The translations under genes were made by a program, and so were the position numbers. This document shows, in pieces, positions 1 to 64,000 of a stretch of 64,000 nucleotides of DNA. The stretch lies in assembly GCA_964036045.1 (NCBI GenBank), contig OZ038378.1, positions 39,680,001 to 39,744,000 on the forward strand, in the 5' to 3' direction. This stretch comes from Eutreptiella sp. 'Long Island Sound 2002' (lineage: Eukaryota; Protista; Euglenida). The notes under the pieces were generated by a model, which was given only the letters and a program-made list of their open reading frames with translations, had not been told where the DNA came from and ran no database searches. How positions within the stretch are numbered: position 1 is the stretch's first letter; every line of letters begins with the position of its first letter.

Positions 1-3000
1 GCAACACACGCCAACCGAGAGCTACTGGCAGCGGCCATTGAACATTCCATCATACACCCCACCCAGTTCGGCGGGCTTCCGAACCGCAGATGCCAGGACC
101 ACATTTTCAACCTCTTATCCACGTTTCGGGAATCGGTCGGTAGCTACAGCCTCTACATTGATTTCAATAAGGCTTTTAACTCCGTCCCCCACACCACCCT
201 CTTCACAGTTCTATCCCGCCTGAACTTTCCTACGCCCCTTGTAAACCTCATTCAATCCTTGTACCGTGCCCCTCGCGACTTCCCAGTGGTGTCAGGTCAA
301 ACCCACTCCTCACACCTGCAAACCAGAGGCGTTCGGCAAGGATGCCCCATGTCACCAATCCTTTTCTGCCTCTACCTGAATGTGCTCCTCTTCGCCTTGC
401 CGTCCCACGTCACTGCACCCCCCTCCCCACACGAATCGGGCCACGCCTTTGTTGACGACCTCCTCTATCGATCAGAGAATGGGGACCGCATACAGCAAGT
501 TTTAAACTTCTTCGACACGGTCGCCAGGGAGTGGGGTCTAGACCTTAACCTCAGCAAAACCGAGATCCACGCTATGGGAACAGCTCCCCCCAGAACCTTC
601 ACCTCCCCCTCGGGCACCCCCCTGTCGACAACAAACCAAAAGACGGGGCAACCACACAATTGCTACAAATACCTAGGGGTATACATCTTCACCGCCAACC
701 ATGAGGCACAAACACTGGCATTGGCCAAGTCGGAAATACGCTCATTTTTCACAACCCTCCAACCCCTCCAGCTCACCCTTTCGGAATACATTCTCTTGGT
801 GAACGTCCAACTCATCCCCATTCTTTCCTACCGCCTCATGGCACACCCCCTGGCCCTGAACGAGTTGGGGGCCCTACAGGCCATGATCTGGCAAAATGTT
901 GCGCATGACCCCTCCCCGGACAGAGCCAACAGGATCTCCCGCCTCGTCTCCCCTAAGGCCCGCTACACCCCTCGCCACCAGGGAGGCTTAGGACTCCGCC
1001 ACTTCACTTTTTCAATTTGCATGGCCCTGGTAAACACCGCAATAAGGTACCTCAACGGAGACGGCCCGGCCTCGACAAACGAATCTTTTTCCGAAGCAAT
1101 GCTCTCCACCACACGCAACCCAATCCAAGACACCATCATGGACGCATGCCACGCCATAGGCTTCCGATACCACAGCACCGGCCTCTGGGCCTCCTGCCCC
1201 CCCTCCCTTTTCCTCCCAAAAGAAAAAGTCCAGGTCCGGTTCCTAGCCACCAAGCCGGCACCACAATACAGCAAGTTCGGCAACAGATTAAAACGGACGC
1301 CCCAGGACCTGGGGTTCCACCTAGGTACAGTCACGGAAGTGCACTCAGAATCGGCCACACTCCAGTTTTCGGACGGCACCACCCACACCATCAAAAACCC
1401 CGGTCTCCGCCGCAACGAGAAAGAATACACCTTTCAAAACCCAGCCATTACTGTCCTCCCTCAACTGGCGGGGCGCCACGAACTGCTCACCCCCCCCCTT
1501 CTTCACCCTCAAGAATACATCCTCAACCCCCCCCCCGGGCCATACGGCGGGGTCCTACTCGACTCGTCACTGCATGGCGAGCTGTACCGGCTCCCAGATG
1601 AACCTCACTCCCTTGACCCCGACGACCTCGAAGAATGGGGTTGTGAAGCAGCCCTTGCCCTCCTCCTCGCATCGTCCCCCGGCACGACATGGGTGTACTT
1701 GGATGGCTCAGCGGGCGCCTTGGGCTACGGATCGGCGGCCACCCTGTTTTTTCCAAATGGCTCCAGATGGGTACTGTGCCAAACGTCCCCGTACCAGTCA
1801 TCAGAGGGGTCGGAGTTCTGGGCCGCTATTATGTTCCTACGGTGGGCCCTTGCATCTCACCCGCACCTCACCTTCGCCGTGCTAGGGGACAACCTCCACG
1901 TTATCACTGTTCTCTCTCCGAACACCCCCCCAGGCCTCCCATCACGCTCGCCAGCCGGCACGTGGGAATCCTCTCTCCAGTCCATTCAGGCCTCCCTACG
2001 CCCAGGGATGATCCAGGGTTGGGGGTGGATCAAGGGGCACGCCGGGTTCGTGGGGAATGAAATCTCAGATGCTTACTCAAAGTGGGCCGCCCACGTGATG
2101 GTCTGGGACCCCTCCCTCCTTCCCCCCCCCCCGATAGGGTGCATATCCAGGGGCCCCCTCCCAGTCATACACAAATTGACTACAACCTCAATCAAGCATC
2201 TCCTCCCTCGCCACGAACACGAAAACATCCACGCACCGTCCAGCTTCCATTTTTACAATCACACTTCGTGGTTCAAAGGCCTCCCTTTCAAATGGTCCTC
2301 CGGAAATTTCAACATGGCGCCATTTGCTTTCCACGACGACTTGCGCCCTCGCCATTGCCACGCTTGCCCCGACCCGCACCCGATGGATGTTATCTCTTTC
2401 GTCTCACACTGCCCAACGTGCGAACACCTGGTCCAATCCTACATTCAATGCTGGCGCCCCCCCTTCACCACGGTGGTGTCCCAATGGTGGTCCGCGACCA
2501 CACACGTGGGGGAGAGACGCAATTTCGTCCGGGGGCTTGTTCCCATGACGCTGTACACCAAACTCACAACCCCCCCCTCCGGCCGAAGAAAACCAGCACA
2601 CTGTCACGACTTAAAACTCGCCCTGAAGGATCGTGTTCCCCTGCTCCTCAGCGCCCTATACCGCACGCTGGAATGGCTAAAAGACCACCCCCCCCCAGCC
2701 CCGCTCACCCCCCCTACGGGCCCCAACTCATGGGGACGCCCCTGGTCGCCCTACAGCACGTCGCACACCGCCCAACAACGCCCCCCCCCCGCCTACCACC
2801 CTCCCCCCCCCCTCCCGGACAAAGTCGCACACAAGCCCCCAAAACGCCCCCGCCCCCCATCTCCTGCGGCACACACCAAAACTCGAAAACACGGCCGCCA
2901 GCCCCCAAGGCCCGTCCGGCCTCTATCACTGAAACGCGGTACCGCAAGTCAACCCCAGCCAGAGCCTCCGCCCCCCAAACGGCCGCTCACAATCAGGGAC

Positions 3001-3168
3001 ATGTTCAACCTCCCCCCCCCCCCTAGACCAGCACCCCCCCTCGCCGCCTCCGCCCCCATTTCCGCCCCTTCTCCTCGCATAACAAGGTACTTCGCACCAG
3101 CCCCCCCCTCCCCCGCGAGTACAAACTCACAATCGTCCTCACACTCGTCCAACGTGTCATCTCTTTGA
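1..3168 (+). CDS. Non-LTR retrotransposon (LINE) polyprotein, 5' part outside the window: reverse transcriptase + RNase H + Cys/His knuckle + Pro-rich tail
   Basis: Frame +1 is open from base 1 to TGA at 3166-3168 (the ORF track starts it at a TTG at 259). RT motifs: QFGGLPNRRCQDHIF, LYIDFNKAFNSV, GVRQGCPMSPILF, AFVDDL, WGLDLNLSKT, YKYLGV. RNase H motifs: WVYLDGS, SEGSEF, LGDNLHV, WIKGHAGFVGNEISD. C-terminal CHAC...SHCPTC. Confidence 0.95.
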   Translation, partial: ATHANRELLAAAIEHSIIHPTQFGGLPNRRCQDHIFNLLSTFRESVGSYSLYIDFNKAFNSVPHTTLFTVLSRLNFPTPLVNLIQSLYRAPRDFPVVSGQTHSSHLQTRGVRQGCPMSPILFCLYLNVLLFALPSHVTAPPSPHESGHAFVDDLLYRSENGDRIQQVLNFFDTVAREWGLDLNLSKTEIHAMGTAPPRTFTSPSGTPLSTTNQKTGQPHNCYKYLGVYIFTANHEAQTLALAKSEIRSFFTTLQPLQLTLSEYILLVNVQLIPILSYRLMAHPLALNELGALQAMIWQNVAHDPSPDRANRISRLVSPKARYTPRHQGGLGLRHFTFSICMALVNTAIRYLNGDGPASTNESFSEAMLSTTRNPIQDTIMDACHAIGFRYHSTGLWASCPPSLFLPKEKVQVRFLATKPAPQYSKFGNRLKRTPQDLGFHLGTVTEVHSESATLQFSDGTTHTIKNPGLRRNEKEYTFQNPAITVLPQLAGRHELLTPPLLHPQEYILNPPPGPYGGVLLDSSLHGELYRLPDEPHSLDPDDLEEWGCEAALALLLASSPGTTWVYLDGSAGALGYGSAATLFFPNGSRWVLCQTSPYQSSEGSEFWAAIMFLRWALASHPHLTFAVLGDNLHVITVLSPNTPPGLPSRSPAGTWESSLQSIQASLRPGMIQGWGWIKGHAGFVGNEISDAYSKWAAHVMVWDPSLLPPPPIGCISRGPLPVIHKLTTTSIKHLLPRHEHENIHAPSSFHFYNHTSWFKGLPFKWSSGNFNMAPFAFHDDLRPRHCHACPDPHPMDVISFVSHCPTCEHLVQSYIQCWRPPFTTVVSQWWSATTHVGERRNFVRGLVPMTLYTKLTTPPSGRRKPAHCHDLKLALKDRVPLLLSALYRTLEWLKDHPPPAPLTPPTGPNSWGRPWSPYSTSHTAQQRPPPAYHPPPPLPDKVAHKPPKRPRPPSPAAHTKTRKHGRQPPRPVRPLSLKRGTASQPQPEPPPPKRPLTIRDMFNLPPPPRPAPPLAASAPISAPSPRITRYFAPAPPSPASTNSQSSSHSSNVSSL

Positions 3169-3384
3169 AAAAGCCACACTTACACATTTTCTCACGCCGA
3201 CCCTCGGCAGCCCTAGCGGCGCGATCAATCAGTACTACCACACTGGCACTCACCAGTCACTTCTGCAAATGAATCCCTCCCCCAAGCCACCCCCCGTGCT
3301 CAAGCCGTCATGCTCTAACCCCCAATCCGCAACCACACCGCCTTCGGGTATCAAGCGGAGACCCCGGCCTGCGGTTGTCTATAA
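1..3384 (+). mobile_element. Young RNase H-bearing LINE with ~215-bp 3' UTR
   Basis: Uninterrupted ORF. The C-rich 3' UTR ends near ...GTTGTCTATAA (~3384), where minus-strand gag sequence takes over. The 3' boundary is approximate and there is no poly(A). Confidence 0.8.
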
Positions 3385-5719
3385 CGGGGCTGCCAAGTCT
3401 CTTTGAGATGAAGCAGACGAGGACAGCAACGTGCAGCGGTACTCAGCCCGCGATTGAACTTGATTTCGGGCTCCCGCCCCTCCCCAAAAAAAAAAGCTTG
3501 GCGCGCAAGAGCCTTTCTCCCCGGCCTGGCCAGCCACAAAAGGCGCCGTTCAGTGCAAAAAAGGTTCCTACGGATCATGCTTTTGTTGATCAGGTCCGCA
3601 ACGTCTTTCGGGATTGCTCCCAAAAAAAGGTTTTGATAAGCTTTCCTTCGCCGAGCGCGACCCCCACATCTTGCTCCGACCTGGCAGAGGACAGAACCCA
3701 GTCCTGTGCCTTCAACCCGTTGCCGTCCCAAGTGGGAACGACGTCCCGGGGTTGTACATCCTTCAGGGCACGGGGGTCCAGTAGGGGCGGGGCCATGGTG
3801 TTATACACCCCCCGGCCATACCGCGGGATTCGACCTCCACCGGGATACACATCCACGATGTGGGGGTTAGTGGTGGCCCTGAGGGCGTAGGCACCTCTGA
3901 AAGCGCAAAGCCTCTCAAGGGACCCATAATGGGTTTGATCTTGGGCAGTTTTTCTCCCTGGGGGAAACGTTCAATTGTTACCCTCGTCATCACAAAACCT
4001 GAGATTGATTCCCCTACAATGCCTGAAATCTGCATTGGCGTCTCGGTTTCCCCTCGGTGGCATGCCATCATGGGTTGGTACCCGATGGTCTGAGGCTGCA
4101 TCGGATCGATGCGTCTCATTATGGAAACCAGCAGGCCGGTCCCGTTGTGGATGCATGAACGGATTGCTTGGCCTTGCCTCGGACACCCGTGAGGGTTCGG
4201 AGAAATACCCCCCGAAAGGTCCTCGCGGGGCCGGTTCCGCTCTGTCAGGTTAATAACCTCCGTCCATGGGGTTAACTCCCCTTGGCCTGAGGTGTTCCTC
4301 CTGCAGTTGGGCCATCAGGGTGTTCATATTGTGCCCGAGTGTCCTTATTGGCGCCTCAAAATACGAACTGGCCTGCCCTAGCTCCCTTGCCAGATGAGTT
4401 ACGGCATTTTTGTCAAAGCCTTTGGGCGGCCCTGGGGCGCAGGATGTCTTCGGGCCTTCAGTTCTCTTCGCCAGGTCCTCCAACGCTTGTACCCGCATTT
4501 CCATCTGTCCAACTTGGTCTTGAGTCTTCCGTCCTCTCGAGTCGTCTTCAGTTTTCAGGATCCTCATTCCCAGTTGGACGACCTGGTCTTGAGTTTCTCT
4601 GAGGACTTCTTCCTGACGCCGCTGCGTGTTGGTGGTGGCCCCCTTGTACAGAGCATGTTCCTCTTCAAGTCTGGCCAGGGACTCCAGCAACACATTGACC
4701 TTGCTGGGATCAGCGTTCCCCGCAGCTTTGTTGGCGGCACCGAAGGCATCTAGTCGATCCAACCGAGTCTCCATGGCCTTGATCTCTTCCGTTTCCATCT
4801 GGAGTTGTTCTGCTTGTGCCACTACGTTTGCGGCAGTTTGGTCCATCTGGTTGCTGATCACTTTCAGCTGATCAGACGCTGCTCTGACCGCTTCGTCGGC
4901 TTGGTCCGCCTTTGCGTTGATGGACTGCACTCCGGCCTGAACTTCTCCTAGGCCTTGTAGGTCATTCCCTTGCGCCTGGGAAAGGCTGGCGATCTCCTGC
5001 TCCAGGGCGGCCAGACCGGACTTCAGGACATCCAGTTGATTCCCCATGAAGTCAATCGGGTTGTCCAGGCCAGCGCGTCCAGGGGCCTGGGCTCCAGATA
5101 GCGTCTCAACTTGACGCATCACCTCCTCCACAAAGTCCTTCAATTCGGCAACTCGGAGAAGAAGTCGATGTCCTTCCGACCAACGCAAATCCAACGATTG
5201 CATGGTGGTTTGCCGAACCCCATCCATCAGCTGGCGTAGCTGATAAATGGCCATGATGGTCTCGTTGGTGATCTCATCCATGGTGGACCGATACCCGGCG
5301 AACCTCTCCGTCAGGTCCCGCAGTTGGCCCATTGCCAGGGAGGCGTCAATCTGGAAGTCCACAACCCGTACTCCGCGCACTCGGCTGCCATCAATCGCCG
5401 TCCACTCAACGGCATCCATCATTCGGCTTCGGTTGCGGTCTGCCTGGACCCAGATTGACCTGCCGAAGCCTTCGTGCATCCGCAGCTCGTTCACCGGGTA
5501 CTGTTGCGTATTCAGGGACTTATACGTAGGCGCTACCAAAGCACCGGCAGCCTGCGGGTTGCTGTAGGTCAAACTCAGCATTGGGCTGGGCATATGCTCG
5601 TCGGAAGATAAGTCCGACGGATGCCCACCCATGGGATGGACGCGTGTCCTCAGTGGTCTTGGTCCCATCTCGCCAATGACGTTCAGGTCCTCAAGTGTGG
5701 GCTGGTTTGAGTCGTCCAT
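3385..5719 (-). pseudogene. gag: Decayed gag of an LTR retrotransposon (long coiled-coil N-terminus plus capsid-like region), cut off on the left by the LINE
   Basis: ORFs 4250..5719, 3971..4186 and 3590..3856 lie in one frame separated by single stops. Heptad-rich Q/E/L/A region is followed by the capsid-like motif VVPTWDGNGLKAQDW...KLIKT(fs)LGAIPKDVADLI. A PBS lies ~100 bp upstream. Confidence 0.7.
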
Positions 5720-5818
5720 GACGATATATCTTGTTGTTGTTCTTCTTGTCGTTCTTCTGCTCTGCAGGTCGTTCTTTAGCTCCTCTTGTACTCTTGGTGC
5801 TAGAGGAGCAAGGAACTG

Positions 5819-5830
5819 CCTCTGCTACCA
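5819..5830 (-). promoter_or_regulatory. Primer-binding site complementary to the 3' end of initiator tRNA-Met
   Basis: Minus strand reads TGGTAGCAGAGG, complementary to CCUCUGCUACCA, the 3' end of animal-type tRNAi-Met. It sits just upstream of the gag ATG. Confidence 0.8.
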
Positions 5831-8619
5831 ACGGTTACGCCTCGACTCCTTCTTCGTAAGGGAAGGATGACCTTGTCCTAGTCACCCTTGGATCTACAGG
5901 ACAACACTGCAATGCAACAAGAGCAAGAAGTCCACACTTGAATCTCAACCCAAGTATCAACAATAACGAAAAAACCATCACGAAAGAGACATCCCCTGAG
6001 AGGAAGGGGAGAACAATGGACAAATATGAACACAAGACCTCATGCCTGACCTACATGCAAATGGGCAGTTTCAGGTCTTCATTCGGTATGGAAATGTAGA
6101 GTCGGGAAGTGCCCTCAAAACACACAAACTTCAGCAATTCTATTCTACAATAACATGTCCTAATGGACTGCAAACAAGGTCCCACAGCGAAAGCAAAGGA
6201 GCAATGGACACTCAGGACTTAGGACTCAAACATCCACAAATAGTGCATCCAAGGGGGCGTCCATACGGGTGCACTAAGGACCTCAGGAATGGCAAAAAAT
6301 AGGCAACATCGAAGCAATCCCCGTGGGTGCCCCGGGCAGCCAAGGGGGAAGCAATGGCTCATGTGATAGGAGGCACGACCTCAGACTCATATCTAAGTGC
6401 AAGACCTGAAATTGGGTCTGGGATTTTCATGGGCATAAAGATATGGGGCCGCCAATTGACCACATGGGGGGCTAAAATTGGAGTCCCAAAAAGGGTTGTT
6501 TTGGCATACCCAAAAATGAGCCAAAATTGAAGGTATCACCAAGGGTCTTCCTGCATGATGGCTTGGAGATGGGACTCAGCCTTTGATGTGGGACCCAAGG
6601 GGAGTCCAATGTGGGCCCACACGTACTTGGTTCCCAACGATTGCCATGGGCCATGGCATGGTGATAGCCGGACTTGTACTCACAAGCGGCAAATGGGCAA
6701 AATTGTCCACACTCACCTTCGCATAGCTGATTGTGAGCGGGCGCTTCGGTTCACTCACGTGGTGTGTGAGTCGTGGGGACCAATGTGCATAAGCTACATA
6801 CCGTAAGTGGTCCATTGGTCCATGCGTCCGGCGTGCAGGGGGGGGCGTAAAAAAAGAGGAAATGGCAGAAAATGGCCAAAAATGCGCACACCCATGGTGG
6901 AGGCAAATGGAGCACACGTCCGACTTGGACCGGGGTGCGCGCCAGAATTAGTATCAAGTCCTATGTGTCCAACATAGCTTTTGGCTGTTGCCGAAACCCC
7001 CCTGGATTTTGGACTGGCAGGGCCGCCAAGAGAGCCCATAATTTGCAATTGGCGCAAATTGCGCCCATGGTGGCCCTGGTGTGCCAAATCCAAGAAGAGT
7101 TATTGGCTAAGTCCAAGATATGATGGGCACGAAAGTGTCTACTCTCATCACATATCTGAGTCATGATATTCATTGAGGGTGACGGTGAGATACACGGTCG
7201 CCACTTGGCATCATGACGGCCGGAAAAATGGTAAAATTGATGAAGCAACACGCAGAATGGACTTGAAATCCCCACAATTATATTACAATATATCCGGCTT
7301 AAATTGAGTAGCCGGCGAATCTCTTCACACACTATGTCTTGGTACCATGGACATTCCATTCCACACTTGAGGTCCACTTGGGGTGCCAAGGAAGGTTACT
7401 CGCGCTGCTCCCGAAGTGGGCACGTGAAAAAATGTAAAAATGCAAGTAACACACCTTGCTTGCACCGCATCGCTTCGGGTGTGCTCTGCATTGGTCCTTG
7501 GGTGAAGATTAGACTTTCGAGTGTTGGTTTGCGTTATGAAGAAGGGCTCCGATTAATATGGGGTACATAGGCGGGTTTGTCTTGGAATGGTACACCCGCC
7601 AAATGGGCAGACGAAATGACCCATATTTGCCGAACCACCCTACCCAAGCCTTTTATACCCAACCTAGTGGCCTAGGACCAAAGTATGCCTATATTCTTAT
7701 GTAACCTTTGTCCTTGAACAAACATGCAAGTGCTTGGGTTGGAAATCGACCTCATTTCCGAAGTAGACTTTTGACATGCAAGCACAAAATATGGCGAAGT
7801 GGGTTATAATGGACATATATGCTCACTCCGGGGAAGGCAAGTGATATGACCCGGGCGTTAAGGCATGCATGCAAAGAGGGAGATTATACCAACTCAACAT
7901 TATTCTACATGTACTTTGGCGCCAAGTACATGAGAATGCCCAGGTTTTGGAAAATCCCAAAAATGTATAACCCTTTGGGATGATTGAGTTGGGATCCAAT
8001 GGCTTCAATACGAGGGTGATATGGGCAAACCCTCATCAAGAGTGCCTATGAGGCACATTAGGTCGCCCTAGGGAGATTGAACGCGCGAATCACTCGTTAT
8101 TGGACTTGGGGGATTGGAGCGGGTTTGGAGATTTTTCTTCACGGGAAAAATCGGCAACTTACGTCAAAAATTATAGAAAAAAATTGCGGAACACTCGAAG
8201 GGTATTGCGCCCTTAGGTTCTCAAAAAATCACTTCATAAATTTCGCTTACCAGAGCCGCGGCACAGGCCGAGGCGGCAATTGCGACTGCGACAACGGGCG
8301 CCTGTGGTAACATAATCGACCATGATCGAGTTCCGATGCAACTCGGTCACCAACATAAAATTGTTGGAATTCCTGATTGCCTGATGCCACTCATGGCAAT
8401 TAACGGCAACGTCGGGAATCAAATCGTCTTGCAGTCACTTGGTATCTCAGCGAAAGAAGGGAGATACCTCAGGGACATCGTAAGGGTCCCCATGGGGGGC
8501 CAAAGAGGCGGCCCTTACAGGCTGGTCAATCCGAAAATACTGAAGAGGGCCCTGCTAGGGCCGCAAAGCTTACATTTGTGGTGCGGACGCCGTTAGAATT
8601 CTTCATTGAGTGCCGGACT

Positions 8620-9187
8620 GTTTCCGCTGGGTACTTCCTTGTTTCTCTTGTTTGTCTTATGATTTTGAATTTTGACGTGGCAAAAAACTTCTGCATTGTT
8701 GCAAGAAGATTGAAATAGTCCAAGTGCTCAAGAACACCGGATTTGCTTGTATTGATTTCAAATCTGGAAACTACTTGAACTCCGAGGAAACCAACCACTT
8801 GTGGCAATCCACTACAACATCATGACGGGAATAGATCGAGTGGTTGGTGTAGTCGGTCGGCGTGATCGATTTTAGAAGGCAAAAGTGTAGGACAAAGGCA
8901 AGTTTGAGTCAATTTCTCGTCCAGAGTTGCTTGAGTTCGGGCAATAAAGCTGCTTGCTTTTCGCGGTTGACGTTGCGGTACGCTCCTTGCTCCCACATTG
9001 CGACATTGCCAAGAAAGCGGCATTGCCAAACAAGGCGGCTAGAACGGTGTTCACGGTAGTGCGTTGTTGCACTAGGCGACTAGCAAATGTCCGCAAGGGT
9101 AAATCTCTTGCCACAGCTCCAAGTTGCAATTTCGCCCCAGCTTGATGGGCAGATGGGGACGATTTAGTTTTTGATCTGCCCCGACAT
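8620..9187 (-). pseudogene. Processed pseudogene/retrocopy of an unknown trans-spliced mRNA
   Basis: ATG at 9187 lies 21 nt after the SL relic. One frame continues ~190 codons with only scattered point stops (..WQCRFLGNVAMWEQGAYRNVNREKQAALLPELKQLWTRN*LKLAFVLHFCLLKSITPTDYTNHSIYSRHDVVVDCHKWLVSSEFK*FPDLKSIQANPVF..). Product not recognised. Confidence 0.5.
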
Positions 9188-9208
9188 TAACAGGATCTGT
9201 GGGTCAAT

Positions 9209-9234
9209 CGAAAAGAATAGACACTAAGAAAGCG
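9209..9234 (-). other. Euglenid spliced-leader (SL) relic
   Basis: Minus strand reads CGCTTTCTTAGTGTCTATTCTTTTCG versus the Euglena SL ACTTTCTGAGTGTCTATTTTTTTTCG. It is followed by ATTG, not a GT donor, so it is cDNA-like rather than an SL RNA gene. Confidence 0.8.
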
Positions 9235-9289
9235 ACAACTCTCCTGGGTTGTTCTGGGACGAGTAGTCCACCAAAACGGAGTTTAGGCA

Positions 9290-9420
9290 ATCCTCAGGGA
9301 GCAGGAAGGAAGAAAAAGGTTCCAAGGTAGCTTTCTCCACTCCAAACCCTTCCTAGAGGGTGAGGAATCGCCACCCTTGGCAGTAGCGTTGTCGGAGGAT
9401 GGACTTCACCATGTAGAGGT
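9290..9420 (-). pseudogene. C-terminal chromodomain of the integrase
   Basis: Manual translation gives LYMVKSILRQRYCQGWRFLTL*EGFGVEKATLEPF, matching the chromodomain consensus YxVExIL...YLVKWxGY...TWEP (both conserved W codons appear mutated, to TAG and TTG). Confidence 0.75.
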
Positions 9421-9699
9421 CTTCCTTGGCCATCACCTCAGCGTTCATGTCGGGGAGTTCTCCTTCTACTTCCATCGGGCTGGCAGCGCCCTGTAGGTCA
9501 AAAGCGGCGATCTCCTCGTCATTCAGTTCCCACTCTTCGGTACAGAGGTCATCTGGGTTGTATTAGTGCTTCAGCTGTTGGGCTGAGCACACCAGGATCC
9601 CCCCTAGTCGGGGAGAACACTGCACAGTGATGCGGTGACCGTCCACCAACACGATCTTCCAGGACCCAAAGTAGGGGTCATCACTGGTGTAGCACGGCC

Positions 9700-10580
9700 A
9701 GGCGGGTAGCCGACTGTTGTGCACCAACACCCAGTCACCCTCTTAGTGGGATGCACGCACTCGGTGTCTGTTCTTCATGGTCCACTCTCGCTCCCTCACT
9801 CCTTGGAGCATAGCTTTGGCCTTGTCTACCTTGTCCTATTGCTCCTTCACCCATTTTCCCACCATAGAGTAGGAATCTCCATGATAGGGAGCGTGTAGGT
9901 ACACCCCGGTCGCCCCATGAATAGCTCATGGGATGAATAGCCAGTTGTTGAACTCTCTTGAGAATGCATCATCAGGGAAATGTCGGGGAGTAGTCTCATC
10001 CAGTCTTTGGTGCGTTCAGTCTTGCACCATATCCTGACGTTCTTCTTGAGACCTCGGATCTGTCGCTCACATAGGGGGCTATCCGTATGAGTGTAGGGAA
10101 TCTCTGTAGACACTTGGACATTGAGGGATCTCAGGACTCTCCTGTACCAGCCAATGTCTGAGCGCACTCTGTCGTCCTCGTCGGAATGGATCTCTTTAGG
10201 TGCCCCATAGACAGAGAACCACTCTTCGTGGAGTATCTTGATTGTCTCCTCCCCGGTGATGTGCCTGGTACATGGGATCACTCCGATAAACCTGGTCAAC
10301 CCACAGGTCACCACTAGGGCAAAGTCATAGCCCCGAACCTTCGGCACCTGCGTTTAGTCAACATCGAGCACACTGCTGGCACAGTGGAGGATGGAAACGG
10401 TCAAAAAAAGACCTCTGTCCTTGATACCCCCAGGTTTACAAGACCTGCACGGGCACCTGTCCGCGATAGGTGGCAGGGTTTTCCGTAGTTGATCATCACT
10501 CCACGTAGAGTGGAACCACTTCTTGAACAGTTTCAAGGTACGGTTGACACCAAAATGACAACTGGACTCATGGTCCACTT
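9700..10580 (-). pseudogene. Gypsy integrase (HHCC zinc finger plus DDE core)
   Basis: HESSCHFGVNRT...CPCRSCKP; YGAPKEIHSDED; PLCERQIRGLK; ELFMGRP (ORFs 10354..10578 and 9847..10347). Confidence 0.9.
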
Positions 10581-10859
10581 GAGCAGAGCCGGGATACGGT
10601 CGCTAGCTGGCAAGAGTATCCGGTCCTCATGCCAGAGATAGGTCTTATCACGTTTCCACTGCTCCTCATTGACCGGGACAGGTTCCGAACGCTTCTCCAG
10701 GCGTTTGTAGATATCCCCAAACTCCTTCACGTACTCAACTTGTTGGAGTTCATCTAGAGGTGCGATCATGGTCATGTTCAGGTCAAGGTGTACATCTATT
10801 CGGCAGAACGCCTTCTTGGCTAGCTCCTCACAACGTGCACCAATCATGTCGTCAAAGCT

Positions 10860-11400
10860 GTTGCGGCTGATGTAGTCCGCACACACGTTCTTGACACCCT
10901 GGATATGGTGTACTAAGAGCCGTAGCTGGCTCAGGTAGGTAAAGAATCGTCTGAGCTTAGCCTTCTCAGGTGGGGGGCCCTTCTGGAAGTTGCGAACCAG
11001 TTCTTGGTCACACAGCCAAACCACAGCGTTGCTCTGCAACAGTCGGGACTGAGGATTGCACCAGCCTACCCGCAAGCAGTTCCTGCTCATAGGTAGAGTA
11101 GTTACCGCCTGGCCTGGTTCCATTTGCAGTTCAAATGGCCCAGGGGTACCAGGACCGATCAGTACTCAGGGTAGCTGTGCTTCATTATTCCATCTCGGTT
11201 CAGTCCATCAGTCCCCCATTGGGATATGGCCGAGGGGAACTCCTCCTTCTCTAGGGCTTGCCACTGGAACAACGTTCCGCCTCCGCCCACATTGCTGGCA
11301 TCAGTCACCAGGATAAATTCGCCTTGTGCCTTAGGCACGCCCAAGCATTTAGCGTTGGCCACTTTGTCCTTGAGCTCGTCAAACGCTTGTTGCTCTGGAG
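10860..11400 (-). pseudogene. Gypsy RNase H
   Basis: EFILVTDASNVGGGGTLFQW; later WLCDQE and HHIQGVKNVCADYISR (ORFs 11159..11362 and 10533..11123). Confidence 0.88.
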
Positions 11401-11410
11401 GGCCCCAGCG

Positions 11411-12400
11411 CTAGGTAGTGCTCTTCTCAATGAGATCCGTCAGGATGGCTCTGGTGTAGGTGAAATTCAGTATGTGGCGGCGGTAGAAGTTGCAAACCAC
11501 AATGAAGCTGCGTACATCATGGAGTCCTCTCTTGGGGTCTTCATGTCGTACCTTAGCATCCATCAGGGGTTTGGCCTTAGAGGATGCAGGGGTCCACCAC
11601 CCATAGCCAATGTGGGACCCGAGGTACTGTATAGTCACCTGCGTGAGCTCACAGTGCTCCTGCTTCAGTCCTGTGTCGTTCTCCTTGCTGACAGCAAAGA
11701 ACTTGCCAAAGAGGATGCGCTGGTCCTCCATGGTGGTCGTTGCCAGGAATACATCATTGATGTGTGCTTCCATATGGGCGCCTCGGTGTATGAGTTCTTG
11801 CACCACGGGTCTACGAGGTAAGATGGACAACATCTTGTTCATCAGCTCTTGGAAAAGAGCGGGGGCGTTCGCCATGCCAAAGGGCATGACGTTCCGTTTG
11901 AACACCTTCCCCTGAGGGGTGATGAGTGCTAGTAGCTCTTGGGCATTGGGCGTCAGGTCCACCTGCCAGAACCCACTTTGCTTAGTCTTCTAGCAGCAGG
12001 TGGCCATCTTTTCCAGGGTCGACTGCATGTTGAGAATAGACCCCGAGTGGTTCAATGTTTTCTTGTTCAGCTCTTCATACTCCACCCCCAGCCGTTTGGC
12101 TGTAGACCCAGGTTTAGCCACCACGAAACAGGGGCTGCGGTGCTTGGGCTAGTCCCCATCCTTGTACTCCAGCACCAGGCCAGCGTCAATACACTCTTGT
12201 ATCTTTCGCTCGGTCTCCTTTGCCTCCTCTTTAGGATCAGGGGAGGGCCTCCGACGTATCTTGTGACCGACGAAGTGAGGTTTCCGCTTGAGGTCCATTT
12301 GAACCAGCTTGTGACAGGAGGCTGGAGGGGGTAGTTCACGAAACACATCCAGGTAAGTCCTGATTAGCTTCTGTACTTTCGGGTCCAAGGGTTTAATCTT
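11411..12400 (-). pseudogene. pol: Gypsy reverse transcriptase
   Basis: IQECIDAGLV...SPCFVVAKPG; VMPFGMANAPALFQELMNKML; AHINDVF (degraded YxDD); IQYLGSHI; DVRSFIVVCNFYRRHI. Confidence 0.93.
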
Positions 12401-13239
12401 GTCATCTAGGTCCGCCTCAGAGTGTAGTTTGCTTGCCTCTTGGTAGATAGAGGCAGGCAGGTGGCCCTCAACCGGCTCAGCATCCTTAGCGGGGTCGTCC
12501 AGCCCTTGATAGGCATACAATAGGTCCCGCTCCACCGTCTCTGGTGGTCGGTTATAGCATAGACACGCTCGAGTGGGTTCGCATACGCATCTCTCTGAGA
12601 GTTCATCTTCTTCACGGGTCCTCACATGGCCACCCCACACGCTGTTCATGAGCTTCAAGTCCACCTCTCGTCGCCACGTGGTTATCTTGCGTTCCGGGTC
12701 CTCCTTCAGCTGGGAAATTTCTCCCATAGACCCTTGCTTCAACGGCCATGAGCTGCGGGTAGGTCTAGCGTACCATAGCCTTCACTTGGAGTTCACATAT
12801 CCTCTCAGCCTTGATCGGAGATCCAACGCGCCGTCCAGTGGCTCCTCTCCCCTCGTGGAGAATACGGGTTTCTGTGGGGTAGCGTACTCGGCGTTCTCCA
12901 CTTCCTGCACGCAAGCCTGGACGAAGAAGGCGTCATAATCGGCCTCGTCATCGGAGTGTATTGAGATGGGGAGCTCGGATAGCCCACACTTTGAGACTCC
13001 ATCACGAGTAGGTACATGGCATGGGGGGTTGGGGGCAACAGCATCCAACACGACGTATGCGTCTCCCCCAGGAGTCGTCCTCAGTGCGTCTCGAGCCCGA
13101 GTCGGTCTTTCAGGACGTCCAGGGTGTAGCCGCTGCTCTCACGTTGAATCTCCTGGACCAGAGCGGGTTCCAGATCTTCCCACAATACTGGGGCCAGGCT
13201 CCCATCCACGACGCTTAGCATATTCCGCCATGCTGGTGT

Positions 13240-13632
13240 ATTCTTGCCAAGTGGCATGTAGATGACGTCGTCGGGCACCTGGGTGCAGGTAAGCGTCAGC
13301 TTCTCCAACAGAGTACGCCAGTACTCATTTCCCCCCTAGGCTCACCTATCCGGGGAGCACAGGAACATACGGGAACGTTCCAGGGCCACCTTTGTCAGCA
13401 CCTTCTCCAGTTGACTGAGCCTGGGGTTCCCGTAGGCCATCCTGAAAGAGGGCCAATAAAAGTCATAGCAGCAATTGCGCCCTTTGCTGCAGTAGAGGTC
13501 GAAGGTTTGCTGCTTGTAACTGGCGAACAACCCCACGTGCACCTCTTCCCTAAAGTATCCGAAATGCTTTAGACCTCGGTCTACGACACCCCCAGAGAGC
13601 TGATAGTCATCCGTTTTGCAGGCGACCATCAT
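13240..13632 (-). pseudogene. Dam-like/DIRS-type N6-adenine DNA methyltransferase domain inside pol
   Basis: TDDYQLSGGVVDRGLKHFG...VHVGLFAS...LYCSKG..CYDFYW...YGNPRLSQLEKVLTKVALE..MFLCSPD(R*A*)GGNEYWRTLL. This follows the DLFAS...W...(Y)xNPPF..VLxK...ILxxPxW...W pattern and stays in frame with ORF 13081..13308. Confidence 0.7.
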
Positions 13633-13699
13633 CGCAGAGGGCTCCTTCTTGCATACCGTCAGCTAGCTGGACGTGCGCTCAGACTACCCCAGTGGTACA

Positions 13700-14060
13700 G
13701 AGTCCCGTCCGTCACCATGGTCCACATGAAGAACATGGGGAGGTTTGCAGCGTGACGGATGGAATCTGGGGGTGTTCGGCGAAGAGGTCGGTCCCCAGAA
13801 AGAAGTCGAAGGCTTCGGTATCCATCACATAGAACGGGTGCGCAATGCTCCTAGATCCCATAGACACGTCGAACTCGCAGTCCCCGCAACTGTGCACCAC
13901 GTGGCCCTCCCCCATCCATGCGTGTGGCAGCCGTAAGCATGATATTCTTCAGGTCCCCGCAAGGTAAGGTTTTCTTGGCCAGGATCGATATAGTGGCCCC
14001 AGTATCAAGTACCCCCAGGTATTCTCGTCCCCAAAGACGGATACGTCCCCAGAACACCAA
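13700..14060 (-). pseudogene. Gypsy aspartic protease
   Basis: YLGVLDTGATISILAKK (DTG at ~13998-14006), then VMDTEAFDFFLGTDLF. Confidence 0.9.
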
Positions 14061-14087
14061 ATCTGTACCTCCCCCAAAGCGTCTTTG

Positions 14088-16540
14088 TCAGAACTCCGCT
14101 GGACAGGTGACGTCAAACCCCTTCTTGCGACGTTTTCGTGCCATCCGCATGAAGCGGGAGCGTTTGCGGAGGTTTGACTCGTCCTTATCTTCGTGGCCGC
14201 GCTTGGCGCCTTGTTCTTGTTGCCCTTGCATTTGGGAACGGGTCGTAGGCCCCGGGTTTGCTGCCCCCCTGGTGTAGGGTTGGGGTTTCCCCCGGACCTG
14301 TCCTAGTTCTTGTCCGGGTCTTCCTGTCAGGGCCTCGGCATCCTCCTCCTTTGCCTTGCTCTTGGCATTTACCACCGCCCTTGGACTTACCCTTGCCCTT
14401 GTCACCGTTGTTTTTGCCGCTTTGACCCCCATTCTGGGTCTCACTCTTCGGGTTGGCTTACAAGCGCTGCTTGTGGTAGCGGTCATCCTCGTAGTGCTTG
14501 CGCTCGCTACACAAGGCACAGGTGATGATACACCTGAAATGGTCGGGCATTCCGGCCTTGCCGCCGGCGTTGGTCTCCTCCCTTTTGCCCTAGACCATGA
14601 AGCACTCGTGCCGGTCACAGTCCGGGGTATGCACTAGGCCCCCCTTCTCATTTTTGGCGTCACAGCAGAGCAGGTCCTCGACATTGCTCATGTAGCGAGC
14701 ATTCTTGGGGGTTGACCCTTGTCCAGGTTGAGGACCTTGGTAACCATGGCCATGGTTCGCAGAGTTGCCTCCCCCAGAGCGGTAGGCGTTGAGTTGCTGG
14801 TCACTCTCCTTCTCCAGCGCCAGCTCCAATAGAAGCACAGACAAGTCCTCATAGGTGAGGGTTCTTGCCTTGCGTTCCGCCGTTGCCCGACACTCATCCC
14901 ACAGGTCTCGTGGGATATTGGCTACCAACCAGAAAAGCAGCTCTTCGCTGCCATAAGATCCGGGCGTCAGTCGCCCCACCCAGTGATCCAAGCCAGCGAG
15001 AAGTTCAGAGATACGCGCAGCCTTGGGGTTGTTGGGCAACATAGCCACGTTCTGGATCCCGGTCCGGATGGATAGGTGGGTCTCATAGGAGGGGTACTGC
15101 CTCTCAAGGGCAACCAACACATCGGCGAACGTGGCAGACTTTGTCACGATCGGTTTCACTTGCTTGTCCAAGTACTTGCGCTTGCAACACTGCAAGAGTG
15201 AGTCGCACTCCACCCCCCCATCTAGTGTGGGTCTGGCCGGTGTATCCTCAGAAACTGGCCAAAACTCTCCGCCAACTCGCTGAGGTCCTTGCCAGTGAAC
15301 TCCGGCAGGTTTACCACAATCTTAGAGGTGGCAATAGCCTTAATAGCCTTGGCCTCCTTGGAGCGACGCCTCTGTGGGCGCCTGCTCTACCTTGTCTTCT
15401 TCTTCTTTTTGCCACTCGGGTAATTGGGGTCCTCAGGGTCATCGTCCCCAGAGGGTGAAGCTGACGATAAAGCTGGTGGTTCGTCGTCTGAAGGATCACC
15501 GCCCAAGTCTCTGGAGCTATAGGGGTCTACATCTACCATAGCCCTCAGGGCTGTCAGCCCCCGTCGGTCCAGTTCCGCGCGTCTGGAATTCTCCACATGG
15601 CTCTAGGGCGGTTGTGCCATTCTTGGCACGAAGGGGCTCCTTGGAACATTTGCAAGGGTTGGCATCGGTCGGCTTCTCACACCACCCAGGGTATGAGTCA
15701 GACCGGCAACCAGATGGTTGGCCTATACTCGGTGAGGGGAAGCTCCAATGGTTACAAGTGACCCATGAGCTGGTATCAGGGGCTCCATTTTGGCCCGGAT
15801 CTCTTGAGCGAGGTCACTAACTTGTTCAGCAGTGGCACCACGGAGATCTTCCCTTATCTCAGAATGCGTCAGGGACTTGTTATAGGGTCTTGTAGATCCC
15901 CTGCTCGGTCCTCCACAAGACTCAGGGCGTCGCAGTCCGCTGATGGAAGTAAAGCCATGCTCCGGCATGGTATAGGCAGGCATTGTAGGAGAGCACACAC
16001 ACGCGGGGCCCTGCGAAAGGCATCTGGTTCGTGACATGGGGTCGGCTCATGAATAGCATCGTAGGAAGAGCCAGATGACATTCGTTCGCTAACGTGATGT
16101 CCCATAGGTGGCTCAATAGCGAGTGGTTCCACTCCATGCGTAGGGCAAGGCATACCAGTAAGGCCTGTGCCCTCAGCCACGGGTGGAGTGGTTATAAGAG
16201 AGGATGATGCTGGGTGTGTAGCTGGGAGTGTAGTGGCCGTAGGAGACGATACTTCAGGGTGTTCGGTCGCGCTCGGAGCGCTCTCAGAGTGCCTTTTGCC
16301 GTAGGATACATCTTGTGTTCGTGCATGCTCGCCTTCACAAACATCTTCGGCTCCTCCTTACCCTGTCTCCTTCTCCTTCGCCTTGCCTTCAGGTGTCTGC
16401 ACGTGCAATCCATTGAAGGCAGCTCCCAAGATTCCAAGAGAGTCATCGTCAAGCCCACTTAGGGGCGCTGTAAGTACAGGGTCCTCAGGTTCAGGTTCAC
16501 TAGCACGTTTTTGCTTTGGTGCCGGCCTGGCTGGTGCCAT
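14088..16540 (-). pseudogene. gag: Gypsy gag with capsid region and CCHC-type knuckle
   Basis: Low-complexity N-terminus. Capsid-like LLQCCKRKYLDKQVK...LERQYPSYETHLSIR...TYEDLSVLLLELALEKESD. Knuckle CALCSERKHYEDDRYHK at ~14475-14522 (last Cys mutated to Arg). Confidence 0.8.
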
Positions 16541-16664
16541 TGAGGGCGCTCTCGTCTCGGCAGTGTCCTTGGTATCGATTATATTTTCTTCGGCGCTTCA
16601 AGAGTGATCAGTCTCCGCGTACCGGTTGAACTGCACGGGGTTGCAAGTACGCACAGACTGGTTG

Positions 16665-16676
16665 CCTCTGCTATCA
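16665..16676 (-). promoter_or_regulatory. Primer-binding site (tRNAi-Met), one mismatch
   Basis: Minus strand reads TGATAGCAGAGG, the same motif as 5819-5830 apart from G>A. It lies just upstream of gag. Confidence 0.7.
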
Positions 16677-17087
16677 CAAAGTTGGAACAACTTTGACTCA
16701 TGAAGTTCTTGATGTGTTTTTTGATGTGCCGCTCCTGCTTGTTCCTTGCTCCTTCCTCAATTCCACAGGTTTTTATTGAGTTTTGTGAAATAAAATAAAA
16801 AAGCTAGTCCCAGTAATCCAAACAGTGCACAACACAATCTCAAAGTCCACTACATGAAAGGCTGCAATAACAAAGGAAACAATCTACAATGTACTTACAG
16901 CAAAGCAACTCGCAAGGGCCACATACTTACAAAAAATATTTGGAAAAGTGCCCACATGGGCACTCTCTCCTTTGATAGTGCAATCTAGAGATGTGCACTT
17001 TTTTTTTGGGTCCCACAGGTGCTGAGGTGGCATGGCATGTGGCGTTGAGGGCACTGCCATTTCACATGGGATCATCCTACTTAGCTA

Positions 17088-17165
17088 GGCTGACTGGGTA
17101 CTGAACCCAGGACCTCTCCAAAACAGGTATCCCAGCTCCCTAGGGTGCACACCACTAGGATAGCA
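17088..17165 (-). other. tRNA-like (SINE-head-like) sequence
   Basis: Minus strand has A-box-like CTATCCTAGTGGT and B-box-like GGTTCAGTACC at tRNA-like spacing; the cloverleaf is poor. Confidence 0.3.
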
Positions 17166-17433
17166 AAGCATTCATCAAAAAATATAGAAGAATGTAAAGG
17201 CTCTGAACTCAGAGCAGCGCCTCAGTCGATCAGGAAAATGGTGTTTATGTGAAAATAGTTGGTGGGTCAGGGGTCCACACAACATACTTGGTTTACCGAT
17301 TGGTTTTATAGGTCAAAATGCTTTGTCCCCATTTTGGCAGGGCCAATACTAAGATAAAAATGTAATATGCCTCTAGGTATCTCTAACACAACTAAAGCTT
17401 ACCCCTAGGCGTGGGAATACACTTTTTCTTACT

Positions 17434-20118
17434 AACCCACTTGATGGCGTAGAAACCTGTCACTGTGGAATTGATGCACATGACGCCTTCGCTGTGGTCA
17501 AAGGGTGGAATGACATGGATTTTTGGAAAACACCCAAACAAATACAAAACTAGCATCCCTCGCAGGGTGCACCCTGGTCGGCCTATGTTGACCCACCATC
17601 TGAAGACATTTGGAAAGAGCAACACTTGACCATGAAATTATGGGCAAAAGTGTGCACCGACTAAGTAGTGGTTGAAAAGCACCTCTCAGACGCAAAACCA
17701 GTCATCTTTGTGCACTCAATAATCGTTTGAGCAAGGAATCTGGAAATTGGGACTCACTGAGCAGACTGCGAAAGCAGCAGAAAATGCTGGAAATGTTGTG
17801 TTGGGATGCAGGGTTGTAGAGAGTTGATAAGATGGCTGTCAAACACTGCAGCACAGCCACGTGGGTGGCACGTAGTACTTCAGAAGAAATGAGCAGAAAA
17901 AGCCCGGCTTGATCACTCTGTGTTTAGGTATTCTGCTGAGCAGCTGAACGTAGCAACGTTTTTGGGTCCATAGCTTCGGGGTCATATTTCAAATACAAAC
18001 GGGCCTCTGATGCACTATCCGAACTCGGAATGCTATGAAAGGCAATAAGAAACATATCTGTGATAGAATGGGAATTGGGTTTCTTTTGTCAAACTTCATT
18101 GTGCACTTAGAGCCCTCCACTTCGAGCACCTTACCCGAACCCTTGAAATTCTGCCCCTGGGCTGTGGCTGTGGCTGAGTACCCTACTTCACAACATTCAG
18201 GCATTATGTATGATCCGTTCAAATGACCTCTCTGCATTGGTCCTCCAGCGAAGGAAGACCCCAGTTCTCTGGGCAGATCAATCTGTGCTCATGGCCTCTG
18301 GCCAAGAGGGCTGAGTACCCTACCTTATAACATTCAGATGGCACCGATGATCCTTTGCAATGAAGTATCTGCATAGGTCCTTCAGCGAAGGAAGACCCCT
18401 ATTCTCTCTGTTCTCTGAGTACATGAGACTGTGCACATGGGCTCTAACCAAGGTGGCTTAGTTTACAATATTCTCATAGTACCTGTGATCCTCTGCGATG
18501 AACTCTCTGATATGACCACCTGCCTCCCCAAATGGAATTGCGCCCATAAACTGCTGGGCACTATCTGCAGTGAGAAGGTGGGGGGGGGGGGATTGGTCAG
18601 AAATTCAGATAGTACATGTGATCCTTTGCGATGAACTCTCTACATACGTCGCCCAGTGAAGGAAGACCCCTGTTCTCTGAGCAGATGCTCAAAGTCCAGA
18701 TACAAAGGAGCCTCTGATGCACTATCCGAACTCGGAATGCTATGAAGAGCAGTAAGAAACACATCTGTAATAGAATGGGAACTGGCTTTCTTTTCTGTCT
18801 GCCACTTGATCGTGCACTCAGGGCCCTCCACTGCGAGCCCCTTATCACAACCCTTGAAATTGTGCCCCTGGGCTCTGGCCAGGGTGGCTGAGTACCCTAC
18901 TTCACAAAATTCAGGCATTATGTATGATCAGTTCAAAGGACCTCTCTGCATAGGTCCCCCAGTGAAGGAAGACCCCTGTTCTCTGAGCACATGAATCTGT
19001 GCACATGGGCTGTGGCCAAGGTGGCAGAGTACCCTACTTTACAACATTCGGATAGTACCAGTGATTGCGTGTCCCTTGCATTGCGAGTCCCTAACCCCAA
19101 CTCTAGGGGCCACGCACTAACTAGACTACCTAGACTGAGTAGACTGCTAAGCATTGTCTGTAGCAAGAAAGGGGGGGGGAGATCGGTCCATAGAATGTTG
19201 TGCTTTGAATAGAGTTAACGCCACAACTCAAAGATGTCCGCTTCAGTCATCCGCTTCCCAAAAACACGAAGGAAAATGCATGTCAACCGATCAGCGTTCA
19301 CACAGTGTGCAAAATTTTTTTTTCGGGCATCCAGGCGGCATGTGACTTTTTTTTTGCCACCCCTACACTTCTCTAGTTGTGTGCAGGTTGATTCGTCACA
19401 ATCGAGCTTGCCGCAATAGTTTTGTCGCACTAGGTAGGCACTCCAGCCTCCCTTGACAACCGGTCAATTTTGGAACACCTCAACATCCACTCCTTGAATG
19501 GGCCCAAGGGCACCTTGCGTCTCCTGGGGCGGTGGTGGTATCTTTGCGGGGGTTTCACGTTGTGAACCGCAATTCCACTCCCGGGTTTCCACACGGCCAC
19601 CAAACGCTGGTGGTCACGCGGCTCCACGCTTCGTCCACACTCATTGCTCAGTGGGGCCGCGCTAGTGTAGCAAGGCTACCAGCTCCGCTTGAAGAGTAGA
19701 TGGATCGGACACCATGCTCAATGTGGGTGGCAGCGCCCCGCATCAAGGGCCCCTTGTCCGCTGGCTGACGATTGCATTTAACATGTCTGGGCAACAAAAG
19801 ACATTTGTATAGCGCCTCGTCCTGCTAATCTGCCGCTCCAGACGGGGTTTAGAGGGGTAGGGGGGGGGGGGTTCGTGTGAAGCCTCAAAAGTCGGTGTCC
19901 CCTGTGGGTGGGGAGCAATCAACCCAGAAAAAGAGTGGATGTGGTGGGAATGCACAAAAACGTACAAATGGGTGAAACAAAGGTGCAAATCCAAGCTGAG
20001 GGTGTGGGGGGTCAAACTTGCTTCATCACCCGTGCCGTTATGGGGTCCCCGCACACACCACGCTCCCCCACCGGTGCCGAGGGAATCGCCCATAACACTT
20101 TGTTGACCACTTCTAAAA
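17434..20118. repeat. Composite repeat, copy A (direct paralog of 21787-23649)
   Basis: Collinear shared blocks: ACCCACTTGATGGC..., GGAGCCTCTGATGCACTATCCGAACTCGG, AATTCCACTCCCGGGTTTCCACA, GATTGCATTTAACATGTCTGGGCAACAA, GGGAATCGCCCATAACACTT...CTTCTAAAAT. Confidence 0.8.
18160..19085. repeat. Internal diverged tandem repeats of ~110-130 bp (GAAGGAAGACCCC.GTTCTCTG...GGCTGAGTACCCTAC)
   Basis: The motifs GAAGGAAGACCCC and GAGTACCCTAC recur about five times each here, and again at 22470-22960. Confidence 0.75.
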
Positions 20119-20295
20119 TTTGCGGCATTTGCGCTAAGAAAAAATACTGCTTAGAGAAAAAAAAAGTCTGCGAATTTTTTTTAGTGCGGAATATTTCCTT
20201 TAGCGCGGAATATTTTTTTACTGCGGATTATTTTTTTTAGCTAAGAAAAAATAGAACCTCTAAGAAAAATTAATCCGCACCTAAAAAAAAATACA
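20119..20295. repeat. AT-rich self-complementary minisatellite element (TTTTTAGCGCGGAATA / AATCCGCA.CTAAAA)
   Basis: Close paralog at 25070-25255 and related array at 21325-21590. Confidence 0.75.
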
Positions 20296-21324
20296 GGACC
20301 ATGGGCCAGTGGGGCACCAATTGCATTTAGCTACAACTTCACGACATCAAAATGTTCAGAAATTTGCAATCTGTCCTAATGTTGCAGAAGGACACTTTGG
20401 TGGCATTCATGGGATACTGGGCCCAATGGACTCATGCCTTGTCTCACCCTATACTTGAGCACACTCACACAGGAATGCACAATGTGGCATACGCAAACAC
20501 ATAAAACATTCAGACACACAGACAAACGGAAGCACGGAGGGACGGATAGATGGACAGACGGACAGACATGCAGATGAACACTCAGACACCATGGGGGCAA
20601 ACTGCAGCTCCGCTTCCCGCCCCGACAGTGGCCCTTCATCCTCCATCACAAACACAACCACTAACTCTTTGAAACCATATGCCTCCTTCACCGGCACCGC
20701 CCCACACGGCAACGGTGTCCTTTCAGGCACAGGGGTGGCATCAGGGATTGTCAGCGGGGGAACGGCCGCACGGGCACCTACATCCCTGTCTATCCCGCTA
20801 CTGCTGGTGCCACCGCGGCTGCACCCTCCTCTAATCCACCACTCATCCACAACAACTTGCCATTCTTGGCACAAATCCAGACCTTAGGCTCTAGCAGCGG
20901 CTAGGCCTCGTAGGGGACCTCTTGGAAAAGAGGTTTGTTGCCATTGGGTCGTTGCTAGGGGCCACAACCACCACGAAGGGGCCAGGCACAACCTCTGGTG
21001 CGCCTTCCCCATGCAGTGTGTGTGGGGATTGGCCACTTGCATTTCCAACGCTACTAGCCGCTCACCTGTCATCAGCATGCACCGCTACTCTTCCTACCTT
21101 TGTTAGGTACCACTTCTTGCTCCCCCTGGAGTGCGTCCTGCAGGAGTGCCCATGCCAACCACCCACCTAATCTTAAAACCCATCCCCGCCCCGCCTCATG
21201 TACGGTATCCATAGCAAGAAAAAAGTGTTCCGCCCACTAGCAACCCCAATCCACTGCCGTCAAAAGTGTGTAAGGGCTACATGATATTGTGTAAGTGTGG
21301 CCCCATGATCCTGAGATCATATTT

Positions 21325-21590
21325 GTTTTAGATGCGAAAATACTTTTTTTTAGATGCGCTAAAAAATAATAGAACCTCTAAAAAAAATACAAAACATCTA
21401 AAATTTAATACAAAACATTTAAAAAAAAGGTCGAAAGTGACCAAAATTTTAGATGGCTCTGTAAAAACTAATCCGCTGCAAATCTAAAAAAAAATAAAAC
21501 AACGTTTCAGGAACAGACTTTCAGATCTAAGAAAAAATACAACCTCTAAAAAAAATATTCCGCATCTAAAAATAAAATAAAATAACGGAT
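21325..21590. repeat. AT-rich minisatellite (AATCCGCATCTAAAAA/AACCTCTAAAAAAA family)
   Basis: Same motifs as 20119-20295. Confidence 0.65.
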
Positions 21591-21786
21591 AACGCCACCC
21601 CGACGTCCCTGCCCTGCCGTTACAGGCAACATGCAATAGAAACCACTGATTCACACTGCGTTGCATCTAGGGACAACATGACGCCCAGTATGACACCACT
21701 GCCAACAAGATTGCCTGATGCCAGATGCACTTTCCGAACGGGCTGTTGCAGTACACTTTAGATTACGTGAGGATGATGGATAATGC

Positions 21787-23649
21787 AACCCACTTGATGG
21801 CATAGGAACCTGTCACTGTGCAACTGATGCACAAGAAGCCTTCGTTGTGGACAAGGGCTGGAGTGCCATGGATTCTTGTACATGACCCAAACAAATACAG
21901 AACCAGCATCCCTCCCTGTGTGCACCCTGGTCGGCCTATGTTGACCCATCATCTGAAGACATTTGGAAAGAGCAACACTTGAGCATGCAATTATGGGCAA
22001 ACTTGTGCACCGACTGAGTAGTGCTTGAATAACACCTCTCAGAGTCTGAGCAAGGAATCTGGAACTTGGGACTGACTGGGCAGACTGCGAAAGCCGTAGA
22101 AAATGCACAAAATGCTGGGATGCAGGGTTGTAAGGAGTTGATAAGTATGGCTGTCAGACACTGCAGCACAGCCACGTGAGTGGCACGTGGTACTTCAGAA
22201 GAAACGAGCAGAAAAAGCTTGGCTGGATCACCTCGTGTCTGGGTATTCTGCTGGGTAGCTGAGCGTAGGGTCAGTAGCTTCGTGCTCAGACTCTAGATAC
22301 AAAGGAGCCTCTGATGCACTATCCGAACTCGGAATGCTATGAAGAGCAGTAAGAAACACATCTGTAATAGAATGGGAACTGGCTTTCTTTTCTGTATGCC
22401 ACTTGATCGTGCACTCAGAGCCCTCCACTGCGAGCACCTTATCACAACCCTTGAAATTGTGCCCCTGGGCTCTGGCCAGGGTGGCTGAGTACCCTACTTC
22501 ACAAAATTCAGGCATTATGTATGATCCGTTCAAATGACCTCTCTGCATAGGTCCCCCAGTGAAGGAAGACCCCTGTTCTCTGAGCAGATGAATCTGTGCA
22601 CATGGGCTCTGGCCAAGGTGGCTGAGTACCCTACTTTATAACATTCGGATAGTACCTGTGATCCTCTGCGATGAACTCTCTGATATGACCACGTGCATCC
22701 CCAAACAGACTTGCGCCCATAGACTGCTGGGCACTGTCTGCAGTGAGAATGTGGGGGGGGGAGGGGGAGGGGGATCGGTCAGAAATTCAGATAGTACCTG
22801 TGATCCTTTGCGATGAACTCTCTACATACGTCCCCCAGTGAAGGAAGACCCCTGTTCTCTGAGCACATGAATCTGTGCACATGGGCTCTGGCCAAGGTGG
22901 CTGAGTACCCTACTTTACAACATTCGGATAGTACCTGTGATTGCGTGTCCCTTGCATTGCGAGTCCCTAACCCCAACTCAAGGGGCCACGCAACAAAGCG
23001 TGGACTACGAGTCCCTAACCCCAACTCTAGGGGGCACGCAACAAAGCGTGAATTGTGAGTCCCTAACCCCACCTCAAGGGGCTCCGCAACAAAGCGTGGA
23101 TTGTAAATCCCTAACCCCAACTCAAGGGGCGCAACAATACTGACCAATATGGGGTTGTGAAACAAACAAACAAGTGGAACACCCCACATTTCACGTTGTG
23201 TACCACAATTCCACTCCCGGGTTTCCACAACCGGCCACCAAACGCCGGTGGCCACGCGGTTCCACGCTGCGCCCACACTCATTGCTGAGTGGGGCACCGC
23301 TAGGAAGGCTAGCAGCTCCGCTTGAGGAGTAGATGGATCGGACACAATGCTCAATGTGGGTGGCAGCATCCCGCGCCAAGGGCCCCTTGTCCGCGGGCTG
23401 ACGATTGCATTTAACATGTCTGGGCAACAAACAACATTTGTATAGCGCCTTGTCTTGCTAATCTGGCGCTCCAGAGGGGGTCTAGAGGGGTGGGCGGGGG
23501 GTTGGTGGTCCAAGCTGAGGGGGGGGAGGGGGGGGTCAAAATCAAACTTGCTTCATCACGCGTGCTGTCATGGGGTCCCCGCACACACCACGTCCCCCAC
23601 AGGTGCCTAGGGAATCGCCCATAACACTTTTGTTTACCACTTCTAAAAT
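21787..23649. repeat. Composite repeat, copy B
   Basis: Collinear with 17434-20118; both copies end at CTTCTAAAAT. Confidence 0.8.
22961..23136. repeat. 48-bp tandem repeat, about 4 copies (GAGTCCCTAACCCCAACTCAAGGGG...CAACAAAGCGTGGA)
   Basis: Units start at about 22961, 23009, 23057 and 23105. Only one unit is present in copy A (~19084). Confidence 0.85.
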
Positions 23650-24270
23650 CACCTCGCAGAGGTTGTTAGATCAAAGCCAGGCAGGCGTATATAGGGGAAA
23701 ACGCCACATACCACCCCCATTTTGGCCTTTTTGGGCCTATTCGCGTACCCTACCCCAAGGGGTTGAATTGTTAGTTTAACCCCTTGTAAAATCATTATTT
23801 TGTCCAATAAACGCATCCCCCAATGAGATTTTGGTCCGGACCCCCCCAGACCCCCCCCACTTGAAACCCACTTTTTAGGGGGGGGTGGGGGGTTGGGGGG
23901 GGGGTGGGGGGGGGGGGGGTCAAAAATGTCGAAAAAATGACCCCCCTTTTTTTGGGTAGAAAATCATGAATCTTTTGGTTTTTTTTTCCGGGTCCCGACT
24001 CCATAGGGTTTGTATGGGGCGGAGTGGGACGAGCGCTTATGCAGTTTATGCACTTTTCAGCCATTTTTGGTATGTTGGCGGCCTTGGCGACCTCGGTGAC
24101 CCCGTGGTATCCACTTTGAGGGGTGCGAGTGGGGATGTTGTGACAATATATGCCTGCTAGGATATGGAAGGACTTTTTTTGCAGTCTCTAGCCTTGCCGA
24201 GGGCCGGTCAATGCCGGTACCAAAGACGCGAAATGACTGTTTCCACCAATAATGGCCCAGTGAATGGGCC

Positions 24271-25015
24271 GGTACACAACCTGCTTATACAGTTTTTCAC
24301 CCTGGGCAGCTCAAAAATCGAAGTTTTCGAAACTTGTTTTTTTGATATTGCCATCACTTAAAGTGACCATCCAAGCTACGTAAAGCATGTTTTAGGCCGT
24401 ATTTACGTGTTTCTCACCCTATTTGGGTATTAGGTCCGGGGGGGGGGGGGGTCTCCCAAGGGATTGGTAGACAACCTGCTTATGCCGTTTTTCACCCCGG
24501 ACAGCTCAAAAATCGAAGTTTTTGAAACTTGTTTTTTTGATATTATGATCACCCAAAATGACCATCCAAGCTATGTAAACCATGTTTTAGGCCGTATTCA
24601 CGTGTTTCTCACCCCATTTGGGTATTAGGTCCCGGGGGGGGGGGGGGGGGTCTCCCAAGGGATTGGTACACAACCTGCTTATGCAGTTTTTCACCCCGGA
24701 CAGCTCAAAAATGGGAGTTTTTGAAACTTGTTTTTTTGATATTGTGATCACCTAAAATGACCATCCAAGGTATGTAAAGCATGTTTTAGGCCGTATGTAC
24801 ATGTTTTTCACCCTATTTGGGTATTAGGTCCGGGGGGGGGGGGGGCTCCCAAGGGATTGGTACACAACCTGCTTATGCAGTTTTTCACCCTAGGCTGCTC
24901 AAAAATCGAAGTTTTCGAAACTTGTTTCTTTGATACCGTGACCACCTAAAATGATCATCCAAGGTATGTAAACCATGTTTTAGCCCGTATTTATGTAGTT
25001 TCCACCCTATTTTGG
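24271..25015. repeat. ~197-bp tandem satellite, about 3.8 copies
   Basis: Units begin GGTACACAACCTGCTTAT at 24271, 24466, 24665 and 24859 (periods 195, 199, 194), with a poly-G tract closing each full unit. Confidence 0.95.
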
Positions 25016-25069
25016 GTGTGTGTTGCTCGGGGTAGATTCTCTGCGAGGTGGACTTGCCAAAGGCAATAG

Positions 25070-25255
25070 AATTTGCGGCATTTGCGCTAAAAAAAAAAAT
25101 ACTGCGCGCAGAAAAAAAATGTCTGAGTATTTTTTTTTAGCGCGGAATATTTTTTTTAGCGCGGAATATTTTTTTTCAGTGCGGAATATTTTTTTAGCTA
25201 AGAAAAAATATTTCCTCTAAAAAAAAATAATCCGCATCTAAAAAAAAAATACAGA
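25070..25255. repeat. AT-rich self-complementary minisatellite element (paralog of 20119-20295)
   Basis: ATTTGCGGCATTTGCGCTAA...TTTTAGCGCGGAATA x3...AATCCGCATCTAAAAAAAAAATACAG. Confidence 0.8.
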
Positions 25256-25399
25256 ACCCATGTTCCTCCACTCATATAAACTCAATCACCACACCTACAT
25301 GTGCATCATACCACTAGGCCCACACAACAAATCCGCAGAATGGGGCTTGTGGCATGTTGATAGCTTCGTCAAAAACAGGCCTAGGCCGTTGTGCCTAAT

Positions 25400-27540
25400 G
25401 CACATCCTCATAAAATAATGGTGTAAACCCACCCATCCGTAAATCAAAGCACCACAGCTGAAGCACCAATACAGCTTGGTGCAATAGGTGTGCGTTGGGG
25501 TGTTGCATTGTACTTTGCCCTATCCTTGTGGCAAAAAGAATATTAATTGCTTCACCGTAGACGTCTAACTCAATGGCCGACAACTGCCAGAATCTTGAAG
25601 AGGAAGGGTTCACTGGCTCATTGCTTCTTCGAGGAAATGTGCGAATCGCACCTGCAAGAAGCCATGACAGAGACATTGCGTTGTGTTGGCAACGACAACA
25701 ACAACAACAATGCGCATACATGGGAGGCACATTGCAGTGAGAAATAGCAGGCTAACCAACCCAAAGGGCATCACCACAAAGACCAATGGTGAAACACAGT
25801 GCATGCACACATGTCCCTTACAAAAACAACTGGCTACACATCAACATATCTTGCATCAAGCCGACTGATGGTGCACAAGCAACACCCTATCAACTAGGTG
25901 TTTGGGCTGTCAACAGAACCCCCATGTATGCACTGCACGCTCAATATGTGCAGAGGCTTCCTCTTGCATTAACATGGACTCAAGCACATGACCCCAAAAT
26001 GCACAGGGTTGATACCCAGATGGCCCACAAATACAAAACTGACTTATGTGTGGCAAAATGTGCATGTCCAAGTCCTTGGTGGAACCCATCCACACCTTGC
26101 AGACAATGCCCCCTCCTTGGAATCTCCATAGATGTGCAAAAGTCAACATGGCACTATAACCCATGCAATCTTGGGTCTCCATTAAGGTGGAGAAAACACC
26201 ATGGGTACATAATGTCTGCTGTCTCATGGACCTCATACATGTGGAGAAATCAACATGCAGAGAAGCGGCGAGGAGTAGTGTGGCCACAAAACAACTCTGT
26301 GTACACTGCGCTGGTCAATCCCTCATCCATGACCAAACCCCCTATTATAGCCCCTTTCACACAAATTTGTACGACGTGGATGTCATGAATAGAATAAAAC
26401 TCACACTCACTTCCCAGAAAAAAAAAGGAAAAAACAACGCTCCTTGTGTGCACAAGGCCGAGAACTCGGGTTTGGGTAGTTCCTGACACAATTGGCACTG
26501 TGTCTCCACGGCATCCCCAAGCTTCAAGCTGCTAGTATGTAAGAGGTTCGCTTCAAGGTTGGAGGATGGAAACCCCAGCAGCTTCCTAGCCCCTGAGCCG
26601 CCCCAAGCATTCTACAACACAGGGCATTAGCCTTTTGTGCGCAGTTGCGCTGAGTCAGCAATCCCGGCATGACTAAAGGGTAGAATGGATCAACAGGGGA
26701 CAAATGGCATTTGGCTGGAGCTTGACAAGGCCAAAACATTCAGAGCATTGTCAAGTTGTCCTAGTGTTGCACGGAGACACTTTGATGGCATTCATGGACC
26801 ACTGGCCACAACCGACTCATGCCTTGCCTCACCCAATAGCCAGGCACACTCACACATGAATGCACACTGTGGCACACACAAACAGAGAGAACAATGAGTC
26901 AGACAGCCGGGTGGACGAGCAGACAGACGAACCGATAGACAGACAAACAGACAGACGGACAGACAGGTTTCGTGCTGAGACAAACTTCTCATCAGCCCAC
27001 TGTCACAAAACCAGTCAGGACAGATACAAAAGGCCCTGGGGTCCTGGGGACGGCCAGGTGCCATCTGTAACGAGGGTGGTTTGAAAGAAAATTACATCAA
27101 ATGGTAGGCAGTTCAGTAGGCCAGATTGCAATCTGTCGTCCAAGTGATGTTGTATGCATATGTGCACACACAAAAGGAGCATCGCACAACCCTGGACCCG
27201 CAGCACCTCCTCTCCCTGATACACGTGAGGGAGGGGGCTATGAAGTGCACGGACGTCGAAAATCGAAGAGAAGTGGCAGGAAAATGTTGGTAGAGCATTC
27301 AGGAAGTCGTTCACATCGTTCCAAAATGTAGCAGGCTGAGCAGAGGTCCCATGCAGAGCATAGTTACACACGAAAAAAATTTTAAGACCAGGGGACATCA
27401 CTGTGGCACGCACTGTCGTCCATGGACCGCAGCCCCAAGATCGCTCGCACCGCCGACCCAACCAGGACACCCGGCTGCGCCTCATGTTTGTCTTTCTCGC
27501 TGATCCTTCCACAGGTGCTTCCGTCTGCAAAGGCCACAAG
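25400..27540 (-). pseudogene. Decayed coding relic of an unrecognised family, with homologous pieces at 17434-17700, 21787-22100 and 20385-20900
   Basis: Protein-like frames with point stops (..YEVHETADIMYPWCFLH..CLQGVDGFHQGLGHAHFATHKSVLYLWA; FWNDVNDFLNALPTF). Nucleotide matches ACAAATACAAAACT and GACTCATGCCTTG.CTCACCC occur in the other copies. Confidence 0.35.
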
Positions 27541-28279
27541 GCGGCGCTTTTGCATCGGCGTAGGACATGGCATATTGTTGAGGGATGGAGACAGCGAGAG
27601 CAGGGGCGACGCCAATGGGTCAGGAGTTGCGGAGGGTTGCTGCGGCGCGCGAGTGTATTGCCTGTTTACCCTTTGCCGGCGAACCTTGAGAATGTCGCTG
27701 TCAGCATGAGCCAAGAATTTGGTGAATATGCGCTCCTTATCTGACCGATATTTCCATCTCCTACATACAGAATGAGAATGGCAACCGTAGTGTTTCGTCT
27801 CCGCTGAAATTACACTTCTGCTGCTGCTTTCCCAATGGTTGTTAAATGTGTCATGAATTGTGCCAAGAGTATCCGTTTCTGGTAAAGGGCAGTTTCCGCA
27901 TGGGCATGAACATATTGACCTCCAAGAGGAGGACAGGGGCCGATATAGTGTGGGGGGCGGGGTCCACCCCCCCAGCCCCCTCTCCACTGCTCCTCCGGGG
28001 GTGGATATAATAGTGACGCAATTATTTTGGTGGGGGTGGTGGGGGGGGGGGGGGCAGGGTTGAGCCTGAGATGACAAAATGATGATTACGCAGTTGTCCA
28101 TCGTCATTTTATTTTGCAGGTATGTGCAATGGCTGATGTGTACCGCTGCTTGCCAGTTGTTCATTGCATGCACGATGAATCTGCAGCTCTGCCATCGCCC
28201 AGGTCAGGGCAGTCCTTAACGGAAGAAAAAAAAACACACCGTTACACAGTTTTCCCAAAAAAGCCCGCGGGCACACCAT

Positions 28280-28440
28280 GTGTTGGCGGTGGGCGGTGGG
28301 CGGTTGGTGGCGGTTGGTGGTGGTTGGTGGCGGTTGGTGGTTGGTGGTTGGTGGTTGATGGCGGTTGGCAGTGGTTGGCAGTTGGCGGCAGTTGGCGGTT
28401 GGCGGTTGGTGGCAGTTGGTGGTTGGCGGTTGGCGGTCCC
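28280..28440. repeat. (GGCGGTT/GGTGGTT)n G-rich minisatellite
   Basis: About 20 degenerate 7-10-nt units ending in GGCGGTCCCTAAGGGCGGTCC. Confidence 0.9.
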
Positions 28441-30771
28441 TAAGGGCGGTCCTGAAAAAAATTTTAGTTCCTTAAGGACCCCCCTGGCCCAGGTTATGCA
28501 CTCCTTCGAGTGTATTGTCATCACAAGTCACACCCAGTGTTCCTTGCCCTTTCTGTCACGGTCACAGGACATCGAATGGACATCTGTACCTCCTTGTTGC
28601 TTTCAGAAAATGTATTTCAGTGCAGTGCAGCTATAATAAGTGACAGGGTGCTGTTTTTTTCTTGTTTTCATTTCTCGTGCTTCAGGCCTTCTCTTTTTTT
28701 TCTTTTTGATGGAACAGCCAAAGGGCCAGCCAGAACGCAAAAAATGGTTCCTACTGTTTTGCCTTGTGATGACAATACATTGGAAGAGATGTGCATGTCT
28801 CCGTGTTGCATTGCTGTAGATTCATCCACAGGTTCATCAGGTGGGTCATCTAGGACTGATGACAGTAGTGACAGTTCAAGCTGAGACAGCTCTGCCACAG
28901 ATGCGGCTGAGTTGAAGCAACCTTTGGCCAACACTGTCAAGAAATGACAATAACAACCTATGGACAATGTATTTCAGCTATGTCCTCATCCCTTGTACGA
29001 TGCATGGTCTTGTGTCCGGCAGATGAGGGACCCAGCATCAGTGCTTTGGCCAGAGCTAGTTTCGTAATCGTCACTTCGTCATCGGAACGTGGGCAGGTGG
29101 GTGGTGGCTGGTGGGGCGGGGTCTTGTGAGTAAAGTACTGCTCTTTAAAGGAAGGAACGCGAAACAGACAATTGCCCAACGCTTGCAACTCATGACAATG
29201 TACATCACTTAGCACCAACTCAGCGGCAATGGTTAGCAATGCCAGGCAAAGCAACGGAGTCGAACCACAGCAGCGTTCACTCTCGCAGAAATGCAATACC
29301 TTTTGCGGACCTTATTGCGCACACAATATGTGATATGGTGGCATCGGCAATGGCAGTGTCGGAATGGGGGGGAGGAGCACAACTGTGACTCTGCATATTC
29401 TGTGTGTGTGAGCGCGTGCAGTTGGTTGCCTACAATGCCGCCACAGCAGATGGAACATCTCATGAGGCACATACACTGGCAGCGGCAGGTAACAGCACAG
29501 GCACTCGCCCACAGAGCTACGTAACAACACATTCCAAACACAGCGCATGACCAGGCAACACCACAGCACATTGTTATCCAGCACCCAGTGCCTGACTTGA
29601 CCAGGGAGGGGAGGGGGGAGACAGGTCCAGGAGGGAGCGGACCGCCCCCTGCCGAAATGTACCCAATACCCAGCAAACACAAAAATTCCATTGGTTCTAT
29701 TGACAACCTCACAAAGTGGTGCCATTGGCACACTCAAAAACAGTGTGGAACATGCTTTTTGCACATCGTGGTGTGCTTCTTGCCTCTTCCGTCTGGTGAG
29801 CCTATCTTCAAACGTAACGTAAAGTGGCATGTCAATTACATCTTCGTGCTTCACATGGGGCAGCGGTAGGACTAGGGGGCAGAAATACACAGACAATGAG
29901 CACTGGGTGATGGTAATCCGCAAAACAATTAACATAGAGTACACATGGAACAATAATTTTCTGGTCACCCCAAAAACTCCCAAAACCCAGGTTTTCAGAT
30001 GATTCAAAACGGAGGGGGGGGGGGGCAGGGGGTCCAGGGGAGGGGGGAGGGGGGGAGCCCCGACCCCCCCTGCCGGCATGACAATTAGCAAGGCTCTGCT
30101 TCCCCCCTCCCCCTTGACGGCCTCCCCCAAAACGCGCAACGGTCCCCCACCCCAGGGGAGACACCCTCACCAAATGACCCCTCCCAGCTGCCCCAGGGGG
30201 ACTATGTCCTTGGGCCGAAACCTGACCTTTCCGCTGCAACCACATTGTAACTGCAGGAAAATTTTTCTCCTGCGCCTTCTCAACCATGGACTTTTGGTAC
30301 AAGGGAGATGGCGCCCCCCTCAGGGACTGTGCAAGGCGAGGGGAAAAAAGGGGGGGGGGGGGCACAAGCAGCGCATGGTAAGGGTTTGGTTGTAATGTGT
30401 GCCGTCAAGAGCAAAGGTAGGCAACCAAAAACATGCACACTGTTGATCCATTGACACCATCCACTGTCTGCGGAGGAGACTATGCACAAAACCATATCCC
30501 AGGCCTGCGAGGCTCTGCAACCCCCCCCCCTTCAAATCGGGGGAAATTTTGGAACAAATCGGGGCAACAAATCCGGGTTAGGGTCAGCAGGTTTTCAGCA
30601 TGGTTGTTGACAATTTCCCACTGACCTGGATCTCGATCCCAATCCCCAGACACACCTTTCTTTTGGTTATTGCACAGCCAGAGTCACATGGAAACCCACA
30701 TTCCCTCATTTTCAAAAAAAAAAGTTCACCCTCCGGTTTGTACATGGTCCTTGATCAGTGTCAGGGAACGA

Positions 30772-30843
30772 AGCTCAGTGACCTCGTGGTCAGAGCACTG
30801 GTCTTACAGATGAAGTATGCTGGTTCAAATCCCCCTGGGTGCA
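30772..30843 (+). tRNA. tRNA-Val(TAC)-like pseudogene or tRNA-derived SINE head
   Basis: GCTCAG...AGTGACCTCGTGGTCAGAGCA (A box), CT-TAC-AG loop, GGTTCAAATCC (B box), CTGGGTGCA end followed by TTTTT. The anticodon stem does not pair well. Confidence 0.45.
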
Positions 30844-32789
30844 TTTTTATCACCTGCCTTAAAGTGGTCAGCCTGCTTAAAAAGTTGTTTTTCCTGCACA
30901 AGCAAAGCCTGCCACAACAACAAACAAGATGAACACACACAGCAATCTCATCTGCGAAATTATTTTGCCCATTCAGGAATACTGTTGTTGACATCACCGT
31001 TGACGAATTCCGGCACGGTGACGTCTGCCACCAGTTCCACAAACTCCACGACTGCTGCTACAAGTTCCTGCGCCGTATCAGCTTCTACCACCAGTGCAAC
31101 TGCTACAACCAGTGCAATTGCTACGACCACCGCAACTGCTGCAACTAGTGTCGGTCAGAGTTATTGCAGCAGGTTTGGCAGCAAAAAACGGACAGGGTTG
31201 ACAGTAACGTATACAGAGTGAACACAATCTAGCATCTATTGGCAGTTGAGAATGGTGTTGTGCTACTTGGGCTTGAACAGAAGGTGCAAGATCTGTCACT
31301 GCCTGCAAGGAGGAGCCCTTGCAACCACAAACATGACAGTCCATGGAGGTAAACGCAGCATATCCACACAATAAATAAGACAGATGGATACTAAGTACTG
31401 CCAATTGTTAACAGGGCCAAGAATCCAACAAATCGGGGCACAAAATCGGGGTAAATCAGGGAAATTGGCCCCCGATTTTGGGGGCGGGGGGTTGGCTCTG
31501 GAACTTGGTGTCCCTCTATGAATTGGGATGCCACAAAAAGGGAAACAACTGACCACCAGTAAACAGCAGTGACACAGAGCACGCACTCACCTAACGTGAA
31601 ATGGTACCGTGGTGATATCCTTTGTCTTGTCTCGGTCTCGGAAGCAGTATGGTTTTGTGCAATCCAGCCATGGGTCCTGCAATGAACACGAGTGTGCCTG
31701 CAGTGTGGGAGCACACTGCCCAACCCTTCAACATCCCACCATCCACTTGTGTGAATACAGGCAAATCTCCACACTGTAGATGACAGTAAGGGGAAAGGAG
31801 GAGAGGGAGAGAGGAGGGGCTGTGTGGATTGATGGTGTGTGTCATGATGGACATTGCAGTACGACACAAGTGTGGCGGTGGGTACCGAAGCAGGGGAGTG
31901 GTTTCACTTGTTTTTTATATAACTGTCCGGTTCCATCGACAATTGTGCAAGCTTGTTCCAGCTCCTCAGACTCATTGTCTGAGACTGTACATAACTGTGC
32001 CTGACACCCACCCGCCTTCCTCGCAGAGAGGAGGCATAAGGTTATGGGTTCACTCGGTGATGCTTGCGATTGCCTCTCCAGGGGTCACTCCTGCCTAACA
32101 GCTAGAAATGGGGTGCAGTGGTTCACTGGTTGCTACTCTTTAGTGCTTCTAGAGGCGCCACAGGCGCCTCTGCACCGTGTGCTCTGTCCACTCCTACAGT
32201 GTGTAGCCGTGGACACGTTCAGTGGCTGCCTATGCAGGTAACACAGCATCTTTGCTACCGCATGCATGTTGCAGGTTGGAGTGGAGGCGCTGCAGGCCCC
32301 TCCGCACTAACACGTGCTACTGTCCTTCTGCTATGGTAGTCCTTTCAGCCCCCGACGTTTGGAGTTTGTGGTATCAGGGGGCGTTAGACCCTGTGGCAAG
32401 CCGACTCAAAGGTTCCCTTCTGTTGCCACATGTAGGACTGCACCATTTTGTGACACGCCACTTGAAATCCACCCAGCCATAGGTAGTTGACTACAATCAC
32501 ACTTTCTTCTCTCGGCCTTCTGGTGGCGTTTTCCCATCGTGTGTATTCCCTCTCCACTTGTTGAAGCCAGGCTGTCTCTTGTACTCGTGTACCACCTCCA
32601 TCCCTGCTCCGATGAGTTGGGAACGCTGCCTGATGGGCACCTTCCATCCTCGTACATGCTCTTGCCAAAACTGTTTGAGGTCGCCCAGCATGTAGATCCT
32701 CCGCTTGGAGTCCCCCTCCAAGGTAGTTAGCTGGACATCTTCATTCCCTGCAACATGTACTTTTACCTCTTCGGTGTCCAACAGCAAAC

Positions 32790-34700
32790 TTGCCGAGAAG
32801 GACGTTATTCCCATATTAGGCAGAGGGGTGCCCAACCATGTAGTGGCCATGTTGCACGACATATACACCCGTTCCAACACCGCCTCCCGAGAAGGGGGGT
32901 TCGACTGGCAAACAACGCGAGGTGCCCCATGTTGCACACAGTGTATTTGTATTCTACTACGACGTTTTCTTGGACGAACTCAAAGAGCGCCTCCAATATG
33001 TGTCACTATACACATGCATGGATGATGTAGCCCTGGTGGCGCACAAGGTATCTGAGGCGTAGGGGGCGTTACAGATAGCTCATGGTATAGGAGCGCAACT
33101 AGGCTCTTCTATCAATGCTAAGAAGACCAAAAAACACCATTCGCAGTCCCAGCACCGAGCGGCAATGGTTAGTTTTCAAGAAGCAACTCTGACGGTATTG
33201 TTGGCCATTGCGAACTACTTGCGCCATTTGGTGGCGAACTCATCCATGCAACTCTACATTGAGCAAGAAACCTACCAAGCAGTCATAGCAAACGTCAAAC
33301 ACGATGAACGTCTGCTACTCACAATATGGGAGAGGTCCGAATCGGTCTGCACACTATTGCTCGTGCGGTGGTGCTAAAAGTGGGTGCTGGTCTTAAATGA
33401 TACCACCATGTATGCCATCGAAAAATGTATGGGTTTTTGTCACATCCAGACCGGGTGTGTGTCCCAAGCGGGATGTGGGCAAAGTAGCGACAACCAAGAA
33501 GATGGGAGGTATATGCCTGCACCAAATTTATTGGCGCTGGCGCACAAGCAACAGCCTAGACGGTCCAAGCACCACTCAGACGATAACTCCTCAAACTATA
33601 CAACACAAGGTTACTACCCATCTCCACGGAGGTTGTCACGCAGCTCAAGGCAAAAGTGCCCACGACACAAATGAAGAGGTGGCCACACATAAACCTTGGA
33701 CGTGACCGGATTTGCACACAAAGTACGCTAAGCCACAAGCCTGGACACTAGTGCCAACCCAATGCCCCCACCACCGGGTTCTCGGCGAAGGGACACAGCA
33801 GGGTACCAATGTTACATCCATGGGCCTATGTCCACGACGGGGCCTTTCTACTCGGATGGCAGCCCCTTGGACAACGGCACGGCAGGCATAGCGGTTGGGG
33901 ACACCCGTATTTTGTCTAGTGTGTCGGGAGAGCAAGAGTTATACAGGGTGGAGATGTACCGGCTCTCCCTCATCAGCCATCTTTCAGTCCCCACACAAAT
34001 GGCAAAACTAGACAACCAAGCGGTAACCAAGGTGGCATCCATTGAGCCCCTCAACATCCCTCTAGCTACCACCATGCGCCAAAAGCACTTACAGGCAGAA
34101 TGGATCAAAGGGCACGGTAGTGAAGGGGGGCCTAAGGACAAGGAAGATAGGCAAGACATCCGGTAAAACAACCTCACCTTGCAAGATATCATTTTCACCT
34201 CGCCCGCCACTATCCACATTGCGGGGGGCGAAGCACCATCACTGGTTGGATTCTGAAACTACGCCGACAACACGAGGTGCCTAAAGTGCACAGGGTGACG
34301 TGGAAGCCACCGCAAGGGTTAAGGCGCCAACTACGGACCCAATGGTTGTGGGGATACAAAACAAGTGCCGGAGGTGGTGGCACCATGGTGGACACTAGAC
34401 CAACCTCGCGTGCACATCTTCAACATGCTTGTTGCCACAAAGTGTGCAAGAGGTCTTCATCATGGACCTTGGATAATCACACCGTGCCCAAGCGACATTT
34501 GGAGCCAATGGGACGTACCCGTTCAAAAATGGTGGCACACGGCATCGGAAGAAGATTTGAATAATGCGGCCAGGCTACGAATTTCGCAGACTCTGGTAGA
34601 GGCTATCCCACTCAAAGACCGTAGACGGTTGCGCTGACGGACAACAGAGTACCAATACACGGTGTTAATCACGTAACAACAGCTGAGAGGCAGCTTACCC
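32790..34700 (+). mobile_element. Decayed LINE: RT domains 3'-7 plus RNase H
   Basis: GVPNHVVAMLHDIY...TTRG..CPM; LYTCMDDVAL; GSSINAKKT; RNase H FYSDGS...YRVEMY...LDNQAV...EWIKGH (ORF 33762..34166). Confidence 0.8.
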
Positions 34701-34759
34701 TTGCCGCCGACTAGCGAGTCGCCTCAAGGGACACAACAAGGCAGAGGTAGTAGTTGGAA

Positions 34760-35300
34760 TCTCTGTGGGGCACGGCGTTGATGCGGCATGTAGTGCAACC
34801 CAAGATTCGCGAACGCAAACTTTGGATGTATAGTAGGTATAGGATCTTGGACCTAGAGAAGCCAAAGGGGAGAGCACCGCAGGGGAAAGGAATAGCGCAG
34901 GTGGTAGCCAAAATGCAACGCACTGGACACTAGAGACGTCAGGAGGAATTGCTGTCCCATCCACCATTGCAGCCCGCTGGCTCAAAAATAGGCTCACTTC
35001 CCTATACAAAGGTGGTGCCCCGGCTCATACTAAAAACTGTAGAGCCATATCCATAGCACCAGCTATCTATGTAGTCCTCACGAAACTAATCTTGGAGAGC
35101 AAAACACTCGCCTCATGGTTTGCCTGGTACCATAGCAACACGGCACCAAGGGGAATGCGGGCACCCAACAAGCCATGTTGCCACGGGACGAGCTGAATCA
35201 TAGGGAAGGAGCCTTTACCCTGTTCATAGACATGGCCAAAGCAATCCGAAGCGTCCCGCATCCTTTACCATTGCATCTGTTGGAACGTAGGAAGCACCCC
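34760..35300 (+). mobile_element. Decayed LINE RT N-terminal part (domains 0-3)
   Basis: WLKNRLTSLYKGGAPAHTKNCRAISIAPAIYVVLTKLIL and FTLFIDMAKAIRSVPH. Confidence 0.7.
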
Positions 35301-35329
35301 TAGTTACAAAGCACCCACTTCATGGACTT

Positions 35330-36500
35330 GGGTAGGTGCCTCGGTAGCCTTGATGGTACATCGTTGATGACTGTTGCCAGCTTGATGTTACAAATCATGT
35401 CCTTTTGAAAGGCATCCAAAGGTGGCGTTGGTGCTTGCACGTGCCTTTGGGTTCCACGAGCTAAGCTTGTGGCCGGCCTCATCGTCCAACTGCGGGTTGC
35501 CACTGCGTGCATGCAGCACCGCCGCTGGCAACTCTTGGAGGCAAACGGATGTCTATCTTGACTATTGGCGCCTTGAAGCACGACCTTAAGTCCTAGTAAA
35601 ACGCCATACACCCCATTGCCACTAAATTCCTAAACCTACACAAGCGCTTGTGCACTGGTTGTTGGGCTTTCCTCCCTATGTAGTCATAATATTTCTTCTT
35701 CTCCTTGATATTGTGGGGTTGTGCCACCATGTCCGCCAATCGCTCACCTTCCGCCTCATCTTGCTTGGTCCTTTTGGTTTTGGTGTCCACATATCTTGCT
35801 ACTTCCTCTTCGACAGCTTGTGCTACTTGCGGCACTTCAGACCGCGGTCAAGCGCCGTACCAACGTTCCATGTGTAGGGTTCCAATGCAAAATCTTCGGG
35901 TGGTGTGGGTGAGGTATTCATTGGGTGAGAGATGTAACCTACAAACCACCATCTCGTGGCATACACCCCCCTCCATGTGGACCACGTGTTATTCTAGAGC
36001 ATAGGTTGGTGTGCCATAACATTTGTCTTAGCACAATGCCGTCAACCTGCCTTCCCAGTGGCCTGGTGCTTGTTTGCTGCCCTTAGAACCAGTGGCAAAG
36101 GGTCCAATAGTGTCCCTGCATGCGGCCTTCTCTCTCGTATGTGCACTCTTTTGGTCAAGGCATCCCACAAATTGTCATTGAAGTCAGCCATAATGACCTA
36201 TTGGTGGCGTCTGGACTCAATCCACCAGTCAAGTTCTTCACGTTGTTATTTGTAGGATGGACCGTGGACGTTGATAATCTCAAAGCCTTTTTCGGCTCGT
36301 AACTCTACATTGACTACAATGCACATGCGTCCTATTGACAACACGAAATCTACATATGGGGCGATTGTATTTTTGACAAGGACACTGACATCTAGAGGCT
36401 TATGTTGCGGGTACAAGATGCGGTACCCCACCAGCACGCCTGCCGGCCCGGCCATATGGTACTAGCACTGGTGGAAATGCAACTTGTGTAGACCCACTAT
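35330..36500 (-). mobile_element. Decayed LINE APE endonuclease plus linker
   Basis: FEIINVHGP and VIMADFNDNLW (GDFN motif, ~36178-36190), followed by a charged helical linker (ORF 35593..35835). Confidence 0.6.
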
Positions 36501-38879
36501 GTCTCCTCCACCTACATTGATTTGACATATCAGCCTGCCCAACCTACTCCAACTGAACGATGGCCCTCCTACGTTGAAAGTTTACAGTGTGAGTGATTCT
36601 CTCATGTTCCATTCTACATCTCCTCCTTTCAACAGGATTTTCAGCATTAGCACGTACCACCATCGTGCCTTGCCATGGTTCTTTGAAACCCTACTCCCTG
36701 TGTCTCGTGTTGTGCCCCTTTTGTTATTCTTATGGTGTGGAGTATATCATGTGTGCTGTGGTGTGGTATCTTCTTTTGGCACTTTGTGGTTGGTGCCCCG
36801 TGCTGCGTGTTCTAGATGAATTGTGCTGCTACTCAAAGTTCGGGACACGAGCTTTCTTCCTATTAGCAAGGGACGTCACTTGTTACGGGGTCTCTTTGGT
36901 ACTTCGTCTATCGCATTGAATGCCTCACATAGGTCGTCAGCTAGATCTTGAGCATGCTGTTCGTCATGTGGTACCAAAGTTTTTGGCGACGACCATGATG
37001 TGTTATCCGACATTGCCTACTTGGACCCATATTGCTCCTCTGTGACGAGCCTCTTTCTCCGGTGTAACGCCTTCTGAGTGATTTTGACCACAGTTGGCTC
37101 TCTCCTCGTCCGTGGTATGAGGCAAGCGCCATCTTGCCTCCCACGGAGATTGCTGCCATCTCACTTTGCGTGCTCTTGGCAGTGCCCTGGCTCCGTGCGT
37201 GCACCGCGGCTATTGCTGCCTCCTTGCCTGCTGCAAGAGGCTAGCTCCGGATCCTTGGTGATACTCCCTACTACGCCAGTTTCTCGTTGATTGGTGTGGT
37301 TGGCGGTGTGGAGGCCAACGGTGCATATGAAATAAATTATATGGTGCATTGTGTGATGCGTTGTGGTTGTCTATGCTGGGGCGTATGTGTGCAAGTGTTG
37401 GTGGATGTTTCAGATGCAGCGCTACTCATTTTGGTCAAAGGGCTGCCCCTCGTATGGTGGGAACTGTCGCCTGAGTCCAGGGAGATAATCTTCTGTCCCG
37501 TCTTCGGCCCGTGTAAATGTTGATGTGGTGGCGCAGATGATGGGCGTATCCGCGAAGCATTGGTGGCGCGCAGAAGCCGGTCTTACTACCAACTTGATCA
37601 GCAGGCATGGGTACGGCCAAGATGGCGAGTGGACGGTTGTTTTATCTGCAAGAAAAACGTTTCCATTCGCAAAGTGTGGTATGCAGTGGTGTCACAACAC
37701 ATCATGGCTCCTACCATTAAAGGTGCCGGAATATTGGCCACAATCAAACATATGCTCAATCCTAGCAAGCTAACAAACATGGTGATAGCGGCTAAATGCT
37801 TCTTGGCCAATCCTTTGAAATCTTTACGAAACTTTGAAACCAAAATGATGTAATGTGCACTTTTCGGACAACGGGTCCACAATTCACTTGTTTGTCGGTT
37901 TTGGCATCTTGTTGCATACAGACGGATACGTGCCTAACGGGGTGCCCCCACTCCAAGGGGTTAGCTCCGCACAAGCTGTACTTAGTGCGAGTATGAGATG
38001 TATAATCTCTCACACCATGCAATACACCAAAAACAAGGATCAAAAACATACATAGGGGCAAGCTCTGACACGTCACAGAATTGATACCTTTTGGATTGTG
38101 CCCAAGCCAAGCAAGCGGCTTGGAAACAGACCTGGGTTACGCACCCTTGCTGTTGTGCCCTCTTATACCGCGGCGGCAAAATTCGGGCTAAAAAATCCTG
38201 GAACGCATCCTCAGTAGTGGATAGGCCACTGACATGAGACGACTGGTTGTCCCCCCAATCCACACTAAACCCCGTAACGACATTAATGTTTGAGGATCCA
38301 GTGGTACCTTGGAAAGCATACCCGTCTCCCTGCTCATCGGTGGTCCTGACCCCTACCACTACAGAACGTTGTAGCGAAGCTGTTCCAGCCTAGGACGAAA
38401 TTGGGTGTTCCAGCGTGTGCCTAGGGCTCGCATGTAGCCATTGCTGGCAACAAGGGGATGATGTTGTGGGCCGAGGACCTAGGCTTGTGGCACCCATAAA
38501 ACAAGGAGACACACGCGGATAGGTGCGTCCTTGATTACAAAGTGTTGCTTAGATTGTCGACAGACCTTCACTCGGAGTGCCCTTGATAGCTGGTGAGTTT
38601 GGCACACCGTCCGTAGTGGCCTAGGCCGGTTCTAGCCTACAACACAAATTGTTCTCGCCTTCACTGATAGAATTGGTAGAATAGAAATAATGAATCACCA
38701 AAGTGGGGGGGAAGGGGGCTGCATGACACATATACTCATACAAACACACTTGACACATGCATAGGCATATGCGCCCACCGCCCCCCTTCACACACACACA
38801 GTTTGGCAAGCGTGGGGAGGTGGTGGGAGAAGGCAAGGAAATCTACACAACCTTCCCCTGATGCCCCCCCCCCTTCCGA

Positions 38880-40310
38880 GTTGCGGTGTGGGGTCTACGA
38901 CTATCTTGCTTGTTGTGCGGCGCTTACGGTCAGGACGGGTATCTCTTTCATTTTTGCAAGTGTCTTTTTGCTGCTACAAATCATTTACCGCTATTACGGA
39001 TTGACACAAAGAGGTAGGTGTGTTATTCCTTCCCTCCTCCTAATTGTGTGTGCATGTGGTGTGGGGCTCCGATGTGCACAGCTCCCCTCCTTCCCACAAT
39101 CCCTCCTTCCCTGCTACCCCTACCCCTAGTTTATGGACTGTGCCCCCCCCCCCCCCGCTGTGCGAGCCTTTCTACGGTGTGTTGTGTCCCTCCTCCTCAT
39201 GAGTTTCGGGAATACCCCCCCCCCTTGTGTGCATTGCAACTTGACTGGTTGGTTGGTTGACTGTTGATTTTTGGGTTGGCTAGTTAGTTGTTGGTTGGTT
39301 GGTTCGTGGGGTGTTCAATTTCGGCTCGCTGGTTGATTGGTTGGATAGTTGGTTGGTTGCGTGGTGGGTTGGTTGCTGGCTAGTTGGTGGGTAGTTAGGG
39401 TTTGTTGGTGAGTTGGGTGGGGCGTATGTGTGTGTGTGTGGCTGTGTGTGTGTGTTGCGTTGACATCCTGCTACATGCTGTGTGGTGTGGCTGCATGGTG
39501 TGTTTGTCTCTGCACATATATGTGCAGCCATTGCAAGCATCTTGGCAGCAGGGGAGGGCAAACATTTAATGGTGGTGTTCCAGCGGCCTGCTAGCGAGGC
39601 GTTGTAGCGGTGATCCAGTGAGCCAAGCATTTGCCGATAGATCTCAGTAGAGCGCTGCTAGAACGCCTTGCTAGAACGCTGCGAGAACGCGACAATTAAA
39701 TGTGTGCACCCTCCCACCCCGCCGAAAGACCCTTGCCATGGCTGCACATACATGTAAACGGACAAAAACACCATGCAACAACACCACACAGCATGCAACC
39801 CGGTGTCTAGGCAGCACGTAGCATGCAACAGCCGACACACACACACACACACACACACAGGCATACAGCCCACCAAACGAACCCTACCCACGAACCAGGC
39901 ACCAACAAACCAACCATCCAAACTCGCCAACCCAGAAACCAACAAACAAATAAACAACCGCCCGCAAGACCAACTGCCAACAAACAAAAATCCACGTGCC
40001 GCTGCACACAGGAAGGGGGGGGGGACCTTGGGAGGAGGGCGGGCAACACACACAACAACTTGAAACACCCTAGCCTCACACAGCCCAGCTCCGGACGGTG
40101 CAAATGTACGCAACCGACGCCAACAGCATGGGCACATGCACAAGGGAGGGAAGAAGGAGTAACACACCTACCTCTTCATGTCAATCAGTAAAACTGAGAA
40201 ATAACGTATAGAAGCAAAAAAAGAAAAAGGCACCTGCAAAAATGAAAAGGATACCGTCACTGGCCATAAGCGGTGCACAACAAGCAAGGTAGCCCCAAAC
40301 CGCACACCCA
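38880..40310. repeat. Long diverged inverted repeat (foldback): arms ~38880-39625 and ~39655-40310
   Basis: Reverse-complement matches include TGCTTGTTGTGC..CGCTTA..G....GGTATC..TTTCATTTTTGCA, GAGGTAGGTGTGTTA.TCCTTC, (TGGT)n/(ACCA)n, (TG)n/(CA)n and ACATTTAAT...GCTAGC.AGGCGTT.TAGC. Central spacer is ~30-40 bp. Confidence 0.85.
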
Positions 40311-42420
40311 GCCCATGTATTTTGCCTCGGTGGCCGCATCCGTCACTGAGCGACACGTGTGTATGACCCTGCCGCATTTTAACAGGAGTTTCATGTTCAG
40401 GTACACCACTTTCAGAATCAGCCAGTCCCCAAAACTCAAGTCCATTAACACCACGTGGTTGGTGTCCACTGAGGTAAAACCCTTTCTCTGCAGCAAGTAA
40501 TCGACTACCCCAGCAAGAACTTCACCGACATCGGCCATCAAGAGAACGACCACCACCTCAAGATGGTTGCCTGCCATGATGATCTTCAGGTCCCCTGCCT
40601 TTCCGAGGCTCATCCTATTCTTGATCCAGGGCTCCGCCTGCACAATGGCATGTGCTTGCTTCACCATTCCCATTTCTAGCAGCTGACGCCAGTCGGTGGG
40701 GTCCAGTTTTGCAGTCGGAGCATACCGCTGCACCCACTGTAGGCGGCGGATCGGCATGAAGCTGGCACTGTCGCGGCCAGACTCATTGTTCCGCTACGCG
40801 ATGGGGGCACTACTTGCGCCTGCTGTGTGTGGGGCAACCCGGGACTTAGTCTAGGACACCGCTGACGCATCCACAGATGCCCAAGATGAGCAGCAACAGG
40901 TCATGTTTGCTGCCGAAAAAACAAAGATACCCAAAAGGCTCTGTGTTGTGCTCCGATAAACGCGCAAACCGGCCACGAAGGTGAGTGAGAGATGCAGGTA
41001 ACTGGGGCATGGTGAAATCAAGACACGGATGGGCAGCATGGGAACACCTCACCCCAGACAGACAGATACGCAATCAAGCAACACAAGGGTAAGCAACAGA
41101 GCAGGAAGGGCAAAAACTGACATGTCCCGTAGTGACTCCGTGCCCCCTCCACGAGGCCGCAGCAAGGCGGGGGTGGCATCCCCGCCATGCCACCTCCCAT
41201 TGCGGGGATGCAGGGGGAGTACAAGTCCCGAGTGGTGCCGGAGTGCCCCTCGTGAAAGTCGGCCTCGCACCAGACAAGTGCCCCTCAACCGGCGAGCAGC
41301 AGATACAGGCCAGCAGCGGGCAAGGTGCCCACACACGGACACGAACGGAGATCGAGGAGGTTACAGACCGGTGTAGCGATCTTGAGCACAGTGTCACCGC
41401 TTGAAGTGCGCAACACTGAATGTAGGCGTGGGCAAAGCTATACTCGACAATGCTGGGAAAAGGAGGTCTCCAACACTATGAATGAGATGCATCTTCCCAC
41501 CTAGCATAACACGCTGTTGAGTAATAGCGTAGTTGGAAGTTGTTACATTGAGGAAAGGCTTGGGAGAGCCCGTGCCGCCCAGGTGGGCACGCCACAAGTC
41601 AGAGGCCCAGTGGCCTCATTGGGGTTTGTTTGTGGCCATGCCGACCACTGCGGCTGCGGGCAATTTGGTTCCGAGGTTTCATACAAGCCACCCGCAGAAT
41701 TAATGGGATAAATCAACTAGACTGGGTCTAAGGGGGTAGCTTGGCGTGCGGCACGGGCGCTCCCCTCCGCAAACTAGTCAAACCAAGCCGAGGGAGGGCA
41801 TGGCAGGCGTGGAGGCCCCCAGGGTCGAAGTGCACTTTTGGTACGAAATGAAAAGGGAACATGGAAATACTTGTTACCACACGTAACTTGTTACCACACA
41901 TATTGCACGTGACATGAGTGTGGGCAAACCGTGGCAACTGGCATGGAGTTTGTTAGTTGACTAGACCATGTAGTTGTGCACAGGCCAACAAGGGAAAAGT
42001 GTAGCTTCCAGCGGTACCTTGTCACCACAGTGAGTTGTTGCAGAGTAATTGCCCCATTCACCGCAGGTAGTACGTGATGTGGGGCCCCGGGCGGAATGTA
42101 CCCTGGTGTGTCCTATCGGTTAGTGGTTGTGTGTCCCTGCGCCCACGGCGTTGTGCGGTGAGGCACGCCCCAAAGTGGGGCCGTCCTCTCACCCGCGCGT
42201 GCGCTGAGCAAGCAGGGAGAGTTTTCCGACCCGGGCCAATGTCCACGTCCACAAATGGGATGCGGGGAGCCGGGAAGTGCCCCGGTAATCCCCCACCTTG
42301 CAAGAGGGGTGACCAACATTTGGGGTGCAGGGCTAACCGCGCGAACAAGTGGTGGGCTCGAGAGATAGCCCGGCGCTCCACGAGTCGCATGCAGTAGTGG
42401 GACCATGTGATTGGCCACGG
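40310..42420 (-). mobile_element. Heavily decayed probable LINE relic (APE end and RT)
   Basis: Weak motifs only: THQGTFRPGPHITYYL (APE C-terminus-like) and VVVLLMADV...RKGFTSV...LKVVYLNM (RT domains 5-7-like). Confidence 0.3.
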
Positions 42421-45400
42421 TTGATCATGGTAGCCGGAGGAGCTTCCCTTTAAAGAGCGGCGGACCTTTTAGTAGGAACGTTTTAGCGATGTTGCATCCA
42501 CACGGTCTCGCAACGTTCTAGCGAACAATGGCAACACTCGCTAGAACATCATTGAAAAATGACCAAAACAATTGTTTTTGCTGTTTGCAAATAAGGGCTA
42601 AAAGTGGTAATTTTGCAAAAGAAAAACGCCTTGGACCTGCCAAGCATGGTACCACGGCTTCAAAGTCGAGCCTTCATACCATGGAACCCCTACACCCATA
42701 AGTAAGGATCACCCAGCTTAATTTGATTCCAGCGCGAGCGGTTTCAGTAGGTTCTGGGCCACATGAAATTGGGTATTCTATTGTGTACCAAGAGCCGCAC
42801 TTGATCCCATCCCCCTACTAGGTTGGAGGAGCCATCAATAAACACCACTATCTAGCCATCCTCATGAGGAGGGTCAATGTCTTCGAGACGTCTCCTTATA
42901 GTCGCCCAGTGGCGTGCAGACTTGAGATATGCCCTATGTGACTCAATCACGGACAAAAGTCACCTCGGGCCATGAGGGTAATGCAAGTGCGCCCCTAACC
43001 AGCTCGTGTCAAGTTAGTGCATGATCTTTAATCGCAATGGCACTCTACAAATCCGCGCGCAAGATAGGGAGATCACAACAACTCAAACCAAAAGCGAGTT
43101 GAGCCAGCCGCTGTGCAACAAAAGTTCGAAAAGAAAAATATTGTTTACCTCATACTCCATGCCACCCAAGTACCCGCCAGCTCCATGTTCACCATGCACG
43201 AGGTTGCCGAGCACCGGGGCGGATGACGGCATCCTTTTGCCAAGCACAAGTAGGGCACCATGTGCACCGTCACGGCCATTCAAACAAAGCATGCGCATTG
43301 CAAGAACTCACCCGCAACGCAGTTGCGCAAATGGATGGGACCCGTCACTAAATGGACAAATGGTCAGCACATCTCCGACAAAGCATAGGACCCCACTCAT
43401 GCCAAAGCAACAACCCCATGCGACTCGGGACGTGCCATGACATCTCGCGTTCACCGACAATAGTTTTATGCCCAAGGCTATAGACTGCATGAAATTTAGC
43501 TGCCGGACTACTCACATCATAGAAGCATGAACTCTCGCCGCCACATCACACAAGGGCAACCCATATCTTTGGAACAACTGCCTTCTCCTAAAAGGTGAGG
43601 GGAAGTGTGGAGAGGTACTTCGCCTCCATACTCATTTTTGCGATCACTTGGAGAGAAGCGTGCATTGGAGAAAGATGATCCGGTTGAACCCAAAGTACCG
43701 CACAAACTCCTTCACATGAAGGCTGGCAATAGAGGACAAAGATGTGTCAACGCTAGCCCTTGCAAGCACGTACGTGTTCAATACGTTAACCGGGTACCGA
43801 GAAAAATGCCTAAAAATTCCGTGAACATGCATGCGCCACCATATGTGGGCTTGTGTACGGCAGCCGCAACCCTCGAACATCAACACAATGTCATCTGCAT
43901 ATAGGACGATTCCTTCGTGGCACTAGGGGCACTAAAGACAACAGAGCAACACAGTGGTGACCACCAAAAAAGACATTAGCAAAAGGTGGTAACCTGGACG
44001 TAAGCCCGAACATGCTATGATGATAACATCCATCTGCAATTCCCCGCCTACTTTCACTAGGAACGCACAGCACATGATGTGGACCAGCAACCCAATGTAG
44101 AGCGCTAACACTTTGTGGTATCCAAACCTGGCTACAATAAAGGGGTGTTGGATCGAGGTGCGGGGCTTTGCAAAATCACGTGCCACGAAAACGCAGTCAC
44201 CGCAAGTATTCTGATAGTTCACCGCCGATGCAGCATGATCAACCATTCGGCACCCAAGCGGGTCCTGTTTTGTGCCGTACGCATCACTTCTTGCAGCAGT
44301 TCTATGACTGGGGCAAAAAGAGCTTCATTAGCCAATTGATGTTGGCGAGTTGAAGCGGCATTGCCCACTACCCCTGCAATGTGTCTGTGGCAATGGACTT
44401 GCGAAGAAACTTTATGTTGTTGCATCTCGCAACAAACCCACGATACCACTTCAAAGAGCGCACACAAAGGTTGATGCATGCGAGCCACAACAAGATGGGC
44501 AAACAACTGTTGAATTGAGGCCGGTACAAAGTCCATCCCGGGAGAGAAATGGGGCATGATTTCAGGAATAGCTAGACGAACAAGTCCCTTCCTGAATGGT
44601 CTCCAAAGCAAGTGGAACACCGCTGCAGCCTTGGGTGGCATCGGCGAAATCTTCGCATACCGGGCACAACCGTGTTCCTAGGCGGCCCTAACCCAGCGCC
44701 CCATTTTTTGGTAGATTTCACAAACACCGTGTTTTTGTAAACCCAAAAAAAAGGGGCATTTTGACATGGCAGCAGTACTTCGGGGAGGGGGGTGTCCCGA
44801 ACTACCTAAAGAACGGGGGAAATGCGTTTTTCGGGCACGGTTAAGCAGGGGTTGGTAGTGCAAGAATAGGCACATGAGACGTCCGACTGGAACCCTTTTC
44901 AACGTTTCCCAGGTATTTTGGAGTGCATGTGTCAAAAACCTCTTTCCCCATTACCACATATCACAAACAATGGCGAACATGTGTCCGTGTTGTTCAACAA
45001 GAAGCTCATCTACACAGCATGTGGGTGGAACAACACAGCATGCTGGGCACACATGGCACCAATACAATATGACAGTACTACTGAGCCATACAACCTCGCA
45101 TCGCGTATAAGGTAGGCTAAAAATTGTAAAACGAAAAAGGAAAGAGAAAAAAAGGAGGGCTCATTTGTCTGGCGGAACCGAATAAAAAAAAAGGCCGAAA
45201 TACTATACTCACACATCTTACAGCTCACTTCTTGCTAGCAGTGCTGGCACGACCAAGCAAGGTGGCCACACCAGCCTTCCGCTTGCCTTATTAGACGTCA
45301 TCCTTTGCCTCCTTTTGTTGCTGGGTGTGCTTCTTCTTCGGCTTCCTATTCTTACCTACCTCCTCTACCTGTGACTATGACTCCATCTCACATTTTCGCT

Positions 45401-46299
45401 TTGCGGAATGTGGTCTTCTTTGGTGGTGTGGATTCCTCCTCCTCCTCTTGAATTAGGTCCCGATCATCGTCATCCTCATCCTGGGGCTTGTGCACAACCA
45501 CAAGCACACCACTCAGCAAGCTGCTGCAACACTCTCTCTACTTGACTACATGAAGGACGCCACTTGCATGCATAGCCTACAGTGTTGCGATATAGTCTTT
45601 CTACTCTACCTTAGGTCCTGTGAACAACACTCCAACACCAACAAGTTCCGGCAGCGCAATCAAGTGAAAAGGGAGACCAAGCAGACAAGTGCAAATTAGA
45701 ATCCAGACCAGGTCACCAGGCACTTCGGAGTTCTCCCCGTCAGGCTAGTTAGGGCAGAGACCAAAACATTTCAAAACACCAAGCAAGCCAACCCTCGTTG
45801 GCGGCTTCACGGCACCCTTGTCAACATTCAAGTAATTAGCCATCTTCACAAGGACCTTTTCCGGAAACCCGACAACACCTTGAATTCCTTTCCATTTATA
45901 GTGAGCATGTGTACTGCCTGAGTCATACATGATGATCGTTAGCCACTTCCAACCACCAACCCGTTGTTGTGGCCTCTTTCGCGATTAAGCTCAAGCTGGT
46001 TGTTTCCTCTGGGGTAGTATCTCAGCAGGAACCGATTTGCGAAAAACCTCTATCACACGAGCACACAGATGTGCCCGATCTAGGGGGTATTTGGAAAAAT
46101 GCGTGTTCAAATAACTCACACTATCTTCAGACAGCTTCACTGGTCCGGTGAGAGTACACAAGGTACCCGTTAGCATGTTGGTGCACACGGTATAGGGAAG
46201 GGGGGTTCTGAGGGCCATAGGGTAGACAACATCTGCTGGCCATGCAGCACTACTAGTCACTGTCTTACCGAGGTCCCAGATGACAGCGGGTATTGTATC

Positions 46300-48116
46300 T
46301 GTCAACAAACTTCCCACAACCTCATGTACATTCCCATCGACATATTAATGCAAGCCCCGCTGAATGCAACTATCATGCAAATTTTTCTAATTGGAAAAGG
46401 CAGCTTCCAAAACAAGGAGAAAATAACATGCACTGTCCAGCGAGTTGCATTGGGGATTGGCGCGCACAGTAGCAAAAATCGTTGCCAACAATTCCTCAAA
46501 ACTTTCCTCAACGTTACATCGCCCACGTACGTTATCATAACACTTGTCCCATACCAGCAGAGTAGTTCCTAGTGTCTGCAACTACTCAATGTTGCTTCGA
46601 AACTCATACACCAAGTGTGTCAGAGTTACATAGGAATACCATAACACCTTGTAAGCAACCTCTCCGGAACTGGCGGACTAGCCGCACCAACGTACCAGGT
46701 GCCCCATGAGGAATAGTGCCAGTGTACATTCAAAGAGGAGGGTATACACAGCGTGTGCCTGACCCAGTAGCCGACCGGCATTTGAGGATGCCTAGATAGG
46801 GAGACGACACCTATCACATAGCAACCCCAGCGTGTGTTGTATCCCGATCTTATATTTGGAGGCGGAAACAAACAAACATGCGAACACACGCTCCATATAG
46901 ATCAGCTTGGGGAATGCATACAGCGGGACATCGGCTACCTAAAGACCATGGCTAAATGTCACCATGAATGGGAAAAAAGGCGGTATGTGACAGTAAGGGT
47001 GTACTTATATGGGTGCCACATACCGTACGCCGGGGGGGTTCGACAAAGCTTGTGACCCACATTGTACTCCTGGTATGAGACAACATATATGGTCTTCATG
47101 ATACTATGGTGTATCTTTTCATCGATGAGTATCGGGAGCACACAGGAAGTGTGGTTGTGTATTTCAGATACAGCTAATACCAGTCCAAGCAGATCTGACT
47201 GAGATTTTGCCTGAAATTCTGAAAGCATGAAGGCATGCCATTAGGTGCTGTGCACAACCGTTCGTCGAACATCCAACGGACAACGTTTGTATTGGGGGAG
47301 GTATCTCATCTTCTAAAAGGTCACGCAGTCTCGACGGGAACACCGACTGAGTTGTAGTGAACAACTTGCCGACATCGGCAGTAGCAGCTTGTGGTGTGGC
47401 AAGGCATGGAAGACCCCCACAAAAACTCAGCTGCCTTGCTAACAGGAGCTATAGCAATTGCCGTACAATTAAGTGATGTGTTTGACTCATGCGGGGTGGG
47501 GTGGAACCAGGGACGATAGAACTTATCCAACCATGAAACAAATATAGTGCCTTTTGTACAAGCCCACAAAGCCGCGGCACAACCCCATGCCCCAGTTGCA
47601 AGAGAAGGTGCACGTGGGGCACATAAACCGGCGTGCTAGCTTGCGTCGAACACCCCGAGCGGGAGCAACTTCCTTGTCGTGACGAAACAGGCCAGCAAGA
47701 GGACGACAATGTAACAACATCACACGGTACAAATTATAAGCCTCGTGAGCTCCTGGAACAAACCGCCTAGCTGTGCGCTTGCTACTGCGCAGCAACTTAA
47801 GTCGCCTACGAAACATCTTTATTATAGGGCGGGTAGTTCTGTTTAAACGAAGTGCAAAAGCAAAGGAAAGAAACTCCACCGGCTGACCCCCAGACCCAAT
47901 AGCATCTAGAACATCATCCTTGGTCCCGTATATGTTGCCAACCTGAAAGGCGACAAACGGCGTTGCATCCATAATGTCACCACGACGCCATACTTGAGCA
48001 GCACACAGGCATAGAAAGGGGCTTGATCTACAAGTAAGTAAGCACATGGAGAATGACAATGTGATATTGTTGAAGATAGATACCTTACCAACGTCCATAG
48101 CCCAGCGCATAGCCAA
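46300..48116 (-). pseudogene. Decayed large transposase-like gene (DUF6589-like motifs)
   Basis: FVSWLDKFYR...SLNCTAIAI; PILIDEKIHHSIMK...YGMWHPYKY...YRLF; EESFEELLATIFATVRANP, in order across frameshifted ORFs. Family assignment is inference. Confidence 0.4.
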
Positions 48117-50849
48117 TACTCCATAGCCGACCTAGAATACCCAAAGACCCAAATACCCCAAAAATTCTGATGTTGAAAACTGACATCCGGGGTCTCAGAG
48201 GGTCCGAAGTAGGCGCTCCGTTAGGGCCGCCTGATGTGTTTCCGTAGCTCCACTCAAGCTTGGGATTGGTTTCCGAAATTGGGCCGGTAATTCTCTGATC
48301 GCTTGCTTGCTTGTCGCATATGTCTCAATGCTGTCAAGCATGCGTTCCACCACGCAGCGATGGACCATAGCAGCCTACTTGCGGGTACTGTCTCACTATG
48401 GTTGGATGAGGTTCGAAAGATGGCAAAATAGCACGCAAAGAGGACTTGCGAGTCATCCGAGAGGCAGGCCTGTAGGACATGTGGGAGCCGGTGCATAGCG
48501 GGTCCTATCTTTCTCTCTCCTCGTCTACGTGCAAATGGAAACGCAAGACAAACAACCCGGACCCTTGGCGCATGTGACAGTGTCTATGCACCACATTCTA
48601 GGACGGATTGGGTCTCGCACACATGCACTATTTTCCCCGGTGCACACAACAAGGCACTACTTTTTGAAGGGAACCGCCATCAACATTGCAAAGGTGGTCT
48701 CGGATCCGGTTTCCGCGGAGGAGATGCTAGTGGATGCAGTGGCAACGCTGCAGTTGGAAGGGCGTAGTATGGCTATTGCCGTTGCTCATCCTAATGTGTG
48801 GTGGGGAAAGGCGGTGGTTTGGGTTTCGGAGGCAAGAAAGTAGTGGGCAACAAACAAGGTGACAAGGACATTTTGCTGGCCTTGTCCTTGTCTCTGCTCC
48901 GTTGCTCATGATCCCCGAACCCTTATCGTTGAACTTGGCTCCGTGCAACTTGAATGCTGCAAAAATCAAGGGTGCATGCTCATTGACAAAAACGTTTTTG
49001 TGTCTCGGGTGTGCTTTCCATGATGTGGGCAATTGTTATGCCCGCATCGACCGCACAATGCCAGAGAATAGACCAAGGTGGGCATCTAGTGAGGCCCAGG
49101 CAGTTGGAAAAATACATCGACTAAGAGGGCCCTAAAAACGTGCTAGAAACCCAATTGTGGTATAACAGTTACGTTTTAACGTTCTAATTGGAACCATTAG
49201 ACCACTTCATTTGTCCGCGTGTAAGACCCAAAGAGTGATCCCCCTTTTTTGTGGGGGAGGGGGGGAGTGGTTGACAGCCAAAAATAGTTTCTACGAGACC
49301 AAGTAGGACTTTTTCCAAAAAATATTTTTTTTGAATTTTTTGATTGCAAACTTTTCTTTGTTCTAGTGCTTTGGGGAGCACCGCGATTCGAGCATGGTTA
49401 GAACACTTTGATTAGAACATGATTGAAGCGCTTTTAGCGAACCCACACTACACAAAACATTTGATAATTATTGTCATTGATATGGGGTCACACGTGCTGT
49501 CACTTGTTCCCGGAAATGCCCGCTCACGGGTGCAACAAATGCCCCTAGGCTACCACCACTCCCTTGCCCGTGCCCCTGCACTTACGTAGTAGTCGGGCTT
49601 CAAATGTGTACCCGTGGACCGATGCTGCAGCTACTGCAAAGTAATGGGGCTGGAGACCCGCCGAAGGGCATTCTTGGGGGGCCGCATGTGAAGCCCCAAT
49701 GCCACCATGGCCTCGGGCGTGAGAACGCACCAAGAATATCGCGCCGCGGGAGCCTTACACGCCTGCTTTTGCACATTTGGACCGATGACCTTTCATGCCA
49801 CCAAAATTTGGGAGTTGGCCCGAGGGGACGAGTGCAGCAACCGCCCCAACAACTTAGATCCCCAACGCGATCGTTCCGCCGACTGCTCCCACCGCTCATC
49901 AAAAAGAGATGGGTGTTTCGGTCATCAACGGGAGAAGGCATGCAGAAACACCCTGAGGTCAGTGGACACAAGGTGTTGTGATGGTGTTGTAACACGTTAG
50001 AACAAAGAGGTGGTCTAAGGAAAGAGTGATCTCATTGTTCTAATTAGAACCACTTTCGAATAGACCATCATTGGAGTTGTAACAGATACCTAGGGGGTGA
50101 TGGGGTGGAAGGTGGTCCGTGGAGCTCAAGCAATTGATTCTGCTGTTGTCACCGTCAGCGTCATTGTCACTATCACTGCCACTGACCCCCCCCCCCCCTG
50201 ACAAAAAAAAGGTTGCTATGCACAACTTGTGAACTCCCATTTGGGGGGGCTATTTGCGCCGTGCGCTACTTTTCCAATGTGCTTACTCGTGAGGGAGCGG
50301 CATACAATTGACATAGCCGAGGAATTCCACGGGCCAGTTGAACGTTTGCAGGAGCTGCATGATCAAGCGGCACGCTTCACCAAGCACCACAAGGACTCCA
50401 TGGACATGCACCGTGAGCTTTGGGAATACACGCAGCAATTGAGGGAGCTGATGTCTATTTGGAGAGCTTGCGAGGGGTTTTCAAATCTTGTATATTCTCA
50501 TCAAGCATTGCCCCTGACGACTTCCTCATGTGCATCGTCCTTGGTGTGCACGTCCTTGTGTAGTCGGCCAATCGGTGGTAGACACCCTCCATCGCGCTTT
50601 TCTTCGCTGAAAAGCGAACCCAAGTTCTAATACGCCTCCGGATGAGACACATGCCGGAGACCAATGTCCTCCCAGTAATCCCAACGCGACTGCCCTAGCC
50701 GCATTGGAGAAATGGACCGTAGAAGCCCCTCCCAAGGGGAGCACGTAACACAGCGCGCGCGGGGCCCAGAGATTTGGCGGTCTAGAATGACCAAGGAGCT
50801 ACAACTTCTGCGCCGGAGGCCCCTTGTCTAGGGGTTTTGAGCCTAGTCC

Positions 50850-51180
50850 ATGATATTCTTGAGTTGGGCTACGGCACTAAGTTGTTCCATGAAACCATCC
50901 ATGCTTTGGGCGCCAGATGGTGCAAGACGAGGCACTCCATAAGTGTCTCTTGTTGCTCTTAGAAGAGCCCGCCCTCGAAGTGCAACCCCGGTATGAGGTA
51001 GCGGTCCATGCGGGGCGAAACAAGCCAATGGTCCACAATAGTGTCGGACATGGCACGCGTTTTAGTGGTGTACATCGCTTTCAAGAGTCCGGCTGTATTA
51101 GACACACCTCCCTGAATGCCCACTAAGGAGATACAACCCTTGCGTAGCACAGTTGTGCAAACATCCCTCGTGCCCTTCGA
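50850..51180 (-). mobile_element. Possible APE endonuclease C-terminal relic of a LINE
   Basis: TTKTRAMSDTIVDHWLVSP resembles the T...(S)xIDxxLVS motif of APE domains. Confidence 0.25.
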
Positions 51181-54100
51181 CACAGCACGAGCAAAACGGC
51201 ACACATTCATATGTCCCCTTTCATCAATACATGTGCACATGTGTGGGTGCCGTCGCAATATCCAAAACAATACAGTTGGCGGGCTACGCTGCATGCATAC
51301 AGTACCTTCATGGGGATGTCCACCACAGTTCAGTACCATTAAACGGGGGAACCTTCGGGAAATGGATGGAAAATGGGGGGAAATGGGCAAAAATGGAGGA
51401 TTCACAAACAAAATCCCCATGGAAGGTTACATAAAAACGTGTGATATGTGGGGAAAATGGGGGGGGGGGGGGTTGAGGAGGTGGGGAAAAAATGGGGGAA
51501 TATTGGAACAAAACACAAAACATGCATAGCAAGAACACATGTGCGGATCACAAACATGGTGGGCAAGTGATCCTTCATGCTCATGCACAATTGAATCACA
51601 TCAAAATCTGAATTGTGGGGTCACACATTACTCTGGTACAATGTCCATTCCGCACAGTCGAGAATTTTTGAGCACTTCTGTGGAGGAAAAATGAGAGGGA
51701 AATCTTTGATTTCCGAGGGCAAGGATGCGGTTTGCCTTGGACCACACACTTTGGCCTGCTTGGCTAGCTCTAAATGTTGGGACATATACTTCTAAACCTT
51801 TGCAACTCCTGCCTCAATGACTTGCAAGAGATTCTTCTTCGAAAGAAACAATGTCATACAAGGCTCGGCTTGTAGGTGCATGAGCGCTTCCTATTCAAAT
51901 GGTGGCCCGTTGGCTGGAGCAAGCTTTGGCGCGAGACAAACTGTTGCAAACATGAGTGCAAGCTTCGAACCTGGTTGTACACTCCATGCATGTCTGCCCT
52001 GAGTTTGGAATTGACCTCACAGTTGAAAGTGCTCGACACAACAACTTGCACCCACTCCATGAGTTCAAAAACCTCCGCGGCATGTTCAACAACAAACAAG
52101 GCTTGGAAGTATAGAGTGGTTCATACTAATGAAATTTTGCTGAAATGGAAAACATGAACGGGACCAAACACAGACAAATGGGGGAAAGTGCGGGAAAATG
52201 GGACCAAACATGGTAAAATGGGGAAGGTGAGGTGTTGCAACATTCACACGGCATAATGCAAAAAGCACAAACCACAATACAACGGTGCCTTGCAGCAGTG
52301 AAAAAATGAACAACGGAACACACACCGCCACTCACCGCGGGAAAAATGGGAATTTGTGCCACACACCGATACTCGCCACCACGGCGGCTAGTGCAGAGGA
52401 TTCGTCTCTGGTGCATAGCCTCGTTTGCTTCTCGAATGCAGACTAAACCACACTGTCCGTGCAATAAACATCGCACCCAGAGGCCGGTGCAGCAAGAGGT
52501 GGCAACAAATCCATCTGGTAACAATTCTGCCATAGCACCAAATGGAGCATTCATACACAATGAACATGCCATCAACCTAATACACCAAGACACAATGACA
52601 GGAAATGTTTCACCATTCCCAATGGACTAAAGGGGGCTGAAATATCTGTGATACATGGTGCAGATACAAAAGAACAAAACAACCCAACGCAATATGTATG
52701 TTGTGTAGTGGATTGCAACACATTGCAAAGCAAGGCAAACAATCCACACCCAAAGAGCATTGCTTGCTAAGGAGTCCCGGTCAATCTGCATGCTTGGCAA
52801 GAAGCAATAAGCACGCACGAAACAAAAAGATGGATACTTCAATCTTGCATTTGTCAAATGTTTGACATGACCATTTGCTTTTAGGAACACACCTCCGAGA
52901 CTTATTTGGAAAAGAATCCGCATTGCACCCCTTGGTCCGCAAATGAACATCGTCAGTTGCATGTCATATTTATCAATTCAGATTTACGGCTCTCCTTAGC
53001 CCGGCAACTTCCCACCCCCAAAACCTTGCCTCAAGATGTCGCTAGGACGAGTTGTTCGGGAGGACAAAATTCAAACCTTTGGCGTTGTGCTATTGGATGA
53101 CGGCCTCATATGGGCCATGCCATGCCTAGTGATTGCTGGCAATGTTTGCGAGAGGAAAGAAGACAATTGGACGGTGCAATGTGCAGCACATAGGCCTCAC
53201 AGGTGTTCTGCCGCCTCTCCATGGTGGAGATCTTGAATTGCGTTTGACTTCATGGGCTAGCAGGTAGTTTGGGGCGAACTTTCCTACCTTGCACCGGGCT
53301 TAGGCTCACTCATCTGAAGAGCGCCATAAGAGTGCTACAGTGATAGCTCTACATGGTACCGAGTGGGATTTGAGAGGACAACACAACGACCGACACACTT
53401 GGTGCCAACCACATGACCAGGCCAAGAGAAGTGGTGACCGGGCGCAATGTTTGATAAAGCCACATGAGTTGTCATTCCCCCTTATCCCAATTGTCCATCT
53501 CCGCCAAGCCTATACTTTGCTTAGCAATATGAGGCGCCCTTGGAAAAAACCAGCAACTTGTCAAGGCATACTTTGTGGGCCCCAACTACTTGGCAGAGGG
53601 CATGAAGGTTCTTTCCCACCAATTAGCCACCTAGCAGCTAACTATGACTTTCTTCCATAGGGTCCGTTGAGCCAAAACTCCATCATTGGGGGGAAGGAGC
53701 AATGTGTTCCATACATACCAAACTTCCAAGCATTGGCGGGTTGCCTCTGGCACTGTTGGCAAAAGGCAGCAAAGCATGGTGCACTTGCTCCCTGTTTCCC
53801 AGAAGATGGGTCTCGGGTTCTGTGGTGTTCTAGGGTGGGCTTCTGAGACTGTGTATAGCTAGCGAGTTGTGTGCTGTACACCAGTGCTCACAAGCGGGAG
53901 GTTTAGGGTAGAGGTAGGGGCCCTTCCAAGTAGCTGACTTTGAGCAAACCTCTTCGCATCTTCCTTGGGGGGGTAATGCAAATTTGCAATGTGGTCCGCG
54001 AAGAGAGCCGAATGCCATGCCGGCATGTTGCCGAGCATGCACGCGCCCACACAACCACCACTGCTTGTATGCGAAGGAGGGAGAATGGTTGGAAAGAGGT

Positions 54101-55559
54101 GCCGAGGAACGGATAGGACTCCCATGGTATGGACCCTGAGCGGAGCAATGGAAGATAAATGAGATTTAGGGAGATACCGAGTGACGGAGCCCAAGCCTAG
54201 AAGAGTGATTCAAACATGCTAGCACAGATTGGGGCTCTTTTTGAGTTGCTATGAATGCCACGGCATGTTGCAATAGTGGATTGTTTCTTACTGTGGCGGC
54301 TCATGTGCCCCTTTTTTCAATTTGTAGCTCCAAAATGGGCAGCGTGGGCTCCGAACCGGTGAGTTTCGGTGCCACATGGTATGCATTGGTCATATCATCG
54401 TGTCTGTCGGGAAGTAAACCCTGGCTAGAAGAGTGAAAAGGGGGTGCACCGATTCTTGGAATTGTGCCACATGCTCCTTAAGTGTGAGGTGTGGTTGGCT
54501 CATGAATGACGTACACTGCACGCGGGATGAGGGCTACTAGGTCTTGTAACTGGAGACATTTCCATCGAGGATGCTCAAGCATTTACCCTTGTGCCATACC
54601 TTTACTCCGATTGACACCACGGCACAAAGGGTGTTCAAAGGACCACATTCCCTTGGTGAGGAATATAGATTTGAAGTCGTTGATTTGCAGCGCCACAAAG
54701 ATACGATCGCACGGTATTTCCTAAAAAAAAAGGGCTCGGGACTCCACACACCATGCACTAAAAAAAAGAGGATGTACAACAACACATTGTCTGCATGGAA
54801 AATGACATGTCGATGAGGGGATATTTGCTGGAGTACCATGACAAGCATACATCAGCCCAAAACAAACGCCGATGGGTGCAATGAGTCCCGTTGCTTTGAC
54901 CAAAAACAACGATGATGGGGGCAGCGAGTCCCCTTGCTCTGATAGCTGCTGAACAACAAACTATGTGGTTACATTCACATTGCACAAAACACCTTGTCTC
55001 ATGGGGAATAGAAACACGGCCATGACCATATTCCTTAAAAGTAAGATCATTTGTGGCGGGAGAGCTTTGTGCATGAAGAAGGCAATGAAGTAGTTGTGGT
55101 AAACTACATCACTTTTTACGCTTTTTGAAAATTGATGGTCATTACCAACCCCTCTGACATTGTTTGCCATGCCCCCTTGACGTCCCAAATGTTGTCGAAA
55201 ATAAAGCGGCCTTGCATAAACGCTTTGTGCTCATGGGGCGTTACAAATGGACCGCATCCTTCACGATAGTGGCGGATACCCACTTGAAAAGCAGGTTTTG
55301 CAGGCAAATGGGCCTGAGGACTTTTATGGAAATGGACCACCAGTCTTTGGGGATGGGACTCAAAATTGCCAAGGCCTAGTGGGTGGGGATAGTACCTTGC
55401 TGTGGATCAAAGCAGGCGAACATTGCCAAGATCACTTCTGGCAGTCAGCTGGCCCGCAATGGACGGTGGAGGTGGGGGGGTTGTCTCCGCAGCTTCGCCG
55501 TCCCCCAGGTTGCGTGTTAGGCTGGGGGGTGGGGAATGCACCACTAACTCCCCTACTTA

Positions 55560-55990
55560 CACCCCCACACCAAGTGTGAGATACGCGCCCCAGTGTTTGT
55601 GCAGCAGTGGGGGTCATGTGTAGCCTCACCCCTGCCTTCTCGGGGGCCAACAAGAGGGCAAAATTGCTATGTCTCCCTTGCATTCTCAAGGGTCCCCAAC
55701 AAAGGAGACAAAATCAGAAGTGGCTGCCTCACCCCTGCCGAATGCGGTGGTCATGTAGCACTTCCAGCCACTTGTGGCCCCCCGAGAAGGCAGGGGTGAG
55801 GCAGCGATTCTGATTTTGTCCCCTTTGTTGGGGAACCTTGAGAATGCAGGGGTACGTAGCAATTCTGCCCTCTTTTTGGGCCCTGAAAGGGTAGGGGAGA
55901 GGCAGCCACTTCTGATTTTGTCTCCTTTGTTGGGTACCCCCGAGAATGCAGGGGTTACGAAGCAATGCCGCCTCTTTTTCAGCAGTAGTG
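55560..55990. repeat. ~120-bp unit repeat arranged as a foldback
   Basis: Unit CCTCACCCCTGCCTTCTCGGGGGCC...CCCCAACAAAGG.GACAAAATCAGAA is forward at 55622-55738 and reverse at 55775-55965. Confidence 0.85.
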
Positions 55991-56110
55991 GGAGAACACA
56001 ATACAACTTTGTCCCAAAATTGATGCAAACTGAAGGGGCCTGACGTGGCGGCCAAACAGTTGCACAATTTGTGCACCACATGTGCACTGCCTAAAGGCAC
56101 CCCCTATCAG

Positions 56111-56674
56111 TCAGTCAAGTCCAACTGCCTTTGCCGAGCTCGTGCATTGGAGGGCTCTGGGGCGATTGGGCTCATGAAACAAGAGGTGATACACCGCAGA
56201 TGAAATGGATCTGAGCAGCCAAATGCCGCGCCACAGCTGGGGCATTGACATAGGGGCCTCATACATAGTTTGGGGCTGAAAAGGGGTGGCAAAAGCTGAA
56301 GGATAGCAAAGGGGATGGAGGGGACTAGGGTAGGCCCGCCTGGGGGCAATGAAGGGAGGTGCAACTGCAGCCTGCGCTTGCAAGAGGTGGGGGGGGGCAG
56401 GCCACAAGGGGTGCAACACAGGATGAGAGGAGCGTACCGCAGAGTCAGGTCTCTTCTTGGGCACTTGTTGATGCAACAGGTACAGGGGAATGTCTCCGCC
56501 CACAACCACTGGATTATCTGACGTCAAGCGCCAGTGCACATGGGACGCCAGCTCAGCAGTGCGCTTCTTATGCTTCTCATGCTGCTCCAGCCGAAGCTCC
56601 TCTTCGTCCTCGAGGCGGTCACGATTCCGGGGATCTTTCCAGAAATATGGATTGTACATTTGGGGCTGTCCCAC
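56111..56674 (-). CDS. Hypothetical 187-aa protein (charged helix, then Pro/Gln-rich)
   Basis: Open frame with protein-like composition (RDRLEDEEELRLEQHEKHKKR). GTG start; no family recognised. Confidence 0.3.
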   Translation of the reverse strand: MGQPQMYNPYFWKDPRNRDRLEDEEELRLEQHEKHKKRTAELASHVHWRLTSDNPVVVGGDIPLYLLHQQVPKKRPDSAVRSSHPVLHPLWPAPPHLLQAQAAVAPPFIAPRRAYPSPLHPLCYPSAFATPFQPQTMYEAPMSMPQLWRGIWLLRSISSAVYHLLFHEPNRPRALQCTSSAKAVGLD

Positions 56675-58841
56675 GATCCTGACAATGGCTGAAGACCACT
56701 GCAGAGGCGAACCACACCCGCTTCACGCTCCACGGTCAGATCGCATGCCCCGGCTCCATGCACCTCTTCACATGTCTGTCATGCAAACAAGGGCTGAGGG
56801 ACCAACATTGAATGGGTCAGTGTCAGAGAAGCTGTCTGAAAGTCTTCTCAAAGTCAAATGATGCCGAGTACTTGTGAACACAAATATGTGTGTTTACATT
56901 TACATGCCAACCATTGTTGCAGACCACATGCAATGCGCCTCGACAGGGGATAGGCACGCATTCAGAAGGGGAAAACATAGAGGCAAAGTAAGGATCAGCT
57001 AGGGGGGGAAATGGGGACAGAAGGAAAAAAGGCCCTTTGTTGGAGACAACATTTTGCTAGAGGCAACCCTCACCACTAGTCTGCACTGGAGCACTTCACT
57101 TGGCTTTGGAACCGCACCTTTTGGCAGATGGAAATTGGGCAGCAAGCTGTGCTGTGGCATGTATGCAAGGACAAGAGATTGGGATTGTTTTGTTGTTGTT
57201 GGGGCGGGGGGGGGGCTACCAGCACGCTGTGTTTGACACTGCAGGCGAGCAGTTTCCCCATCACCTTCTGGATACAGGCATGGCTATGTGATGCTCTGTG
57301 CTGGGCTCTGCACTCCTTGCAAAATGCGGCCCCAAGAGGCGGCTTCACACACATGCCCATCTGGAGCAGACATCCCTTTGCACTGGAGGGTAGATGCAAA
57401 ACATTCAGGCAGGAGGTGTGGAGTCTGCTACTTAAGGCGTTATTTGTGGCGACTGGTCAGCGAGGCGTCTCCCCACAGCAAGTTCTGCAAACAGATCATT
57501 TTGCGGAAACACCACAACGAACAAACGAAAGGCTGCAGATGAGCCCTGTCTTGGGGCAACAATTTCTGAAATATGTTTTTACAATCCGTTTGCTCTGATC
57601 ACTCTCAGACAGACTTGCCCTCCCATTTGTGGCATACGACTGATTATGGCCCAGGGGGCTTTGCCAAGTGGGACTGAGGGTTTCATTGGTACTTGACCAG
57701 GCGCATCCCGACATTTGTGCCTTGTATGTGCTAAACTGCCAGCCCAACAACAAGGTCGCAAACATTTAGCATGGAACACTCCAATCTGACAATTGGTCAA
57801 TGTGGCTGCTGAAAGGCGAACACAGAGTCGTTCAACTCGGCACAATGAGCGCTTTCGACCCAAGAGTGCCAGAGGCAACCCTCCCCACTGGTTTGCACTG
57901 CAGCACTTCAGTGCCTCCAGGAACTGCACCTTGCAATGCATGCAAAAAACAGGGGCTTGGGCAGGAGGTATGGGGGTGCGCAACATAAGGCCCAATTTGT
58001 CGCAACTGCCAGTGAGCGACCCCCCGTATGGTGACGTGTGACCTGTCACGTGTGTGTTGTTTGAGACGATGTCAGCACAACATGCAGCACCTGAGTCCTC
58101 CCTGGTGCCGCAAACTCCGCCAACAAGCCAGTTAGCAGAAGTGCTGCAACAAACAAACGAAGTGTGCTGCAACTTAGCCTTGTCTTGGCACAAAGTCCTC
58201 TTGAAATGTGCATGGAACACTTGTTCTATGTGGATCTATGTGTACCAAAGCTCAAGCCAAAGGGGTTGCTGCCTATGGTCGCAGTAGATTCTATGTGTAC
58301 TTTGGACTTGTGTTCAGCCTGCAGGGTTATTGGCATTTTCATGTCTTCACGCACTCCCGTCGTTGCATTTGCCCTTGTGGCTACGATGCGCTACATAGTA
58401 TGGCAGAAACCAAGAACAGGGCTGAACTTAAGGGAAAAAAACCATCGCAACGCCAAGAGAAACGAACGTTCACGGGGATGTGCTCTGCTTCATGGTCACG
58501 GGACATGGGACAACCCAAGGAGAGCCTCGTTGTCAATGGATCACCATCCACATGCTTATCGCTGGCTTCACTCTCCTGCGGTTGCACCATATTTGCAAGG
58601 CGTATGACAATTTCGAGAGAAGAAAGAGAAAGACAATTGCAGATTTCGACACTACCCTGCACAAAATACGTGCTTAATCCACCGTTCTTACACATTCGAG
58701 TGCCAATCCAAATTGCCCGTTGCTAATAAACTTCATTGTTGGCAAGAAATACTACAATAAATCTCGGAATTCCACCATGCTCTCTTTTTGCACACGGTCC
58801 CCCCCGCCTCCCCTTCCTAAGTTCACATACGCGGGGACTAG

Positions 58842-59556
58842 GTACAGGGGGGGGGGGGGGTTCGCGCACCGTGATCCGTGATCCGGTCCAATTTTTGGGG
58901 GGGAAGGGTTTTACACCACCCCAATCCAGCCCGATCCATTTTTGATGGCACGCACAGGAGTCCAATCCACTTCGATTCATTTTGGATGTTGCCAAAGTTA
59001 TCACGAGTGCGATCCACTTCGATTCATTTTGGATGTTGCCAAAGTTATGTGCATGTTGTATGAACAATAGCAATTACCAATTGCAGGAATAACTCAAAAT
59101 TTTCAAGAATCCAGTTTGTTTGTGTGCTTTATTGTAACATCTCAACTTCATGCTTTTTGCATCGCATTATTGTGCCTCAAGAATTTTAGGACACTTTGTT
59201 GTGCATCAAACTTCCATTGTGGTGAACAATTGTTTCTTGGGTGAAGAACTTGCTTCATTATTATGTAGAAAGCAGGGTTTTCCTGGTTAGCCCAAGTCAA
59301 CATAATCATCAAAGACCTCCGTTTTCTTTGCTTTGTGCCTGTCTCATGCATATGCATGCCCATTGTGGCACCACATTTAAGACTTGATCGAACACTTGGT
59401 GATGTTGGGGTTCCCCAAGCAGTAACGGCGGCACGCCGGAGGGCACTAGGCGATGCGATCTGTCACGGATCGGGGTTGGGGAACCCCCCCCCCCCATCCT
59501 CCATCGTTTGATGCGGATCATGGATCGGGGTCGGAGGTGAACCCCCCCCTCCTACC
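58842..59556. mobile_element. MITE-like element with ~55-bp imperfect terminal inverted repeats and an internal 37-bp duplication
   Basis: Left arm GGTACAG(G)nTTCGCGCACCGTGATCCGTGATCCG matches in reverse the right arm CGGATCATGGATC...GAAC(C)nTCCTACC. ATCCACTTCGATTCATTTTGGATGTTGCCAAAGTTAT occurs at 58965 and 59012. Confidence 0.45.
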
Positions 59557-60780
59557 CTCCAAAATGGATCAAACCCCCAAAAAACCTCCGAAAAGCCGCA
59601 GCGCGCCGCACATACTGTACCAGTACCACCAATAGCCCCAATATCACCAAGTTTTAAACCAACCTTCAAATGTAGAGCCACAATGGGCATCCACATGCAA
59701 GAGGTGGGCACACAACAAAGCAAACCGAGATGATTGACGATTCCAAATTGGGCTAACCACGAAAAACCTTGCTGCTTGCGTGGGAAAAAATTGGGCCCCA
59801 CTGTATATACGCTGTACATTTTAGTTTTGATGGTATTGCTTGTCTTGGCAAGGGACGGGAATGGGCTTAGAGCGAGGCATTCGCCGAATCCAAGTTGAAT
59901 GAGGAAGGGTACGGATGGGAATAGGGTTAGAACGAGGCATTGTGGAATTGTGTTAGGGTTAGGTTGCCAAGGGTTGGGATTGCCACATTACTCAAAAAAT
60001 TGTCCCATGGGGGGGGTGGGGTTCCTGAAAAGACCGATCTTAGCTTACTACTCAACACAACAATGTGGCAGACTAGTATGCTAGTAGTGCACGATAATCA
60101 TCCCCATGCAGCACTAACATATGTCCCTGAAAATGGTAAGCCAAATGGTCGGCCAAATATGTGTGCCCATGTGCCGGAAAATAGTGCTACACAAGCGTTG
60201 TGTCACCGCAAGCCCCAGGGCACACTTGACACTTAGCAACGTAAGTGGCGTATTTCGGCTCCTTCCAATGACGACCAGCGCGGCAAACAACCGGGAAAGT
60301 GTCTACACCCCCAATGATAAATTCCAAAAAGTGGGGAACATGGTCCGAAGGATGTTCAAACTGCAATGTATGAATCTCTAGCATGTGCCGGTGCAAGTGT
60401 TGGATGCAAAGACGGACTTTGTGGTGCATAGTCCTATTGCCAGTACGACCAATCTCATGATGTGGTGCCAAATTGTCAAATTGCCCTTGCTTTGGGTATT
60501 GCTTCAAAAGGGCGCAAGCAACTCGCAAATGGCTCCGCCTGTCGGAGCAAACCATCCAGGAATGTACTTCAATATGGTGAGCATAACCTGGCATACCAGG
60601 AATACCTGGTGGTATACGGGTTAAAAGGGGGGCTTAGGGAGAAAGGGGTATGTGGCATGTACAGGTGGCTACTAATGTACAATGCACAATGCATGCATAG
60701 GTGAGTTGGGGAATACCTCTAGTTTGCCAATTATGAGGATCAAAGTTGTGTTTGAAACTACCCCATTTTGGGCTCTTGGG

Positions 60781-60880
60781 GTATACGGCCGTATACTCAA
60801 GGCTCCAATACCTCAGTATACGGCCGTGTACTCTAGAGTATACGGCCGTATACTTAGAGTATGAGTATACGGCCGTATAC
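60781..60880. repeat. Array of 4 copies of the 16-bp palindrome GTATACGGCCGTATAC
   Basis: Copies at 60781, 60816 (one mismatch), 60838 and 60865, with spacers of 6-19 nt. Confidence 0.95.
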
Positions 60881-61113
60881 TGGGAGTATTTGTTTGCACC
60901 ATGTGGTGGTTTCAACTTGAAAATTTCCATTGTTGTGCCTTTTGTGCCCATCTTCTTGCATGCTTTGCCTTTGCCAAACAATTGCACACCATGCACTTGA
61001 AACCAATCTAGGCTCATACTTTACTCATGATTGCAATGTATGTCTCCATATGTGTCCATTTCAATCCATATTATGTTCCTTCTTGCTCTCATAGGCCCCC
61101 TTTTTTTGGCACC

Positions 61114-63121
61114 ATGACTGATGTGGGCACTCATGCCTTGCTGAAGAAGTGGGCTGATGCCGTAGCTCTCCGCACAGTGCACAGAGGCGTGTACAGCCCC
61201 GACAGCAAACGCACCTTGTCTTGGGCTTCTCTTGAGAATTGTGCTTGGTCCACCTTGGACACCCCTGTGGCCCTGGTGAAGGTAACGCAACCCGGCGTTG
61301 CCCAACCCCACAGCCTCACTGACCCTCTGGTGTTGTTGTTTGACAACAACCCTAACCTGCAAGCTATTGTGCTGCAGCTCCATGACACGGATGCCCGTGC
61401 TGTCGCGGAGCACGTCAAAAAAAGCTGTGGGGGACCAAATAGGGGGATGAGTTTGTATTTGAGGGAATGGGATATGCCGGATGGCTCTCCGGGGATCCGG
61501 GTCTCGGGGGACCTGGCTGCTGGCTGGCGCAAATGGGAGTGCAAGGCTCAACAAGTGCAGCGGGGGCATTGGGAGGACACCGCCCCCGGGCATGCCGATT
61601 TGGAGGGCCACACCCTCCGCACCTGGTACAAGGGTACTACAATGCACCCCTCCCTTTTCTTCCCCCTCACCACCACCCCCCTTTTTGGTGTTGAACACCA
61701 TCGTGTCTCCATCCCCGTTGAGGTCATCGAGCATCGTCATGTCGACGACCTCAAGGATTTGCCCCAATGGGGACATGCTTTCCAACCCGGCTTCATTTTT
61801 GTCGATTGGATGGAGAAGCTTGAGGATGAGTATGGGGAACTTAGGGGGGATGCGGGGGTCAATATTTTTAATGAGGATTGGCCCGCGGAGACTCGTGCAT
61901 GGGACAGTGACACCCGCCGCACGGTGACACCACAAGAGGGGGGTGCAATGCACGGTTTTGCTCGGGAGGTCCTTATACCCCACTTGGAGACTCATTTGGG
62001 TTGGAAGTGTCCGGTCGTGAATGTCACCACCTTTATTGTGGTGCAAGCCGGTACAGTGGATGTGGAAAAAAAACAGTGTTGGCACCGTGACAGTAACCTC
62101 AGCTATGTTACCGGTCCGGATCAACACCATGTTATCTGCTTGTTCCCGATGTTCAGCCCCACACCCGATGATGGTTGTGCTCGGGATTTCGTTGTTGCAT
62201 CACACACGGGCCTCCCGGACCCTTGGGTGGTGGCCCCATTGGCCCCATTGAACATCGGGGATATGTGATTGGGCAATGCACTTGTTGTGCATCGAGGAGG
62301 TATTTGCCCTTCCACTAACCCCAATCGGCCCCGTGTTTTTGGTTTCATTTCGGTTGGTACCTCAAGGTTCGACTACAACAACACTTGCCCAGTTGTTGTT
62401 CCCCCTTGGGCCAACAAAGCGGCCGCATCCCCCCATGGGTCTCAAGGCCCTCATGCCACTTGTGGTGCAGTTGGTTGTGAGGTGTTGCTGGACGTGAGTG
62501 ATGATACCACAGTTTTTTGTGTTCATGTGGTAATGTGCCATTGTGTGCCGACCACAACATGGAGGGGCAGTGTGGTGCCTGTCAGGAGGGCGCTTGGAAC
62601 CAGGTTGAGACAATGACGCAAAACAGTGGTGTTGCATGGGGTCGTTGTCCGGCCCCATTGCAGTTCTTTATGGCCGTTGATGGGGCTACTTTTTTTTGCA
62701 ATTCATGAAAATTTGAGCCCCTGCCCCCTTCGTGTTGATGTTGAGGGTCACCCTTCATATGAGGAGTGCCCATTGCGGCAAATGCATGCTAACCCTTTGC
62801 CTTATGTGGGCCCTGATGGGACTTTCCTCGGTTGTCCCCGGTTCATTGGTGGTTTCGCGGGGTTTGATTGGTGGTGTTGCTTTGGCTTCCACCGATGCCA
62901 CAATTGGCGGGGTTTTGCACTGGTTTGCTCTTGGGCACAAGCACCACCTCATGGATGTTGCAATGGCGAAGAGCTATGGTTGGGTGATGTGGTGGCCATT
63001 CAAGGCCATCTCAAGAAAGAAGAAGTCGAAGCCAAAGCCCAAGCCAAAGTCAAGGAAGGGCAAGGAGAAGGCCGTTGAAGAAGTTGAGGAAGTGGAGGAA
63101 GGAACAAGAGGAGAAGAATGA
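61114..63121 (+). pseudogene. PhyH-like 2-oxoglutarate/Fe(II) dioxygenase with Cys-rich C-terminal region; one in-frame TGA and later frameshifts
   Basis: ATG 61114 follows a polypyrimidine tract and AG (61094). Motifs GFIFVDW, IFNE..D.RR, QCWHRD (HxD), ICLFPM, FVVASH, LNIGDM*LGNALVVHRGG (distal His) and RPRVFGF (2OG-binding Arg). TGA at 62266-62268 is probably a mutated TGG; the frame resumes as ORF 62269..62616. Confidence 0.8.
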
Positions 63122-63368
63122 GCTGTGGTGCATCTGCAATCAGGTATTTCTTGTGGGCTGTGGGCATGGGTGGAAGTGTGTTGTTCTTATTCATTAATTG
63201 CCATTCATTTAAAAAGGTAGGGTCACCGGTAGGCTTTTTTTTGTTCGCCTGTCGTCAGCGCCTCTCTGTATGGTTGCGGTTCTCCAAGTTGAATTTTTCA
63301 TTGATCTTCAATGTTTTCAGCTTCTTCGCAGCATTCTTCAATGGCCTACACACGTTTTTGCATGTTTG

Positions 63369-63443
63369 AGGGCAGTGGGGTTTGAACCAGGGACGTTATG
63401 TGCGCAAGTGTAGCATGCATACCTCTCACCCACACGGTGCCAC
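63369..63443 (-). other. tRNA-like (SINE-head-like) sequence
   Basis: Minus strand has TGGGTGAGAGGT (A-box-like) and GGTTCAAACC (B box), with a partial acceptor stem GGTGGCA/TGCCCTC. Confidence 0.35.
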
Positions 63444-63450
63444 CGTCTTG

Positions 63451-63605
63451 CAATACAGCCGTATACCTTGTGTATACGGCCATATACTCGCGGTATACGG
63501 CCGTATGCCTCCAGTATACAGCCATATACCGCGATTATACGGCCGTATACCTCCCCACCCATTCCGGGTATACGGCCGTATACTCGGGGGTATAGGGCCG
63601 TATAC
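63451..63605. repeat. Array of 7 copies of the 16-bp palindrome GTATACGGCCGTATAC
   Basis: Copies at about 63451, 63472, 63493, 63514, 63535, 63568 and 63590 (0-3 mismatches), mostly with a 21-22-bp period. Confidence 0.92.
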
Positions 63606-64000
63606 TGGGGGGCACACGATGATGGTCAAGCATGGGCCTCATAGTGGGTTTTTGATGGGGGGGGATGATATGGCCCATCTACAAAGGATGGATACCGTGG
63701 GGAAAGTGAATGACCAAGTCAAAAAACTTGAGGCAGAGGGCGGCATAGGCTGCAAGGGGCGAGCACAAGTACAAACACTCCTAAGACAAACACGGCCATG
63801 CCCATGAGGCTAGTGCAAACAAACAATGCAACACTGGACAGGATGTTCTGGTGGCCCAAGGTCAGGCTGATTGCCCTCGGCACGCAAATACATAAGGACA
63901 ACGACAACATTTCATCATCTGTGGGCACCCGTGGTCCCGGGCACAGACCATATTCGACCCCTGGCGCGCATGGATCCTGTCTACTCTCGTTTTGTGTGGC

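What the first reader, a model, noticed from the sequence alone, without database searches (positions are those of the whole stretch)
13240..13632. Ty3/Gypsy chromovirus carrying a Dam-like N6-adenine methyltransferase between protease and RT
Seen: between the DTG protease and the RT of a DDE-integrase Gypsy element lies a ~130-aa domain reading TDDYQL..VVDRGLKHFG..VHVGLFAS..LYCSKG..FYW...YGNPRLSQLEKVLTKVALE..FLCSPD.G..EYWRTLL. It continues in the same frame into the spacer ORF 13081..13308. Established: this motif spacing matches the phage Dam-type/DIRS-associated N6A-MTase. In DIRS elements that domain sits after RNase H next to a tyrosine recombinase, and the retrotransposon-captured methylases I know from Gypsy are C5 DNMTs. 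Inference: this is a Gypsy lineage that captured an adenine MTase at a new position, cleavable by its own protease, possibly to mark its cDNA or integration site. The catalytic motif reads NPR(L/F) instead of NPP(Y/F); Arg (AGG) is at least two changes from any Pro codon, so it may be a family trait implying altered or lost catalysis.
Basis: partly seen in the sequence, partly recalled or inferred. Interest (0 to 1): 0.88.

Follow-up and report, generated by a model that had tools for sequence, protein, structure and literature searches.

The report
Gypsy retrotransposon with altered Dam domain
A broken copy of a very abundant Gypsy-type jumping gene carries, between its protease and reverse transcriptase, a domain predicted to fold like phage DNA adenine methyltransferases; such elements were described in a 2026 preprint, and this family's twist is a changed active-site motif that selection likely kept.

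Summary
Window 13611-13198 (minus) encodes a Dam/PCIF1-type N6-adenine methyltransferase-fold domain between protease and RT of a decayed Ty3/Gypsy copy with a C-terminal chromodomain (19 stops, 9 frame switches, no LTR pair). It is native to the family, not a DIRS insert: natural ORFs join gag-PR-MT and MT-RT-RH-IN-chromo, and a distant intact 2036-aa polyprotein has the same order with canonical NPPF. A model of a natural copy (pLDDT 92.5) matches phage Dam-type enzymes (TM 0.73-0.76) and PCIF1 (Z 10.2). Arg in motif IV is a family trait (117 of 120 copies, none Pro), derived within NPP relatives, and the domain shows weak-to-moderate signs of purifying selection. The residues that contact the target adenine (Asn, first Pro, aromatic) are kept, so loss of catalysis is not shown. 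The kind is known: DAM-LTRs, some with chromodomains, were described in bioRxiv 10.64898/2026.05.21.726589, which found no activity in E. coli. The scan has found this before on other DNA (65 notes, at least 2 genomes). New here at most: the PR-MT-RT order (not stated in the preprint's text; figures unseen) and NPRF. Host not identified.

The parts
9236..15665 (-). Decayed Ty3/Gypsy gag-pol region (gag-PR-MT-spacer-RT-RH-IN-SH3-like-chromo), 10 tblastn segments, 9 frame switches, 19 stops; no LTR pair found
   Evidence: tblastn of natural copies P0056, P0156; no LTR pair
14239..15665 (-). gag region with C-x2-C-x4-H-type knuckle remnant near 14520-14494
   Evidence: 30-32% identity of family gag to gag of P0373
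13745..14081 (-). Aspartic protease, LDTGA at 14009-13995, split by frame switches
   Evidence: PF00077 E 4.2e-4 above cut-off
13198..13611 (-). Dam/PCIF1-type N6-adenine MTase-fold domain (about 140 aa), two stops inside
   Evidence: E 2.6e-37; 34% identity to P0373 538-721, E 8e-29; fold of a natural copy
13519..13533 (-). Motif I-like GLFAS (family ELFAS 90 of 120; relatives D/E-LFAS)
13417..13428 (-). Motif IV, NPRL here; NPRF in the family; NPP(F/W) in distant relatives; Arg codon AGG at 13422-13420
12410..13197 (-). Post-MT helix and acidic, poorly conserved spacer (boundaries approximate)
   Evidence: no significant match to the spacer of P0373, E 0.36; no Pfam hit
11414..12410 (-). Reverse transcriptase (HINDV at 11764-11750; intact family copy HIDD; start approximate)
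   Evidence: PF00078 E 4.3e-14
10880..11410 (-). RNase H (end approximate)
   Evidence: PF17919 E 2.1e-12
9880..10602 (-). Integrase (H2C2 remnant and DDE core)
   Evidence: PF00665 E 6.5e-6, PF17921 E 0.058
9236..9745 (-). SH3-like (GPY/F) segment and chromodomain remnant (about 9420-9250); similarity to the family ends at 9236
   Evidence: 74% to P0156 1187-1413; no Pfam hit on this copy; PF00385 E 0.01 in P0156, above cut-off in P0373

Best explanation
The stretch is a dead copy of a domain that a high-copy chromodomain-bearing Ty3/Gypsy family encodes in frame between protease and RT; it is predicted to have the Dam/PCIF1-type N6-adenine methyltransferase fold and, in working copies, likely methylates adenines in the element's own RNA-DNA or cDNA intermediates inside the particle. 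Shown: position, family-wide presence, single reading frame in natural copies, derived NPRF motif. Predicted: fold. Inferred: made as part of Gag-Pol and packaged with RT; release by the element's protease; activity kept despite Pro-to-Arg, because Asn, the first Pro and the aromatic residue remain; benefit through 6mA-linked permissive chromatin after integration (the preprint's model). Odds: anatomy about 0.95; still catalytically active on some nucleic acid about 0.45.
For: Family trait: 259 hits among 1315 candidates, 120 listed at 62-73%; 46 of 120 carry the protease motif in the same ORF, 43 of the 46 at the same 114-residue spacing; P0156 (1428 aa, cluster of 6186 members) runs from motif IV through RT, RH, IN to a chromodomain; P0373 is one 2036-aa ORF gag-PR-Dam-RT-RH-IN-Chromo with NPPF. 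Fold: pLDDT 92.5; 18 viral matches at E<=0.001, best a phage N6-adenine MTase, E 1.8e-6, TM 0.73; PCIF1 Z 10.2, rmsd 3.0, 130 aligned; PF05869 hits 19 of 24 relatives tested. Constraint: identity to P0373 is 40-41% in the MT, 37% PR, 40-43% RT, none in the spacer; two NPRF subfamilies differ at 10 of 141 MT columns, 6 of 98 PR columns, 37 of 280 linker and spacer columns; 5 of 7 intermediate-frequency DNA variants in 13390-13540 are synonymous, one at the Arg codon itself. Motif IV chemistry: D/N, first-Pro carbonyl and aromatic contact the adenine (PMC3814359 passages). DAM-LTR insertions are richer in 6mA in three species (preprint).
Against: No activity is shown for any retrotransposon Dam: the preprint's E. 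coli assay was negative, and PMC4738411 calls DIRS1 MTases likely inactive. The second Pro is in both motif consensus forms given in PMC3814359, and the preprint finds Asn-Pro-Pro in almost all DAMs. The family also departs near motif I (Gln where 21 of the xPP rows have Asn). The selection signal is weak: Fisher p 0.07 for MT versus linker and spacer, binomial p 0.049 against a transitions-only expectation, on depth-weighted contigs. Pfam Dam hits none of 13 NPRF copies and only 1 of 24 relatives passes the curated cut-off. No Foldseek match in the PDB at E<=0.001.
Confidence: 0.5

Rival explanations
1. The NPRF domain is a pseudo-enzyme: it has lost methyl transfer but is kept as a nucleic-acid- or SAM-binding or scaffolding module of Gag-Pol (for example holding template RNA, or reading rather than writing 6mA).
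For: Second Pro replaced in the whole family and, as Tyr, in the sister pair P0250/P0364 (tree), so the position relaxed in their ancestor; DIRS1 MTases proposed to be inactive binders (PMC4738411); negative E. coli assay; the fold is still constrained.
Against: Asn, first Pro, aromatic and acidic motif I residue are kept at 93-97% in 120 copies; Arg is fixed rather than drifting (117 of 120; synonymous AGG/AGA variation), which fits a new contact as well as a dead site.
Confidence: 0.3
2. The domain is an RNA methyltransferase like PCIF1, marking the cap-adjacent or internal adenines of the element's genomic RNA rather than DNA.
For: [quoted passage not shown]
Against: Phage Dam-type models match better (TM 0.73-0.76 against 0.61-0.65) and PF05869-type enzymes may simply lack a solved structure; the 142-residue domain has none of PCIF1's other domains; 6mA enrichment on DAM-LTR DNA.
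Confidence: 0.15
3. The domain is a separate DIRS fragment or a chance passenger inserted in this one copy.
For: None found; two single contigs skip part of the domain, which shows only private deletions.
Against: Present in 120 of 120 listed family proteins at fixed spacing, in an intact 2036-aa relative and in 7 of 55 distant relatives with a protease motif upstream in the same ORF; no second hit and no tyrosine-recombinase Pfam hit among the ORFs scanned.
Confidence: 0.01

Closest known systems
DAM-LTR retrotransposons (Fernandez-Moreno et al., bioRxiv 10.64898/2026.05.21.726589; whole main text read, figures and supplements not seen), above all the 'Chlorophyta DAM-chromovirus-like' and 'Euglena DAM-LTR' groups
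   Same: Ty3/Gypsy pol with DDE integrase, a Dam-type domain with a five-stranded sheet, and a chromodomain.
   Different: Motif IV is NPRF, not the Asn-Pro-Pro that the preprint finds in almost all DAMs; no DNMT after the chromodomain in P0156 or P0373 (so not an EpiLTR); the PR-MT-RT order is not stated in the text ('protease' occurs 0 times; the one position given is between integrase and RT for another clade), but may be drawn in its Fig. 2B. Which of its five lineages this belongs to was not tested.
DIRS1-like retrotransposon MT domain (PMC3266345, passages)
   Same: Same Dam/PCIF1-type domain inside a retroelement pol.
   Different: In DIRS the order is RT-RH-MT with a tyrosine recombinase and inverted repeats; here the MT precedes RT and the element has a protease and a DDE integrase.
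Phage DNA N6-adenine methyltransferases (Pfam Dam PF05869, phrog_111)
   Same: Best structural matches; profile hits in relatives.
   Different: Embedded in a eukaryotic polyprotein; NPRF copies no longer reach the profile.
PCIF1/CAPAM cap-specific adenosine methyltransferase (PDB 6irx, 6irw)
   Same: Closest solved fold, Z 10.2 over 130 residues.
   Different: 12-15% identity; no WW or helical domains; substrate unknown.
Gypsy elements carrying C5 cytosine methyltransferases (de Mendoza et al. 2018; seen only as cited in PMC6338049 and the preprint)
   Same: Methyltransferase captured by a Gypsy element.
   Different: Different enzyme class (C5, not N6A).

Membership tests
Ty3/Gypsy LTR retrotransposon | pol order PR-RT-RH-IN with DDE integrase | tested here: met
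   best PDB sequence match of P0156 is Ty3-G Gag-Pol, E 1.9e-59
Ty3/Gypsy LTR retrotransposon | two flanking LTRs, PBS, PPT, target-site duplication | tested here: inconclusive
   no LTR pair in the window; similarity ends at 9236, so this copy looks 3' truncated; no full-length DNA copy was available
Chromovirus (Chromoviridae branch) | chromodomain after the integrase | tested here: met
   PF00385 above cut-off in relative P0373; E 0.01, below cut-off, in family copy P0156; 55% identity between them; no hit on the decayed window copy
Chromovirus (Chromoviridae branch) | RT branches inside the chromovirus clade | not tested
   no reference RT set was fetched; no RT tree built
DAM-LTR (2026 preprint) | Dam-type domain encoded in a Ty3/Gypsy element | tested here: met
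DAM-LTR (2026 preprint) | DAM profile hit at E<1e-5 (the preprint's screen) | tested here: not met
   0 of 13 NPRF copies hit PF05869; among 24 relatives 2 reach E<1e-5; E-values here come from hmmscan, not the preprint's search, but an NPRF family would probably be missed by such a screen
DAM-LTR (2026 preprint) | host encodes AMT1; copies enriched in 6mA | not testable with these tools
   no genome held, organism coded, no modified-base data
N6-adenine MTases (Dam/PCIF1 type) | Rossmann-like MTase fold | tested here: met
   (model of natural copy P0086, residues 148-289)
N6-adenine MTases (Dam/PCIF1 type) | motif IV (N/D)PP(Y/F/W) | tested here: not met
   NPRF 102 of 120, Pro at the third position 0 of 120; met in relatives: NPP 37 of 55 below 55% identity
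N6-adenine MTases (Dam/PCIF1 type) | SAM-dependent methyl transfer to adenine N6 | not testable with these tools
   needs a bench assay
DIRS order | tyrosine recombinase; MT after RNase H | tested here: not met
   MT lies before RT, DDE integrase present; no recombinase hit among the ORFs scanned
EpiLTR | DAM plus DNMT plus chromodomain | tested here: not met
   P0156 and P0373 end shortly after the chromodomain, no DNMT Pfam hit; a separate downstream ORF in full-length elements was not checked

The most novel reading that the evidence does not exclude
A DAM-LTR lineage outside the five described ones, with the MTase between PR and RT, in which the most amplified family rewired the catalytic loop (NPP to NPR, sister group NPY) under selection: either a new substrate (RNA cap or RNA/DNA hybrid) or a switch from 6mA writer to reader. 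Pfam-based screens miss such families, so DAM-LTRs are undercounted, and natural NPRF/NPYF/NPPF trios give a ready comparison for what retroelement Dam domains do.
Probability: 0.25. Interest if true: 0.6.

Novelty: new variant of a known kind. Interest (0 to 1): 0.3.

Why it matters
The function of the Dam-like domain of DIRS and LTR retroelements is an open question: no activity has been shown. This family shows that an element can spread to very high copy number with a non-canonical motif IV that is fixed and apparently under selection, beside relatives with NPPF in the same position. That gives natural pairs for an assay, and it warns that profile screens miss such families. The capture itself is not new.

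Tried and rejected
No genome is held for the window, so no DNA-level dN/dS, LTR, PBS or flank analysis. Pfam on the window copy and on 13 family copies: no Dam hit. PDB sequence search with profile A1: 14 matches, all protease, none MTase. Foldseek PDB: nothing at E<=0.001. ESM Atlas gave no answer. JGI metagenome scan with P0373: 20 pattern matches, 0 confirmed. No RNA holder listed; the guessed RNA run X6 laid 0 contigs, which is no evidence on expression. Host genes: 140 other ORFs of the window gave 2 weak, uninformative Pfam hits; host lineage not identified. Run X5 (organism B, another study) also holds the family (4233 contigs laid), but I cannot say whether it is a different species. 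Literature searches for the PR-MT-RT order, for second-proline mutants and for PCIF1 with DIRS and NPPF found nothing (0 papers; 1 paper; the preprint as the only relevant one); the library lacks most subscription journals. No phage or DIRS sequences were in the MT tree, so it has no outgroup and does not test the donor. No complex was folded: no binding claim is made. Rejected: single-copy DIRS insertion; EpiLTR; 'unprecedented capture'.

Full report
Observation. The minus strand from 13662 to 13084 is one frame with two stops. Pfam places a retroviral protease upstream (PF00077, E 4.2e-4) and RT (E 4.3e-14), RNase H (E 2.1e-12) and integrase (E 6.5e-6) downstream. Pfam does not recognise the domain itself. 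The copy is dead: two natural family proteins align in 10 segments with 9 frame switches and 19 stops between 15665 and 9236 (counted), and no LTR pair was found.

It is a family trait. The X-read segment found 259 longer proteins among 1315 candidates; the 120 listed are 62-73% identical, all from ENA. In 46 of 120 a protease motif lies upstream in the same ORF (43 at the same spacing), in 4 an RT motif lies downstream, in 1 both. P0056 joins gag, PR and the domain; P0156, 1428 aa, representative of 6186 sequences, runs from motif IV through RT, RNase H and integrase to a weak chromodomain hit (E 0.01). Laid contigs agree: 18,255 contigs of run X1 fit 8500-17500, summed depth over the domain (192,222) is of the order of the RT bins, and the 3' flank is about a hundred times lower (the tool warns that this is no copy number). 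A single-copy DIRS insertion is excluded.

What the domain is. A phmmer search of 1.84 billion representatives with a natural copy gave 361 hits, 150 listed. Of the 55 listed rows under 55% identity, 37 read NPP(F/W/L) and 7 have a protease motif upstream in the same ORF; of the 62 rows at 55% or more that cover the motif, 39 read NPRF and none NPP. PF05869 Dam hits 19 of 24 proteins picked from that list (E 1.2e-6 to 0.023; 1 above cut-off; 5 with protease and Dam in one ORF), and phrog_111 hits 11 of 72 alignment members. A search among longer proteins returned 1 hit of 512 candidates, P0373: one 2036-aa ORF with gag, PR, Dam (NPPF), RT, RNase H, integrase and a chromodomain above cut-off. 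The window copy aligns to it at 34%, E 8e-29, and a profile of the 39 NPP rows finds 13608-13198 at E 2.6e-37 and nothing else in the window. A model of a natural NPRF copy (142 aa, 72 rows) has pLDDT 92.5. It matches phage N6-adenine MTases (18 at E<=0.001, TM 0.73-0.76 for the best) and, among solved structures, PCIF1 first (Z 10.2, rmsd 3.0, 130 aligned), then KsgA/DIMT1-type enzymes (Z up to 8.8) and T4Dam (7.8); Foldseek on the PDB ranks PCIF1 first but only at E 5e-3.

The NPR motif. Arg stands in 117 of 120 copies, Pro in none; NPRF in 102. In a tree of 43 MT domains the NPR rows form one clade (100/99), sister to two NPYF rows (97/82), inside groups with NPPF and NPPW; the root is a midpoint, the bootstrap had not fully settled, and two labels (P0342, P0227) were mis-picked by my pattern (P0342 reads NPPF; P0227 reads KPRL). 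So NPR is most likely derived. The domain has been about as conserved as PR and RT over long distances (40-41% against 37% and 40-43% to P0373; spacer not alignable). After the change, two subfamilies (143 of 151 proteins clustered; both NPRF) differ at 10 of 141 MT columns, 6 of 98 PR columns, 37 of 280 linker and spacer columns and 0 of 73 RT columns (MT against linker and spacer p 0.07; the post-MT helix, 14 of 36, was used for the clustering and is left out). Of 16 variants listed for 13390-13540, 7 have intermediate share and 5 of these are synonymous on the window codon (p 0.049 against a transitions-only expectation, 0.004 against all changes). This is modest evidence that the NPRF domain stayed under selection.

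How it likely works. In DNA m6A MTases the D/N side chain and the carbonyl of the first Pro activate N6, and the aromatic residue stacks on the base (PMC3814359, passages). NPRF keeps these three; only the second Pro, present in both consensus forms in that paper, is changed. I therefore put activity on some nucleic acid at somewhat better than even: about 0.45 on the element's own cDNA or RNA-DNA intermediates, as in the preprint's model, and 0.15 on RNA as in PCIF1, whose order of preference is ssRNA > hybrid > ssDNA > dsDNA (PMC9178792, abstract). A pseudo-enzyme takes about 0.3; PMC4738411 (passages) holds DIRS1 MTases to be PCIF1-clade and likely inactive. Packaging with Gag-Pol and release by the protease follow from general Ty3/Gypsy biology (my knowledge) and were not tested.

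Comparison. bioRxiv 10.64898/2026.05.21.726589 (whole main text read; figures and supplements not seen) reports DAM domains in Ty3/Gypsy elements in five lineages, two with chromodomains, Asn-Pro-Pro conserved in almost all, 6mA enrichment on DAM-LTR copies in three species, and no activity in E. coli. Its text never names the protease, so the PR-MT-RT order is not stated there, but its Fig. 2B shows architectures that I could not see. In DIRS the order is RT-RH-MT (PMC3266345, passages); PMC6338049 (passages) lists DAM in DIRS and C5 enzymes in Gypsy and DIRS. I found the preprint before looking at the scan's notes; these hold 65 findings with the same words in at least 2 genomes, the 8 shown all on Dam-like domains in Gypsy elements, while a look-up by sequence found none.

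Verdict. Real, correctly read, native to a very abundant family; a variant (NPRF, PR-MT-RT) of a recently described kind. The host, the RT clade, the donor and any activity remain untested. Interest 0.3.

Noticed in passing
window 1-3165 (+): Open frame of 1055 aa from the window's edge with RT (E 2.4e-27) and RNase H (E 6.1e-5): a LINE-like element that looks far more intact than the Gypsy copy.
   Followed up: no
window 4253-5824 (-): 524-aa open frame with coiled-coil-type weak Pfam hits only; perhaps ORF1 or gag of another element.
   Followed up: no
window 61012-62265 (+) and 61024-62199 (-): Two long overlapping antiparallel open frames (418 and 392 aa) with no useful Pfam hit.
   Followed up: partly
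window 17434-19116, 21787-23044, 24271-25015: Blocks of about 137-nt and about 195-nt tandem units and a 0.9-kb duplicated segment; 16928-17228 is very high-copy in the laid runs and could be a 5' LTR or another repeat.
   Followed up: no
protein P0155: A class I SAM-dependent methyltransferase (Methyltransf_23, E 1.2e-10) joined in frame to this family's integrase and chromodomain in a single record; probably read-through across an insertion junction, not a second capture.
   Followed up: partly
proteins P0250, P0364: Sister group of the NPRF family with NPYF: the second Pro is replaced by another residue in the closest relatives too.
   Followed up: partly
proteins P0156, P0373: RT catalytic motif reads HIDD in this family and FFDD in the relative, not the usual YxDD (the usual form is recalled).
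   Followed up: no
proteins P0302, P0246, P0319 clusters: NPPF/NPPW relatives lie on contigs of the same lengths as some NPRF copies, which suggests that canonical and altered families coexist in one assembly.
   Followed up: partly
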